64,000 nt of DNA, taken from Blepharisma stoltei ATCC 30299. Lineage: Eukaryota > Protista > Ciliophora. The translations under genes were made by a program, and so were the position numbers. Shown here one piece after another: positions 1-64,000 of this stretch. Below the pieces are notes generated by a model. It was not told the origin of the DNA. It saw nothing but the letters and a program-made list of their open reading frames with translations, and searched no databases. Every line of letters begins with the position of its first letter. Position 1 is the first letter of the stretch. Location of the stretch: contig CBFDEM010000021.1 in the NCBI GenBank assembly GCA_965603825.1, positions 682,001 through 746,000 of the forward strand. Direction: 5' to 3'.

Positions 1-677
1 AATATGCAAGTAAAAGAGAAGCTACACCAAACTGCCAGAAAAATTGTGAAAATGATGCTTATAAAGGTGAAATAGAAATAAAACGCCAATTTGAGGAATT
101 AAAGGAGAAATATGATCGACTGAAGCTTCAAAATGATGAAATAAGCAAAGAAGTTTCATTTGAATATAGATATGGGGCAGATACTAAATATGCGAATAAA
201 TATAAACATTATGACCGCATCCATGAAAAGGAATTGAAAATAAGGGAAAACATCTGTGAAGAACTTGAAATGAATTTTAAGAAGCTTTTTGAAGATCAGT
301 CTTTTGAACTAGCTGATGTAGATGAAAGTAAAAGTATTGAAATTAATGAAGCAGCAAATTGTAACATTGAAGAAGGTGAAATTAATGATTTATCTTGCGA
401 TGAAGGTGTTGAAAAACGTTCTGTGCTTAAAACCAAATTCAAAAGAAAAAAAATCAAGCAAGCAATAGAATGTCGCGCATTTAAAGACATAAGAAGTATA
501 TCAGAATTAGATTTTTCAATAAAATCAGCAGCCTTTCAAGATGGAAAGCAATTATGCCAGATTAAGCTAAGAAAAAATGATATAAAAGAAGCAGACAAGA
601 CAAAGTCATTTAAAAAGGGAAAAAATAAAGTTAGAGATGACAATCCAATATTTATATTGGTCGAAGGATTTATTTAG
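1..677 (+). CDS. 3' part of a hypothetical protein (5'-truncated by window edge)
   Basis: Frame is open from base 3 to TAG at 675-677; E/K-rich, no recognisable motif. Confidence 0.6.
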   Translation, partial: YASKREATPNCQKNCENDAYKGEIEIKRQFEELKEKYDRLKLQNDEISKEVSFEYRYGADTKYANKYKHYDRIHEKELKIRENICEELEMNFKKLFEDQSFELADVDESKSIEINEAANCNIEEGEINDLSCDEGVEKRSVLKTKFKRKKIKQAIECRAFKDIRSISELDFSIKSAAFQDGKQLCQIKLRKNDIKEADKTKSFKKGKNKVRDDNPIFILVEGFI

Positions 678-756
678 CTATAAAATATGTTAATTAAAAT
701 AAATCATATTAATTAATTGCGCACATTTTTGACCAAAAATAATTGTAACTTATTAA

Positions 757-3700
757 TTATGCTAAAGTTACAAATGGCATCATCGTTATTTTTCTATGCT
801 CTCTTGAATAAAGATCTAAGTTCCATATCTGAGCTTTCTCTTTGTTCAATGCATATATAACTGTTTCTTCTCCTTTTGGTAGGCACATTGCCATAACCGT
901 TGACTTCACATCTTTATAAACTTTCATATCGTCAAAAATGCTACAAAATCCTATGCTTTCAGTCCCTCCAGTGATTAAGTATTCTCCAGACTGATTAAAT
1001 TGTATGCTTCAAATCAGATCACTTTTCACTGTCAAAGTATTTGCAATTTCTCCATTCAGATAATAAAGTAGTATTTTATTTTCTTCGCTTATTGCTGATG
1101 CAATGATTCCGAGCTCGCTAATCGCAATTGCCTTCGGCGGTGTTTGACTTGTTTTTAAGAAAGATCTTAAACAGTCAGCAGACCGAATGTCATGCATTAA
1201 AATAGTCCCATTAGAAGATAACGACACTAATATTTGATAACTGGCTGATGCAGAAATTTGTCTTATTCCTACAGTATGTCCTAAGAAGATTCTTCTGGGT
1301 TTCACAAATTTTTGGTTTTTCCCCATATGTCCCCACGAGCATATTGAAGTATCTAAGCTTCCAGTAAATAAATAGTCATCAGTGCTTGTTACACATGTCA
1401 CTAATCCTGCATGATGATGGACTGACTCTATTAAATTTCCTTTCAGGCCATGTATTTTAAATGAGTTGTCAATATGAAATCCTGAAATTATGTATTTTTC
1501 GCCCCACATGCAGTATTGATGAGGCCCTCTGTCAAGTATAACGCGCGAATCATCATTATTGAAGGTATGCTTCCATTGCGGCTCTTCTTTCCAATTTTCC
1601 AAGTTTAAATCTCTTGCAGCTTCTAAAATGTAATCTTGGTAGCTTGATGGATAATCCAACCTCATTTCGCCTATTTCTTTTTTAAAGCCAATTCTAAATA
1701 CTGAAATAGTCCCATTTCCAGTCAGTTTTATTCCAATTATTGCGTTCAATGTAGAAAATAAAGCAAAAATTTTCCCAGAAAATTCAATAGGCTTTGAATT
1801 ATCTATTTCCATTTTTTGGCCCATGGCTTTAGAAAACACAGAAACTTGTTTAAATTCTTGATCCTTTTTAGGGTGCTGAGTTTTAAAAAGCTGTACCGGA
1901 GTTTGGCCAAAATGAACGACTTGCTCTATTATAGGAAGAATTGATTCCATTGATTCACATCTTTCTAGAAGCCTTTGGACTGTTTCCTCATAAGATGTAT
2001 AATAAAATTTGTTCAAGGCGAGCTCTGCTTGCACACCTCTTTGTTTGAAGCCAAAAATTAAATCAATTCAATGGTTGAGGTTCTGGCTGACATAGTCAGA
2101 TTCTAAGGCTTGCCTATGTATTCTGATAAAATTAAGAGGGGAGCCTTTTGCCCAAATAGGGAGAGCTACACTTGTGATGGGTTCTTCTTTGCCTTGCTGC
2201 GTTCCTAAATCTATTTTATTGATATTAATAAGCATTTCTGGAAGATAAAACAACTCTGGAATCATTTCTTTGACGTCTCCAGAGACATTTTGTGAGGTCT
2301 CTCATGATGCTTGGATTGAGTAAAACAGTCTATCTGCGCAGTCAAATTTCCCGCCTTGTAAAGCTATTGCTTGATCTGTGAAAGGTTGAAGTCGAACTAA
2401 ATAGTGCACAACAACCCCAGCGCTTGAATAATGCGAGCCATAATGAAATGGCCTTACAATATCATCTTCTTCCCAGTTGCTGTATTTCCTTGCTAATTCT
2501 ACTTGAGCTTCTTTTGTTTGAGCTCCAATTGGGAACTTTAGATCTCTAAAAGTGACTTCTTCATCAGAAAAATCTAAAACTTCAGACTCAAAATCTTTAA
2601 TGAGCCATGGAAATACAGGATACTGGTTGATATCATTAAATGAGCGACTTGCCAATTTATTTAAGACTGTGAGATACTCGAAGTTGCTTAATTTTCCCAA
2701 TTTCCATGCCTTTGTGTACTTTTGGGCATATTTTTGATCAATTTTTTCGACAACATGAACTCCGTGTTTTTTCCACGCCTTCATTTCTTTTAAGCACTCT
2801 TCTCTTTTATCATTTTCAAACAAATTCAGCAGACAGGATTTTCCTGATCTGAAAAACACTTCAATTGCTGTATGCCTATGAATGACTCTCCTTGGCAAAA
2901 CTTCACTTATTTCATCGACTGACCATATTTGCTTGCATTTCTTTTTGTACCTCGAGAACTGAAGAACTGATGCAAAATACTCGTCAGCCTGCGGATTTTC
3001 CTCACCTTCACTTGTAAAAAGCATTCAGGTATTGGACACCTCAAGAGACCCAATGTAGTTTCCTTTAATTTTTATTCGTTCGCATGGGAATTTAACAGCT
3101 AACTTTGAAGTGCTTTCTTCCAAAATGATTTCTTCGTCAACTTCTTCCTCAATTGTTTCTGGAAGAGGGCTGCTTTCTGACTCCTCTTCAGCTGTCGTGG
3201 CTGTGGTTGATGGGTATAAAATTGCGCTGTCTATGCTGTTTTTTCTTTCGTCATCTTTTAATAGAACCGAGCACTCTCTTGCCATTTCTTGAGTGATTTG
3301 TGATGTCATTGTTGCTGTTGACGAAGAGGAACGGACAATTGAAATCCTTGGCTCATCATCTATAGCTTGCAGCAGAGGCATCCTTCCGAATTTATCTAGA
3401 GAAGACCTTATTTTATATTTGAGTTCTGACTTGGAGTTTATTAATTTCAATTCTTTGTATTTCTTGGTAAAGTCGTGGTATTTCTTTGTCAACAAAAGTT
3501 TGTTCCTCTCTAAGCATTGTTCATGAATATGCTGCTTATTTCTTAGCTCACTCACCTGACTGATGATACCTAAATGTGAAGCATCTCTGGAGTTTCGTTT
3601 CTCATATATAGCAGAGTTGAATTCATAATTAACAGCTGAAGAAATTATGTTCAGCTTCATAGATGTTAAAGCAAGCATGATTAAATGCACACTGTTAATT

Positions 3701-6700
3701 CATACAGACGACAGTAAAAGATCTTTTAGGCTCGACTCAGAATCTTTAGCTTGCTTGAGTGTATCTCCCATCATTCTGCATTTTTCCTTAAAGATTTCTA
3801 AGCTTATCTCTCCTTCGCTTGGGCAGACATAAGATGATTGGTTTTTGCTTCCTTTATATCTTGATCTGCAAGTCCCATAGAACTCAGAAGAATGCTCCAT
3901 AAAGAAATCTGGAAATCCCAGCATCTCTTCATCAGTCAGATGGCTTGCCATATTTTTAATCACGTTTCAAGCTTCAACACTTTTAATAAATTCTTTCAAA
4001 AAAGTAAGTAAAGGCTGACTGCCGTCATTATTTAGCAATTCTACGCATTCAGAAATTATGTAGATTACTAAGAAATCGACTGTATAAAATCAGTCAGTTT
4101 CCAATGCAAACCTCGAGTAAATTCCGATTTTGCAGTCAAAAGAATCATAAAGAATCTTTTCTCATTCCTGACTTGAAATGGGATTTAGAATCAAAAAAGG
4201 ATCATGAGGAGACCCTTCGCCTTTTAGTAATAACGATAGCTCATCTATTAGTTCTTGGTCTTGACATATATCAAGGCCAACTAGAATAAGCTTCAAAATC
4301 AACCTCAAAAACCCTCCTTCTCTGCCAGAAACATCTCATATGCAGATGCTTCTATCTTTGACTTCATGACAAATTGTTTTTTGGATTGTCAATGATATCT
4401 TAGGGATATAAGGGAATGTGCAGCAGGTTAAGCCAAGTTCTTTTCCAATAGTTATCAGCGTCTTCAAAATTTTATAATATAAATGCTTGTTAATATTTCC
4501 TTGAGCTGTGAGTTCTGGATTCAATAAATCTTCAAAAATGCAGGAAAACCCAATAAAACTGTTCAGATTTCCCTTAAAAACTTCGCGAGTAATCCCTGAT
4601 TCTAATATTTTTTCATATATCTCAATGGAGCTGGATATTTCGTTATTAATTCTGGCGACTTCTAACAAAAACTCTCGAAGCTTATTCCAGTTATAAAAAC
4701 TTGATTCGCTGGTAAAAAGAACAACTATTATTTCCTCAAAAACTTTGCTTTGAGATAATTCCTTATAAATTTGAGTCAGCCAATTCGGGAAATTGCTGCT
4801 TTCACATAGAATTGAGTTAAAATTGGGGATTTCAGCTGAAAGGCTTATCAGTTCAGAAAGTATCATTTCCTTTTCTGGGCTCAAGGGGATTCTTTTGGTA
4901 ATCAAGCTTACAAGTTTCAATAATCTTTCTTGAACTTCTGCTGAATGGGATTTCAATAACTCAAATGCAGCTTTGCAACTGCTATAATTGATTCCATATA
5001 AAGATTCATCCAGCTCTGTAAATAAATTATCTAGGTTTCTCAAGTCACCTTCTCGACTGTAATCTTCAATAAATCTAAGCAAAACGCGGAAAGCTAAGCA
5101 TTGCAAGTTAGTATCCTTTTTTTCTTCATTGATTATATAAAAAATAACACTCGAAATATCAAAAGTGCATTTCTTCGCTATTTTTATTTCCCGTAATATT
5201 GTAAGAAGTTTGCCAAGCAGTTCTAATTTTTTATCATTTTTCATATTGTAAATCAAAATTAAAATTCCTTCAATGTGCCCTTCTTCAATTTCTTTTGGTA
5301 AGAGTTTTTCAAGCAATTCATGGCAGCTTTCTGAAAAGTTTTCATACATCGGTGAATTATCAAGAGCAGATAGATGGCTATATACAGAAATGACATCATC
5401 AAGCTTACATTGGTAATACTTCGAAATATAAAGTGATAAAGTTCCTAGATAGTTTTCTTGGTAAATTGCAGGAAGTTTTTCTCATAGCACTTTACTGAAG
5501 AAGAGACTTTTTAAAGCTTGCTGCTGATAATGGGTGTTTCACTCTAGCTTTCCAATGACTCTTTTTATTGCTTCTAAAAGTTCTTCAGTCGGCTCTCTTA
5601 CAGACTCTTCAATCACCATTCCTAATAAATCCAAAAATTCAGAAGTAATGATACTGTCTAGTGTTTGTGCTTGGCATATGCAGCTTATCATATTGATTAT
5701 CAAAATTGCAGCCTTAGTATTTTCAGCACACTCTTTAATAAGTGGCAAAAATATGTTTAACCCTCCATTGGCAGCAACAGCTTCTAATATAGTCACGCCA
5801 TTGAAAATCTCGCAATCGTGCCTAACATCAACAAATTTCGCACCATAAAATTCAGGATGATGGCATCTAGGGTCTCATTGAAAAGTTTTGGACTGCCAAA
5901 CTTCTTTAAGAATCCCTGGGTTAACTTCAAAGTTTTCAGACGTGGAAACTGCATCAGGATTAAATCCCAATGTATATTGGAAAGAAAGATTATAAATCTG
6001 CGTGAAGTGCTTTTCCTGAAGACATTTGCTTGTCATATAAATTGTAGTCATTTTCCCATAATAGGGCTTATCAGAGGTATTATTATTACCGCATGTAAGC
6101 ACATCAAAAGTATCTTTTGGATAAGATTTCCTGCCTTCAGGAATTCTCTCGCATAACTCACTATTTACTAGAATATCAATTTCACACTTCTTGGAAAACC
6201 TTGCACCTTGACGAATTGAAAATCCAACTAAATTCCATTGATGGTCAGTAATTCTTCGCGTGCTTCCAAGCTTGAATTTATCCTTATATTCTAAATACAA
6301 AAAGCCATCTTCTATGTGCAGAGAGAGCTTGCTGTCACCCTCTTTTTGAGAAAATTGCAATAAGCAGGAGTCAGTTTCAAGGCTATCCGGATAAATTCAT
6401 ACAAAAAGAGAAAATTCTTTTTTTGAAATAAATGAAGCCCTGTCCATATTGTAGCATATCATTTTGCTTTTAGGGAATCTAAAGCAAAAATATCGAGTCG
6501 GGGAAAGCCCCAAATGATTTTTTTCAAATTTTATATGGTCGATATTGCAAAAAGCTCCATCAATTCCTCTGTACAAACTTTGATACATCATAATTTGCTT
6601 TTCTGGTTGGCCAACAAAAGACTGTGCCACATCGATAATTTTCCTCAGCTCTTGAGGAGTAATATGATGGCAAATAACCATTGATAAGACATCTTCTATA

Positions 6701-9156
6701 TAGTTTAAATTCGAGCTGCTCTCATTTTTTTCTAAAATATGAAGGAGGATATCTGTGGTTCTCCTGCTTGCAAAGTGGGCTTTATCAACGTCATCAATAA
6801 GCACATGCTCAATATAGTTCATAAGATTTTGTATTTCTTCAGTCAATTCAATGTCGAATAAAAGTTCAATTACTAGAGGTATGACTTCTGGTGTCATAAC
6901 ACGATGCCCACTTTCTTCACTGAGATTTTTAGTTTCAAATAATATATAAAAGAGACTCTCATATGACCTCAAGCATATGTCTTTTCTTATTGAATTATAG
7001 CTTGGCTTCATGATTGTATTTGTGATCATGTTGAAATCAAACTCATTGATTCGCTTCTTTGACCTTGGGTTATTTTCTATCAAAAATCTGACACACTCAA
7101 TTACGTTCGCCCATAGTTCTCCGACCATTTCTTTTGGATACTTTGAGTAATCATTGGTAAGTTTGACTTTTAGAGTTCTCAAGGTGCTTGCTTTACAAAA
7201 GTATTTTTGGCTTCTTTGTTTTGTCGAAGAGTCTTTGAGCACTTCTTGGATGGTTGAAAGGAACTTGAGGAGGATATTAATGTCGATGACTCTATTCAAA
7301 TGGTTTTCAAACACTAAATATGCTTTTTTATTTTTAAATTTCAGAATTCGTGAAACACATGAAAGGCATAAGTCAAGTGTATTTGGGTTAGCTAAAAGTT
7401 TCTCTTGAAGCATTAAATCAAGTAAGCTGTCTGCGTTTGGAAATTTATCTTGTGGGTAATTTTCCACCATCATTTTTATTATGCAGAATAATAGAGTCAC
7501 TTGGTCAGTGTTTTCATTGGTCGTGCTGATTTGGACGATAATGTTCAAGATTTGTTCAATTAAACCATTTTTAATTCCAATCTCCATAAATTTTTCGTTT
7601 TCTTTTTCAGAAAACTGAGCTTGAATCCATTCATTCATTTTGATTATATAAGCAATATTACTTTGGTTTTCTTTCATGTGGCTTACTATAGATGCTGAAA
7701 TCCAATCTAAGTTATTTTGATTCCCGATTAAGTTGCTTCAAATAATGTCTCAGTTATTTCCAGCAATTTCTGCTAGCCCAAGAGGGTCATCATTTGCAGG
7801 ATAGTCAATTTTAAAGAAAGGCTGAGAAAAAAGAAAGCTTATAAGTCCAAAGTCTTTTACGTTTAGAAACTTAGATTGAAACTTGTTTTTTCCTAAATTT
7901 TCGAGGTATTTTCTTAAAAATTGCAAAGTGTAAGCTTGGAGCTGAGGAGGATGAGACCTTAATTCTTGAGCTATTTCCTAAATAAGCCTTACTTGCTGTC
8001 CAATTAATGAAAAAAGAACTATAGGCAGTCCTTCTAAATTACTGTTTGTTATGCTGCTTGATAAAATATCACTTGAGTTGATGCATGTGCATATAAGCTC
8101 AAATACCAAGTTATAAAAAATTCCCAAATACCCATCTTCCTCTTCAAAGAACTGAGATTTCACCGAAAAGAAATGCTTCATGTAAGTAGCAATATAGTAA
8201 TAAAATATGGCTTTGATTTTTTCTTCATTTTCATGCAGTATCCTATTTTGGTCGGCTTTTCCAGCCTGATGCAAAATAGTTGATAAAATCTTCGTTGCGT
8301 AAATTGATTTGTGCAGTGCCAACTCTGCTTCAACTGTATTCCTTGTATTTTTAAAGTCATCAATATGCAGTATAAAATTTAATAGTGAGGGTATTATTGA
8401 TACAATTTCTTCTTTCATTACCAAATTAGCATTAATTTTTGCAAAATTATTTAGTGCAAATAATATAAATGTAATCAAGTCCATATGTCTGGTTTTTGGC
8501 ATTTTCTTCAACAGTTTTTCAGTGACAAAATCTATTTCGTAAATTTTCAATCCAAAGTCATGGCGTCGGGACTCAGTAATCAGCTCATTTAAATGAGTCG
8601 CAAAAACAGAAAAAACGTTTTGCAAGCTTTTTCCAGAGCGTTTTGTTTTATTCTCTCTAATACACAAAATTTCTAGCTGGAGGCTGATTAAGTTTGTAAG
8701 GATATCTGTAGACTCAGAATCAGCGATTTCTCCGAACATAAATTTGAGATTGGAACAGAAATCGCTGATTTTTTGTATAGATTTGTGTTTAAGCTTCAAT
8801 TCCTTATGAAAAACCAAAAATTTAAGCAACTGAAAAATAGGAATAAGATGATTGGAAAGAGTTTCCAAGATAGTTATGGCATCGTTTTTTGAAAATGATG
8901 CAGATTGAGGGAATGAACTTGTGATTCCATTGGAAAGGGCAGACATAAGCTCGTCCATAAATTTTGCTGGAAATTTGCAGCTTTCGGGATCCATTTGACT
9001 GATTTCACGATTGCAAATCCTAGCTAAGTTGGAGAAAGAGGCAATATTTGGGTTTGAGTCAGCATTAAATGCTTGTCAGGCTCGACTGGATTCTTCCAAC
9101 TCCTCGAATTTCATTGAATTAGATCTAATTAAGAGAGAATTCCTAGTTGTAGCCAT
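757..9156 (-). CDS. BEACH-domain protein (ConA-like, PH, BEACH, WD40), ~2794 aa; one intron 7978-7992
   Basis: Ten same-frame ORF fragments are joined by TGA=Trp and one intron. Motifs seen: [49 protein letters not shown](TGA)[15 protein letters not shown], then WD40 repeats. ATG at 9156, TAA at 757-759. Confidence 0.92.
7978..7992 (-). other. 15-nt spliceosomal intron (gtaaggcttatttag)
   Basis: GT..AG with A at -6; removes the only in-frame TAG of the BEACH gene. Confidence 0.88.
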
Positions 9157-9437
9157 TTTATTAAGCATCATCAAACTTCATGTTGAAAATTAGTTTAATT
9201 TATGCCAAAGCTCATGATGCTTTTAAATTGCTTTAGATTATAATTTTTTCTTTAAAACTTTTATATAATCTAAATTTATCTAATTTTAAATATCATCTAA
9301 AAATAATTTTTATTCGGCTTGAAACTGAATTTGATTTTTTTCCTCTAGATGTGACTATAAAGATAGTAAAGTTATTCATCTTTCACAGTTTATAATTATT
9401 TTTCCTTAAAATCCAAAAATCAATCAATTTAAAATTT

Positions 9438-10406
9438 TTAAAGATTAACACTTAAGTTTGGAGATCTGCTAGGACTTGAGAACTGAGATGGGCCAATTGT
9501 TGAATTCATTAAAAGCATTTTTTCATTCAGCACATTCAATCCAACTCTTGAACTAATCTGCTGCATAAATAAAGGCAAAGGAGATGTGCTATCAGGCCTG
9601 GATACCATAAGATTAAAGTTTGGAGAATTTACTCGCTTTTCAACCATCCCATACTTTACATGATAATTTCTAGTGCTTGTGAGATGATTCAGCAATATTG
9701 GCTTATGAGGAATATAATTCTCGAATTTCACAGCCTGGCCTGGGCTTTTTGTAACTAATTTGTAATTCGGTTGATAGTCTGGGGAGTATTCAGCAAGCTT
9801 TAAGTACTCATATTCTCTAGGTCTAGATTTAGATATATTTGGTGTTGTTGATCTTTTATATTTGCTGCTTTGTTCTGGCATGCTATCGAATAGTTCAAAC
9901 CTTTTTTCATTAACATCTGTTGTTAGCTTCGTAAAATCAGCTCTTGCTATTTGCTTTTCAAACAAGATTGGTGTCTGAATATGCTTAGTTTGGCTGTCCA
10001 TTGATGAGTTAAGGCTTTCTTCTTTCATTGTCTTAGGAATTTTAGACGACGTCCTAGGCCTCTCGCCAAAATTAACTTGCCGTTGTGATTTTTCAACTAA
10101 ATCATATTTTAAGTTGTAATGCCCGCAAGGTGGGGCAGAACTTCTAAGCGAAGTTGATTTATAGAAATCTTGACGAGTTTGAGAGAGAAATGCATAGCTT
10201 CTTCGAGGAGATGGAGATGATGAATTTTCTCTTGCTGTTTGTGTACTAATCAGCTTCATTATATTTTCTGGGGACAGTTGCTTTTTCCTGAAATGAATGG
10301 GAGAGTGCTTAGGAGATATTTTTCTTGTTTTTCCTGACACAATCTCATCTTTGTATTTAAGAATGTAAAATCTTTCATTGCTTACTTTTCCAAATTTGCT
10401 AAACAT
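9438..10406 (-). CDS. Hypothetical protein with P-x-x-x-Y motifs (weak resemblance to SHIPPO/STPG-type ciliary proteins)
   Basis: 322-aa ORF ending TAA; motifs APPCGHY and SPDYQPNY. Confidence 0.6.
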   Translation of the reverse strand: MFSKFGKVSNERFYILKYKDEIVSGKTRKISPKHSPIHFRKKQLSPENIMKLISTQTARENSSSPSPRRSYAFLSQTRQDFYKSTSLRSSAPPCGHYNLKYDLVEKSQRQVNFGERPRTSSKIPKTMKEESLNSSMDSQTKHIQTPILFEKQIARADFTKLTTDVNEKRFELFDSMPEQSSKYKRSTTPNISKSRPREYEYLKLAEYSPDYQPNYKLVTKSPGQAVKFENYIPHKPILLNHLTSTRNYHVKYGMVEKRVNSPNFNLMVSRPDSTSPLPLFMQQISSRVGLNVLNEKMLLMNSTIGPSQFSSPSRSPNLSVNL

Positions 10407-10601
10407 GTGTAAATTAATTATGAAAAATTACTCTAAATAAAGAAGTTGCTACAGATTTTAAGTTAATAAAAATACTTAGCTAATTTAATGACCTTACATG
10501 GCTCTTCTTTATAGAATTTTATGACTGAGATAAGTAATTGCGTTTAATTTATATTTCTTTATTTAAATAACGATAAATTTAAGCATTGAGTCAAACTAAT
10601 T

Positions 10602-10646
10602 ATTTGATTAGCTATCATATATTTGATTGACTATCATATATTTGAT
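10602..10646. repeat. 19-bp imperfect tandem repeat, ~2.4 copies
   Basis: atttgattagctatcatat / atttgattgactatcatat / atttgat. Confidence 0.75.
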
Positions 10647-10718
10647 ATGAGATTCTATTTTTTTTAAAGATAATTTAATTTATGTTGGCCCTTTACAATT
10701 TCAAATGAATAAATTATT

Positions 10719-11339
10719 TTATCAGCAGCAATTTTTTTTCTGATTGCCTTCTTTATTTGAAATTTTTTCACCTCCTTGCTTTTCTCCTCTGTCATTTTTA
10801 ATCATTTTCATTGCAAGGACATCAAATAGCTTATCAACTTGAAATGGTTCTTTGGCGCTTGTTTCAATATAGTCCATTTTATATTTTACAGCTTTTCTTT
10901 CTCCTTCAGCAGTTTCTACAACAGGATGGCTATCACTTTTATTGCCTACTAGGATTTTTATAGGATTTTGAGAGGCATATTTATCGACTTCGTTGATCCA
11001 GCCATCCACATGTTCAAATGATTCTCTATCTGATTTATCAAAAACAACAACAACGCCATCAGAGCCTCTATAATACCCATTTATAACTGTTCTGAATCTT
11101 TCTTGGCCTGCTGTGTCTCACTGAGTAAATTTTACAATTTGAAGCTTTACATGGGAATCATCAATATAGACATCAGTAAGCTTAAAATCAACACCGATTG
11201 TTGAGAGGTAATTATCTTTGAAGACTTTTTCTGAGTGTCTTAAGAGAAGAGATGATTTCCCAACGTGAGAGTCTCCAATTAGAACTACCTTGAAGAGGTA
11301 GTGACTAAATGAGAATTACTTTTCTGGTCTTGCTTCCAT
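10719..11339 (-). CDS. Rab GTPase, Rab1-like; introns 11305-11319 and 11121-11135
   Basis: YLFKVVLIGDSHVGKS, STIGVDFK, KLQI|(TGA)DTAGQERF, GNKSD, ETSAK; C-terminal CC followed by TGA TAA. Confidence 0.92.
11121..11135 (-). other. 15-nt intron (gtaaaatttactcag)
   Basis: Removal restores KLQIWDTAGQE; A at -6; contains no in-frame stop. Confidence 0.88.
11305..11319 (-). other. 15-nt intron (gtaattctcatttag)
   Basis: Phase 2; contains in-frame TAA; joins MEARPEN to HYLFKVV. Confidence 0.88.
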
Positions 11340-11711
11340 TTATACAAAAAATTAATAAGAGTGATAAGTAAATTTTAACATAAATACAGCTAAATAATCA
11401 TGGAGTAGAAGATATCAATTTACTCCTCTATTTAGGAGACAAAAAAAGGAATTTAAATGGCGGCTTTAATAAATAATTATTAAATTAAAAAATTCAGATC
11501 TAGACTAGTTGCCAAAGCTTACATTATTATAATAAATTTTTATTTTAACGTAAGATATTTGCTTAAAATTCTCACAAATGAGGCATTAAAATAATATAAA
11601 TGGCCACATAAATTTAATATTTGCTATCTTCCTAATGTTTTAGGATTATTTCAGTATTATCCATAGCTTTATGGGATATATTGTTGGTCAATCTTTATTA
11701 ATTTTTAATTT

Positions 11712-12287
11712 ATGGAAAACTATACTCCAATTGGGCCATATAAATCTGCTTATTTGAGGAGAATCGATTTGAGCTTAAAAGAAAAGCCTACTGAGCACAG
11801 CAGACAAGTATCGTTTTCCAAGATTTTTAAAGATTTATTTGAAGATCAAGGAAGTTCGATAAAAAATCTACATAAAAAGCCAGATTTACCTCGGCATCAA
11901 AGTGTCCCAAAATATGCAACTGTTAAAGATCTATCATCATCTTTTCGCATTCGAGACAGTCCCCGAGAAGGTAAAAAAAATCCTAAAGCTTTTTCTCCAA
12001 GTAAGTTGGAGCTAGAAGCTAATAAATCTTTAATACTTAGTTCGTCTTATACGAAGGTAAGTTTTGGCAAGAAAACTCCTATGTTTCCAAATGAAAGAAA
12101 AGAATCACCGATAAGTTTGTCAACCAAAAGAATTAAACTATTAAAACTTGAGCTTTTTCAGGACTCCAACAATCAAAATTCAAAAAGTTTTATTAAAGAA
12201 AGTTACAATATGAATACTCCAAAATATCATATTAAGCTGCCAAGGCTCATCGGAATCTCTCCGCGATTTAAATTGAGAAATTTGTAA
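11712..12287 (+). CDS. Hypothetical basic protein
   Basis: 191-aa ATG-TAA ORF in AT-rich context. Confidence 0.65.
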   Translation: MENYTPIGPYKSAYLRRIDLSLKEKPTEHSRQVSFSKIFKDLFEDQGSSIKNLHKKPDLPRHQSVPKYATVKDLSSSFRIRDSPREGKKNPKAFSPSKLELEANKSLILSSSYTKVSFGKKTPMFPNERKESPISLSTKRIKLLKLELFQDSNNQNSKSFIKESYNMNTPKYHIKLPRLIGISPRFKLRNL

Positions 12288-12328
12288 AGCTAAATTTTAG
12301 CTTTTAATAAATCCATATAATAATTAAA

Positions 12329-12961
12329 ATGCAGACTGAAGGATTACTGAAGATACAAATCTCGCCAGAGCCGCTTTATAAATTCTTTAAAAGCGATTCT
12401 AAAGCTTCTGGAGACTTTGAGTTTGAGAAGATCTTGGCATATCGCGATAATCCACTCTTAGAAGAGTTGGAAGAACTAAGAGCTGAGCTTGAGATCATGA
12501 CTGAAGATCGTGAAAGGGTAAGGAAGTTCAATGAGCAGCTTTTGAATAAAAGCAGAGGAAATGGAGAATTAATTCAAAGATTGCACTTTGAATTGCTGCT
12601 AAAAGTAAACGCAAAGAATGAAGATGAAAAAATCAAAATTTATAAAGAACTATATGAAGTCAAGAAAAAATTAGCTGAAAAAGAAAAAATTTTGGAATCG
12701 ATGAGGAGCATATTGGGAGGTCAATCTAAGCCTGAAAGTTTTGTAAGTGAGAAAAAACAGACATTGCATAAAAAGTCAGCAAGCTTGTGCGGAAATGAAA
12801 AATTGCTTGAAAGGAAACTAGGCTGTGGCAATAAAGCAACTCAGAATGGCTTTAATTTTTCAAGTAATCAAAGAAAATTTACATCATCAGGAATAAGATC
12901 TGGAATGAAAATTACTTTGCATTCTGCCCGAAATTCCCCATCCCCAAACAGATTAATGTAA
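12329..12961 (+). CDS. Hypothetical coiled-coil protein
   Basis: 210-aa ATG-TAA ORF with heptad-like E/K/L segments. Confidence 0.65.
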   Translation: MQTEGLLKIQISPEPLYKFFKSDSKASGDFEFEKILAYRDNPLLEELEELRAELEIMTEDRERVRKFNEQLLNKSRGNGELIQRLHFELLLKVNAKNEDEKIKIYKELYEVKKKLAEKEKILESMRSILGGQSKPESFVSEKKQTLHKKSASLCGNEKLLERKLGCGNKATQNGFNFSSNQRKFTSSGIRSGMKITLHSARNSPSPNRLM

Positions 12962-13339
12962 TCATAAAAATAAATTAGGCAATTAATCTAATCAATTAGT
13001 ATTTCTGTTCACTTCCAAATGTACAAATATGCTTCAAGAGTTACGGTACAATTTAATAATTTTTTGATTTCTTTTAAGTATAAAATTGATACTTTTTATT
13101 TATTGAGAACTTGTGAGTAATTCTTTCAAATATTATGGTGTTTTTTGTTTAGAAAATTTATCCTTTTAAAGATCTAATTATGCTTATTTTTCAGTGTAAT
13201 GCAATATATATACACCATGATTCATTTCTTTTATATTTCTTTCTGATTAATTTCAAAAATCTTAAATTCCATTCTTCTCCGCATAATAAGCTAAGAAAAT
13301 TAGGCATCAATATTAATTATTGAAAGCTGCCGATCAATA

Positions 13340-15376
13340 ATGAGTTTAGTTCAGTCTCAAGTTCTTGGTGAGAAAATGATCCAAAAAATATCAGCAGATG
13401 AAGAATCGTTAAAAAATAGTTCACCGATTCAGCATCAAAAAACTAGTTGCAGTACACAGGACGACATGCAGAACAATAATGAAGCTCAACCATTAGAAGA
13501 ATCAATGTGCATGTCTTATATCCTTCCAGACGAAGCTTTTCAAATTCGTAATTTGGACACTGGTGAATTAATTGATATCCGCGATGAAAATGAAGACTCG
13601 TATGCAAGCAACGCGGCTAAAGTATTGAACCTAGAAAGGAGTCAATCTGACATAGAAAGGTTCTATCAAGCTAGAAGAAGAATGAATGCCTCACTATGAG
13701 AAGCTGTGGAAAGAAATGATATAAATCATATTAAGCATCTATTGGATAAGAGAATTTATAGAGATGTTGTTGCACAAACGAATTCTAAGGGCCTGAATAA
13801 TTGAACAGCTCTTCACTTAGCAGCGGCAGATGGGTTTCAGGAAGCTTGCGAAACTCTTATAAGTAATGGAGAGGTAACAAACATTGACGCAAGAACAAGT
13901 ATCAATAGAACCCCGCTTCATTTAGCCTGCTTGCATGGCCATTTATCTGTGGTCAAACTTTTAGTGAGGAATTTAGCTGAAATAAACGCTATAGATGATG
14001 ACGGAAACACTCCTCTGCATTATGCTGTAATGAATGGGCATTCAAATATTGTTGACTGACTACTAAGGAAAAATCCTGATATCTCAATTGAAAATTACCA
14101 GCATAAGCCTGCACTTGAATGCGCCTTGAATTTTGATGTTTATAACTCAATTATCGATTATTGCCAAAAGTTGAATATACCGCTTAAAATTAAACCTTTT
14201 TCGAGAACTCCTTTTCATTCAGTTTTACTTCACAATTCAAGAGAAGATCTTGTTAACAAACTATTGACAAAATGTTCAGCTAAACCTAGTTCAAAAGATC
14301 TAAAAACATTTAATGAGAGGCCGAAAAAAATGACCAGTCTTCATTCTAAATCTCCTATAAGAAAATGCAAATCAATGAAGCCAATTATGTTCCCAGAAGA
14401 TAGACATATCACTTCAAAGCTTGGACCGAGAGATTTTAAAGGGCTTTACCAGCTTGGCAAAGGCAGCTTTGGAGAAGTTTTCTTGGTTGAAAATAATACG
14501 ACGATGGAAAAATATGCATTAAAAGTGCTTAGAAAAGAGAAAGTTTTGGAAAACAAACTGATAAAATATGCATGGACTGAAAGAAATATAATGCTCAATA
14601 TTTCCCATCCCTTTATAGTGAAGTTGCATGGCTCTTTCCAAACTCCAGAAAAGTTATGCTTTATGATGGAATATTGCCCAGGTGGAGATTTAGGGACTCA
14701 TATAGCAAGAGAGCGAAGGTTTCCATTGGATAAAGCGAAGTTCTACTTATGTGAGGTAATCCTGGCATTAGAAGAACTTCATAAAAATGAAATAATTTTT
14801 AGAGACTTGAAGCCTGAAAATGTAATTTTGGATAATGAAGGCCATGCAAAGCTGACGGACTTTGGGCTATCCAAGGAAGGAATGATTGAGGGCCAGCTTG
14901 CGAAGTCTTTTTGCGGGTCAGTAGCTTATCTAGCTCCAGAAATGCTTAGAAGAGTAGGTCACACTAAAGCTGTTGACTGGTATTTGGTGGGTGTTCTGCT
15001 GTATGAAATGCTGGTTGGGGTTCCCCCATATTATTCAAGCAACAGAGAACAACTGTTTAATAATATTCAAAGAGGAAAGCTCAAAATTCCTAGCACAATA
15101 AACTCTGAAACAAAAGACTTCTTAAAGGAACTTCTGCAAAGAGACCCAACCAGGAGGCTCGGGTATCATAACGACGCCAAAGAACTAAAAGAGCATGCAT
15201 TTTTACGAGATGTAGACTGGGCATCATTTATAAATAGATTAGTGACGCCACCGAAGGCGAGCCCGATTCGAAGAATGTTCAAATCCATCCCTCAGGAGCG
15301 AATTTTCGGATTACTTGAAGATGAAGAAATAGTTGAGAGAAGAATAGAAGGATGGTCGTTTATTTCGCCTAGATAA
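13340..15376 (+). CDS. Ankyrin-repeat AGC-family Ser/Thr kinase (~678 aa)
   Basis: Read through three TGA. Ankyrin motifs N(W)TALHLAA, TPLHLAC, GNTPLHYA; kinase motifs GKGSFG, RDLKPEN, DFG, FCGS..YLAPE. Confidence 0.92.
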
Positions 15377-15388
15377 TTATATTATAGA

Positions 15389-15853
15389 TTAATCTTCACA
15401 GCAAGTTCCACAGATTTTCACTGCTAATTTTTGCCCAAAAGGTATATAAGAGAGCCCATATCATATATAAGCACATACTTCTACAATTAAAAATATGAGT
15501 GTCAAAGCAGCGTTTTTGAAAACCAATGCGCAGATGAGTGTCATGACAAGTGCTCCTAAATAGATCGTTGTCGTAATCCACCTTTTCTTATCGAACATGG
15601 ATTTAATTTGTCTTTTGAATCCGACTAGAAAGCCTGAACCGGCTATAGATACAACATTTGCGAGTGAAAAGCAAATGGCGAATGAATAAGGCTTTCCTGC
15701 AATCACTTTAAAAAGAGTCATCCATGCAAGGATTCCGAGAAGGAACCCCACTGCTGCGCAAATACCAAATCCTATTATTCTTTGCTGGAGAGTAAGAGAA
15801 GGGCATAGCTGGTCATCTTCCTCTTGTTTACGCAATCCAAAGTAGCTGGCCAT
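15389..15853 (-). CDS. SFT2: SFT2/Got1-family vesicle transport protein
   Basis: LTLQQRIIGFGIC, GFKRQIKSMF..KR, (TGA)YGLSYIPFG matching the family WYxLSYIP motif; TAA at 15389-15391. Confidence 0.88.
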
Positions 15854-16089
15854 ATTAATAACTCAAAAATATAAATATTAGTAGGAGAAACTATAATAAA
15901 GCAAAAATAATTAAATCTGCAATAATTCAATCAAAAGCGCATTTAAAATATTGAGAGCCTTCAATAAAAATATTTAAATAAAATTTTAAACGAGATTAAG
16001 TTTTTAAGAACACATTGCTAAAGATAAGGTATTGAAAATGCATCTTTATTACTAGTTCTTTGCTTATTTAATTCTAATAATTTGTTAAG

Positions 16090-16854
16090 TTAAACTTCGA
16101 CTTCCATTTCCTGGTTCAACGACTCAAGGACTCTTTCAATCTCTTTCTCGTCCACAAACTCAAACTGCTGACCTTGGCCCACAATTGCAACACTCACGCT
16201 CTTTCCATTCAACTCTACATCCCCTTGTGTAGAAACTTTAACAGCTTTTATTGCATGCTTTACAAGTTCATCTCTAGTGGCTGCATAAAAATTACCTCCA
16301 GGGAAAGTTTCGAAATTCTTTTCCAAGTAAGTTTTGGCTGACTGGTTCCTTGATCCAATTGCATATGCATAATATTCATAAAAGTTTGCATCAGGGTTGG
16401 TTTCATAAATATGAGGACCATGCTCCTAAATATTCTTTACGTCAAATCCAGCAACCAAACAGCCAGCGCCATAAGGCCTTTTACTTGATCTTTGGGTCTT
16501 GATTTGAGCTTTTTCAGAGAGCCTATTGATAAGTCTTCCAGGATTGCAATTGGTACCATAAGTGTACTTATAGTTTAGAGCTTCAGTTCTCAAGAATTTG
16601 CAGATGAGTCTTCCGTCAGCTGTAAGCCCAGAAAAGCAGAGACCAATATGATCGTCTATCATGTAGATTTTTTGCTGGTATTCTGCTAATTTTGATGGAG
16701 CTCTGTTTAAGGTGGCGAGGATTGCGTAAGTTTCCGATTTTAAGCCTACGCAGAGAGAGCCTTGCTTGATGGCTTCCATCGCATATTCGACCTGATACAA
16801 ACGCCCTTGAGGACTCCAGGTTATACAATCGGTATCATATGGGCTTTTCAACAT
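16090..16854 (-). CDS. PSMA1: 20S proteasome subunit alpha type-1 (alpha6); intron 16426-16440
   Basis: YDTDCITWSPQGRLYQVEYAMEA, RPYGAG.LVAG, AIGSRNQSAKTYLEK. Confidence 0.93.
16426..16440 (-). other. 15-nt intron (gtaaagaatatttag)
   Basis: Removal restores GFD|EHGPHIYET; A at -6. Confidence 0.9.
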
Positions 16855-17205
16855 CTTTATTAAATGCTAATAGAAGAAAAGCATTTCAAAGCTTGTTAAA
16901 CAAATAATAAATTAAATATGGGTATTTAGCCATGCTTGATAAGTGCTATTTCTCTTTTGGTCAATTTTGATTTTAAGTTTTGCCAGGACTTTGACAAAGC
17001 TCACCTCTTGCATAATTTTAATAGTTCTAAAAACTCACACAACTTGTATCAGCTCCTTCTATAAAGCCAAAGCTACTTTTGGTGAGTATTGAAGTTATTC
17101 GTGCTCTTAAATGGCTTTTTTTATTTTTCTTGCATAGATGTCTAGTTTTATTCATTATTAATTCAATTATCACCCGTAATATTGCAGGTCTGTTTTTCTG
17201 CATAA

Positions 17206-19149
17206 ATGTCTTATCAAGATGAAGTTCTTTTACAAAATTCCACCAATGAAGAATCCCTATCTACATATTTCAACAGTGATCTTGCTACTACAAAGTTAGG
17301 ACATAAGTTAGTATCCCAGCGCGGCAGTTCAACTTTAAACTTGAGCGATGCATTCATAGGAGATGAAGGATGCAAAATGCTTGCCCAATATTTAAAAGAA
17401 AACCCAAATATTCAAATTCTAGACCTAAGAGGAAACAACATATCCCAAGAAGGCTTAAAAGAGATACTTTATGCATTAAGAGCACCAAATAATATTTCTC
17501 AAATTTCTCTAGAATGAAATAATATTGGAAACGATCTCATGCTATTAAGTGAAACGTTGATGTACAATAGTACTCTTAAAAGCTTGGATTTGAGAAACAA
17601 TAGAATTGGACCAGAAGGGACAGGATTTTTAGCGAAATTAATAGAAAATAATAAAAGTCTAGTAAAATTAGACTTAAGATGAAATGAGCTAAGTGCGACC
17701 GGAGGTAGGATTTTAGCAGAAGCACTGAAAAAGCCGCATACAATAAGCACAGTTGAGATCTCTGGCAATAAAATACCAGACGAGGTATGCCAAGAAATAG
17801 AGCAGTTTTTAAAAGGAATTTTTTCAGAACCCCGAACGAGCTCTCCAGGCAAGCTTAATAGAACATTTAAAAGTGAAATTGATTATGATGAAGAAGCCAA
17901 AACTAGGATAGAGATTCAAGCAATATCTTCTGCCAGAACGGAATCACGAATTAAAGAGCTTGAAATGCTTTTAGACCAAGAAAGCAGAAGAACGTATGAA
18001 ATCCAAAGCGAATTAATGAATGAGCTTGAACAAGAAAAACAAAAACGAAATTATGCAGAAGAAGAGTTTATAAATCACAAAGAAGAATGCTTACAGAAAG
18101 AAATGGAAACTAATAAAACAATTCAAGAATTAGAAACCAAAAATAATGAATTGATGAAAGAAAAAAAAAGTTTGGAAAATAAATTAGAATCCACACAGGA
18201 TCAGTATCAGAAATATTTTACAATTGCACAAGAAAAAATACAAAACTTGGATGCAAGGTTGATTCAGCAACAGAAATTGAATAAACAGCTAGAAGAAAGT
18301 AGCAGAACTTCTCTTGAAAAAGCAAAACAGGAATATGAAGAAATCATTGAAGAAGTTAAGAAAGAAGCCCAAACAAAGATTAAAGCAGCAGATGACAGCC
18401 TGTCATATTTAAAAAAAGCTAAAGAAGAAATGGAATCGGAAACCAAAAGCTTAAGAACCCAAATATCGCACATGAAAATTTCTTACCATGATTCTATGGT
18501 TAAGCTTGAAAATAAAGTTAGGGACGAAGAAACATCCAAATTCAATGCCACGCTTAAAGGGCTTGAATCTAGGATGAAATCTCTAGAAGAGGCAAGAGAT
18601 GTATTAACTGAAAAAAATAAAGATTTGCAAAGAGAAGTAGTAACTAATGAGAAAAAAAGATTGGAACAAATTTTATCATTAGAAAAAGCAGTCAATCAGC
18701 TTAGAGAAGAAAAAGGAGAATTCCAAAGAGCAGCTCAAAAATTGCAAATGGCAAATGAAAATTTAAAGAATGAGCTGATAGAGATCAAAGGCAGCATAGA
18801 AAAATTGTATAATGAGAAGGATGAGCTTATTAAAAGTCTTAATGAAAGAAAAGATGCACATATGAGGCAGATTGAAAAAGTATTGAATAAATAGATATGC
18901 AAAGAGCACGCTGAACAATTGAATAATATGGAAAAATCGAAAGAAATCGTTGAAGAAAAACTAGCTAATTCTATCAAGAAATTTAATAATGTTTTAAAAG
19001 ATAGAGAAAAAGTAATGAAAGAGCATGTAATTTAGATGTAGGAACATTTATCAGAAATTCTAAAGCAAAAAAGTCAGTCTATTATACAAGAAACTATTCA
19101 AAGCCATTTGAGAAGTTTAGAATCAGAGTTTAAGCTCGAAAATATTTAA
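17206..19149 (+). CDS. RNI-type LRR plus long coiled-coil protein (LRRC45-like architecture); introns 18880-18894 and 19027-19041
   Basis: LRRs LDLRGNNI, ISLE(W)NNIG, LDLRNNRIG, LDLR(W)NEL; coiled coil; TAA at 19147-19149. Confidence 0.82.
18880..18894 (+). other. 15-nt intron (gtattgaataaatag)
   Basis: GT..AG, A at -6, in-frame TAG; reading frame continues after it. Confidence 0.8.
19027..19041 (+). other. 15-nt intron (gtaatttagatgtag)
   Basis: GT..AG, A at -6, two in-frame TAG; frame continues 35 codons to TAA. Confidence 0.8.
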
Positions 19150-19204
19150 TAAATAATTAAATCAAATAAAGAGAAATATGAATAAGAATGGCCAAATTTA
19201 ATAA

Positions 19205-19549
19205 ATGTTTTTAGCTAAAAGGATAGCAAGACTTACTCTCAAGCGTATGTATCAAGCTGACTATGTTGTGATGCCACGCTACGAAGGACATTGGAAAGAT
19301 CCTGAAGAAGTGACTAAAAGACTCATAAATATCGTCAGAGCTCATGATAGAATCACTGATCCATCAACTGTGACGCCTGATGTCCCATTTTCTCAATTGG
19401 GTTTAGATGATTTGGATCTTGTGGAAATATTCCTTGAAGTTGAAAAGGATTTCTTTATGGAATTTGGAGATGAGCAGGTAGAACGCTTCAAATCTATCAA
19501 TGATGCTGTCGAAGTTATATCCAATTACAGGTATGTGGATTCTTATTAA
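19205..19549 (+). CDS. Mitochondrial-type acyl carrier protein (NDUFAB1-like), divergent: GLDDLD instead of GLDSLD
   Basis: Basic N-terminal presequence; FSQLGLDDLDLVEI..EVEKDF..EF.DE..E.FKSI.DAV matches the ACP pattern. Confidence 0.85.
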   Translation: MFLAKRIARLTLKRMYQADYVVMPRYEGHWKDPEEVTKRLINIVRAHDRITDPSTVTPDVPFSQLGLDDLDLVEIFLEVEKDFFMEFGDEQVERFKSINDAVEVISNYRYVDSY

Positions 19550-19767
19550 GCTAAGATAGTTAATCATAAGTCGTTTGGGCTTGAAATGAGAATATTAGTA
19601 AATTATTATGTTTATGCAAAATGAGCGTATTTTTGGAAACTCTTTTAATACTTCATGAGTCATAAGCTATTCATAGCATTCCAAGCCTGAAAAATTAAAT
19701 ATAGGATTGCAAAGTAAGTAATACTCTTTACGAATAATTCTATTTAAATTCTTATATTATCTTATTT

Positions 19768-20241
19768 TTATGCTTTTGTAAAATTTCCAACTATTGGTCT
19801 TTCAACTTCCAAATAATCTTCTAAGCTCATGGATACGGATTTAGTTCTCAATCCTGCATTGAAATTGATCGTTGTTCCTTGCAATTGCAATGAATTGTCC
19901 ATATAAGTCTGAATTCCCCAAAGGCTCCCAAAAGGAGGTACAGCTCCAGGAATGCACCTTGTGCGGCTATTGACTTCTTCTTCAGTTGCAAATCTTATTT
20001 CTCTTACTCCTACTATTTTCTTCATTAATTTCCAGTCGAGCTTCCTTGAAGCTGACATAACAGCTAAAACCATTATTCCTGAAGTACAGAGAAGCATAGC
20101 TTTAGCGCCGCTTTCTAAACTTGTTCCTCTAATAGCTGCTGCTTCTTCACTGGTTCTTACAGGCTCATGTTCGGTTACAATTATATTCTTGCCTGCCAAT
20201 TTTTGGATAAGTGAATTAAAAGTGGAGTTTTCTTCTTGCAT
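19768..20241 (-). CDS. YbaK/ProXp-family trans-editing aminoacyl-tRNA deacylase
   Basis: HEPVRTSEEAAAIRG...GAKAM, RFAT.EEV, PGAVPPFG, FNAG.RT.S. Confidence 0.88.
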   Translation of the reverse strand: MQEENSTFNSLIQKLAGKNIIVTEHEPVRTSEEAAAIRGTSLESGAKAMLLCTSGIMVLAVMSASRKLDWKLMKKIVGVREIRFATEEEVNSRTRCIPGAVPPFGSLWGIQTYMDNSLQLQGTTINFNAGLRTKSVSMSLEDYLEVERPIVGNFTKA

Positions 20242-20675
20242 ATTAATTATTTATTCATAAAAAGATAAGGATAGTTTATTGGTAAAAATTTGAATAATTC
20301 AGTTCTAAATGATGAAGTTTAATATCATGATTGTATCAAAAAAATTCTAAAAATATTAAGTTTGGTGGCTTTAATCGATTTATCATGCTCAGATTAGCAT
20401 ATTGAAATATACTAATTATGGATAAAAATATTATATTATAATTTGGAGAATTACTAAAATTCACTTAGATCGTAGCTGCAAATATGAGACTAAATTATTT
20501 CTTCCATTTTGAACACCCAGAAAACTTGGGTTTGATAATTTCAATAATAAAAATCTTCTATTATTGCAGACAATACTTATTGGCCAAGTTATCTTTTATT
20601 AAAGATCACCAAAATTCACTTCACTTTTTCGGCATTGTGCTTATATACTTAGACTAAAATGAAAAGTATAAAAAA

Positions 20676-20747
20676 TGACTGTGAGGGGACTTGAACCCCC
20701 AGCCTTCTGATCCGAAGTCAGATGCGCTACCGTTGCGCCACACAGCC
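20676..20747 (-). tRNA. tRNA with anticodon UCG (nominally tRNA-Arg), 72 nt
   Basis: Full cloverleaf: GGCTGTG-TG-GCGC-AACGGTA-GCGC-A-TCTGA-CTTCGGA-TCAGA-AGGCT-GGGGG-TTCAAGT-CCCCT-CACAGTC-A, immediately followed by a T-run (Pol III terminator). Confidence 0.95.
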
Positions 20748-20885
20748 GGTATTATATCTAAATCAGTTTCGTATAAATAGTAAATAATAAAAAATTTCCA
20801 ATTACATATGACAAGGCAATTTCTTGTTTTATCAAAAATGAATCTCAAATTTATAATAAGAAAAAATACATATAATAAATTAGAA

Positions 20886-21632
20886 ATGGACCCTAAACAA
20901 ATAGATGGAGAAGACCTGAAGCAACGGCTTTCCGAAATCCTGGAATACCAATCTCTTAAACCGCCCGCATCTGATCCAGTTATAAACTCTACTCTCAATT
21001 CACAGCTTGAAAACCACATGGATGCACACCTCAACAATTTAATGAGAAAAAATAGTGAAGAGATTAAAGAATCCCCTCCATCCCCAGGAAACCAGAAGAA
21101 AAGAGGCAGAAAACCTCTCCGTCCCAATGACCCAATCAAAAAGAAAACCGAAGAAAAAGACAAATACTGGCTTAGAGTTTTCAGAGCCCATATGAAATCC
21201 CAGTATTCGAAAATTAAACCGAGGCTTACGAAGGAAGATCAGCTGTTTTGGCTTGAATATTTAGGCTCGGAAGGAAAGCCAGGCAAAGGCAACAAATTTT
21301 TATCATATGGCAAAAGATATAAAAACTTTTTATTTTCTCATCCAACTTTTGTTGCATATTTTAGGGATTGATTTACCAATCATGGACAAGATGATTTATC
21401 AAAGAAAACACAACAAGGATCTGATTTATGATATGTTTACTATGATTATGCAAGCAAAGACTTGTTTAATTATATTCCTCATGGATCTTCATCTATTGAC
21501 GGTCAAGACTCTCCTTTGAGCTGCACTTCTCCGCCTGAGCCTCAAGAAGAAGTTTTGCCAGACCCAGTTGACTTCTGCATGATAGATCCTAATGACGAGA
21601 CTTACTTTGAGTCTTTTATCAATCAGATGTAG
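20886..21632 (+). CDS. Hypothetical nuclear protein with AT-hook/NLS-like KKRGRKP and acidic C-terminus
   Basis: Open through two TGA to TAG at 21630-21632; start could be 20808, 20838 or 20886. Confidence 0.7.
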
Positions 21633-21709
21633 AGATGTATAAATTGGCTATGCTAACTATAATTGATAGAAGATTTATAAAAAAATGATTTTTCTGATAA
21701 TCAATAAAT

Positions 21710-22231
21710 ATGGTAGGCTGGTCTTTGAGCACGATTTTAACAGGAAAATTCATGAAAATATGGAGAATGGAAGGATTCATAAGGACTTTGGAAAGAGGAA
21801 GAGCAGTAAGATTTAAGAGCATCGAAGATGTGGCTGGTGCAAGAGATGTTGCAAAGTGTGTGGGGCAGGATCCTTATGGAAATAGATATTATCAAGACTT
21901 CAATGCAGACGATTTTAATGAATCTCATAATGGAGAACGCTGGGTGGAGTTTGTTGATAGGCATGATATGTGACAAAAAGGAGATAGGATTCCACCTGAA
22001 TGGCATGCATGACTTCATAAAATGGTAGATGAGCCACCTACAGCAGAGAGCACTCATTTTTATACACCATTTTTTAAAAAAAAGCACAGGACTTGTCCTT
22101 CAGGAACTCCAGCAGAAGTTGTTCCTCATGGACACTGGAATAATCCACATGCTAAACAATTTCAAAAGCATGTTAAAAGCGTTTTGTGCACAACTTGGGA
22201 GCCAGAACACAGAGAAAAAAGATATGATTAA
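21710..22231 (+). CDS. NDUFA12: Complex I subunit NDUFA12
   Basis: VGQDPYGNRYY, RWVEF, IPPEWHA(TGA)LH..DEPP. Confidence 0.9.
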
Positions 22232-22499
22232 GCCATTTAATGTAAAATAATTAAATGAATAGAATAAGAGTTTTCAAGTTGAATGTCTATTATTTCAGAG
22301 ATGTTTAAGAATTTATTTATATCGCATATTTTGCTCAATCCATTTCTCTAGGGAGCAATCTAACCCTCGTTGAATTTGGAAGAGTTGCAAATACTCTTAC
22401 TTTAGCTGGAATTGGCGACTATGCTTTTAGCAAAGGGTATATACTTATCTATTTTCATTATATATAGCTATCTTATTCAAAGGTTAAACTTTGCTATAC

Positions 22500-23543
22500 T
22501 TAAAGTCTTGGAAGGTTTAAACTATTTTCTTTGTAATCTTGAAAGCATTCCTGCATCTTTGAATTTCCAATTTCGCACAAAGTTTCTGGGTTTCATTTGA
22601 TTTTTTCTTGTGACTTTTTAATCATCTTTGCTGTAATTGCTCCTCTGAAATCCTCTCTACTAATAACTTTCATTGCCAAATTAAATTCCATGATTAAGCA
22701 ATCCCTAAAGCAAATAGACTTCCCCATTTGGAAAGCTTCAAATGAGATTCTTAATGCTAATGGGCAGTTTTCTCTAAGCTTTTTAAGTGTTTTTAGACTT
22801 CAAGCTGTGTTTAAAAGGCTTAGCTTTGATATAATTAGCTCAATCCTGCCATTCGTATCAAAGCAGTATTTCAATTGGTTCATAACAGGAAGAATTTTTG
22901 ATAAAGTTTCTGGAGGGTTTACGTGAAATTTATCCAAGGTTTTAATTAAATTTCCATTGCACATCTCAGCCCTAACCAGTTCAATATTAGCTTCAATAAA
23001 GTAATTGGCAAAGCCAAATAAATAGCAATCAACCCCATTGAGAATTTCTCCTGTTAGTGATAAATACAATCCTAACTCGGGAGGGTTTGTATTAGCAAAG
23101 TAATGAGAAGCCCCTACAATAGGTATTAACCCAATAGGGCATTCAGGCATTGCCCAACGTGTATTTGGAGTAGCCACTTTTATAGAGCAGCTTCAAGCAA
23201 TTCCAGCTCCACCTCCAAAAGTGATTCCGTCCATTATTGCAACTCTAATCGTTTTCATTTGCTTTAGGAAATAAATTAGATTAAATTGAGTAGTAAATAC
23301 TTCTTCTGGGCTATCGGTTTGATTTGCTAAAGCAATAATATCTCCTCCTGAACTAAAAGCTCTTCCTTCCCCTGAAAATACCATATGCTTTTTCTCATTA
23401 GAAGCTTGATGAGCTAAATCAAATATAAAGCGATACATTTCAAGCGATATAGAATTCAATGATGATGGACGATTAAGTGTAATAAAGTATGCATCGTTTC
23501 TTTCAAATCAGGATACCGAAGAGAATGCTTTTTCTCTTTTCAT
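22500..23543 (-). CDS. 3-hydroxyisobutyryl-CoA hydrolase-like crotonase-family protein (~347 aa)
   Basis: ITLNRPSSLNS, GEGRAFSSGGDI, MDGITFGGGAGI, AMPECPIGLIPIVG, GLYLSLTG, CPLAL; TAA at 22500-22502. Confidence 0.85.
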
Positions 23544-23706
23544 TTATACGTAGTTATGTTGTCTAAAATTGCATTAAAAAATAGGTTCATTGTAAAGATT
23601 TTAATCATGCTAGTAATTGCTGATATATTTTTAGCTAAAGTACTTATAAATTTATAGATGGTATCTTCTTTTAGTTTTAAAACTAAAACTACTGTTTTAT
23701 TTAAAT

Positions 23707-25500
23707 ATGAGTTTTTCAGAGAGTCTTCATGATAAGTTTGATATAGTTCATAAGCATGCTTTAGAAGGTCGAAAAGGTGGAGAAGAATTTATTCAGCTGC
23801 TAAGAGAAAGAGTGCTTTTAGAGGAAGCTTATTCAAAAGGATTAGACAGACTTGGCACTCACCCATTTCGAGTCGCTACAAAAGGAACATTATCCCATGC
23901 CATAGAAGCCATGAAAGGAGACTGCTTAAATCGAGCTTCACAGTCAAAATCATATATTGATAATGTCACCAGTGACCTTATTGACCCTTTGAAGGACTTA
24001 TTAAACACTCAAAGATTATCAATTAAAAAAATGAGCACAGAAGGAAAAAGACTTGAAAAGGAAAAGCTCCTAATGCAAGATAAAATCGAAAAATCACATA
24101 GCAAATACATTAAAGCTTGCGCCGAATGTGAGCAGCTGACAGTTCAATTAGACCAGCCTTCTTCTATCACAAGAAGTGGGAAATTAATACAGAAATTATA
24201 CACAGCTAAGCAAGAACTTGATTCTAGCTTAATTCAGCACGTGGAATCAATAGATTCTTTCAATGAATTTTATCCAAAATACTGTGATACAATGGCAATG
24301 GTACTAGAAGTTTATCAAAATCAAGAAGAACAAAGACTTGAGTCAATGAAAGATGCTTTAAGAAAATTAGTTGTATATGAGGCTTCGTATATAAGAAACA
24401 TCCAATATGATATAGACTCACTTGCTAAAGCTATGGAAAGTATCAATCCAATAGTTGACTTAAAAGAATTTATTGATGACAATGTGTCAGAGAACCCAAA
24501 AGCTTTTAAATATGTTTTTCAGCCATATGAAAGCAACCATCCTTCATTTAAAGGAGGTGACAGTAGGATGTTTTCTATCAAAAACCCATTCATAGAGCTT
24601 TCAGCTGAAACTAAAGAACTTTATAAGCAAGAAATTGAAGAAATTATTTCTAAATCATGAGCAGGGGATGCTAATAAAAGTGATCTGCAAAGATTTGGAG
24701 ATATAATTAAATATCCAGTATGCAGAGAGACATTTTGCAATAGCATAAGTCAAAGGAAAACTCCAAACACAACTTCTTTATCTGAGCCTGGATTTATTCA
24801 AATGGGTGAATTAATGCTACTGACACTTAATGAGTGTAAAAATTATGACGATATCAAAAGTGTTAGGAGCATTATTTATCTTTCGCAATCATTTCATAAA
24901 GATACAGAAGGCCCAGCTTACCAATGAGAATACTTGCAGACCTTAATTAAATCACATTCAGTGTGATCAAGTATGGAATTTTGGGAAAGAATCATTCAGA
25001 GTTCAATTGATGAGGATATTAAAAATTATGAAGATTATGGGATTGTTGATGGAGGAGAAAACGAAGAAGAAACTGGCGAGAGACTGAAAAATATCGTTTT
25101 TTGCCAATTGGGAGCGTTTGGACATATAATGGTTGGGTTTGAAGTAGATACAATGTATGCAGCTGAGCTTGTGTCAAAATATGCTTGCAGGTATCAATTA
25201 CCAAGTAGAGATATAGATACATTAATGGCAACTATCGATAAAGATTATAAACGCCAGGATGATGCATTTGAAGAGCCAGCTCATGAAGTGCTGCGAGGTG
25301 TTCCAGATTGATTACAAGAACTTGAAATGCCAGTCTCGATGAAAAGGACAAATAATTTGATACTAAGTGAAGGTTCAAAGAAACCAACTGTAGAAACTCA
25401 ATTAACAGAACAAGTTTCGCAGGACAATAAAGAAATCGAAGTAATAGGCAAATCAAGTGCAGAAAATGAAATAGTAGAGAAGATTGAAGAAAAGGAATAA
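23707..25500 (+). CDS. F-BAR (FCH) protein with C-terminal SBF2-like domain (~597 aa)
   Basis: FSESLHDKFD..LRERVLLEEAYSKGL (FCH); YLQ..IKSHSV(W)SSMEFWE..VFCQL; TAA at 25498-25500. Confidence 0.8.
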
Positions 25501-26879
25501 TAAAAGTTGGCATTGATAAAACATAATCTATTAAAATAAGTGCTGTCCTTAAAAAATAATAGTAGGTAAGTATTTTAGGGTAGTTTTTCGCTTCATTAAA
25601 GCGACAGAAATTTTTTAACAAAAATTCCATAAAAAAAGGTCGTAAAATAAAACTTAAATTTCATCACAATCAGCATGAAAACACTATATAAAGAGTTTTA
25701 ATCGATATTGTCTATATCAATTAAATTTGATTTTTTCTTAAATATTTATTAAATAGTAAGCACCATAAAACTTAAAAATGCTGAAATCAGGCAGCTATAA
25801 GCACACTATAGGCTAATCTTAGGTTTCATGCCATTTAACTATGAAATATTCTCCTTATGATAATTTTTCAGGTAAAGTTATAAGTATTTAATATTAAGAG
25901 GAAAAAGGGTAGAGGAACCTTAAGAGGAAACACGCTAAGAGGGCTTATTCAGCAAGTTTCTTAGGGCAAATATCATCTGGGAAAAGAATACATGCTAATA
26001 TCCCTCAAGGAGAAAGTGTACTTTCAAAATTCCAAGGAAGTGCCATATTATCAAAAGGTTCAGATCAAAAAAAATTTATGCTCTAAAGTCATCTAATTAA
26101 GCACATAATATATTATAAATGTTGCAAAAATTATCTAGATAGATCTGGTGCATCAGCTTTCAAAGTTTTTATTAAGCAATTACATTACTCAAAATAAATA
26201 CCCAATTATTACAACTAAACTTCGACCTTTGAAGTCATTTATTCGAACTTTATCTATTTGCGTTCTTGTGATTCGAAAAATGAAATTAAATATTAAAATT
26301 AAATTAGTTACTAATTAATTCTGCATTTTTCAAAGACTGCTTAAATTAGAATTTTAGTAGAACCTATTAAGTTGCATTTCACAATTTAGCACCAGCTCAA
26401 AAATTTTTTTATTACTCATAGCAAGTGTTTTATAAAATTCTATATTATTTTTCCTGCAGAACGTTGTTTCTCAACACTAAGTGCAAAAATAAATTATTAT
26501 CAATTAATAATCAAGTTATTTTCTATTAATTTCATCTTTATGATGCAGATAGGTATAACATTTATAACCATATTTATTCAATCAATTAATCAATATCAGA
26601 AAACCAAATAATCAACAGGGGAAATTTAAACTTATTCTATTCTCATTTCCTTCTATTTCGATGCATTTTATTTTTTTTGTTGTCCAATCGTAAAGCAATT
26701 GAAGTAAAATCATCCAAAGATATCAATAAAAGATGCAATATCATTTGTTGATATCTAAATCTATTTTTGAATTTTTTCATTCATTAGAGTAATGATTTTG
26801 AAATAAATCAAAAATTTATGAGTTGTCCGCTCAATTCATTTTTCAAAAACATTACGCACATAATGCTGATATAATAAAA

Positions 26880-27983
26880 ATGAAGGCCAATAATCTATCG
26901 GAATTTCTCTTGAGCAGAGAAACAGGATCTATTCCAAGCCATATCACAACACAGCGATTCCCAATGAGGTCATCATGGACTCCGAAAGTAATTTCTATTC
27001 AGTTAATCTTTCCTCATATGGACGTAACGAATTCTGTGATATGAATCAAAGGAAGAGAAAATTATACCATTTCACTTAATAAAAGTGGCAAGGCTGTCTA
27101 CCGAACAATTTTGCCATTATCTCCTCCAATTATGCTTTCACAACCAAATGAGCATGTTTACAAGGTGTGTTTATCATCGAAAGGGGCTTTTCTTATTCTC
27201 AAACGCAACAATGAAAGGTACTTGCAATTCTTCACAATTTCAGATGAAAGCTTGAAAAATGGGTCACTAACACGAGTAAGAGTCCTTGAAAAATTAGTTA
27301 TTGAGTTTCGAAGTTACGAAGAAATCGACTACGAACGGCAGATATTATCAGTGAAAGTGGGAAATAGATATCAATTATGGAGTCTTGAGTCCGAGGAAAT
27401 CATCTTGGATTACCCACTTCCTCCAAGTACAAAAATAAGGTATTATAAGGGATACCTTATTCTTTGCAGCCAAGAAGAAAGAGGCCTGAAATTCACAGTA
27501 AGGAATATTGACAACAGCGAGATGTACTTGGTAAGAATCATGGGAGGCAGCAACGTCTACCACTTTGAAGTATGCCGAAACTGACTTGTAGTCAGTATGA
27601 AAGAGCATCATATTCAGCTAATAAATCTCATAACCAAAGAAACTAAATGAATCAAGAAAGGCGATGTGACACAATATTATGAAATCGACTGTGAGGACGA
27701 CAGTTTGCTGACTTTCAGCGATGGCTCTGCAGTCTTGATCTCTAATCCTGACATAGACTTTACATTGGGGTCTCCGAACAGCATGTATGTAGATATTGAA
27801 GGCATGCTTCTTGCTTTCAGTAATGACACAAGTGCGATAAGAGTATTAGATCTGAAGACCTCAAAAATTATAAACTCAATTGAAGTCAAAAAAAGAGGCG
27901 AAGTCACTTGTATTGGCCTTAATGATGAAACTCAGCAAATTTTCGTTGGTTTAAAATCTGGGAAGATCTGCTTGCTAGATTAG
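26880..27983 (+). CDS. Hypothetical beta-propeller/WD40-like protein (~367 aa)
   Basis: Three ORF fragments in one frame joined by TGA; C-terminal IRVLDL..EVTCIG..IFVG.KSGKI blade-like pattern. Confidence 0.65.
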
Positions 27984-28026
27984 CTTTTTGAAAAATAATT
28001 AATCTTGTAGCCATTATAAATTTTAA

Positions 28027-28176
28027 ATGGGTTGTAATATGTCTTGTCAAGACCGCAGCGAGACAGGAGCTGCAGGAGAAGTGCTGGTTGGTGGAAGCAA
28101 GGATAAAAAAGAGAAAGAAAAATATGAGAAAAGCGAAAAAAATACTGAATCGAAACGATTAATCAAAAAAACATAA
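28027..28176 (+). CDS. 49-aa microprotein with N-myristoylation/palmitoylation motif (MGCNMSC...)
   Basis: taaATG context; MGCNMSCQDRSETGAAGEVLVGGSKDKKEKEKYEKSEKNTESKRLIKKT-TAA; fills an otherwise empty gap. Confidence 0.6.
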   Translation: MGCNMSCQDRSETGAAGEVLVGGSKDKKEKEKYEKSEKNTESKRLIKKT

Positions 28177-28231
28177 CTAAAAACGTAATTATGCCTAATA
28201 TTAAGCTGTTTGTTTAGAAACGTACGCTAAG

Positions 28232-28759
28232 TTAGTTAATGAGAATTCCTTCATATTTTTGTTGGAACCATTGCATAGCGTCTTCTCTGGTAACTTTCTG
28301 GCTCTTTCCCAGTCTTGAAGTGGCGTGGCGTCTATCTTTGACTCTGGAGCCACTGCGTGATAGGACAATGTAGAAATCCATTCCATAAATACCTGTGTTA
28401 GGGTCGTATTTTATGCCAAGATCAATGTGCTCTTGGACGCCAAAGCCAAAGTTTCCACTTTTTGAGAAGTTTTTCCTTTTAAGTTCGAATTCTCTGACCT
28501 TTAGGCCTCTTTCCAAGATATCTTCAGCTTTATCTCCTCTAACAGTGGTGTAGACTGCGATTTTTTCGTTACGACGGATTCCGAATGAGCGAATGGTATA
28601 TCTAGCCCTTGAGAACACTGGTTTTTGGTCTGTAAGATCGGCCAAAACTTTTCCTGCTCTAGTGACTCTATCGCCGGCCTCACCAACACAAATATTGAGA
28701 ACGAGCTTTTCAATTTTTATGTTTCTCATAGGGTTGTCCAGCTTCTCTCCCTTGACCAT
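28232..28759 (-). CDS. RPL11: 60S ribosomal protein L11 (uL5)
   Basis: [41 protein letters not shown]. Confidence 0.97.
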
Positions 28760-28835
28760 TTTATTATTTACCACTCATTTTCCTTCGCATGTGAGACATA
28801 TAAGTGACTTAGAATTAGTTAATTAGATAAATTTA
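28760..28835. promoter_or_regulatory. Putative bidirectional promoter between RPL11 and RPS13
   Basis: Only 76 bp separate the two divergent ATGs. Confidence 0.55.
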
Positions 28836-29291
28836 ATGGGGCGCATGCATTCGAAAGGTAAGGGGATAGCATCCTCTGCTCTCCCCTACAAAAGAGCAGC
28901 ACCAAGCTGGTTGAAAGTGTCTTCGTCAGAAGTCAGCGAGCACATTGTCAAGCTAGCAAGAAAAGGTCTTTACCCATCACAGATCGGCGTAATTCTAAGA
29001 GACACTTCAGGAATCCCACAGGTCAAATCCGTTACTGGTGCTAAGATCCTCAGAATCCTCAAGAAGAACGGAATCGCTCCAGAAATCCCAGAGGACCTCT
29101 ACCACTTGATCAAGAAAGCTGTGCAAGTTCGCAAGCATCTTGAAAAGTTCAGAAAGGACAAGGACAGCAAATTCAGGCTGATTTTGATCGAGTCAAGAAT
29201 CCACAGACTTTCTCGCTATTATAAAAGGACAAAGAAGTTGCCAGCTAATTGGAGATACAACTCTTCCACAGCTTCGGCTTTAGTAAGCTAA
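28836..29291 (+). CDS. RPS13: 40S ribosomal protein S13 (uS15)
   Basis: [18 protein letters not shown]...[17 protein letters not shown]. Confidence 0.98.
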
Positions 29292-30112
29292 ACCATTTCT
29301 TTATGGAGTTAAGAATTATGTGTATAGTGCTAAACTTCGATTAGTCAAAATCGAGAGGTATTTCTATATTTAAAATTGGATAATTTTTTATAAAACAATT
29401 TTGAGCTCTTCAAATCAAATGAACATTTTGCATAACTTTACTAATTTACTCTCCGGAATATTTATTAAAACCATAAAGAGCTAAAAGAGAGTTGCGATGT
29501 AATCCCAAATTAAATCGATTTTATCAACCCTATTATATAAAATTAAGAAAAATAGGTAGTTTATATCATAATCAGGGTGAATTTAATTAAAAACTTTGTT
29601 TTGAATTACTAATGAGAAAATTTCTTACAGTTAAAACTGTGATTATAAAAACTAGCATTTGAAATAAAATTTAAATATTTGATTTATTTTTTATATAAAA
29701 TTTCAGTTTAGAAATCTTTGATATAGATGGAAAGGAATGAAAATTGCTCATAAAAGCTTTTATGCTGCTTTAATACAAATAAATCACTAATTATAAATAA
29801 AAATGTAAATTGCTAATCAAAAATAACTTGGGGTAAGCTCATCATGAAGAAGTAAAATAATAATTGAATTTGCATATAAAGATATTGGGCCCTATCATTA
29901 TGAATTCTTTAAAAATTGTTAAATATTAAATTGGATTTTATGTAATATGTTTTAAAAATTTTACTTTTGAAATTTTATTTATACAAAATATAGTAATGCT
30001 GCTTAAATCGCCTTTCTGAGTGTTTTTTATAAGTTAACCCATAAAATAATTTATTTTCATTACGTCTTTTACATTTTTATTGATTACCAATATCTATTGA
30101 ACTGATACAAAA

Positions 30113-31157
30113 ATGGCTGACAGGAGTGTGTCAATGGAAAACTTCACTCTTTTGAGTTGCATAGGCAAAGGCTCATACGGCAAAGTGCTGCTTGTGAGGA
30201 AGAAAGACACTGGCGAACTCCTAGCTATGAAAATGCTAAAAAAAGACTACATTGCAAGTCGTAACCAAATAGAGCACACAAGAACTGAAAGAAATGTCCT
30301 TGAAAAAGTCAATCACCCGTACATCGTTAAACTCAAGTACGCTTTTCAGAACCCAAAAAAGTTATATTTCGTTCTTGAATATTGTCCAGGAGGCGAGCTT
30401 TTCTTTCACCTTTCCAGAGCACAGAGATTTGATGAAGCAAGAGCTTGCTTCTATGCATCTTGTATTGTACTCGCTCTTGAGCATCTTCATCGGCTGAATA
30501 TTGTGTATAGAGAGTAATGTTTTATTTAGCTTAAAACCTGAAAATATTTTAATTGATGCAGAAGGCTATGCAAAAATAACAGACTTTGGCCTGTCTAAAG
30601 AAAATATTTCTGGAAACACAGGAGCCAACTCTTTTTGTGGGACTCCTGAGTACCTCGCACCAGAAGTGTTGAGGAAGGTTGGGCATGGGAAAGCTGTGGA
30701 TTGGTGGAGTCTTGGAGCCTTAATTTATGAAATGCTTACAGGTCTTCCTCCATTTTACACGAGGGATAGAGAAAAACTGTTTAACAGCATCTTAAATAGT
30801 GAACTTAATTTCCCAAGCTATATTTCACCAGCTGCAAGAGACTTGCTGCAGGGATTATTTATAAAAGACCCTTCTCAAAGACTTGGATCTGGCCCGACTG
30901 ATAGCGAGGAAATAAAAAGTCATCCGTGGTTCGCAGCAGTAGACTGGGTGAAACTACTGAATAGAGAAAGTCCACCTTCATTTATACCTAATGTTGTAAG
31001 GGACCATGGGCTAAATAACTTCGAGGAGGAGTTCAAAAGACTTCCAGCGGTTGACTCTGCAGGAGCTGAGGCGAAACTGCCGGCGCAAAGTCCCACTTAT
31101 CAAGGGTTCAGCTATGTTGAATCCTCTGAAATGGAAGCTATGGACCTTGAAAGCTAA
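30113..31157 (+). CDS. AGC-family kinase (PKB/SGK/S6K-like, no PH domain); intron 30514-30529
   Basis: GKGSYGKV, YRD|LKPEN, SFCGTPEYLAPE, hydrophobic motif YQGFSY. Confidence 0.93.
30514..30529 (+). other. 16-nt intron (gtaatgttttatttag)
   Basis: Explains the +1 frame change and restores the catalytic YRDLKPEN; A at -6. Confidence 0.92.
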
Positions 31158-31432
31158 ATTTTAACCATTTCATGGTTTTGACAAATCATTTATAATTTCT
31201 ATACTCTTAGCTACAGCTTAAAAATGGAATATGAAAAGCTTGAGAATTCTGCCAGCAGATGAGGAGAAAGATAAAGCAATTATTGCTCTTTTTATATTTA
31301 GCTAGCTTTAGCTTTTTCAGAGCTTATAAACAATCAGTTTTTGTGAATTTACAATTCATATTCTTATTTTTTTTACCTTTTATTATTTAATAGTTGACAT
31401 TTTATATTTCAATTTTTTAATTCTGAAATAAA

Positions 31433-32071
31433 ATGATTAAAAAAACACCCAGAGGAAGTAAACAAAACGCAATGAGAGTATCATTCAACCACCCAAAATC
31501 AAAAAGCTATGAGAGTTTCCAAAGTTTCAGTGGAAAATCATATGATAAATCTGAGAATTTTGATACATACTTGATGAGCGATAACACTCAGAAGCGCTTG
31601 AGGTCTTTTTTAGAAGGAAAAAGTGAGCAAAGCTTAAATTCTCCAAGAGGAACTACCAGCAGTTTCTATAACTCACATGCAAGAACTAACACTAATGATT
31701 CTCCACCCTTGAAAAAAACCTTCAAGTATACTAGAAAGGAGATTGAGCTCCCACAAGCCATTATGGTGAAATTAAACAGAAGACTTTGCCCACATACAGA
31801 AACTTATAAAATGAGAAGACTCAAAGGCCTAACTTTATTGACTCCTTCAAAATCGCAAAAAGGGACTCTTAGATTTAATCTTAACCAAAACTTAAAGACT
31901 GCAAAGAAAAAAGTAAATTATGAAGACCCACCAGAAGAGCATTTACTTTTGGGAAGTGAAAACTTGCTATCTAGCTTGTACTCGCAAAGTATCAGAATCC
32001 AAAAATACCTTAAAAATAAAAATTCTGATTCATATCAGGCTGATAAAAAGCTTTCTGTAATTTCTGAGTAA
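31433..32071 (+). CDS. Hypothetical basic low-complexity protein
   Basis: 212-aa ATG-TAA ORF. Confidence 0.65.
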   Translation: MIKKTPRGSKQNAMRVSFNHPKSKSYESFQSFSGKSYDKSENFDTYLMSDNTQKRLRSFLEGKSEQSLNSPRGTTSSFYNSHARTNTNDSPPLKKTFKYTRKEIELPQAIMVKLNRRLCPHTETYKMRRLKGLTLLTPSKSQKGTLRFNLNQNLKTAKKKVNYEDPPEEHLLLGSENLLSSLYSQSIRIQKYLKNKNSDSYQADKKLSVISE

Positions 32072-32175
32072 ATTTTATTTAGAATGATAACTCAACAACA
32101 ATCAAAATTAGCCAAGTCATTTTATTCGTTATAATTCAAAGAATTATAAAGGATATGAAATAAATTAAGATTAAA

Positions 32176-32970
32176 TTAATATTTTCCAGCTATCGCAAAT
32201 TCGATCCTATTGCAAGTTTCTTCCAATATCCTAATTAAATTTTCTTCCGTATTTTCTCTTTCTTTTACCTCTTGTTCTATTTCTGTTTTTATTCTTTCCT
32301 TCATGCTATTAATATATCTTTCATACAATTTGTGTGCTTCATTGCGATTTTTTCTTTCATTTTCCAAATGATCAAAGCAGACATGCATCTCTTGTCCGAT
32401 AATTTTGATTAAATCCTCATAACTTTCATCTCGTAATTGGCTTTCCCTGTTTACAGCCTCTTGCAGAATAATAATTTGATCTGAAAAATCTAAGATCTGG
32501 CCTTCTTCAGTTTCTTTTCTGATTTTTTTTTCTTTTCCTAGATCAATTTTGATAGAAAATATTTTTTCTTCAATTAATTTATCGATTTTATTCTCGCTTT
32601 CTTTATAAATTTTTTCTTCTTTGCCAATTTCAATAAATATGCTCGATTCCGCAATTTTCAATTCCTTTGACTTTTTTTCATCGAAACTTTCATCACTAAG
32701 ACTTTCGTTATAAAATGCTTCTTCAATTTGTATAATTTGGTCTTTGATAATGTTCAATTTGGAGCTACTGGTAAGCTCGATCTTTGAAATTTTAGCTTCT
32801 AACTGTTTAAGACGATGATTATAAGCTTCATTTCTAGCTTGAGATTCGAGTTCTGCAGTTTGCTGAAATGAATTAAGCTTGTCTGTTAATTGTTTGATTT
32901 TAAATCTTGTTGGAGACTCTGATCGATAAAATGTGTTAATGCCAGCAGAGTCTTCAGTACGATGTGCCAT
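32176..32970 (-). CDS. SF-assemblin/beta-giardin-like coiled-coil protein
   Basis: Short head with SP motif, ~29-residue periodic E..R motifs, C-terminal ERENTEENLIRILEETC. Confidence 0.75.
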   Translation of the reverse strand: MAHRTEDSAGINTFYRSESPTRFKIKQLTDKLNSFQQTAELESQARNEAYNHRLKQLEAKISKIELTSSSKLNIIKDQIIQIEEAFYNESLSDESFDEKKSKELKIAESSIFIEIGKEEKIYKESENKIDKLIEEKIFSIKIDLGKEKKIRKETEEGQILDFSDQIIILQEAVNRESQLRDESYEDLIKIIGQEMHVCFDHLENERKNRNEAHKLYERYINSMKERIKTEIEQEVKERENTEENLIRILEETCNRIEFAIAGKY

Positions 32971-33140
32971 ATAAAGAAAATTATAATTTGATATTTTTAA
33001 AATTCTGTTTCTGATTTTCTCTGGTGTGTACTAAAATAAAATATATTACCAAAAAACTTATTGCACTTGGTTTCTGGCAAAACTGTGACTATTTTTAGCT
33101 AATTTTAATAATTAAAATTTAGCTATATTTAAGAAAAATA

Positions 33141-34904
33141 ATGTCAAATATAAATCTTTGGCTTTTCATTGCTATTTATTTTCTATCGATTGACACTGGA
33201 TACTCAAGAGCATCTTTAGGTGGTTTCTATTCCCTCTCAAATGTTTATGACCAAGTAACAAATCTAACTCAAATGCATCCACACATGATTTCTTCAAGAA
33301 CACTAAACAAGCCCGTTACAATGTCAAGTGCAAATTCAGTAGTCGCAATACACTTGCTAAATGAAAATAGCTTAAGCAAAGAATATCATAGAATTATTGT
33401 ACTTTCTGCTGGCCAATACACGTCTCAGCCTTTATCTACTTCAATGATATTTTATTTAATAGATTTATTGTGCAATCAAAATAATTCTGATCCAAGGCTG
33501 AATTATTTATTAAACACTAAAGAATTTTGGTTTCTGCCAGTTATCAACCCAGACGCCCTTGAATATGTCGGATCATTATATCAGACTGGCTATAATATTT
33601 CAGCCAGATATAAAAACCTAGAAACAAACTCATGCTCTAACAACTCTGCACAGGGAACAAATTTGAATAGGAATTACGACGTTGCTTGGAGTATCAATAG
33701 CAATGGCTCTTCTAAAGATCCATGCAGCTCTAACTTTAGAGGGGACAGTGCATTTTCGGCAAGAGAGACACAAGCAATAAAAAGTTTTTTTGAATCAATT
33801 GTGGACTCTTTGGACTTATGGATTCATTTTGATGATTATGGAAATAACTACTATTCGCCAGTTTCTTTTAAGGAAGGGACTTCAAAGGAGCTGCTTCAAA
33901 ATTCCAGCTGGCAGTATATACTTGATCAAGCTAGGCAGACAACTTCATTAATTCCAGCTTCAGTTGGAAGTTATTATGAAATTAATAACAGCACTCAAAA
34001 TGGCGCGCTTATTGATTTTATTTATAATAACAGCCAAGCTCTCACATTAGAAGTCGCAATCGGACCCAAAAATCCAGCAAAATCAATGATAAAAGGGTAT
34101 TTAGATGCTCATGTGCCTGCTGTTGTCGAATTAATGATAAATTCCGGATTTTATTTAGAGTAATGCCTATATAGTTTGGCACTCAAAAGAATTAGCTACA
34201 TTAATTGTTCAGATAGCCCTATGACATGTAAAAATTCAGCAGCGAATAAAAGCATGGTTTTTGAATTGTTATTGGTCAATTCTGGAATAGAAGCATCGCC
34301 TATTTCAAAAATTTATTTCAACTCTGAGATACTGACAGCTAATTCATCGATCACAATAGAGCCTGGCTACTTCTCACAAATAAATTCGGATTTATTCATA
34401 AATATCAGTAGTTCATCCTACTCAATAAGCCAAAAACTTTTCAATGGTTCTATTATTTTCGATTTGGGAACTTTTCCTCCACATCACTCAGCATATCTAA
34501 AAATAAATTTAGACCAAATTGATCTTCGAGAAGCAGATAAAAATGCGACTGATATCTTAGCATATTCAATTTATTTAGAATCAATATATATCAATACCAC
34601 TTTTATTGATCCAAAAAACAGTATCCAAGGAACACAAAATATTGATACAACAGGAAGCAAGAGCAGCTATAGTAAAAATGATAGCGATGATATAAGCTTA
34701 TCTGGAAAAGAAATTGCTGGCATTGTTATTGGAGTTATTGGATTTTTAGCACTTGTTATTGGGGGAATCGTTTTAGCAAAAATATTATTGAAAAGAAAGT
34801 TCACACCTCCGGCTCTAGAAATCACTACACTGGAAGAAGCAAACGAATCAGGATCTGACTCAAACCATGAACGTAAAGGATATTCCACTCCTACTAATAT
34901 ATAA
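33141..34904 (+). CDS. Type I membrane M14 zinc-carboxypeptidase-like protein; intron 34160-34174
   Basis: Signal peptide; EFWFLPVINPD, GTNLNRNY, CSSNFRG..AFSA.ET; C-terminal TM (IAGIVIGVIGFLALVIGGIVLA). Confidence 0.82.
34160..34174 (+). other. 15-nt intron (gtaatgcctatatag)
   Basis: Phase 2, in-frame TAA, A at -6; joins two same-frame ORFs. Confidence 0.85.
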
Positions 34905-35041
34905 TCGAATTTAACTAAATTAATCATGATTCATTAGATTATTGCCTCATTTTCGGAATTTAGTAGTTTTAATAAATATTTTAAAAAATTATTTTATTTA
35001 GAATTATAGGCAAGGAAAATGATTTATAATAGTCATATCTA

Positions 35042-36127
35042 TTATTGTTTAAGTTTAACTTTAAACACAGAAATTCCCAAATAATTAGCAATTTGATAAA
35101 CAACTCCAATTACAAATAAAGAATATATTGCAATTATAATAGCACTAAATACAAGAAGTGATGTAAATATTGGTAGCGTTTGGATATAATAATTTTCAAT
35201 TAACAATACAAGCTCTAAAACTGCACAAAAGTCGAACCAGCCAAAGCTCATTCTTGATACACTGCAAATAATTAGTCTTGAACAAATAGCCGAAAAAATT
35301 ACTCCATGTATCATGAAAATAAGAGGTCCATAAGTAGGTGTCAAAGGGTGGCTTTTCCATAATACTAAGCTTACAGTCATTTCTATAATAGGAAGAAGCC
35401 TTAATAAAGCTTTTAATTTTTCTTTTGTTGTAATGAAAACACAATATATCATATACATTGATGTAATAGAAGCAATTATTATGTTTCCATATATTAATAG
35501 GTTTATTGCGCTATATCCAAAAATAATTGGTGTTTTCAAAAAATCATTTCCAAAAAGTGCTGAAATTGTAAAAACTGTTATTGACGTCATCTGGCTTTCT
35601 GTGACTCCCCAGCTTCCTATTTGGGTTCTGCAATAATGAGTATGATATTCTTCCCATGTCGCTAGATAAAAGCAAATCAAAACTAAACAATAAAACGTAA
35701 TGCTCTCAGCTGTGATCCCTAAACTCAATCCTTGCAATATGTCTAGCAGTAAGATTGTAGATGATAAAGAATCACAACCATGATCTAGAAGCATACCTAA
35801 AGGAGAGCTTTGATTAATTTTTCTGGCTTGCTTTCCGTCACATGCATCAAGTGTTTGGTACATAAATTGGAGAAAAGCTGAAAATAATAAAATATAGGAT
35901 GGCATTGGCTTAAGAAAGGTTGTGTCAAATGGAACCATGATAAGATATGAGCCAGCCATGCAGATTAAGCCAAGTATAGTGATAAGGTTGGGAGCAAGCC
36001 AGTCAGGGAGCAGAGAGACCACCCAACACCAAAAATAATTCAAAAGGTTGTCTAATTTTGAATAGCCAGTACTTTGGTATTTGTGCTGAGTTAAGTATTG
36101 TAAGTTTGCTTGGTTGATGAATACCAT
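35042..36127 (-). CDS. Choline/ethanolamine phosphotransferase (CDP-alcohol phosphatidyltransferase)
   Basis: WLAPNLIT, YQTLDACDGKQARK..SSPLG.LLDHGCD, TWEEYHT. Confidence 0.93.
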   Translation of the reverse strand: MVFINQANLQYLTQHKYQSTGYSKLDNLLNYFWCWVVSLLPDWLAPNLITILGLICMAGSYLIMVPFDTTFLKPMPSYILLFSAFLQFMYQTLDACDGKQARKINQSSPLGMLLDHGCDSLSSTILLLDILQGLSLGITAESITFYCLVLICFYLATWEEYHTHYCRTQIGSWGVTESQMTSITVFTISALFGNDFLKTPIIFGYSAINLLIYGNIIIASITSMYMIYCVFITTKEKLKALLRLLPIIEMTVSLVLWKSHPLTPTYGPLIFMIHGVIFSAICSRLIICSVSRMSFGWFDFCAVLELVLLIENYYIQTLPIFTSLLVFSAIIIAIYSLFVIGVVYQIANYLGISVFKVKLKQ

Positions 36128-36436
36128 TATTCTCGAAATTATAATTCATTCGAAAAATGGCCTAAAATTGCCAGAATTTTGATGGGCTATTACATTATAG
36201 TAAATTAGATCATCAAAGATGGAGTTATAAGACTTTTGAGCATATTGAATTATTTAATTTAGGATTTGTTCTTTCAGGAATTTCAATTTTCAGTAACTTT
36301 ATAATTTTTATAAAATTAATTCTGATAAGAAAAGCTCACAATCAATCTTCTTAGTATTTTGGACAAAAAATTATATAAATTCTCTCATAGAAAGATAATT
36401 ATAGGATTTAAATTATTAAATTCTAATTTTAATATA

Positions 36437-37507
36437 TTAATTATATAAAATTAAATGATCACTATTGCTCAGAAACATCATCAAAACGCTTAGGAATCAG
36501 TTATCTTTTTCTATATGAGGTGCATGACCACAATGCTCCAAAATTGCTATAATCGCTTTTCCATTTCTTTCTCTATACTTATCAATCACGTACTTCATTT
36601 GCTTTATCATTGGCTGATATGGGTACTCGTCTTTCCCAGGATAGCCCTCAATTATATTAGAAATTCCCATGTGTATAGGATCTAATAAGCTTTTGTCTGA
36701 GATTACTGCATCTTCTTCTCCCCTTATTCACAAAATAGGTGGTTTTTCATTTAAATTTATGATCTCCTCCACATTATGATACTTCCCAGAAATTGCATTA
36801 AAGATCCCTTTGTCTCCAGGACACCACCCTGGCCAATTTTCAGACTCCTTATTATTTCCTGGGAAGAAATCATCCCCAATTTTTATCAAAAATATTTCAT
36901 TTATATATTCATTTTCAGTTTCTTCATCAATTGAATAATACTCAGGAAAGCATGTGATATATTTGAAGAAATTTCTCATGGAAAAATGATCATTATTGTC
37001 AATTCTGTTTTCAATGCTATTTTGTATACGTCTAGCAATTGGAAAAATACCAGAGCCAGAATAGTCTGAAAAAATCGGGATCCCTTTTTCTTGCTTCGTA
37101 CCGAATAGGCCATAAGGACTTATTGGTGACTCTAATGTAAGTGATAAAATACGGTCGCTGTGATTTATTGAGTATTTCATTATAACTGCCCCTCCAAGAC
37201 CTCAGCCTACTAAGTGTGTTCTCCTCAGATTGAGAGATTCGATCAAACTTTGAAGATCTTCAGAAAAATCATCAAGCCCTTTAGTTGCATCCAGTGGGAG
37301 TGATTGAGATCTGCCAAATCCTCGTAAATCATAAGCATAGCAGTGATAATTCGGTGGCATTCTTTGCATTAACTCTTTGAAAAAGCGCGAGCTGGATAAA
37401 ATATCATGAACAAAAACAATAGGAATTCCATTATGAGATTCACACTCAAGAATAAAATGAGTAATCCTTGATGTTGTTAAATAATAAGATTTTACTTCTC
37501 GAATCAT
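36437..37507 (-). CDS. Alpha/beta-hydrolase-fold protein (~356 aa), nucleophile Ser replaced by Gly
   Basis: YDLRGFGRS, DATKG, HLVG(W)GLGG, SPYG..GTK, NWPG..PG, KPPIL(W)IRGEED, CGHAPHIE; TAA at 36437-36439. Confidence 0.85.
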
Positions 37508-38267
37508 ACTTCTTGTTAGAGTTGTAATAATTTTATTAGGATTGGCGAGGATTAACTTATAAATTAGACCTTTTTATAAATTTTTGTATTGATTAAACTT
37601 AACCATTCTGTAGGAAAATATAGAAAAAGATTTCTTTATTTATGTTTAGATAGCGTTATTATATTTTTGAATTAAAAAAAATAGGTATCTACCTCCATTT
37701 TCTTTATATCTTTCTGATGCACGTCTAATTTAATTCATCCAGAAATTATTTTGTGTAGAATTCTTTATTTAAGTATTCTTAATATTGTGGTTTCTTTCAA
37801 ACTGTAATTTGAAAATGATAACTATCAGAAATTTAAAACAAATCTTCCATATTATAAGAAACTTAAGTCAAAATTATATGATGCTCAGCAAATTATAATG
37901 TTTGAAGCTTTTATTTTATCTCTTTTACTGTGATATTGTATTTTGCTTATCTGGAATTAAAAATCGTAAATTCCAACCAGATCTTTAATATAAGCAGCAT
38001 TAATAAGCGCCAGAGAAATTGGAGAGTTGATAGTTTGTGTTATTTCAGCTTTATTTAATATGCTATTTTAATAGAATTGATATGTTTATAGGAACATACC
38101 ATGACGATGCCTTCTCTTAAATAAAGAATTAATATGGGTTCTCTAAAAAGCGGAAAAATTCAGCAAATAATAGTTTTAAGCACAGATTATCATTTGAGGG
38201 CATTAATAAAAATTAATAAAGGTAAGAATGACACAAAGTATATAATAATTTAATTCGCTCAAACTTA

Positions 38268-39068
38268 ATGGAATTCATAAATCAAGATTATCTTCAATCT
38301 CTTTTAGAAATGGGATTTTCAAGAGCTATAGCTGAAAAATCTCTATATTTTACACAAAGCTCCTCTCTAGAAAATTCAATAGATTGAATCCACGAGCATC
38401 AGAATGACCAAGATATTGAAGAAGAATTACAAATTCCGTCTATAAATGATAATTCACCAAAAATGACGAAACAAGAAGCAATTATGAAGGCACGCGAAAT
38501 CAAATCCAAATTCATAAGCCAGCCTAAAAGTACCCAATTTATCCAAGTTAAAAGAGAGCCAAACAGTCAAAGAGCTCAAAAGTTAAATGCAACTGAGCAG
38601 GAGCAAAAAAGAGTTCTTGAAGAAAGAATAAAAAAATTAAAAGGAGGGCAGAGCCAAGCTAACCCTACTGCTGAATCTACAACACTAATTATCGATGCCC
38701 AAACAATTCCTTCAGATTCTCCTCCAATGATAGAAAAATCTCCCAAAGATCGAATGTATTTAGCGTTGAAAACAATTGTAACTCTTTATCCAAGCCACCG
38801 CCATACGGGAATTGCAATTTCTACAATTAATACATTGAAAACATATTTATCAAATATTATGAGTAATCCTCTTGATAATAAATTTCATAGGATCAGAATT
38901 CAGAATAAATCATTTCAAGAGAAAATTATAAAGGTTCAAGGCGCTTTAAACTTCTTAAAAGCTGTAGGATTTGTCGAAGAAGATGATTATTATGTCCTCA
39001 AAAATATCGGAGTTTATATATTAGCAGAAGGAATTAAAATGCTTAATGAAGCAACTGAAATTTTATAA
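38268..39068 (+). CDS. UBA plus PUB domain protein (p97/Cdc48 cofactor-like)
   Basis: LLEMGFS..AEKSLYFT..SID(W)IHEH (UBA); YLSNIMSNPLDNKFHRIRIQNKSF..GALNFLKAVGF (PUB). Confidence 0.88.
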
Positions 39069-39422
39069 TTAAATCTTAATTCCTTCTTCTTAAAGAAACT
39101 TCCATTTTTCTTGATTTTAGTAAAATAGCTCATTTCTTGCGTAAAGACTTTAAGTAATTGTATTTTTCACAAATGAAAGCACCTTTAAATACAAATTTAA
39201 ATTTAATTACTGATTTTCTCAATTTCTATAACAAATCTTATAAAAAATTTTCTTTATTCATTTCAAGGCAATAGCATTCAAAGGAATTGCCAGTATAGCC
39301 CCTTTCCTTTGAAAGCACAACCCTTTTCGCAGAATTTAAATAACTCTACTCAAATCTTCAGTTTTCACCTTCCATATTTTTCTGACAAAAATATCAAATG
39401 TTTCTGATAACTCCATTATAAT

Positions 39423-40172
39423 ATGTTACATCAATCTCTTAAAACAGTGAAAAATTTGACTAGCAATGCTGAACTCTTTGCAAGTATATCTCGAAGATTC
39501 CTCGATATGTTTGTTACATTTCCAGTCCCACTTTACCTTCGAGTAGCGTTTCACGATGCAGGGACTTTTGATGTAGTTACAAAGAAAGGTGGCCCAAATG
39601 CAAGTGTGTTGAATTCCATAGAGATGAATAGGACTGAGAACAGTGGATTCTTAAACATTAAAGATACTTATTTGAATATTAAAACTGAAAACCCAGCAGC
39701 ATCGATGGCAGACATCATTCAAATAGGAGGCTATGTCGCTGTGAGTCATTGTGGAGGTCCAGTAATGCCATTTAGATTTGGAAGAGTTGACTGCAGCGGG
39801 TCAGAAAGTGACACAGATGGGCAAATACCCTTCCCATCTACCAAAAACATTAGAGCAATCTTCCGTAATATGGGATTTTCTGATGTTGAGCTTGTAGCTT
39901 TAAGCGGAGCTCATACTTTGGGAGGCATAAGATTCAACCCACCTGGGACATTTACACCATTTACAACGAATCCATTGGTATTTGATAATAGCTATTTCAA
40001 ACTATTGTTACAGACTAAAAATCCTCAGCTTGCAAGATTGATTTCTGACTCATTTTTAACCGTAGATCCAGACTTGTTGAATATTGTGCAGCAATTCGCA
40101 AATGACCAGAATCTTTTCTTTTCAGAATATACCAAAGCTCATGTTAAGCTTTCTGAGCTTGGATACCATTAA
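39423..40172 (+). CDS. Class I heme peroxidase (ascorbate-peroxidase-like)
   Basis: LRVAFHDAGT, GGPNAS, SMADIIQ, GRVD, VALSGAHTLG, FDNSYF, AHVKLSELG. Confidence 0.9.
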   Translation: MLHQSLKTVKNLTSNAELFASISRRFLDMFVTFPVPLYLRVAFHDAGTFDVVTKKGGPNASVLNSIEMNRTENSGFLNIKDTYLNIKTENPAASMADIIQIGGYVAVSHCGGPVMPFRFGRVDCSGSESDTDGQIPFPSTKNIRAIFRNMGFSDVELVALSGAHTLGGIRFNPPGTFTPFTTNPLVFDNSYFKLLLQTKNPQLARLISDSFLTVDPDLLNIVQQFANDQNLFFSEYTKAHVKLSELGYH

Positions 40173-40262
40173 GATCCATTAATATTAAATAATATATGGA
40201 TTCTCCTTAAAGGCTTTACTTTTAACTAATTACTGCATAAACTGCATAGAATTAAAAAATAA

Positions 40263-42188
40263 TTATGAATTATACAGTTTAAAATCTGATATAAAAGTCC
40301 ATCCTTCCAGATGGCTATTTTCTATTTCGATTTCACTTTCTTTTGGCTGGGTGATTTTTTTGACAATTACAGGCTTTTCTGGTGGTCTTGGGGGTTTTAG
40401 TTGTTTTTCCATGACAGCATTCCAATCAATTCCTTCAAAAAAGGGATGAGATTTAATCTCATCCGCATCAAATGAACTTCCTAACCTTTGTGTCGGGTCT
40501 CTTTTAAGCAGTTTTGATATTAAATCTTTGGCCTCGAAACTGATTTTGACAGGAAAAGATAGTTTCGCGTTTCTTATATTATTAAATAATTGGTCACGGC
40601 TGTGTGAAAAGAATGGAGGAATGCCGCATAGCATTTCGTAAAGCAAAACACCTAGTAAATACCAATCAACTGATTTTCCATGGCCAGCCCTATTCAGCAT
40701 CTCAGGAGCTAAATAGGCTACAGACCCACAAAATGAATTTGAAGTACAGTTATCATCAACTCCTTCTTTTGATAATCCGAAATCAGTCAGAAGTGCATGA
40801 CCATCTGCATTTAGAACAACATTTTCTGGTTTCAAGTCTCGATAAATAATATCGTGCCTATGGAGCTCTTCCAATGCTAATAAAATTTCGCAAATGTAAA
40901 TCTTTGCTTGATTTTCTGGAATAAATTTGTTTTTTGCTATATAAGATCCTAAATCCCCTCCGGAGCAGTATTCAAGTATCAAGAATAATTTGTTTGAAGA
41001 TTGAAATGCGTATCGCAGGCGTACAATGAATGGATGGTGCACATAGGTCATAATGTTTCTTTCAGTCATTGCATATCTGACTAGATTTTGACCCAAAATT
41101 TTGTTTTTACTGAGAACTTTCATAGCAAAAAGTTCATCAGAGTCAAATTTTCTTACAAGATAGACTTCACCAAAACTTCCTTTTCCTAAAATAGATATGA
41201 CTTCAAAATCTGAAGGGCCGACATTTGTGCTTTCAATCATTTCTTCTTCCACCGAGTCTTCATCAGAAAATGCAGGGACCTTTTGCACTTTTTGATTTCC
41301 TTTGATTTTAGAAAAATTTTGAACATTAGCTTGGCTCATCATGAGGTCAATCTGATCTTCTTCAAAAGTCTGAATTTTGAGTTTGTGCGTCTTTTGCTCT
41401 GTCAAAATATCTTTTTCTTGTTCAATTTCTGTCATCATTGAATATGCATCCTCTCCTTCTAAATTCTTAATGTATAAATCGGGCGATCTAAGTAGCATTC
41501 ATTCAATTAACTCTTGATTTTTGCTCTTTAAAGCATAGTGCATTGGGGAATTTCCAATCCCATCAATTGCATTAATATTTGCACCGGATCTCACAAATAA
41601 TTGGCTTATTAATAAAAACCCATATTTGCATGACAAATGAAGTGGAGTCATTTTTCAAGCATCTATCGAGTGAAGATCTTCGAAGTTACCGTAATCTAAT
41701 AAGACCTCGCAGACTTTTAAATGCCCAAGATGTGAAGCTCTGTGAAGAGGCGACATATGATATTTTTCAATAAAATAGTCACTTTTAATTTGATTTCCGA
41801 ATCTTTTTTTATCCAAAATAGTTTTGCATAATTCGTGCTGATTATTTTCTACAGCATCTCATAGGAATTGATTTATTTCTTCAATGAGCGAATTATTTTG
41901 TGGATTTACTGATTCGTGATCATTCAGGTAAGAAAATCTGTTATCGTTAACCCCTTTATCAGAACCCAAAGGAGATTTCGGATTACATTTAGAGTCATCT
42001 TGAGTATTTCGTGCATCTCAAACAGTGCCATTAGGAGAGTCTGATTTAAGCTTATCTAAATTTTTTTGTTGCAAGCTTTCTTCATGAGTTGAGTAACTTA
42101 AATTGCCTATATCCATCGATTGTTGAGCTTTATGACAAGATATTGCAGATAGAAATTGCTTAATCTTCAGAAAAAAATTTTGTTCCAT
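40263..42188 (-). CDS. Ankyrin-repeat AGC-family Ser/Thr kinase (~641 aa), paralogue of 13340-15376
   Basis: Open through TGA from ATG 42188; SPLHRAS, TPLHLSC, GNSPMHYA; kinase with SFCGSVAYLAPEML. Confidence 0.9.
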
Positions 42189-42683
42189 TTACAATTTATT
42201 TTATTAATTATATTTATAGCTCAAAAATTGAGAAAAGTAATAGCATATATTTAAATATAATCTGATCTAAAAGCACTATGCAAGAATTCGGAAAATAAAG
42301 TATCGCAAGTGTTTTGGATATTTCTTAATATAATTTTCTTTTTCAATAAATATCGAATTGATAATTAGCAAGAATACCTCATAGGACTAGCATTAATTTT
42401 TTATATATAAAAATACTATTTCATTCTTATTTAGCTTACTCTATTTACAATACACTATTATCATCCAAGTGAAATTATATAAATTACCAATATTTCAATC
42501 ATTTTTCTGATAAGAAAAGCTTCTTAAGACATTTTTATAAAGTCTTCAAAACCTATTGGAATATTTATAAACGAATAGTAAAAGATTTTAATCATTTCGA
42601 ATAAAATTATAAATACGTCTATTAGTACAAAATTCTCCATATAATACTCTTGATGATATAAAAAAACACTGAATTTATAAACA

Positions 42684-43457
42684 ATGGAGAAATGTAAGGA
42701 ATGTGGAGGAAAAGGGAAGCATCTAATGAAATGTCTCTCATGCAATCTCTTTTTTCATCCTAAATGCTGTCATTATGTTCGCTTTTACTGAAGAGGTGGA
42801 TTTTGTCTTGATCCCAAATGCCAAGAAGTTAAAGAAACAACCCAGCCATTCCCAGAAAAGCCTTCTAAGCCTAAAGTCGACTACAAAAGTGCCTCTGAGT
42901 CAAGCGTTGACCTCGAAGAGTTTGAAGCAGTGACCTGTCATCGTTGTGGAGAGCCAAAATCTCATTCATCAGTAAAAACCTGCCACAATCCCGAGTGTAA
43001 TAAATCATTTTGTAATTCATGCATAATCCGCCGCTATAAAATGCACTATCGAGACATCCCCAAAGACTGAAGATGTTTTGTGTGCCAAAAAATCTGCTCC
43101 TGCAGCGAATGCAGGAATTCATTTTCAGAAAAAAAGAGAAATGACCAGAGGGCCAACAGAAGGCAAATTGACGAATCTTGCCATGTCTGCAGGAAAAAAA
43201 GCAGACTATATCAAATGCAGAAATGCCTATGCTGCGAAAGAAGCTATTGCGCACAATGCATCCAAAAAGAAGACGTTAATTTAAGCAGATGTGATGTGTG
43301 CCTAGAAAAATGCAAATGCCACCAGTGTGCTGAGATGGCGTTCAAAGAAGACATTGAGAAATTAGTTCGAGGACCTGACCTTAGAGAGCTTTATCCATTC
43401 GATGTGGAAAATATTTACCAAGTGAATGGTTTCTGGGTCAGAGATATCCTAATGTAA
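42684..43457 (+). CDS. Multi-zinc-finger protein: PHD-like finger plus zf-4CXXC_R1-like domain(s) (~257 aa)
   Basis: CKEC..CLSC.FFHPKC; CHRC..CHNPEC..FCNSC..(W)RCFVCQKICSCSEC; SCHVC..CLCC..YCAQC..CDVCLEKCKCHQC. Confidence 0.78.
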
Positions 43458-43533
43458 GCATAACAGATATTGATTTTTTGTATAATAGAATTAGAGAGAT
43501 TAGGAAGCAATTTGTGTATCTAAGATAGTAATA

Positions 43534-44049
43534 TTAATGCATTCTTTCCATATGCTGGGAAAGCATATACTTATTATAAATCGATTTTCCGCAGAGAGGG
43601 CAACTGACTCGGGTTGTTTTATCGTGCACTTGATTTATGTGGAATTTTACTGCATATTTATGCTTAAAACTTTTTCCACATATATGGCAGGCAACTCCTT
43701 CATTGCTTTGAGAATGCCGCTTCCCTAGGTGCTGCCTGAGGCCTTTATTGCATTTAAATGTTTTATTACACAAATGGCACTGCAAGTCATCGTTATCAAA
43801 ACTTGCAGATGTCGAAGGGCTATTAGGATTCCATGATAAATCGTCAGAATTTAAGCCTAAATCCAAATCCAGGAAATTTATTGTATCTTGGTCGAGCTCA
43901 AAATCCGCTATGAAATTATTTCGGATTTCAAATATTGAACAAAAGTTCGTTAGAGAATCTCTCCGCTCTTTTAAGAGGGGTAAATGGCTGTGATATAGTA
44001 AAAAGTAGCTGCTACATTGAGCGATAACATCTTCTTGAATGCTCTTCAT
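43534..44049 (-). CDS. C2H2 zinc-finger protein (3 fingers)
   Basis: CHLCNKTF..LRQHLGKRH, CHICGKSF..FHINQVH, CPLCGK..QHMERMH. Confidence 0.88.
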   Translation of the reverse strand: MKSIQEDVIAQCSSYFLLYHSHLPLLKERRDSLTNFCSIFEIRNNFIADFELDQDTINFLDLDLGLNSDDLSWNPNSPSTSASFDNDDLQCHLCNKTFKCNKGLRQHLGKRHSQSNEGVACHICGKSFKHKYAVKFHINQVHDKTTRVSCPLCGKSIYNKYMLSQHMERMH

Positions 44050-44702
44050 GTCAGATAATTACTAGTTTATGGTGATTTATTAAGGCAGATTGTATAAAAT
44101 GGCACTGAACAATAGCTTACCATATATATAATAGTAAAATTCTTTTAGAGTGGTCAGAATATTATATTAGGCATTAAAGAGGAAGACAAAAATTATCACA
44201 ATGAGTGCTAAAAATCATTATTAATTGTGACAAATTTGTATGAGATTAATATAAATTATAAAAGTTGAAAATCCCACAGAATTTGGTTTTTGCAGTTACT
44301 CACGATTATTTAAGTAAAGGTTTTGAAGAGTATGATATTATGATGATATTTAAGATTCTTGTGATTTAAAAAAGATAAATTTTATTAGAATTTATAATCT
44401 CTTAATAAATTTTTACTATAACTGTTTACGAAAATTTCCATTAATCTTCTAATAATTGTTATAACTCAAAAACTCAAAAATTTCGTTCTATTAACCTGCA
44501 TTAGTCAACTAAGATTATTTCTCTTCTTATCAAAAAATATACAGATTATATTTATACTTTTTTAATTGGCACTCACATCAAGGCAAGACATTATGATGCC
44601 TAGCTGCTCCTTAATAAGGATAACATTATTCATTTTTCTCTAGGCTTTTTATTAATTTCAAAAATTTCTAATTTGAAGGTGTAACTTCTTTATATAATTT
44701 AT

Positions 44703-47624
44703 ATGTGACTTCATCTTTTCTCAGTGAACACGGGCGGGGTTCGAGTCCCATCATTGAAAAACCATATGATTCAAAACAATGATTTCCTGAAAACTTACTT
44801 CTCTGAGTCTTATCTCCCCCCTCATCAACGTATAAAATGATATTATCGAATACTACGCTTTCTCATTGTATATCCAGCCATGATGCTGATGGTTATCTCA
44901 GTGCTTGACAATAGATCAAATGACGAAGCCTACACTGACTGTTTATATAGAGATCAGTGCTCTTCCTATTGCCAAGCAGATGTTTTTCCTGATACAACTT
45001 GCAAAAACATGCCTAATGTTAGTCTAAAATACAATGGCAATACTTACAAAAAATTATATAAATATCCAGCTATAAATACAGACGAATACAGGCACTGCAA
45101 AGACCGCCTTGACAACAATCCAGACTATCCATGGTCTGACAGTGATCACAGACAATGAAGAGTCCATACTTGTTTCAGATCATGCAGATATCCAGGAGAA
45201 GTTGATGATAATTTCGACGAGGACACCAGAGAGGAGTGCGCAAAATCAACTGACAGTTTTGGTCATGATTATTATGAATTTGATTTGTGGTGCGTCGATC
45301 CTGATGACTCATGCGAAAAACCTGAATGGTGGGATGAAACCTGTTCTGGCGGGGATTTATGCTTAAGCTTCGCTGTGATATGATTCGGCATTTTGATCGC
45401 CAATTTTGGGCAAGTTCTTATTGAATGTTCTCTTTACTATACATTGAATATTACCTATAAGCCGACAGAAATTGAAAGAAAAATGAATCCAGTAAAAAAT
45501 GAACAAAGGTTCACTTTAGAAGAAGAGCCTCCTTGTGATAAAGTCCTTAAAAAATGCTTCAGTGAGCTTATTATTGCATTTTCTTCAATCGTCGTGGTGC
45601 TTGCTCTAATTGTGTCAATGATAGCTGAGTATCAATATGGAAGGCCAGCAACTGTATGGGTGGAATGGGTAATTGCTATGGCGATCGATCAGGCCAAATC
45701 TTTGCTTATCCAGCCTTTCTTGTGGTGGTTTATAGTAAGACGATGTGGAAGAATCCCGCCTTCTTTTGGTGTTTGGAAGGATGAGCAAGTTATGCCAGGT
45801 ATCACTGATGAAAGCTACTTAAACGAATTACGAGGGATTGTTGCGAGGTTTCTAGAAACAAAACCAGCTGCTTTTTTTATGATTGGCATTGTATTTTTTT
45901 ATGCTATTTTCATATTATGCAGCCTTTCACTCGACACTTATTATTCTGGCAACCAAGGTGCCCAAGATTTCTTTGACTATGTCGACAAGATTTTGATTAC
46001 TTATTTCATGGCAGAAATTGTAGTCAGGTATGTTGGCTCCGGAATCATCTATTTTCTTAACCTTTGAAATTTCATTGATTTTGCTGTGGTTCTTGTATCA
46101 TTTGTGTTTATGTGGATGGGACAATCAATCACTGGAATTGCTGTCTTGAGGCTTCTAAGACTTATCAGAGTTATTATTGTGATGCGAAGAGTAAGCGAAA
46201 GCAAGAAAAGACTGCTGAAATTGAGAAACCAAAACCAGAGTGTCAGCTCCAATGTCGCGAGAGCTATGGATTTACTTGAAGAAATTATTAATGAAAAATC
46301 ATTGACAAGAGCTACTAAGCAAGATGTGGCTTGGGTACTTGAGCATGTGAAATCGAGAAAATTATATACGAGCTCAATCAATCAAAATCAAGTTGATGAG
46401 TCATCAGCAGAAGTTAAAGCTTGGAAAAACTTTATTATAAATGATTATGAAGATTTCCAAGGATCACACATAGTGCAAGGCCAAAAAAATCTTGGGGACA
46501 AAATATTAAAAAGATCTCGACAAAGCTCAGTCGACGCAAAAATGTTTGAAACCCAAAAATATGTAGAAAAGGTCAACGGGGTATTCACGAGTCCATCTAT
46601 GGATAGGGAGCCTTTGGAGCCTGAAAAGCTAACTGAAATTGATGAGACTTTGGAAAAGATAAATGATTGGAATTGGGATTTAATGAAATTTGCGTCTGTG
46701 ACTGGAGAACTTTGTTTCCCCATCCTTTGTCTAAAGCTTTTCTTGAAGTATGATGTATATAAATCCTTTGATGACATTAACCATGACAAATGGCTAAATT
46801 ATTTATCAGCTTTGTACATGGGCTATACTTTCCAAAACCCTTACCATAGGCCTGAACACATTTTGGATACTGTGCATGCTACTCATTATTTTTATAAAAC
46901 CGCTGGATTTGAAACTTTATTAACCACTCAAGATATCGTCATTGGCTTTGTTGCAGCTTTTATCCATGACTATGAGCATCCTGGGCTCACTAATCAATTT
47001 TTAATTAGGACGAAGCACCCAAAGGCAATTAGATATTCTGATATGTCTCCTTTAGAGGAGCATCACGTAGCAGCAGCCTTTAAACTTATGCACAGCGATA
47101 ACGAGTTTGACATTTTCGACTTTGTTGTCGACGAGGCTAGTAAGAGACTTATCAGAAAAATGATCATTTACATGGTAATCCATACTGATTTAACTTATCA
47201 TTTTGAAATGGTCAATGGAATTCAGGCCAAAATTTTAAGTGATCAATTTCCTAAAGACACTGTTGAAGACAGGCTAGATATCATGACGTTTGCACTTCAC
47301 TGCGCAGATATTTGTAAGCCTGCAAGATCATGGTTTATTTATAGAATGTGGATTGATAATATGATGGAGGAATTTTTCTTGCAAGGAAAGATGGAAAAAG
47401 AATTGGGAATCCCTGTCAGTGCTTTTATGGATGAAGAAAGCACGAATAAAGAAAGAGTACAGTTGACGTATATTGATTATATTGTTAAAGAAAGTCTAGA
47501 CATCTTAAACATTATTAGTCCGTCCCCAGATTATGAAAATGTAATTCAAAGGGATTTAATTGAAAGCTTGAATCTAAACAGAAGAAACTTGCAGAAAAAG
47601 ATTGATGGAGAGGTTAAATTCTAG
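44703..47624 (+). CDS. Multi-pass membrane protein: Cys-rich loop, S1-S4 voltage-sensor domain, class I cyclic-nucleotide phosphodiesterase (~973 aa)
   Basis: One frame with five TGA=Trp; start at 44703 or 44766. S2 F..E...R, S3 (W)NFID, S4 LRLLRLIRV; PDE motifs NPYHRPEH, HDYEHPGLTN, LEEHH, HCADI, EEFFLQG. Confidence 0.88.
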
Positions 47625-47794
47625 CTATTAATTTAGAATAATTTGAGAATTTTAAAAATAAATTTACGATAAGAAATTAAGATGCATTGGAAAAAATTTT
47701 ATTAAATTTTCTAATTCATAAGAAAACATTCTAAAGTGATGACAATTTATATACATTTTAGAACAAATAATAGATTTGCTATATTAATAGTTAT

Positions 47795-48514
47795 CTATAT
47801 TGACTCAAATCCGCCAGAAAATCTATATTCTTTCTCTTCATAAATTTCTAATTTTCTTTGTGGATTTATGTAGACTGAAATCTTTCTAAGGACATAAGTA
47901 ACTCCAACTAAAATGATAGGCATAGCAAACATCAAAATCGCTCCTAGAGTTGGTCCAGCAAGTCCGCACAGCTTCGGACGATGCTTATGGTCTCTCTCTT
48001 TATGGCAGTCATCATTAAAATTTGTTCTGGTCAAAATCATCCAGGCAATGAATCCGACATCATAGCACATCCAAGCCAAATGAAGATAACAAAATCTCTT
48101 CATCGATTGGAAATTTCCAATTTTAATGTCACGAAAATTGTAAATAATCCATAGCAGAAGTGACATCATTGATAAAATTGAAAAAACAACATAGACTGCT
48201 TCTCCGATCCAAAGGAGCAGGAACATATAGCACCATGTATTTTCTTGAGTAGGAATGTCTTGGGTTCTATCTGTGGTGGCGCAGTAAGCTTCAGTTAAAT
48301 CGCCATAAGTAGCTCCTTCTAGATTTCCAAGACCTTCAATTACATGTGATATTGAGCCTGTTCATTGCATATCTTCATAGCGGGTGTATTTTAGTGTCAC
48401 TCATTGTGGAGAAAATAGTGCCCAAAACATTAGGGCAAAAATCAGGAATAATAAGAAGATAAATATTCCTGGAATCACCTTATACCATGCAGGGATAAAT
48501 ATAGGTTTTTCCAT
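47795..48514 (-). CDS. Four-TM membrane protein, claudin/amastin-like topology (~239 aa)
   Basis: ATG at 48514; TM1 followed by P-Q-(W), (W)TG and two Cys in loop 1; three further TMs; TAG stop. Confidence 0.7.
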
Positions 48515-48754
48515 GATTTTTATTATTACTCAAGTTTATTTTATTTTAATCTGTTTTATGCCAGAATTTCGATAAATAAAATCATCACTGACAAAATTTC
48601 ATAATTAGTTACTGAAAATCTAATAAGTTTAGGTGCTACAGAAATTCTAAAATTGTATAAATATCATTGAGTAAATCGATTAAGTGCAAGATTAGGCCTT
48701 CTAATTAGGCAAAATATTCTCTTATATTATTTATTGAAATGCTTAATTGGTAAT

Positions 48755-49678
48755 ATGCTAAACTCAAATAGAAAATCTGATATCACTCGAAATCGAAGGC
48801 TCCTCCGCAGTAAAGTTCATGTATTATTAAAGCATCCAGAAAAAAGAACTGACTACTACAATATTTTGAAAGAGAACTTAAAGCCTTCAGAGCTAGAAGA
48901 CGTGCTAGAAGATTTAATGTATTTCATTCAATCAGACGAAGTTAAAAAGCACATCCTAAAACACAGTAAAACTGTGGAGCAGCTAATTGATGAAGAAACA
49001 GTTATAAATAAATCAACCGGATCTTTAAATTACACTAAGCCAGAGCCTTTTAACCTCAATGCTTCTCCAAGGAGAAAATCAACCGAAAGTGCGTTTCTTA
49101 GACCAATAAAGCTAAAGCGATACACCCGAGTCAGAGTATTGGAAAACTTAGAAAGGATAAGCGCTGAGCAAGAGCAGAAAAGGCAAGACGTGATGAACAT
49201 TATAAAGCAAAAATTTTTAGCAATAGAAAATACCACTGTGAATCCAATTCTCCCCAAAGCAAGAAAAGTTGTGAAGGCAAAAAAGCCTGATTATATATGA
49301 AGAGACTTTCAAGAAGCTTATATACAGCTTGAGCCTCAGTACAGGATGATTAAAAAAGAAAGGTACATTAATGATATAAAAGAAAGAGCATCAAGTTTTT
49401 CGAAAAAAACTGCAATGAAAAATGAGGAAGACATTGAATTAAGGGATCTAAATGACATGATCAAACATAGAGAAAGACAAAACAGGTCAATGATAAAAAG
49501 ATCAGATACTATGAAAGAGATTAATCAAAGTATGCAAGAGCAAGCGAAAATTAGAAGAGACCTGATGGATAAAATTAATGAGAGAGTTGGGAAGCAAAAG
49601 CTACTCAGATATGCGGAGAAAGTGTTTCAGCATGAATTAGAGAAATTGAGCAAAGTGAGTAAATCTTTATTAGCTTAA
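48755..49678 (+). CDS. Hypothetical coiled-coil protein
   Basis: Two same-frame ORFs joined by TGA at 49298-49300. Confidence 0.7.
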
Positions 49679-50468
49679 ACTTCAATTTTGATATAAATAA
49701 TCTATATTTATTGATTTACAAATAGGGAGGAGGCTAGTTTATTGAGCAATCAGAGGTAATTCAAAGTTATAAGGATTTATTGAAGTAAAGACTTCAACAT
49801 ATATGATATAATTTTCATGATAATACCATGAATATCGTTTTTATATTTGCTCGAATTAAACTCAAGAGTTTTAAACCCTTATTAACCAGTTATTCTATTA
49901 AAATCCAAGATCTTACAGCTTTATATTATTGGATTATATTTAATATATTTTAATAATATCTCTTATGTTTAAAAATTATAGTTTAGCTTGCATATAATTG
50001 GCATAGCTAATTTAAATTTAACTAATGTCTTTAAAAAAATTATTTAATTTTAACTGAGATCCTTATAAATTTTTTTTACTTTTTGATCTTCTTTTATAGA
50101 AATACTCGAATAGATAATTCAGCAGAAGATTATTGGTAATAAAATAACTCTAAAATTTAATTAGTATGAATGATTTAAATTTCACTTTCTGATATAAATT
50201 AAATTGCCATTTTTATGATCCCAAAAAATTTAAAAATTCTGATCAAAACAATAATCGTCAAAATAATCCTATATAAATTACTTCTACTACTTTTTTTATA
50301 CTTTTAAGTTATATCACCTTCATCGCAACCACCCATTTATCCCCAATATCTATTTTCTCTGAAAAATCATGCAATCTTCCCATATTCAGACTAGCAATTA
50401 CTCTACCAGCCTGCCTAACCTACAACCCATTTTATATTTCACTAAATCTTGGTTAAGTTAATTAAATC

Positions 50469-51203
50469 TTAAATCACATTTATCATGTCCTCATCTATTG
50501 ATGAAAAGTGTTCGCCTCCCAAAACTTCCTGTTCGAATAATTCCAATTCGTTTTCCATATCCCCAATGGTAGATAAATCACTTTTATACTCTGATATATA
50601 ACTCTCTTTTCTTCTAGGCATATCCATTAATTCATTAACCATATCATCGTAATCTCTATACAAGTGAGTTTTGTTGGACAATATCATTTCGTTGTATTTG
50701 GCGTTTAGCTGGGCAAGACTTACGTCGCTGCAGTCTGTAATTAAGGTTCAGTTATAATAATTCATTCTAAAATTTGGGAAAATTGTTTCCAATAGATACT
50801 CGAATGGTTCATACTCATTATTTAAGTCACTTTTAGCCATAAAGGCTGTAAAAATCGCAAGGAGCTGAGAATTCATTGCCCGCTCTGCTTTAGATGTAGA
50901 CTCTATTAAAATGTGCCAATACACAAGCTCAAACTCATTTAAAAGCAAAATTTCTGCCACTTTGTTGAGAGTTGTGTAAGTATCAGGAATGAGAAGTTTG
51001 AATGGAGAATTGGTGGATATGGCTTTTAACAGATGTTGACGAAGATAGCTTACGCCTTCCTCTGTAAATTCTTGCCGGAGCTTTTTGTATATTTCTGAGT
51101 ATTTTTCTGATGGAGATTTATAGTTTTCACACATGTTCCTGGAAAAGTCAAAGCATGTTAAATCGTGGTTCTTGAGCGCGTTCTGTTGTGGATTTTGTAC
51201 CAT
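50469..51203 (-). CDS. Hypothetical protein (~244 aa)
   Basis: Two same-frame ORFs joined by TGA at 50748-50750; LLLNEFELVYW..FTAFMAK..LN segment. Confidence 0.72.
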
Positions 51204-51805
51204 ATTTAAAAAATTATAAGGGATATGGAATTTTTCTGATCAAAAGTAAAAAAGTTAGAAAGGTATTAAGAAGAAATTCAGGAGTTAGAATAGTTGGCAG
51301 AATTAAGAAATGATAGTTAATTATAGGGGCTACGCATGAACGACATTTTGAATGAGGGAAAAGTAAATTTAGAATTAAAAATAGCTAGACTAAGAAAGTT
51401 ATTAAAATTGTATCAAAAGAATAAAGAAAAGCAAGTAGCAATATATTAAATTTCTTGGCCATATTTTATTGGTAGGGTCAATATTTATGTAATAAGCATT
51501 TTTATGATTTTGATAGAAGACAAGAAACCATTAAGTTTTTTCAATTGATATTTATAATTTAAAATTAAAATTTAGATTTGAAGAGATTTTGATAAAATAA
51601 TCTGAAACAGATTTTTCCAAAAATGTTTGCAATCTGATATGAGAAATATTGATATGCATAATACTGAATTCGGATTATAAGTAATTTAGCCTGAATTTTT
51701 TTAGTATAATTAAAATTCTTATAGAAATTATAAATTCTATATATGCCCCAAACCTCCAAAATGTGAAAACCAAATTAAAATCTTTCAAAGGGGGTTTATA
51801 AAAAT

Positions 51806-52099
51806 ATGTCTCAAGCCTCGCAAACATCTCAAAGCGAAGAAACCAAAAAAGCCCAAGAAGAGCACGTGACTCTCAAAGTCAAATCACAGGATGGCAACGA
51901 GATTTTCTTCAAGATTAAGAAGTCCACACAACTCAAAAAGCTCATGGAAGCTTACTGCTCAAGAAATGGAGTGAACCCGACAACCGTGAGATTCCTATTT
52001 GATGGTGAAAGAATCCAAGAGACCTCGACCCCTGTTTCTTTAGGAATGGAAGATGGTGACGAAATCGATGCTATGGTGGAGCAAACTGGAGGAATATAA
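51806..52099 (+). CDS. SMT3: SUMO precursor
   Basis: [45 protein letters not shown]. Confidence 0.96.
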
Positions 52100-52604
52100 T
52101 AATAAGCCATGTTTCTCATTTTATAAAGACTTTAAGTCGATTTTAAAATCTATTTATCTAGATTTAATTTCTTTTTTAGCCTATCACAAAGACTAGGCTT
52201 TTAAGGTAATTTTTTAAGATTATATTTTCTCTTAAAATGTTGGTTAAATGTATTGGCCCTACTCACGATCTACTATATCGGACGACTCTAGGCATCCCAA
52301 GAAGTATTAGAGTTTTTACTCAAAATTGAAGAAATATAGAAAGACATTGAATTGCTCATTCAGTCATGGCGCCAAGCCAAATGCTGATGCCAAACCCTTC
52401 AAAGAAGCTTATAAGGGTAAATATTCTTGCATTGTTTGATAATCAGTCCAAAAGATCGATATCTTCATTGTCGTACTTCTTATAGTTTTCATATGGAAGA
52501 AAAGCTGGATGAGGATGAGGTTTTGATCTTAATGAATATATAGGATTAGGATTTGTCCATCCTTATACAGATGAATATTCTAAGGATTATAATAGACTTT
52601 ATCT

Positions 52605-53624
52605 GTGGCCATTGCTTTATTTTATAAAGTATTCATAGATCAAACTCAAATAAAAAGTTCTCTCGAATTCTCAACAGAAAGGAAAGCCTCTCCAAAAGAA
52701 ATCCTCGACCTAATTATAAACTGGCTTAAAGGATTTGTCCCTAAAAAACCTCTCGAAACTAAAGAAAATTATATGGATCTTGTTCAGCAATTTTCTAAGC
52801 CTACACAATCTATTTCATTTCAATATCTTGCCCAGAAAATCAATTTATTAAATGATAATATTGAAAAGCAGGGACAAAAAATAACCAGCTTAATAAAGCA
52901 CGTAGAAAACCAAGAGAAATTCCAAACTGACTCAATAGAAAAGCTTTTCCAGAATTTAAATACCCCTGATGCTCAAGAAGCCCGAAAGCTACCAAATCCA
53001 AATCAAAGCCCAGACATAGACTCTATCAAAGAATTCGTCCCAAGAGGAACTCTAGCCTACCCAGTTTTGCCCAAAACTCTAGAGCTTAACACAACCAACA
53101 TGAAATACTGCGAGAAATCAGCAACCAAAATAATTGAAAGTGCTCGGGAAATCCATGACGAAATCTTTAAAAATCTCAACGCCTATTTCAGATCAAAATG
53201 CCAAAGATACTGTGAGTTTAGAGATCTACGCAATTACAAGTTTTCTCTGTATAATTTGATTATGATTAGAACTCTGAAATGGTGCGGTGTTGCAAAAGAA
53301 AATTGGTTTGATATTTGCAAAAGGAAAGAATTTATACAGAGCTGCATTTATAACCCTATTCTATTAGAAATCGGAGATTATTTGGTGAGATTCAATAAAG
53401 AAGTGGAAATATGCAAAATCAAGCTTCAAAATTACGTTCAGAAAAAAGAATCCTTTGAAACTGGCTATTTGGATAAAATTGACAGAAAATGCTCTTTTTG
53501 TGGACTTCAAGGGCATCTTAAAAAAGATTGCAAAGAAATAAAGCAAGCGTTTTGCCTGAACTGCCTAGATTACAACGAGCACACCACCAAATATCATGCC
53601 ATCTATATAACTCTTAAAAATTAA
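52605..53624 (+). CDS. CCHC zinc-knuckle protein; 5' structure unresolved
   Basis: 339-codon open frame with CSFCGLQGHLKKDC and a degenerate CLNC..H..H; no clean start or intron found upstream. Confidence 0.6.
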   Translation: MAIALFYKVFIDQTQIKSSLEFSTERKASPKEILDLIINWLKGFVPKKPLETKENYMDLVQQFSKPTQSISFQYLAQKINLLNDNIEKQGQKITSLIKHVENQEKFQTDSIEKLFQNLNTPDAQEARKLPNPNQSPDIDSIKEFVPRGTLAYPVLPKTLELNTTNMKYCEKSATKIIESAREIHDEIFKNLNAYFRSKCQRYCEFRDLRNYKFSLYNLIMIRTLKWCGVAKENWFDICKRKEFIQSCIYNPILLEIGDYLVRFNKEVEICKIKLQNYVQKKESFETGYLDKIDRKCSFCGLQGHLKKDCKEIKQAFCLNCLDYNEHTTKYHAIYITLKN

Positions 53625-53667
53625 ATTTATTTAGAATTGCTATTTATCAAGATAAAATTTCTCACGC

Positions 53668-54567
53668 TTATTGAATACTCATTTCTTTTTCCAATGGCTT
53701 CTCTTTTATCGTCTTTTTTTCTTTCCCTTTTTCTATCTTTTTCATTGTCATATATTTAAAAATAGCAATTGCACTTGATATTACTCCACAAAAGCTATAA
53801 AAAATATTGCTTATGTACTCTGAGCCTGGCATCTCTAAGCTTTTCACAAGCATGATTAATCTCAATACATTTTTGACAGTCACTAAAGTTTGGAATCTTC
53901 TTTTTTCTCGGATTTTTATTAAGCTTTGCAATTCTTTATGTGTCCAATTATCATTACTTACAACTCTTTCATCTTTTCTTTTAAGCTCTTCTATGAGCGC
54001 AAGTTCCTTTTTTCTTCTCTTGTTTTCTGTTGTCAAATTAATCATTAGCAGTAGCCAATATCTTATGAAAGACACTGAGTCCTTTGTACTTTCCCATTTC
54101 CAATTCGTGCTCAATACAAAGTCACTTATAACTCCAATGTTAGAAATTCATACAAAATTATCCAAAATATAATAGATTGTCCCAGCCACATGTCTTAAGA
54201 TTTTCATAAAAACAATCAGGCTGAAAGCTTCTTTCAAATTATTTCCAATGCTGCTAACTTCTTCAATCCACCTGAGAAGTTGGAAAATTTTCCTACCACT
54301 TCGCATTGATTCATAAATTATGCTTGCGTTACGAACCATTAAAGGTCACTTGCGTATTCTGGTCTCAGATAAAAATTCTAGCATGCATTGTTTGTAAAGA
54401 TCCGCGGAGTATTGGATCACTCCCAAAATTTTATCACGGCCATGAGATGAACTTAAAATGTGGGAGAAACAAATTGAGGACTCTAAAAGCAATTTTGAGC
54501 CTGTTACTGTAGGAGATGTGAGATGGTCGAAAAATGATGGGCTGCGTTTAATGCCTGATGTGCTCAT
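53668..54567 (-). CDS. PEX11: Peroxisomal membrane protein PEX11 family (~299 aa)
   Basis: GRDKILGVIQY, RKIFQLLRW, YYILDNFV(W); three fragments joined by two TGA. Confidence 0.85.
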
Positions 54568-55370
54568 CTTTTATTGGTTGTAACGATAATTATTAAATAA
54601 AGAAAAGTCTAGAGATGCGAAGGAGCGTGAAATTCAGAAAGATTAGCAAGAAAATTAATTAATTTTTCGAAATAGAAATTATTAAATGTGAAAGCAAGAA
54701 AAAGTTAAATTAAGCTTGAGGCTATAAAGATAAAGTTTAGAATAGCTTTAAAGGCATGAAGATTGGGTTAATAGTTCTTATTATAGTTTTAGTCCTTTTC
54801 GTCATCTTTTCTGATAATGAAAAACTTAAATGCAACTTATATAAATATGAAAGCATTACTAGATAAAGAATTACATTAGCACCCAAGAACCTTGATAAAT
54901 AGTTAATTCCTCAATATTCGGCTAAAATGCTATAATCAAAATATAAAATATGAGAGAATAATTAGAGGGATGTGATTGAGCATGATTTACATTTTAAATC
55001 AATTTTATCAACCGTTAATAGCTTTAGTCTAAACAAAACCCTAAATACCATTTTTATAAATAGCAATTCAATCCGATAGCTAAGGTATTTAAATAATTTG
55101 GCCAAAATTTGAATCCTAAGCCCAATTTTTGCATAAATAAGAAAACTAATTCTATATAAATTATTTACCACATAATAATCTATCTAATAAAAGAATTTGT
55201 TTTTATTGAGAACTTGAAATTTGAAAGACATATTTATGGTTATAATTTTTTTTTATATCAACCTAATGTCTCCTAAAAAGATTCTCTCTGTTTCTCAACA
55301 TTCAGTTGCATCGCCCAATATTCCATATAAACTGATAAATTCATAAAGTCTTTATTATAAATATAAATTA

Positions 55371-56477
55371 ATGATTATTGGAGGAAGGTTTCAGCTCGAA
55401 GACAAACTCGGAAGTGGCTCGTTCGCCAACGTTTATTGCGCAATTGACACAAAAACCAATGAAAAAGTTGCTGTAAAACTAGAACACCCAAATGGAGACC
55501 AAACAAAGACATGCTCTGAGACCAGCTTTTTGGCAACTTTGTCAAACAGTTCGTATTTTCCGAAATTAATATGGCAAGGAAAGCACAATAATTCACGTGT
55601 GATGGTTACAGATCTTCTTGGCCCATCACTTTTTGCAGAATATATAAAAAGAAATCGTTTCACAAATACGGAAATTTCATCCATAGGGGCTCAGATGGTA
55701 TCCGCATTGGAAACCGTCCATGACTTGGGGATTATACATAGAGATATTAAGCCAGACAACATTCTAATTGACCCTGTACATGGGATTGAGAAGGTTTACC
55801 TCATAGACTTCGGCATTGCGAAGCGTTTTGCTGACCCAATTTCCAAGCAGCAAATTCCTTTTCGAGATGATAATGAATTTTCAGGCAATTTTATGTTTGC
55901 CTCAAAGAACGTGGTGGTTGGATGCACTCCAAGCAGAAGGGATGATTTAGAATCCTTGACTTACACATTAATTTTTTTGCTGACTGGGAATCTCCCGTGG
56001 TGTAAGAAGAGATCTAACTCTGAGTCAATCAGAGAACGACGCCAATCAGGTATTCTTTCAGACAATTTTGTTGGAATACCAGAAGAGCTATCAAATATTG
56101 TAACATATTGCCAGAATTTAAAATATCATGAAAGACCAAATTATGGCTACATATTATCGCAGCTAAACGAGCTATCAAAGAAAGAAGACTTCTATATTAG
56201 GTCTTCTAATAGAAGAAGAGACATAATTCCTCTTGAAACGGAGTTCAGATCAAGAATTGCACAAAAAAGAAGTAAAAGTGCTAACCATAAAGGGAAATTG
56301 AATGCTAAAAATAATATAGTGAGAGGACAGTCTAATGTTGACATTGATAATAATCCAACGATTGATGGATCATCACCAAGAATCACCCCAGAAACGAGGA
56401 AAAGAATTTTGGGTTTGAGAAAAGACTCTGGCGACAACATATCTTTGAAGTATATGGCTATGCTATGCAATAATTAA
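55371..56477 (+). CDS. Casein kinase 1 family kinase
   Basis: GSGSF, VAVKLE, DLLGPSL, HRDIKPDN, IDFG.AK, SRRDDLES, LPW. Confidence 0.92.
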   Translation: MIIGGRFQLEDKLGSGSFANVYCAIDTKTNEKVAVKLEHPNGDQTKTCSETSFLATLSNSSYFPKLIWQGKHNNSRVMVTDLLGPSLFAEYIKRNRFTNTEISSIGAQMVSALETVHDLGIIHRDIKPDNILIDPVHGIEKVYLIDFGIAKRFADPISKQQIPFRDDNEFSGNFMFASKNVVVGCTPSRRDDLESLTYTLIFLLTGNLPWCKKRSNSESIRERRQSGILSDNFVGIPEELSNIVTYCQNLKYHERPNYGYILSQLNELSKKEDFYIRSSNRRRDIIPLETEFRSRIAQKRSKSANHKGKLNAKNNIVRGQSNVDIDNNPTIDGSSPRITPETRKRILGLRKDSGDNISLKYMAMLCNN

Positions 56478-57057
56478 TATTTATTTAACTAAAATTACAG
56501 CAGAAAGAAGGTTTAATAAGTATTATTTAGCTTTTATTAGTAATCAATTAATTATTATATTTAAATATTGTTTATTATACTTTTTGTGGTGTACTTGCTT
56601 TATATAATTAAAGCTAATATTTAGATCGAGCCTACTATTTTATCTGGGGAATATCTAAAGGATATGAAATAGAACCTTATTTATTACCTATTAAATTAGC
56701 AAACTTGCAATTAAATAACAAAATTTAAATTCATCGTCTTATATATTCAATAGGATCATATATTTTCAATATGGGTTTTATATAAGTAGAACTTTTCTTC
56801 AAAATTAAATTTCTTTATAACTAAATTTTCAATGTCTAAAATTAATAATTATTTCTCAATAAAAATTAATATCAAATTTTATCTATTGCTTTTTGCTTGG
56901 CTATATCCTAGAATAGATTCCAAATCTACCAATTTTTTTGATTTTTCCTTATTAGCAAAGAAACTTTATTTCGCTCTATATTAATTCGCATTAACTATAA
57001 ATTTTAAAGTTAAATATATTTTCAGTTGAATTGATAGTAAATTGTTAGACTCTTAAA

Positions 57058-57723
57058 ATGGATCAGGTACTTTGGCTCTTCACACTTGGATATTTGTTCC
57101 AATCTCTTGCAAATGGGATTCTTATCTACACCATATCAAAGCAAAAATCAATTTATGGGCTATCTGTTGACAGTCAATGGCTTTTCCTCTTTGCGACATT
57201 AGCAAGATGTATATGGATCTTCGATACGAGATTAACTTCATTACCCTTAGCATCATTTGAATTAGTAATAAACGTGCTGCTAGGAGTAATCTGCTGTTAT
57301 CTCTCTACCAAATACAGTCACACCTCAATATTCCAAACTCCAAAATACTTATCAGCATACGCAATAACAGGAGCCTGCGCAGTTCTCTGTTTCCTATTCC
57401 ATCCAGGCGAAAAAAACCAATACTTTTTAACAGTTCAAATGCTTGTGAGCTTCACAATGTTTATGGAATGTGCAGGACTATTGCCCCAATTTGTCATGAT
57501 GAGAAAATCTAAAGAAGTCGAAATAAAAACAGGGCACTATTTAATGTGCCTAGCAGTAGCAAGGGTGTTCAGGCTTATTTTTTGGGTTCAGCTCTATATG
57601 GACGGCTATACATTTGGGTATTTAATTATTGCTGACTTAATTCACACAATCTTGCTATCTGATTTCGCGATATTTTATATCAAAAGCATGAGGTCAGGGA
57701 AATCGATTTTATTACCTAGTTAA
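57058..57723 (+). CDS. ERD2: ER lumen protein-retaining (KDEL/HDEL) receptor
   Basis: KSIYGLS.DSQ, FTMFMECAGLLPQF, HYLMCL..ARVFR, HTILLSDF..Y, LLPS. Confidence 0.88.
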   Translation: MDQVLWLFTLGYLFQSLANGILIYTISKQKSIYGLSVDSQWLFLFATLARCIWIFDTRLTSLPLASFELVINVLLGVICCYLSTKYSHTSIFQTPKYLSAYAITGACAVLCFLFHPGEKNQYFLTVQMLVSFTMFMECAGLLPQFVMMRKSKEVEIKTGHYLMCLAVARVFRLIFWVQLYMDGYTFGYLIIADLIHTILLSDFAIFYIKSMRSGKSILLPS

Positions 57724-57759
57724 TCACTAATTCCTATTTATAAAAATACAAAATAAAAT

Positions 57760-58929
57760 ATGATCCCAGCTACCACAACACAAGGGCTATTTGCAGGCTT
57801 AAATCCGAACCCAGGCTCTTTGTTTGCGCCTCAAGCTCAGAAAGCTGTTCAGCCTTTTATGGTATCGTCGCCTCAGAGAACAGTTGGGGGTCAAAGTATT
57901 TTTGGAGTTAATCCTATAACAACACAGCCAGCACCATCTCTATTCCAGAATCCGCAGCCTTCGCTATTTCAGAACGCTTTGCCAGCTTCTGCTCCTCAGC
58001 CTGCCCAAAGCTTATTTAATCCTATTCAGCCCACTCCTGGACAATGGGGGCAGCCTGCTCAGCAGATGCCTCAGATGGCTCGTACAGATATATTTGAAAA
58101 TCCTGACGCATGACGATACAAAAAAATCGAGGCCTTATCAGAGCCATCAAAAGCAAAATTCTACGAAATTCAGCAGGAAATCGATAACAATGAAATCGCC
58201 TTAAAAAATGCTGAGCATGCCATCTCAAAACTAACTGACCATCAAGACGTCGTTAATTCCAAAACAGAACAGCTCTTTAGCTATTCTAAAAAAATCGTCG
58301 CAAAAGCGAGAAGAACTGAAAGAGCTTTAGAAATCCGAAAACAGTTTGAAGCCCAAGTCTCAAAATTTGTGAGAGAATTCATCAAGGTCTGTGAACAATG
58401 CAATTCTGCAGATCCTTATCACAAAATTGAAGCCCCAGCAGGGTTTTTATCAGAACTACTTAATAACTGTGAGCAGCGAATAAAAGAGATGGAAGATAAT
58501 ATAAAGGAAATCGAAGAAATTGTTAAAACAGAAACAATTCCAAGCCAATTGAGCTTGCTGGTTCATACGATAAGTCTGATGCAGGACAGGTTTATAGTTA
58601 TATCAGGAATGGCGAATGATATGCACAAGAAAGTATTGGAACTGCATAATAAAGTCGCTGGAGTTATGAGAGATGTCTATCATTCTGAGATGCCCCAAGG
58701 ACTTTTCACACCAAAAGATCAGACAGAAATACTAGAAAAAAAGGCTGAGGAATGCATAGCTACAGATAATTGGCATCATGACAAAAAAATAAGAGACGAG
58801 CTGGAAATGACTGAAGAAAAAGACGCCCCAAAACCACCTGTGATTAGGACCCCGTATTCAAGTGTTAGAGAAGCCATAGTCGGAAGAGCTGGTGTTTTGC
58901 AAGGGCTTTTGCCCAGAAGATATTATTAA
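57760..58929 (+). CDS. Nucleoporin-like protein (Nup58/Nup49-type): xLF repeats plus coiled coil (~389 aa)
   Basis: GLFA, SLFA, SIFG, SLFQ x2, SLFN in P/Q-rich spacers; read through TGA 58111-58113 into a helical domain. Confidence 0.65.
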
Positions 58930-58981
58930 GTTTATAAAAATAATTAAGAATTAGGAATTATGGTTTGGTAAGATTTATTAA

Positions 58982-59635
58982 CTACTTAAAGAACTTCTGG
59001 ATATTCAGTTCTTTGAATGGGTTTTCATCTCCCAACTTGCTAAACCCTCCTTGATCATATAGTACTCTCAACTGGTTTTCCAATTCAGGCATAACTTTTG
59101 CCTTCCATTCAGGATAGCTATTTAATTCTTGTTCCAATTTTTTATACTTTTCAAACACTTCCTTTTCAAACTCAGGGTATCCCAGTGCTTTATTCTGCTC
59201 CACAGTGTGGGAATTTCTTCTCATCGCAATAATGAACCTCATTTCTTTCATAAACTCTCGTATTTCGTCTGAGAAGTCACGGACAGCTTTCCATTGCTTG
59301 AGCTTTTCTACAGCTAAATTATAATCTTTAAGCTCGTACTTGGACAGCTTGGAAGTGTCGAATTTCCAGTGGTCAACAACATAGTTGAGGAAGTAAGCCT
59401 CTTCGTAGTATAGAGAATAAGGAACGGTGAGGTGGTGATTTTCAGGATCAGGATCGTGATATAGGAGGGTCCATCTATTGATATGCTCTAAAAAGGGTGC
59501 TTTGGTATATCTATCGAGAGCTTCATCGATATGTCTTAGAGAACCGATTACTCTGGTCTTTTGGAAGTTGAATTTCCAGTTCTTATAGTAGGCGAGCTTG
59601 TCTCCGAGATGTTTTCCAATGCTAGCCAATGCCAT
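58982..59635 (-). CDS. Hypothetical protein, possibly mitochondrial
   Basis: 217-aa ATG-TAG ORF; all five Trp codons are TGG. Confidence 0.75.
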   Translation of the reverse strand: MALASIGKHLGDKLAYYKNWKFNFQKTRVIGSLRHIDEALDRYTKAPFLEHINRWTLLYHDPDPENHHLTVPYSLYYEEAYFLNYVVDHWKFDTSKLSKYELKDYNLAVEKLKQWKAVRDFSDEIREFMKEMRFIIAMRRNSHTVEQNKALGYPEFEKEVFEKYKKLEQELNSYPEWKAKVMPELENQLRVLYDQGGFSKLGDENPFKELNIQKFFK

Positions 59636-59804
59636 TTATGGATATTAAGATCAAAAAATTGGAAAATATAGAGATAAGAATATTAGAGTTGAAGAAAAGA
59701 AATAAAGATATCTAAAAGAAATAATGAGAATAAATGGGCAATTTTATTTGTCAAAATAGATTTGAAAAATGAAGAAAGTCACTTTTATTTTAAATTTTTC
59801 TAAA

Positions 59805-60602
59805 TTAGCGATGGCCTTGAGGAGGATAGCCTGGGTATCCTTGCTGAGGAGGATAGCCTGGCTGAGGAGGGTATCCGGCTTGAGGTGGATAGCCAGCTTG
59901 AGGAGGGTAGCCTGCTTGAGGTGGATAGCCAGCTTGAGGAGGGTAGCCTGCTTGAGGAGGATAGCCTTGTTGAGGAGGGTAGCCTGCTTGAGGAGGATAG
60001 CCTGCTTGTGGAGGATAGCCTGCTTGTGGAGGATAGCCAGCTTGTGGAGGATATGCTTGAGGTGGATAGCCAGGTTGTGGAGGATATCCAGGATATCCAG
60101 CTTGAGGAGGATACCCTTGAGGTGGATAGCCAGGTTGTGGAGGGTAGGCATATCCTTGAGGAGGATAGCCTGGGACTGGTTGTTGTGCTCCATGCTGCCC
60201 AGTTGTAGCTCCTGATCCGGCATCCTCAGTGAATCTCAATTCAAATCTGACATCACCTGCTTTTCTTCCATGATGTTTAATTTCTACCCAGTCTTCAAAA
60301 TGATGGCTTTTACGAATTGCCTCTAATGGAAGCACACCTTCTCCAATTATATCATCTGCAGATCCTGAATCATGATCCCAGACAGCGAATTCCAGCAAAG
60401 ATTCTGCACCAAGCCTGAAAACAAAAGAATCTGTCCAGTTAGGGAACTTTCCAGCATCCTCAGCAACGACTGTTCTGAATCTTTGAGTTCCAATAGAACA
60501 AACACAATAAGGATCCATCTTTCCAAAGGCTTCGGTGTCTCTAATCAGTTTTCCGCAGATCGGCTTGACGATTAAGGTGCCACTTTTCTTTTGACCTTCC
60601 AT
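59805..60602 (-). CDS. C2-domain protein with GYPPQ-repeat tail
   Basis: GKMDPYC, FPNWTDSF, VWDHDSGSADDIIGEG; long (GYPPQA)n tail. Confidence 0.92.
   Translation of the reverse strand: MEGQKKSGTLIVKPICGKLIRDTEAFGKMDPYCVCSIGTQRFRTVVAEDAGKFPNWTDSFVFRLGAESLLEFAVWDHDSGSADDIIGEGVLPLEAIRKSHHFEDWVEIKHHGRKAGDVRFELRFTEDAGSGATTGQHGAQQPVPGYPPQGYAYPPQPGYPPQGYPPQAGYPGYPPQPGYPPQAYPPQAGYPPQAGYPPQAGYPPQAGYPPQQGYPPQAGYPPQAGYPPQAGYPPQAGYPPQAGYPPQPGYPPQQGYPGYPPQGHR
59815..60175 (-). repeat. Coding ~18-bp tandem repeat encoding GYPPQ(A/P/Q)
   Basis: Repeated gcttgaggaggatagcct-like units. Confidence 0.9.
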
Positions 60603-61012
60603 TTATATTGGACTAATAAATACTCAACACTTTGGGAAATTTTTATATGATTTTCCTCGAGATTATTATTGGAGAAAACAAAATTTATCCTCATATTTTA
60701 CTGAATTATTTTTTATTAAAAAGAGTGGGATAAAAATTTGCAGTTTTAGCTTTAGGCTTATTTATTTTTAGCCTGAGGCATATGAAAAATTTATTTAGAC
60801 AGATAATTTAAAATAAAAGCTTTGATTTTCCAAGCCATAGACTCCTGAGAGAAAAATTGAATTAAATGCAAACAATTAAAGTGATTTTATGCTTATTAAA
60901 GAAATTTAAGTATTCAAGCGATTTAAATTAGATGATTAACTATTCTTTGCTAATTAGGCAAATTTCTTAATCCAATAGTTTATACGCATTTACCTAACTT
61001 AAAGTTAAGGTA

Positions 61013-61189
61013 TTAATGACTTTCCTTAGCTAGATCTGAATTAGTAAAGCTAGGTAAGGGAAGTTTTGCTGGATCTGGCGCTAGCATTCATTTCGATATA
61101 AAATAATGGCTATTTCTTGTTTCCTCGCTTTCAGTTGTTGAGCCAGACCAATAACCATTGCTTCTTCGTCTATCATTTCTTCTGTACAT
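61013..61189 (-). CDS. 58-aa microprotein with PNRC/Edc1-like proline-rich motif
   Basis: MYRRNDRRRSNGYWSGSTTESEETRNSHYFISK(W)MLAPDPAKLPLPSFTNSDLAKESH-TAA; needs one TGA=Trp. Confidence 0.55.
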
Positions 61190-61717
61190 CTCTTGGATTA
61201 TAAAGTTCTTGCGGTAATAATTTTTATTAACTTATTAATGCCATTAAATTAAAGAGAATAAAAAGAAATCAAATGAAATAAAAAGTCTACGAAAAAAATT
61301 AATTGAGAGATATCACGCTCTTAAAGCTTACATCTGCTATCAATTCTTTATCGCTGTTAAGCAAAGATACCTTTCGAACTTTTATGCTTGTCCTTTAACC
61401 TGAGGTGATACCAAGCTTAAATATTCAAAGCAACAACATAAAATTATAGATTTCTCGCTAGAAAAAATATTGGCTAGGAATAATTTCGAATAATTTGAAT
61501 AATGGAAAGGCGTTTTAATAGTTCTTTTCGGATTTATACTCAAATTTTAATCAAAGAATATCATATCAAAATGCTATAGCAGAAAAATTTTGCTTGAAAC
61601 CCAATGGTTTGTATTGAGCTTTTTTAATATGCTTTTCATCCAAATCAATTTTTTGATTTTCAAATTGAATTTGCTGATTTTATAGACTTTTTATCATTAA
61701 TCTTTCATTTCTATTAA

Positions 61718-63124
61718 TTAAGATATTAAAGAGACCATATTTGTTTGATCATTGCCACCAGATGTATAAATTCCAGCATCATATTGTTCTGAGATATCTT
61801 CAATCACCTTCTTGAACCTATCGTTAAACCTGACATCTAAAGTTTTGCTCCATTCATAGTCAGCCACTCTTCTATTTTCAATCTTTGAAGCCTCTGGAGG
61901 TGCATATTTGTAAAATTCTCCAAAGTGAGCTCTCTCGTCTCTATTTCTGTCTTCATAGTAAGTGACTAGAGGGAAATATTCATAGCTGTAGTCATCCCAA
62001 GGAACGGGCAAGAAATTTCCATTTTGGTCCTTTTTGCCCAGAGTCCATTCAACTTGATAAGCTTGCCCATAAACGAAATCAATATCCCATGGATCACCAG
62101 TGATCATATTTCTTGTGATTTTATAGTGAATAAGAGTATCAGTGACTTCAACTGTTGAAATAATGTCATTTGTTCCTCCTAGCAGCACATCGTCAGTATG
62201 TTTAACAGTGTCAGTTTTCGTGTAACCATCGACTAAAGCTCCATTAGGAAGATCTGCATAGTAGCTGTCTCTTACATACTCATCCTGCGGCAAATATGAT
62301 GGCTGGAACTGGAAAATTACGTAATGGTAGTCTTTAGCGGTCCATTGGGGAATGAAAATGTCAAGAGTAATTTTGTCTGGAACACTCAGATCCCAAGCTA
62401 CAGACATACCTCTCGCTAAAAATTCAGTTGCGATTCCCTTATTAAATTGTAAACCATCGAAATTAGTTGCCTGATCTCTTAAAGCTTTGAGTTCTGGACC
62501 AATGCTTTTTCTTTCTTCTTTGGCCTTTTCTGAGTTGAAATTTGGAATTCCAGTTAGATCTTTTTCGTGCCAAGGGCCATATCTTCTTCTATCATCGTCA
62601 TTCTTATCATTATAATCATCCATCATTAAAAAGTATTCAAAGCCCATATACCTCAAGCTATGCTGCTCAATAATTCCATCAATTATTGGACCTAGAGCCC
62701 ACTTTATTTGATATGGTCTTTTGTAACTGAATTGGACGTCATACTCATCTCCAGTTTGCAGCTTTCTTGTCATGCTTTGCACTAAATAATTTCCATCATA
62801 TCTACGTTCTGAAGTAATATCGTCAGTTCCTCCTAAGTCGGTATCAAATGGAGGCCTACCGTTAACGGTAGAAAATCTGTCGGTGAAGACTCCTCCGTCC
62901 ATGAATGCGATGTAATAATCACAACGAAAAGTTTCTTGAGAGTCTGCAGCATCTTGAATTGCTATACCAGCCCAGTCAAAAATCTTTTCGTATTGGCTTG
63001 GAATCCAAAATTCCATTGTCACTGTTTCTTGATCAGGGAAAAAGTACTTGAACATCATTCCATAAGGGAAATATTCAACACTTAGACTAGACGTTAGACA
63101 GAGTAGTGATATGAAATATATCAT
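61718..63124 (-). CDS. Secreted protein with two DOMON-like domains
   Basis: Signal peptide; two homologous units with D.DLGGT.DI, TR.L.TGD..D, W.LG. Confidence 0.82.
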   Translation of the reverse strand: MIYFISLLCLTSSLSVEYFPYGMMFKYFFPDQETVTMEFWIPSQYEKIFDWAGIAIQDAADSQETFRCDYYIAFMDGGVFTDRFSTVNGRPPFDTDLGGTDDITSERRYDGNYLVQSMTRKLQTGDEYDVQFSYKRPYQIKWALGPIIDGIIEQHSLRYMGFEYFLMMDDYNDKNDDDRRRYGPWHEKDLTGIPNFNSEKAKEERKSIGPELKALRDQATNFDGLQFNKGIATEFLARGMSVAWDLSVPDKITLDIFIPQWTAKDYHYVIFQFQPSYLPQDEYVRDSYYADLPNGALVDGYTKTDTVKHTDDVLLGGTNDIISTVEVTDTLIHYKITRNMITGDPWDIDFVYGQAYQVEWTLGKKDQNGNFLPVPWDDYSYEYFPLVTYYEDRNRDERAHFGEFYKYAPPEASKIENRRVADYEWSKTLDVRFNDRFKKVIEDISEQYDAGIYTSGGNDQTNMVSLIS

Positions 63125-64000
63125 TTTATTTTTATATTTAAATAATCCGTTAATAAATTTATGTATATGCTAACCGTTTTTATAGGTAAATGAACACAAA
63201 AGAAATTCTTAGATATGTTTAACGAATTAATAGAGCTTAAAGAAATCTTCAATAACAAGAGGATCTTGCTTTTAAATATTTGGATAAAAGATTCTAATAA
63301 TATAGAATATGAATGGGTTCTTAAAATTGAAGAATTTCTTCACTCATATTCAGATTGTATATAAATAATCAAAACTGCATATAAATTGTATGATGTTTTA
63401 AAGGTTTAAGTTTATATAATTATTTCTAAAAAATTAGTGAATGCTAACTATTAATAACAAAATAAAATCTTTAAGCTTATACTCATTATTTGCTTCTACA
63501 ATTATTATAAAGATTAAAATCAATAAGATAAATTTTGTTCTCTAATTGAAATTTGTAAATAGGAATACATAAATGAAGAAGATGGAAAGAATGCATATCA
63601 GACCACGTAAATAGATTTAAGCAAGGTCAGCAATATACATTTGAAGACTATTCATCTAAAATATAAGGTTTTACTTGGATTCAAAGCTTCTTTCCATTTT
63701 TCATTAGTTGAAAATACACAACGTTGTCGATTAAAGGACATTGTTACTTGATTCAGGATTGATATCAAGAAGTAATATGATTTCATCAGTCATTTGAAGC
63801 AAATTCATATATAAATATAGCCAATATTTGCTTCCAATAATATTAAATTGGAATTAAAATTATGATTTCTTTTGGCATTCATTTTAAAGCATGAAAAATG
63901 AAGTCTTTTTGATTGTTAAAATAATAAAGTGTTTTAAAAATAAAGAAAAGTAATTGTTTAATTGCTAGCAAAAAATAAAATGAAATACAGCAGTGAGCAA

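What the first reader, a model, noticed from the sequence alone, without database searches (positions are those of the whole stretch)
44703..47624. Candidate voltage-sensing phosphodiesterase: pore-less S1-S4 sensor fused to a class I PDE
Seen: with TGA=Trp, three ORF fragments form one ~973-aa frame. Bases ~45830-46200 encode a four-helix voltage sensor: S1 FFMIGIVFFYAIFILCSLSLD, S2 FDYVDKILITYFMAEIVVRY, S3 YFLNL(W)NFIDFAVVLVSFV, S4 IAVLRLLRLIRVIIVMRR with Arg every third residue. No S5-pore-S6 follows. S4 runs into a helical linker (DVAWVLEHV, reminiscent of PDE4 UCR2 ELDWCLDQL) and a PDE domain retaining the metal ligands (YHxxxH, HD, D of HCADI) and the purine-binding Gln. Established: stand-alone sensors drive an enzyme in voltage-sensing phosphatases; ciliates and apicomplexans have ion-channel-like adenylyl cyclases; choanoflagellates have rhodopsin-PDEs; ciliate swimming depends on membrane potential and cyclic nucleotides. 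The Hv1 selectivity Asp position is Tyr here and S4 lacks RxWR, so it is unlikely to be a proton channel. Inference: membrane potential directly controls cAMP/cGMP breakdown. I do not know of a characterised VSD-PDE. Standard-code translation hides the fusion because the S3 Trp is TGA (46065).
Basis: partly seen in the sequence, partly recalled or inferred. Interest (0 to 1): 0.93.

Follow-up and report, generated by a model that had tools for sequence, protein, structure and literature searches.

The report
Voltage sensor fused to a phosphodiesterase
This ciliate gene joins a voltage-sensing membrane domain that has no ion pore to an enzyme that destroys cyclic AMP/GMP; the fusion is old and widespread in protists, and it may let membrane voltage switch off second-messenger signals directly, which nobody has yet tested.

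The parts
44703..47624 (+). Whole CDS, 973 aa, no introns, five TGA=Trp codons (44706, 44838, 45156, 45381, 46065), TAG stop
44703..44906 (+). Cytosolic N-terminal helices and first TM helix (TM-a, about aa 47-68); long-form module
   Evidence: hydropathy; AF2; conserved in long forms
44910..45365 (+). Cysteine-rich domain (aa 70-221, 12 Cys, 10 near-invariant), extracellular/luminal by topology; no Pfam or structural match; most variable part between strains
45366..45737 (+). Three further TM helices (TM-b aa 222-245, TM-c 286-310, TM-d 315-345, near-invariant DQ motif); with TM-a they form a bundle whose best structural match is polycystin-1 residues 3242-3610
45816..46193 (+). Pore-less S0-S4 voltage-sensor domain (aa 372-497): S1 Y400, S2 D428/F435/E438, S3 D459, S4 R483/R486/R489/(I492)/R495
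46194..46436 (+). Cytosolic basic extension of S4 and conserved helical hairpin (aa 498-578; W544, Y555, W574), loosely UCR2/PDE1-N-like; also present in a sensor-less PDE of this genome
46437..46619 (+). Low-confidence tether of variable length between hairpin and catalytic domain
   Evidence: pLDDT below 50; Y555 to W656 spans 69-167 aa across 33 members
46620..47612 (+). Class I phosphodiesterase catalytic domain (aa 640-970): H715, H719, H755, D756, E785, T828, D829, D869, Q920, Y923 kept; K872 where PDE4 has Asn and PDE1 His

Best explanation
An 8-TM membrane phosphodiesterase regulated by its own voltage sensor. Shown: single gene and transcript-like contigs; VSD fold with conserved gating charges and charge-transfer centre; no pore; class I PDE with its metal-binding site; S4 continues as one helix into a hairpin at a nearly fixed distance, while the catalytic domain hangs on a flexible tether. 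Inferred: S4 moves with membrane potential (three Args, as in Hv1) and shifts the attached hairpin, which in a dimer docks on and restrains a catalytic domain in the manner of PDE4 UCR2. My best guess at direction is that depolarisation relieves the restraint and speeds cAMP/cGMP breakdown, the counterpart of the hyperpolarisation-stimulated ciliate adenylyl cyclase. In this long form the Cys-rich ectodomain and four-TM bundle probably add a second input (ligand, partner or targeting); short family members work without it.
For: VSD fold, best sensor match Ci-VSP. Across 46-49 aligned members from ciliates, dinoflagellates, chromerids and a stramenopile: D428 45/49, F435 45/49, E438 47/49, D459 49/49, R486 48/49, R489 45/46, R483 39/49 (8 more have Arg one column earlier), although whole-protein identity is only about 25-30%. 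No amino-acid change in the VSD between two strains against 15 silent ones. Every full-length hit with VSD plus hairpin has a PDE downstream, except P0051 and P0070, which end without one; none of 33 has a TM segment after S4. R486 to hairpin 35 +/- 2.6 aa, hairpin to PDE 69-167 aa. Precedents: VSP (PMC13095418), membrane-sensor control of a class I PDE in RhoPDE (PMC8774190), UCR control of PDE4 (PMC11281825), voltage-dependent cAMP formation in Paramecium (PMC12414865, PMC10651576).
Against: No functional data. The fourth i+3 position is hydrophobic in the whole family. The hairpin-UCR2 homology is not significant. The long tether rules out a short rigid lever as in VSP, and AF2 does not fix the domain arrangement (pTM 0.46). 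Myzozoan members of this gene's own clade keep the VSD but lost the HD metal pair, so sensor conservation does not need coupled catalysis in the same chain. K872 at the purine-pocket Asn/His site and HILD for HAAD are unusual. Two short forms (L004, P0019) keep the PDE with an eroded sensor.
Confidence: 0.5

Rival explanations
1. Receptor-type or anchored PDE: the S1-S4 bundle is a membrane anchor, dimerisation or ciliary-targeting module (or moves without consequence), and activity is set by ligand or partner binding to the Cys-rich ectodomain and polycystin-like bundle, or by phosphorylation.
For: Large conserved ectodomain with 10 near-invariant Cys; structural likeness to polycystin-1 TM2-5; flexible tether; most ciliate and apicomplexan PDEs are membrane-anchored without known sensors (PMC10865986; other TM-PDEs); conserved PKA-like RxRxSS motif in the heterotrich tether.
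Against: An anchor would not need three membrane-buried Args plus the Phe/Glu/Asp charge-transfer centre conserved across alveolates and a stramenopile; short forms lack the ectodomain yet keep the sensor.
Confidence: 0.22
2. Weak or pseudo-enzyme subunit: this clade-A protein senses voltage but acts mainly as the regulatory partner (or cyclic-nucleotide-binding scaffold) of the clade-B paralogue at G000:C58 in a heterodimer.
For: Long forms split into two old paralogous clades, each with ciliate and non-ciliate members; all six non-ciliate-type clade-A members in the tree lack the HD pair, and two clade-A ciliate members lack the purine Gln; TgPDE4 is reported to deviate strongly from the catalytic signature (PMC7720076); this genome has both clades.
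Against: This protein keeps every metal ligand, the general-acid His, Gln and the clamp aromatic, with 62 silent against 3 replacement changes in the PDE domain.
Confidence: 0.15
3. The VSD conducts ions or senses pH (Hv1-like or omega current), or lends itself in trans to a pore-only channel subunit; the PDE then shapes local cyclic-nucleotide levels at a channel.
For: Three-Arg S4 followed by a long cytosolic helix, as in Hv1/TMEM266; Hv1 is among the sequence and structure matches. An unchecked scan note (s1-673720) lists a sensor-less KCNH/HCN-type gene in this genome.
Against: S1 has no acidic residue in its membrane part (Y400 in 46/48 members) and S4 has no Trp; both define Hv channels (PMC10377628).
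Confidence: 0.1
4. Artefact: two neighbouring genes joined by reading through real TGA stops, or an assembly chimera.
For: Standard-code gene callers do split it (P0001, 504 aa, PDE only).
Against: Single unbroken contigs in four transcript-like data sets; TGG/TGA exchanges; stop-free full-length orthologues in Stentor, Vitrella, Chromera and others.
Confidence: 0.01

Closest known systems
Voltage-sensing phosphatase (Ci-VSP/TPTE)
   Different: Enzyme is a class I PDE, not a PTEN-like phosphatase; three rather than four in-register Args; S1 Tyr where VSP has D129 by my recalled alignment; about 140 residues between S4 and the enzyme, with a helical hairpin; four extra TM helices and an ectodomain.
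Toxoplasma TgPDE4 (118 kDa) and TgPDE16 (68 kDa)
   Same: [quoted passage not shown] Their sizes match the long and short forms here; TgPDE4's degenerate active site matches the dead clade-A myzozoan forms.
   Different: Read as a link to cation transport, not as a pore-less voltage sensor; never characterised.
Alveolate/stramenopile VSD-adenylyl cyclases (Weber 2004; Phytophthora PPTG_13136/13761)
   Same: Voltage-sensor domain fused to a cyclic-nucleotide enzyme in the same lineages; the Phytophthora proteins also lack a recognisable pore and sit on a flagellum (PMC12223298).
   Different: They make rather than destroy cAMP; the Paramecium form is described with a K+ pore; voltage coupling of the recombinant protein is unproven (PMC10651576).
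Rhodopsin-phosphodiesterase (choanoflagellates)
   Different: Input is light through a rhodopsin; unrelated membrane domain.
PDE4 (UCR2) and PDE1
   Different: Soluble; hairpin similarity is below significance; no Pfam PF18100 or PF08499 hit.
Polycystin-1 membrane N-terminal domain (TM2-TM5)
   Different: 8% identity; no REJ, GAIN, PLAT, TOP or pore; Cys-rich ectodomain inserted after the first helix; Foldseek and profile tests negative.

Membership tests
Class I cyclic-nucleotide phosphodiesterase | PDEase_I domain above Pfam cut-off and PDE fold | tested here: met
Class I cyclic-nucleotide phosphodiesterase | Metal ligands His, His-Asp, Asp; general-acid His; invariant Gln; aromatic clamp | tested here: met
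   H715, H719, H755, D756, D869, Q920, Y923; K872 is atypical
Class I cyclic-nucleotide phosphodiesterase | Hydrolyses cAMP and/or cGMP | not testable with these tools
   needs an enzyme assay
Voltage-sensor domain (S1-S4) | Four-helix VSD fold | tested here: met
Voltage-sensor domain (S1-S4) | S4 basic residues at i+3; S2 Phe and Glu, S3 Asp (PMC13095418) | tested here: met
   R483/486/489, F435, E438, D459 conserved family-wide; fourth position hydrophobic
Voltage-sensor domain (S1-S4) | Charge movement with membrane potential | not testable with these tools
   needs gating-current or fluorometry recording
Voltage-gated ion channel (6-TM) | S5-pore-S6 after S4 | tested here: not met
   Ion_trans matches profile positions 2-122 of 241 only; highest 19-residue hydropathy after S4 is 0.96 in 33 members
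Hv1 proton channel | S1 Asp/Glu selectivity filter and RxWRxxR in S4 (PMC10377628) | tested here: not met
   No acidic residue in the S1 membrane span, Y400 in 46/48; no Trp in S4
Voltage-sensing phosphatase | PTEN-like phosphatase and C2 domains after S4 | tested here: not met
   Pfam finds only Ion_trans and PDEase_I
PDE4 family | UCR1/UCR2 regulatory regions | tested here: inconclusive
   hhalign probability 5.9%, 18 columns on the UCR2 helix; no PF18100 hit
Polycystin-1 family | REJ/GAIN/PLAT/TOP domains and 11 TM with a pore | tested here: not met
   none found by Pfam; 8 TM only
Polycystin-1 family | TM2-TM5 bundle preceding an S1-S4 domain | tested here: inconclusive
TgPDE4/TgPDE16 group | Orthology by sequence and tree | not testable with these tools
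   sequences not obtainable; domain content, size and clade description agree

The most novel reading that the evidence does not exclude
The founding member of a voltage-sensing phosphodiesterase family, ancestral to alveolates and present in a stramenopile: a further enzyme class after VSP under direct control of an S4 sensor, giving cilia and flagella a millisecond-scale electrical switch for cAMP/cGMP breakdown. Its long form adds a polycystin-1-like four-helix bundle and an ectodomain of no recognised fold, so it would integrate voltage with an external cue.
Probability: 0.45. Interest if true: 0.92.

Novelty: new variant of a known kind. Interest (0 to 1): 0.8.

Why it matters
Two recent reviews of voltage-sensor proteins (PMC13095418, PMC10651576) list channels, Hv1, SLC9C1, VSP and the protozoan cyclase; neither mentions a phosphodiesterase. 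A voltage-controlled PDE would extend direct electro-enzymatic coupling to second-messenger removal, supply the missing 'off' arm for the long-known link between membrane potential and cyclic nucleotides in ciliate swimming, suggest a role for the uncharacterised cat-stage Toxoplasma PDE4/PDE16, and offer a scaffold for voltage-to-cAMP/cGMP tools. The short 630-700 aa members without TGA codons make the question testable at once in oocytes.

Tried and rejected
Two-gene or read-through artefact: rejected. Tiny introns: none in any contig. Hv1 and 6-TM channel: rejected on defining features. UCR2 or PDE1-N homology of the hairpin: HMM, Pfam, PDB-sequence and hhalign tests all below significance; UPF0147 hits are generic helical hairpins. 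N-terminal module: no Pfam, PDB sequence, Foldseek or atlas match; two diatom clusters at feature score 0.75 are leads only. Literature: six phrasings of 'voltage-sensing phosphodiesterase' found no paper; subscription journals are mostly not covered. Searches (scripts; paper searches) failed technically; 79 and 115 were slips.

Full report
Source and code. The window is G000:C21:682001-746000 of a 41.46-Mb, 64-contig assembly. Long frames appear across the window only when TGA is read as sense. Size and code fit the Blepharisma stoltei macronuclear genome (41 Mbp, UGA=Trp; PMC9942806); the identification is my inference.

The observation. Positions 44703-47624 (+) give 973 codons and a TAG stop, with five in-frame TGA at aa 2, 46, 152, 227 and 455. 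The same protein is on record in NCBI/UniRef (P0029), while standard-code callers cut it to a 504-aa PDE (P0001). A 2890-nt transcriptome contig from a related strain aligns without gaps at 92.4% identity, with 177 silent and 26 replacement codons; it keeps all four TGA it covers and has TGA at two sites where the window has TGG. Three same-strain runs, guessed to be RNA, each hold one contig from 44705-44725 to 47610-47662; there is no coverage of the upstream intergenic DNA and the next gene lies on a separate contig. Homologues begin with the same Met-Trp. So this is one intron-less gene and, very probably, one mRNA.

The sensor. S4 has R483, R486, R489, then I492 and R495: three arginines in register, not a full series. 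In 46-49 aligned family members D428, F435, E438 (S2) and D459 (S3) are present in 45, 45, 47 and 49; R486 in 48/49, R489 in 45/46 and R483 in 39/49, with eight more shifted by one column. These are the charge-transfer and counter-charge positions of voltage sensors (PMC13095418). The VSD shows 15 silent and no replacement changes between strains. S1 has no acidic residue in the membrane (Y400 in 46/48) and S4 no Trp, so the two features that define Hv channels (PMC10377628) are not met. In 33 complete members the most hydrophobic 19-residue window between S4 and the PDE scores 0.96, so none has a pore.

The enzyme. H715, H719, H755, D756, E785, T828, D829, D869, W883, E890, Q920 and Y923 are all in place. 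One pocket residue is odd: K872 where PDE4 has Asn and PDE1 His; it is shared by the whole ciliate clade-A group. Substrate preference cannot be read from this.

The family. Word-based searches found the full architecture in Stentor coeruleus (SteCoe_35440, standard code), Vitrella, Chromera, Colponema and many metagenomic ciliate-like contigs. A profile of VSD plus hairpin against 1.84 billion representatives returned about 45 single-stretch hits among the best 150, the rest being four-repeat channels. Every full-length one of them carries a PDE downstream, except P0051 and P0070, which end without one. Two forms exist: long (N-terminal module, VSD, PDE; also Oxyrrhis, Amoebophrya, Rhytidocystis and EukProt entry 403336019, an Oxytricha number by my memory) and short (VSD, PDE; Oxyrrhis, the stramenopile Platysulcus and unnamed samples). 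A quick tree of PDE domains groups all long forms (support 0.97) in two clades, each holding ciliate and non-ciliate sequences, which points to a duplication before the alveolate lineages split; short forms are unresolved, and the alignment was made to a long-form profile. This gene is in clade A, whose myzozoan-type members (Vitrella and five others) have lost the HD pair while keeping the sensor. This genome has 66 PDE matches, two long VSD-PDEs (this one and clade-B G000:C58) and one short form with an eroded sensor (G000:C29).

The linker. The distance from R486 to the hairpin is 35 +/- 2.6 residues and the hairpin's inner spacing is fixed, whereas hairpin to PDE varies from 69 to 167 (the first two figures are helped by alignment to a profile). 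S4 and hairpin thus look like one mechanical unit and the catalytic domain like a tethered one. A sensor-less PDE of this genome (G000:C17) has the same hairpin (27 bits), so it is a PDE-side regulatory module to which the sensor has been joined.

Mechanism. Most likely (0.5): S4 moves with voltage, shifts the hairpin, and so changes how it restrains a catalytic domain, probably across a dimer as UCR1/2 do in PDE4 (PMC11281825); depolarisation-activated hydrolysis is my guess, as the counterpart of the hyperpolarisation-stimulated Paramecium cyclase (PMC12414865). Movement, coupling, direction, dimer and substrate are all inferred. Rivals: an anchored or ligand-regulated PDE whose sensor does not control catalysis (0.22); a weak or regulatory subunit for the clade-B paralogue (0.15); an ion-conducting, pH-sensing or pore-donating role (0.10); artefact (0.01).

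What is known. No paper in the searched library uses any of six phrasings of a voltage-sensing PDE, and two reviews of voltage-sensor proteins do not mention one. [quoted passage not shown] I could not test their orthology. Pore-less VSD-cyclases are described from Phytophthora. It works like VSP and RhoPDE in plan but is a member of neither. Earlier scan notes flagged the two paralogues and this N-terminal module; I checked the paralogues myself and do not count the notes as support.

Verdict. A real, old and strongly conserved sensor-enzyme fusion, uncharacterised and directly testable. New variant of a known kind (voltage-sensor enzyme); interest 0.8.

Noticed in passing
G000:C58, L035:2007-4796 (+): Clade-B long-form paralogue, 930 aa, intact S4 and all PDE metal ligands with the usual Asn in the purine pocket; arguably the better first candidate for a voltage-dependent assay.
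   Followed up: partly
G000:C29, L004: 601-aa short-form VSD-PDE with an eroded sensor (17 bits to the family VSD profile) and an intact PDE.
   Followed up: partly
G000:C17, L030: Soluble PDE with an EF-hand-like N-terminus and the same helical hairpin as the VSD-PDE linker but no sensor; its hairpin reads closer to PDE4 UCR2.
   Followed up: partly
P0052, P0054, P0057, P0058, P0060, P0065: Clade-A members outside ciliates (Vitrella, a dinoflagellate, unnamed) are pseudo-PDEs lacking the HD pair but keep an intact voltage sensor.
   Followed up: partly
G000, many contigs (L053-L077): About 50 REJ-domain matches in this genome, some in frames of 5,000-9,000 codons, with a TM helix after REJ and a polycystin-like second helix; a large PKD1-like receptor expansion, plus 8 Polycystin_dom matches.
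   Followed up: no
G000 PDE loci, e.g. L009, L010, L012, L014, L016, L019, L022, L023, L026, L028: Many membrane PDE paralogues have one in-frame TAG at the same place near the start of the catalytic domain, probably a shared tiny in-frame intron.
   Followed up: no
window 760-7977 (-): A 2,406-codon frame under TGA=Trp; not examined.
   Followed up: no
window 38226-56474: Neighbours are unrelated housekeeping or signalling genes (PUB-domain protein, peroxidase, two protein kinases, unknowns); no functional cluster.
   Followed up: yes
window 46500-46530 (aa 600-609): A conserved basic RxRxSS motif in the heterotrich tether looks like a PKA/PKG site and could give feedback control.
   Followed up: no
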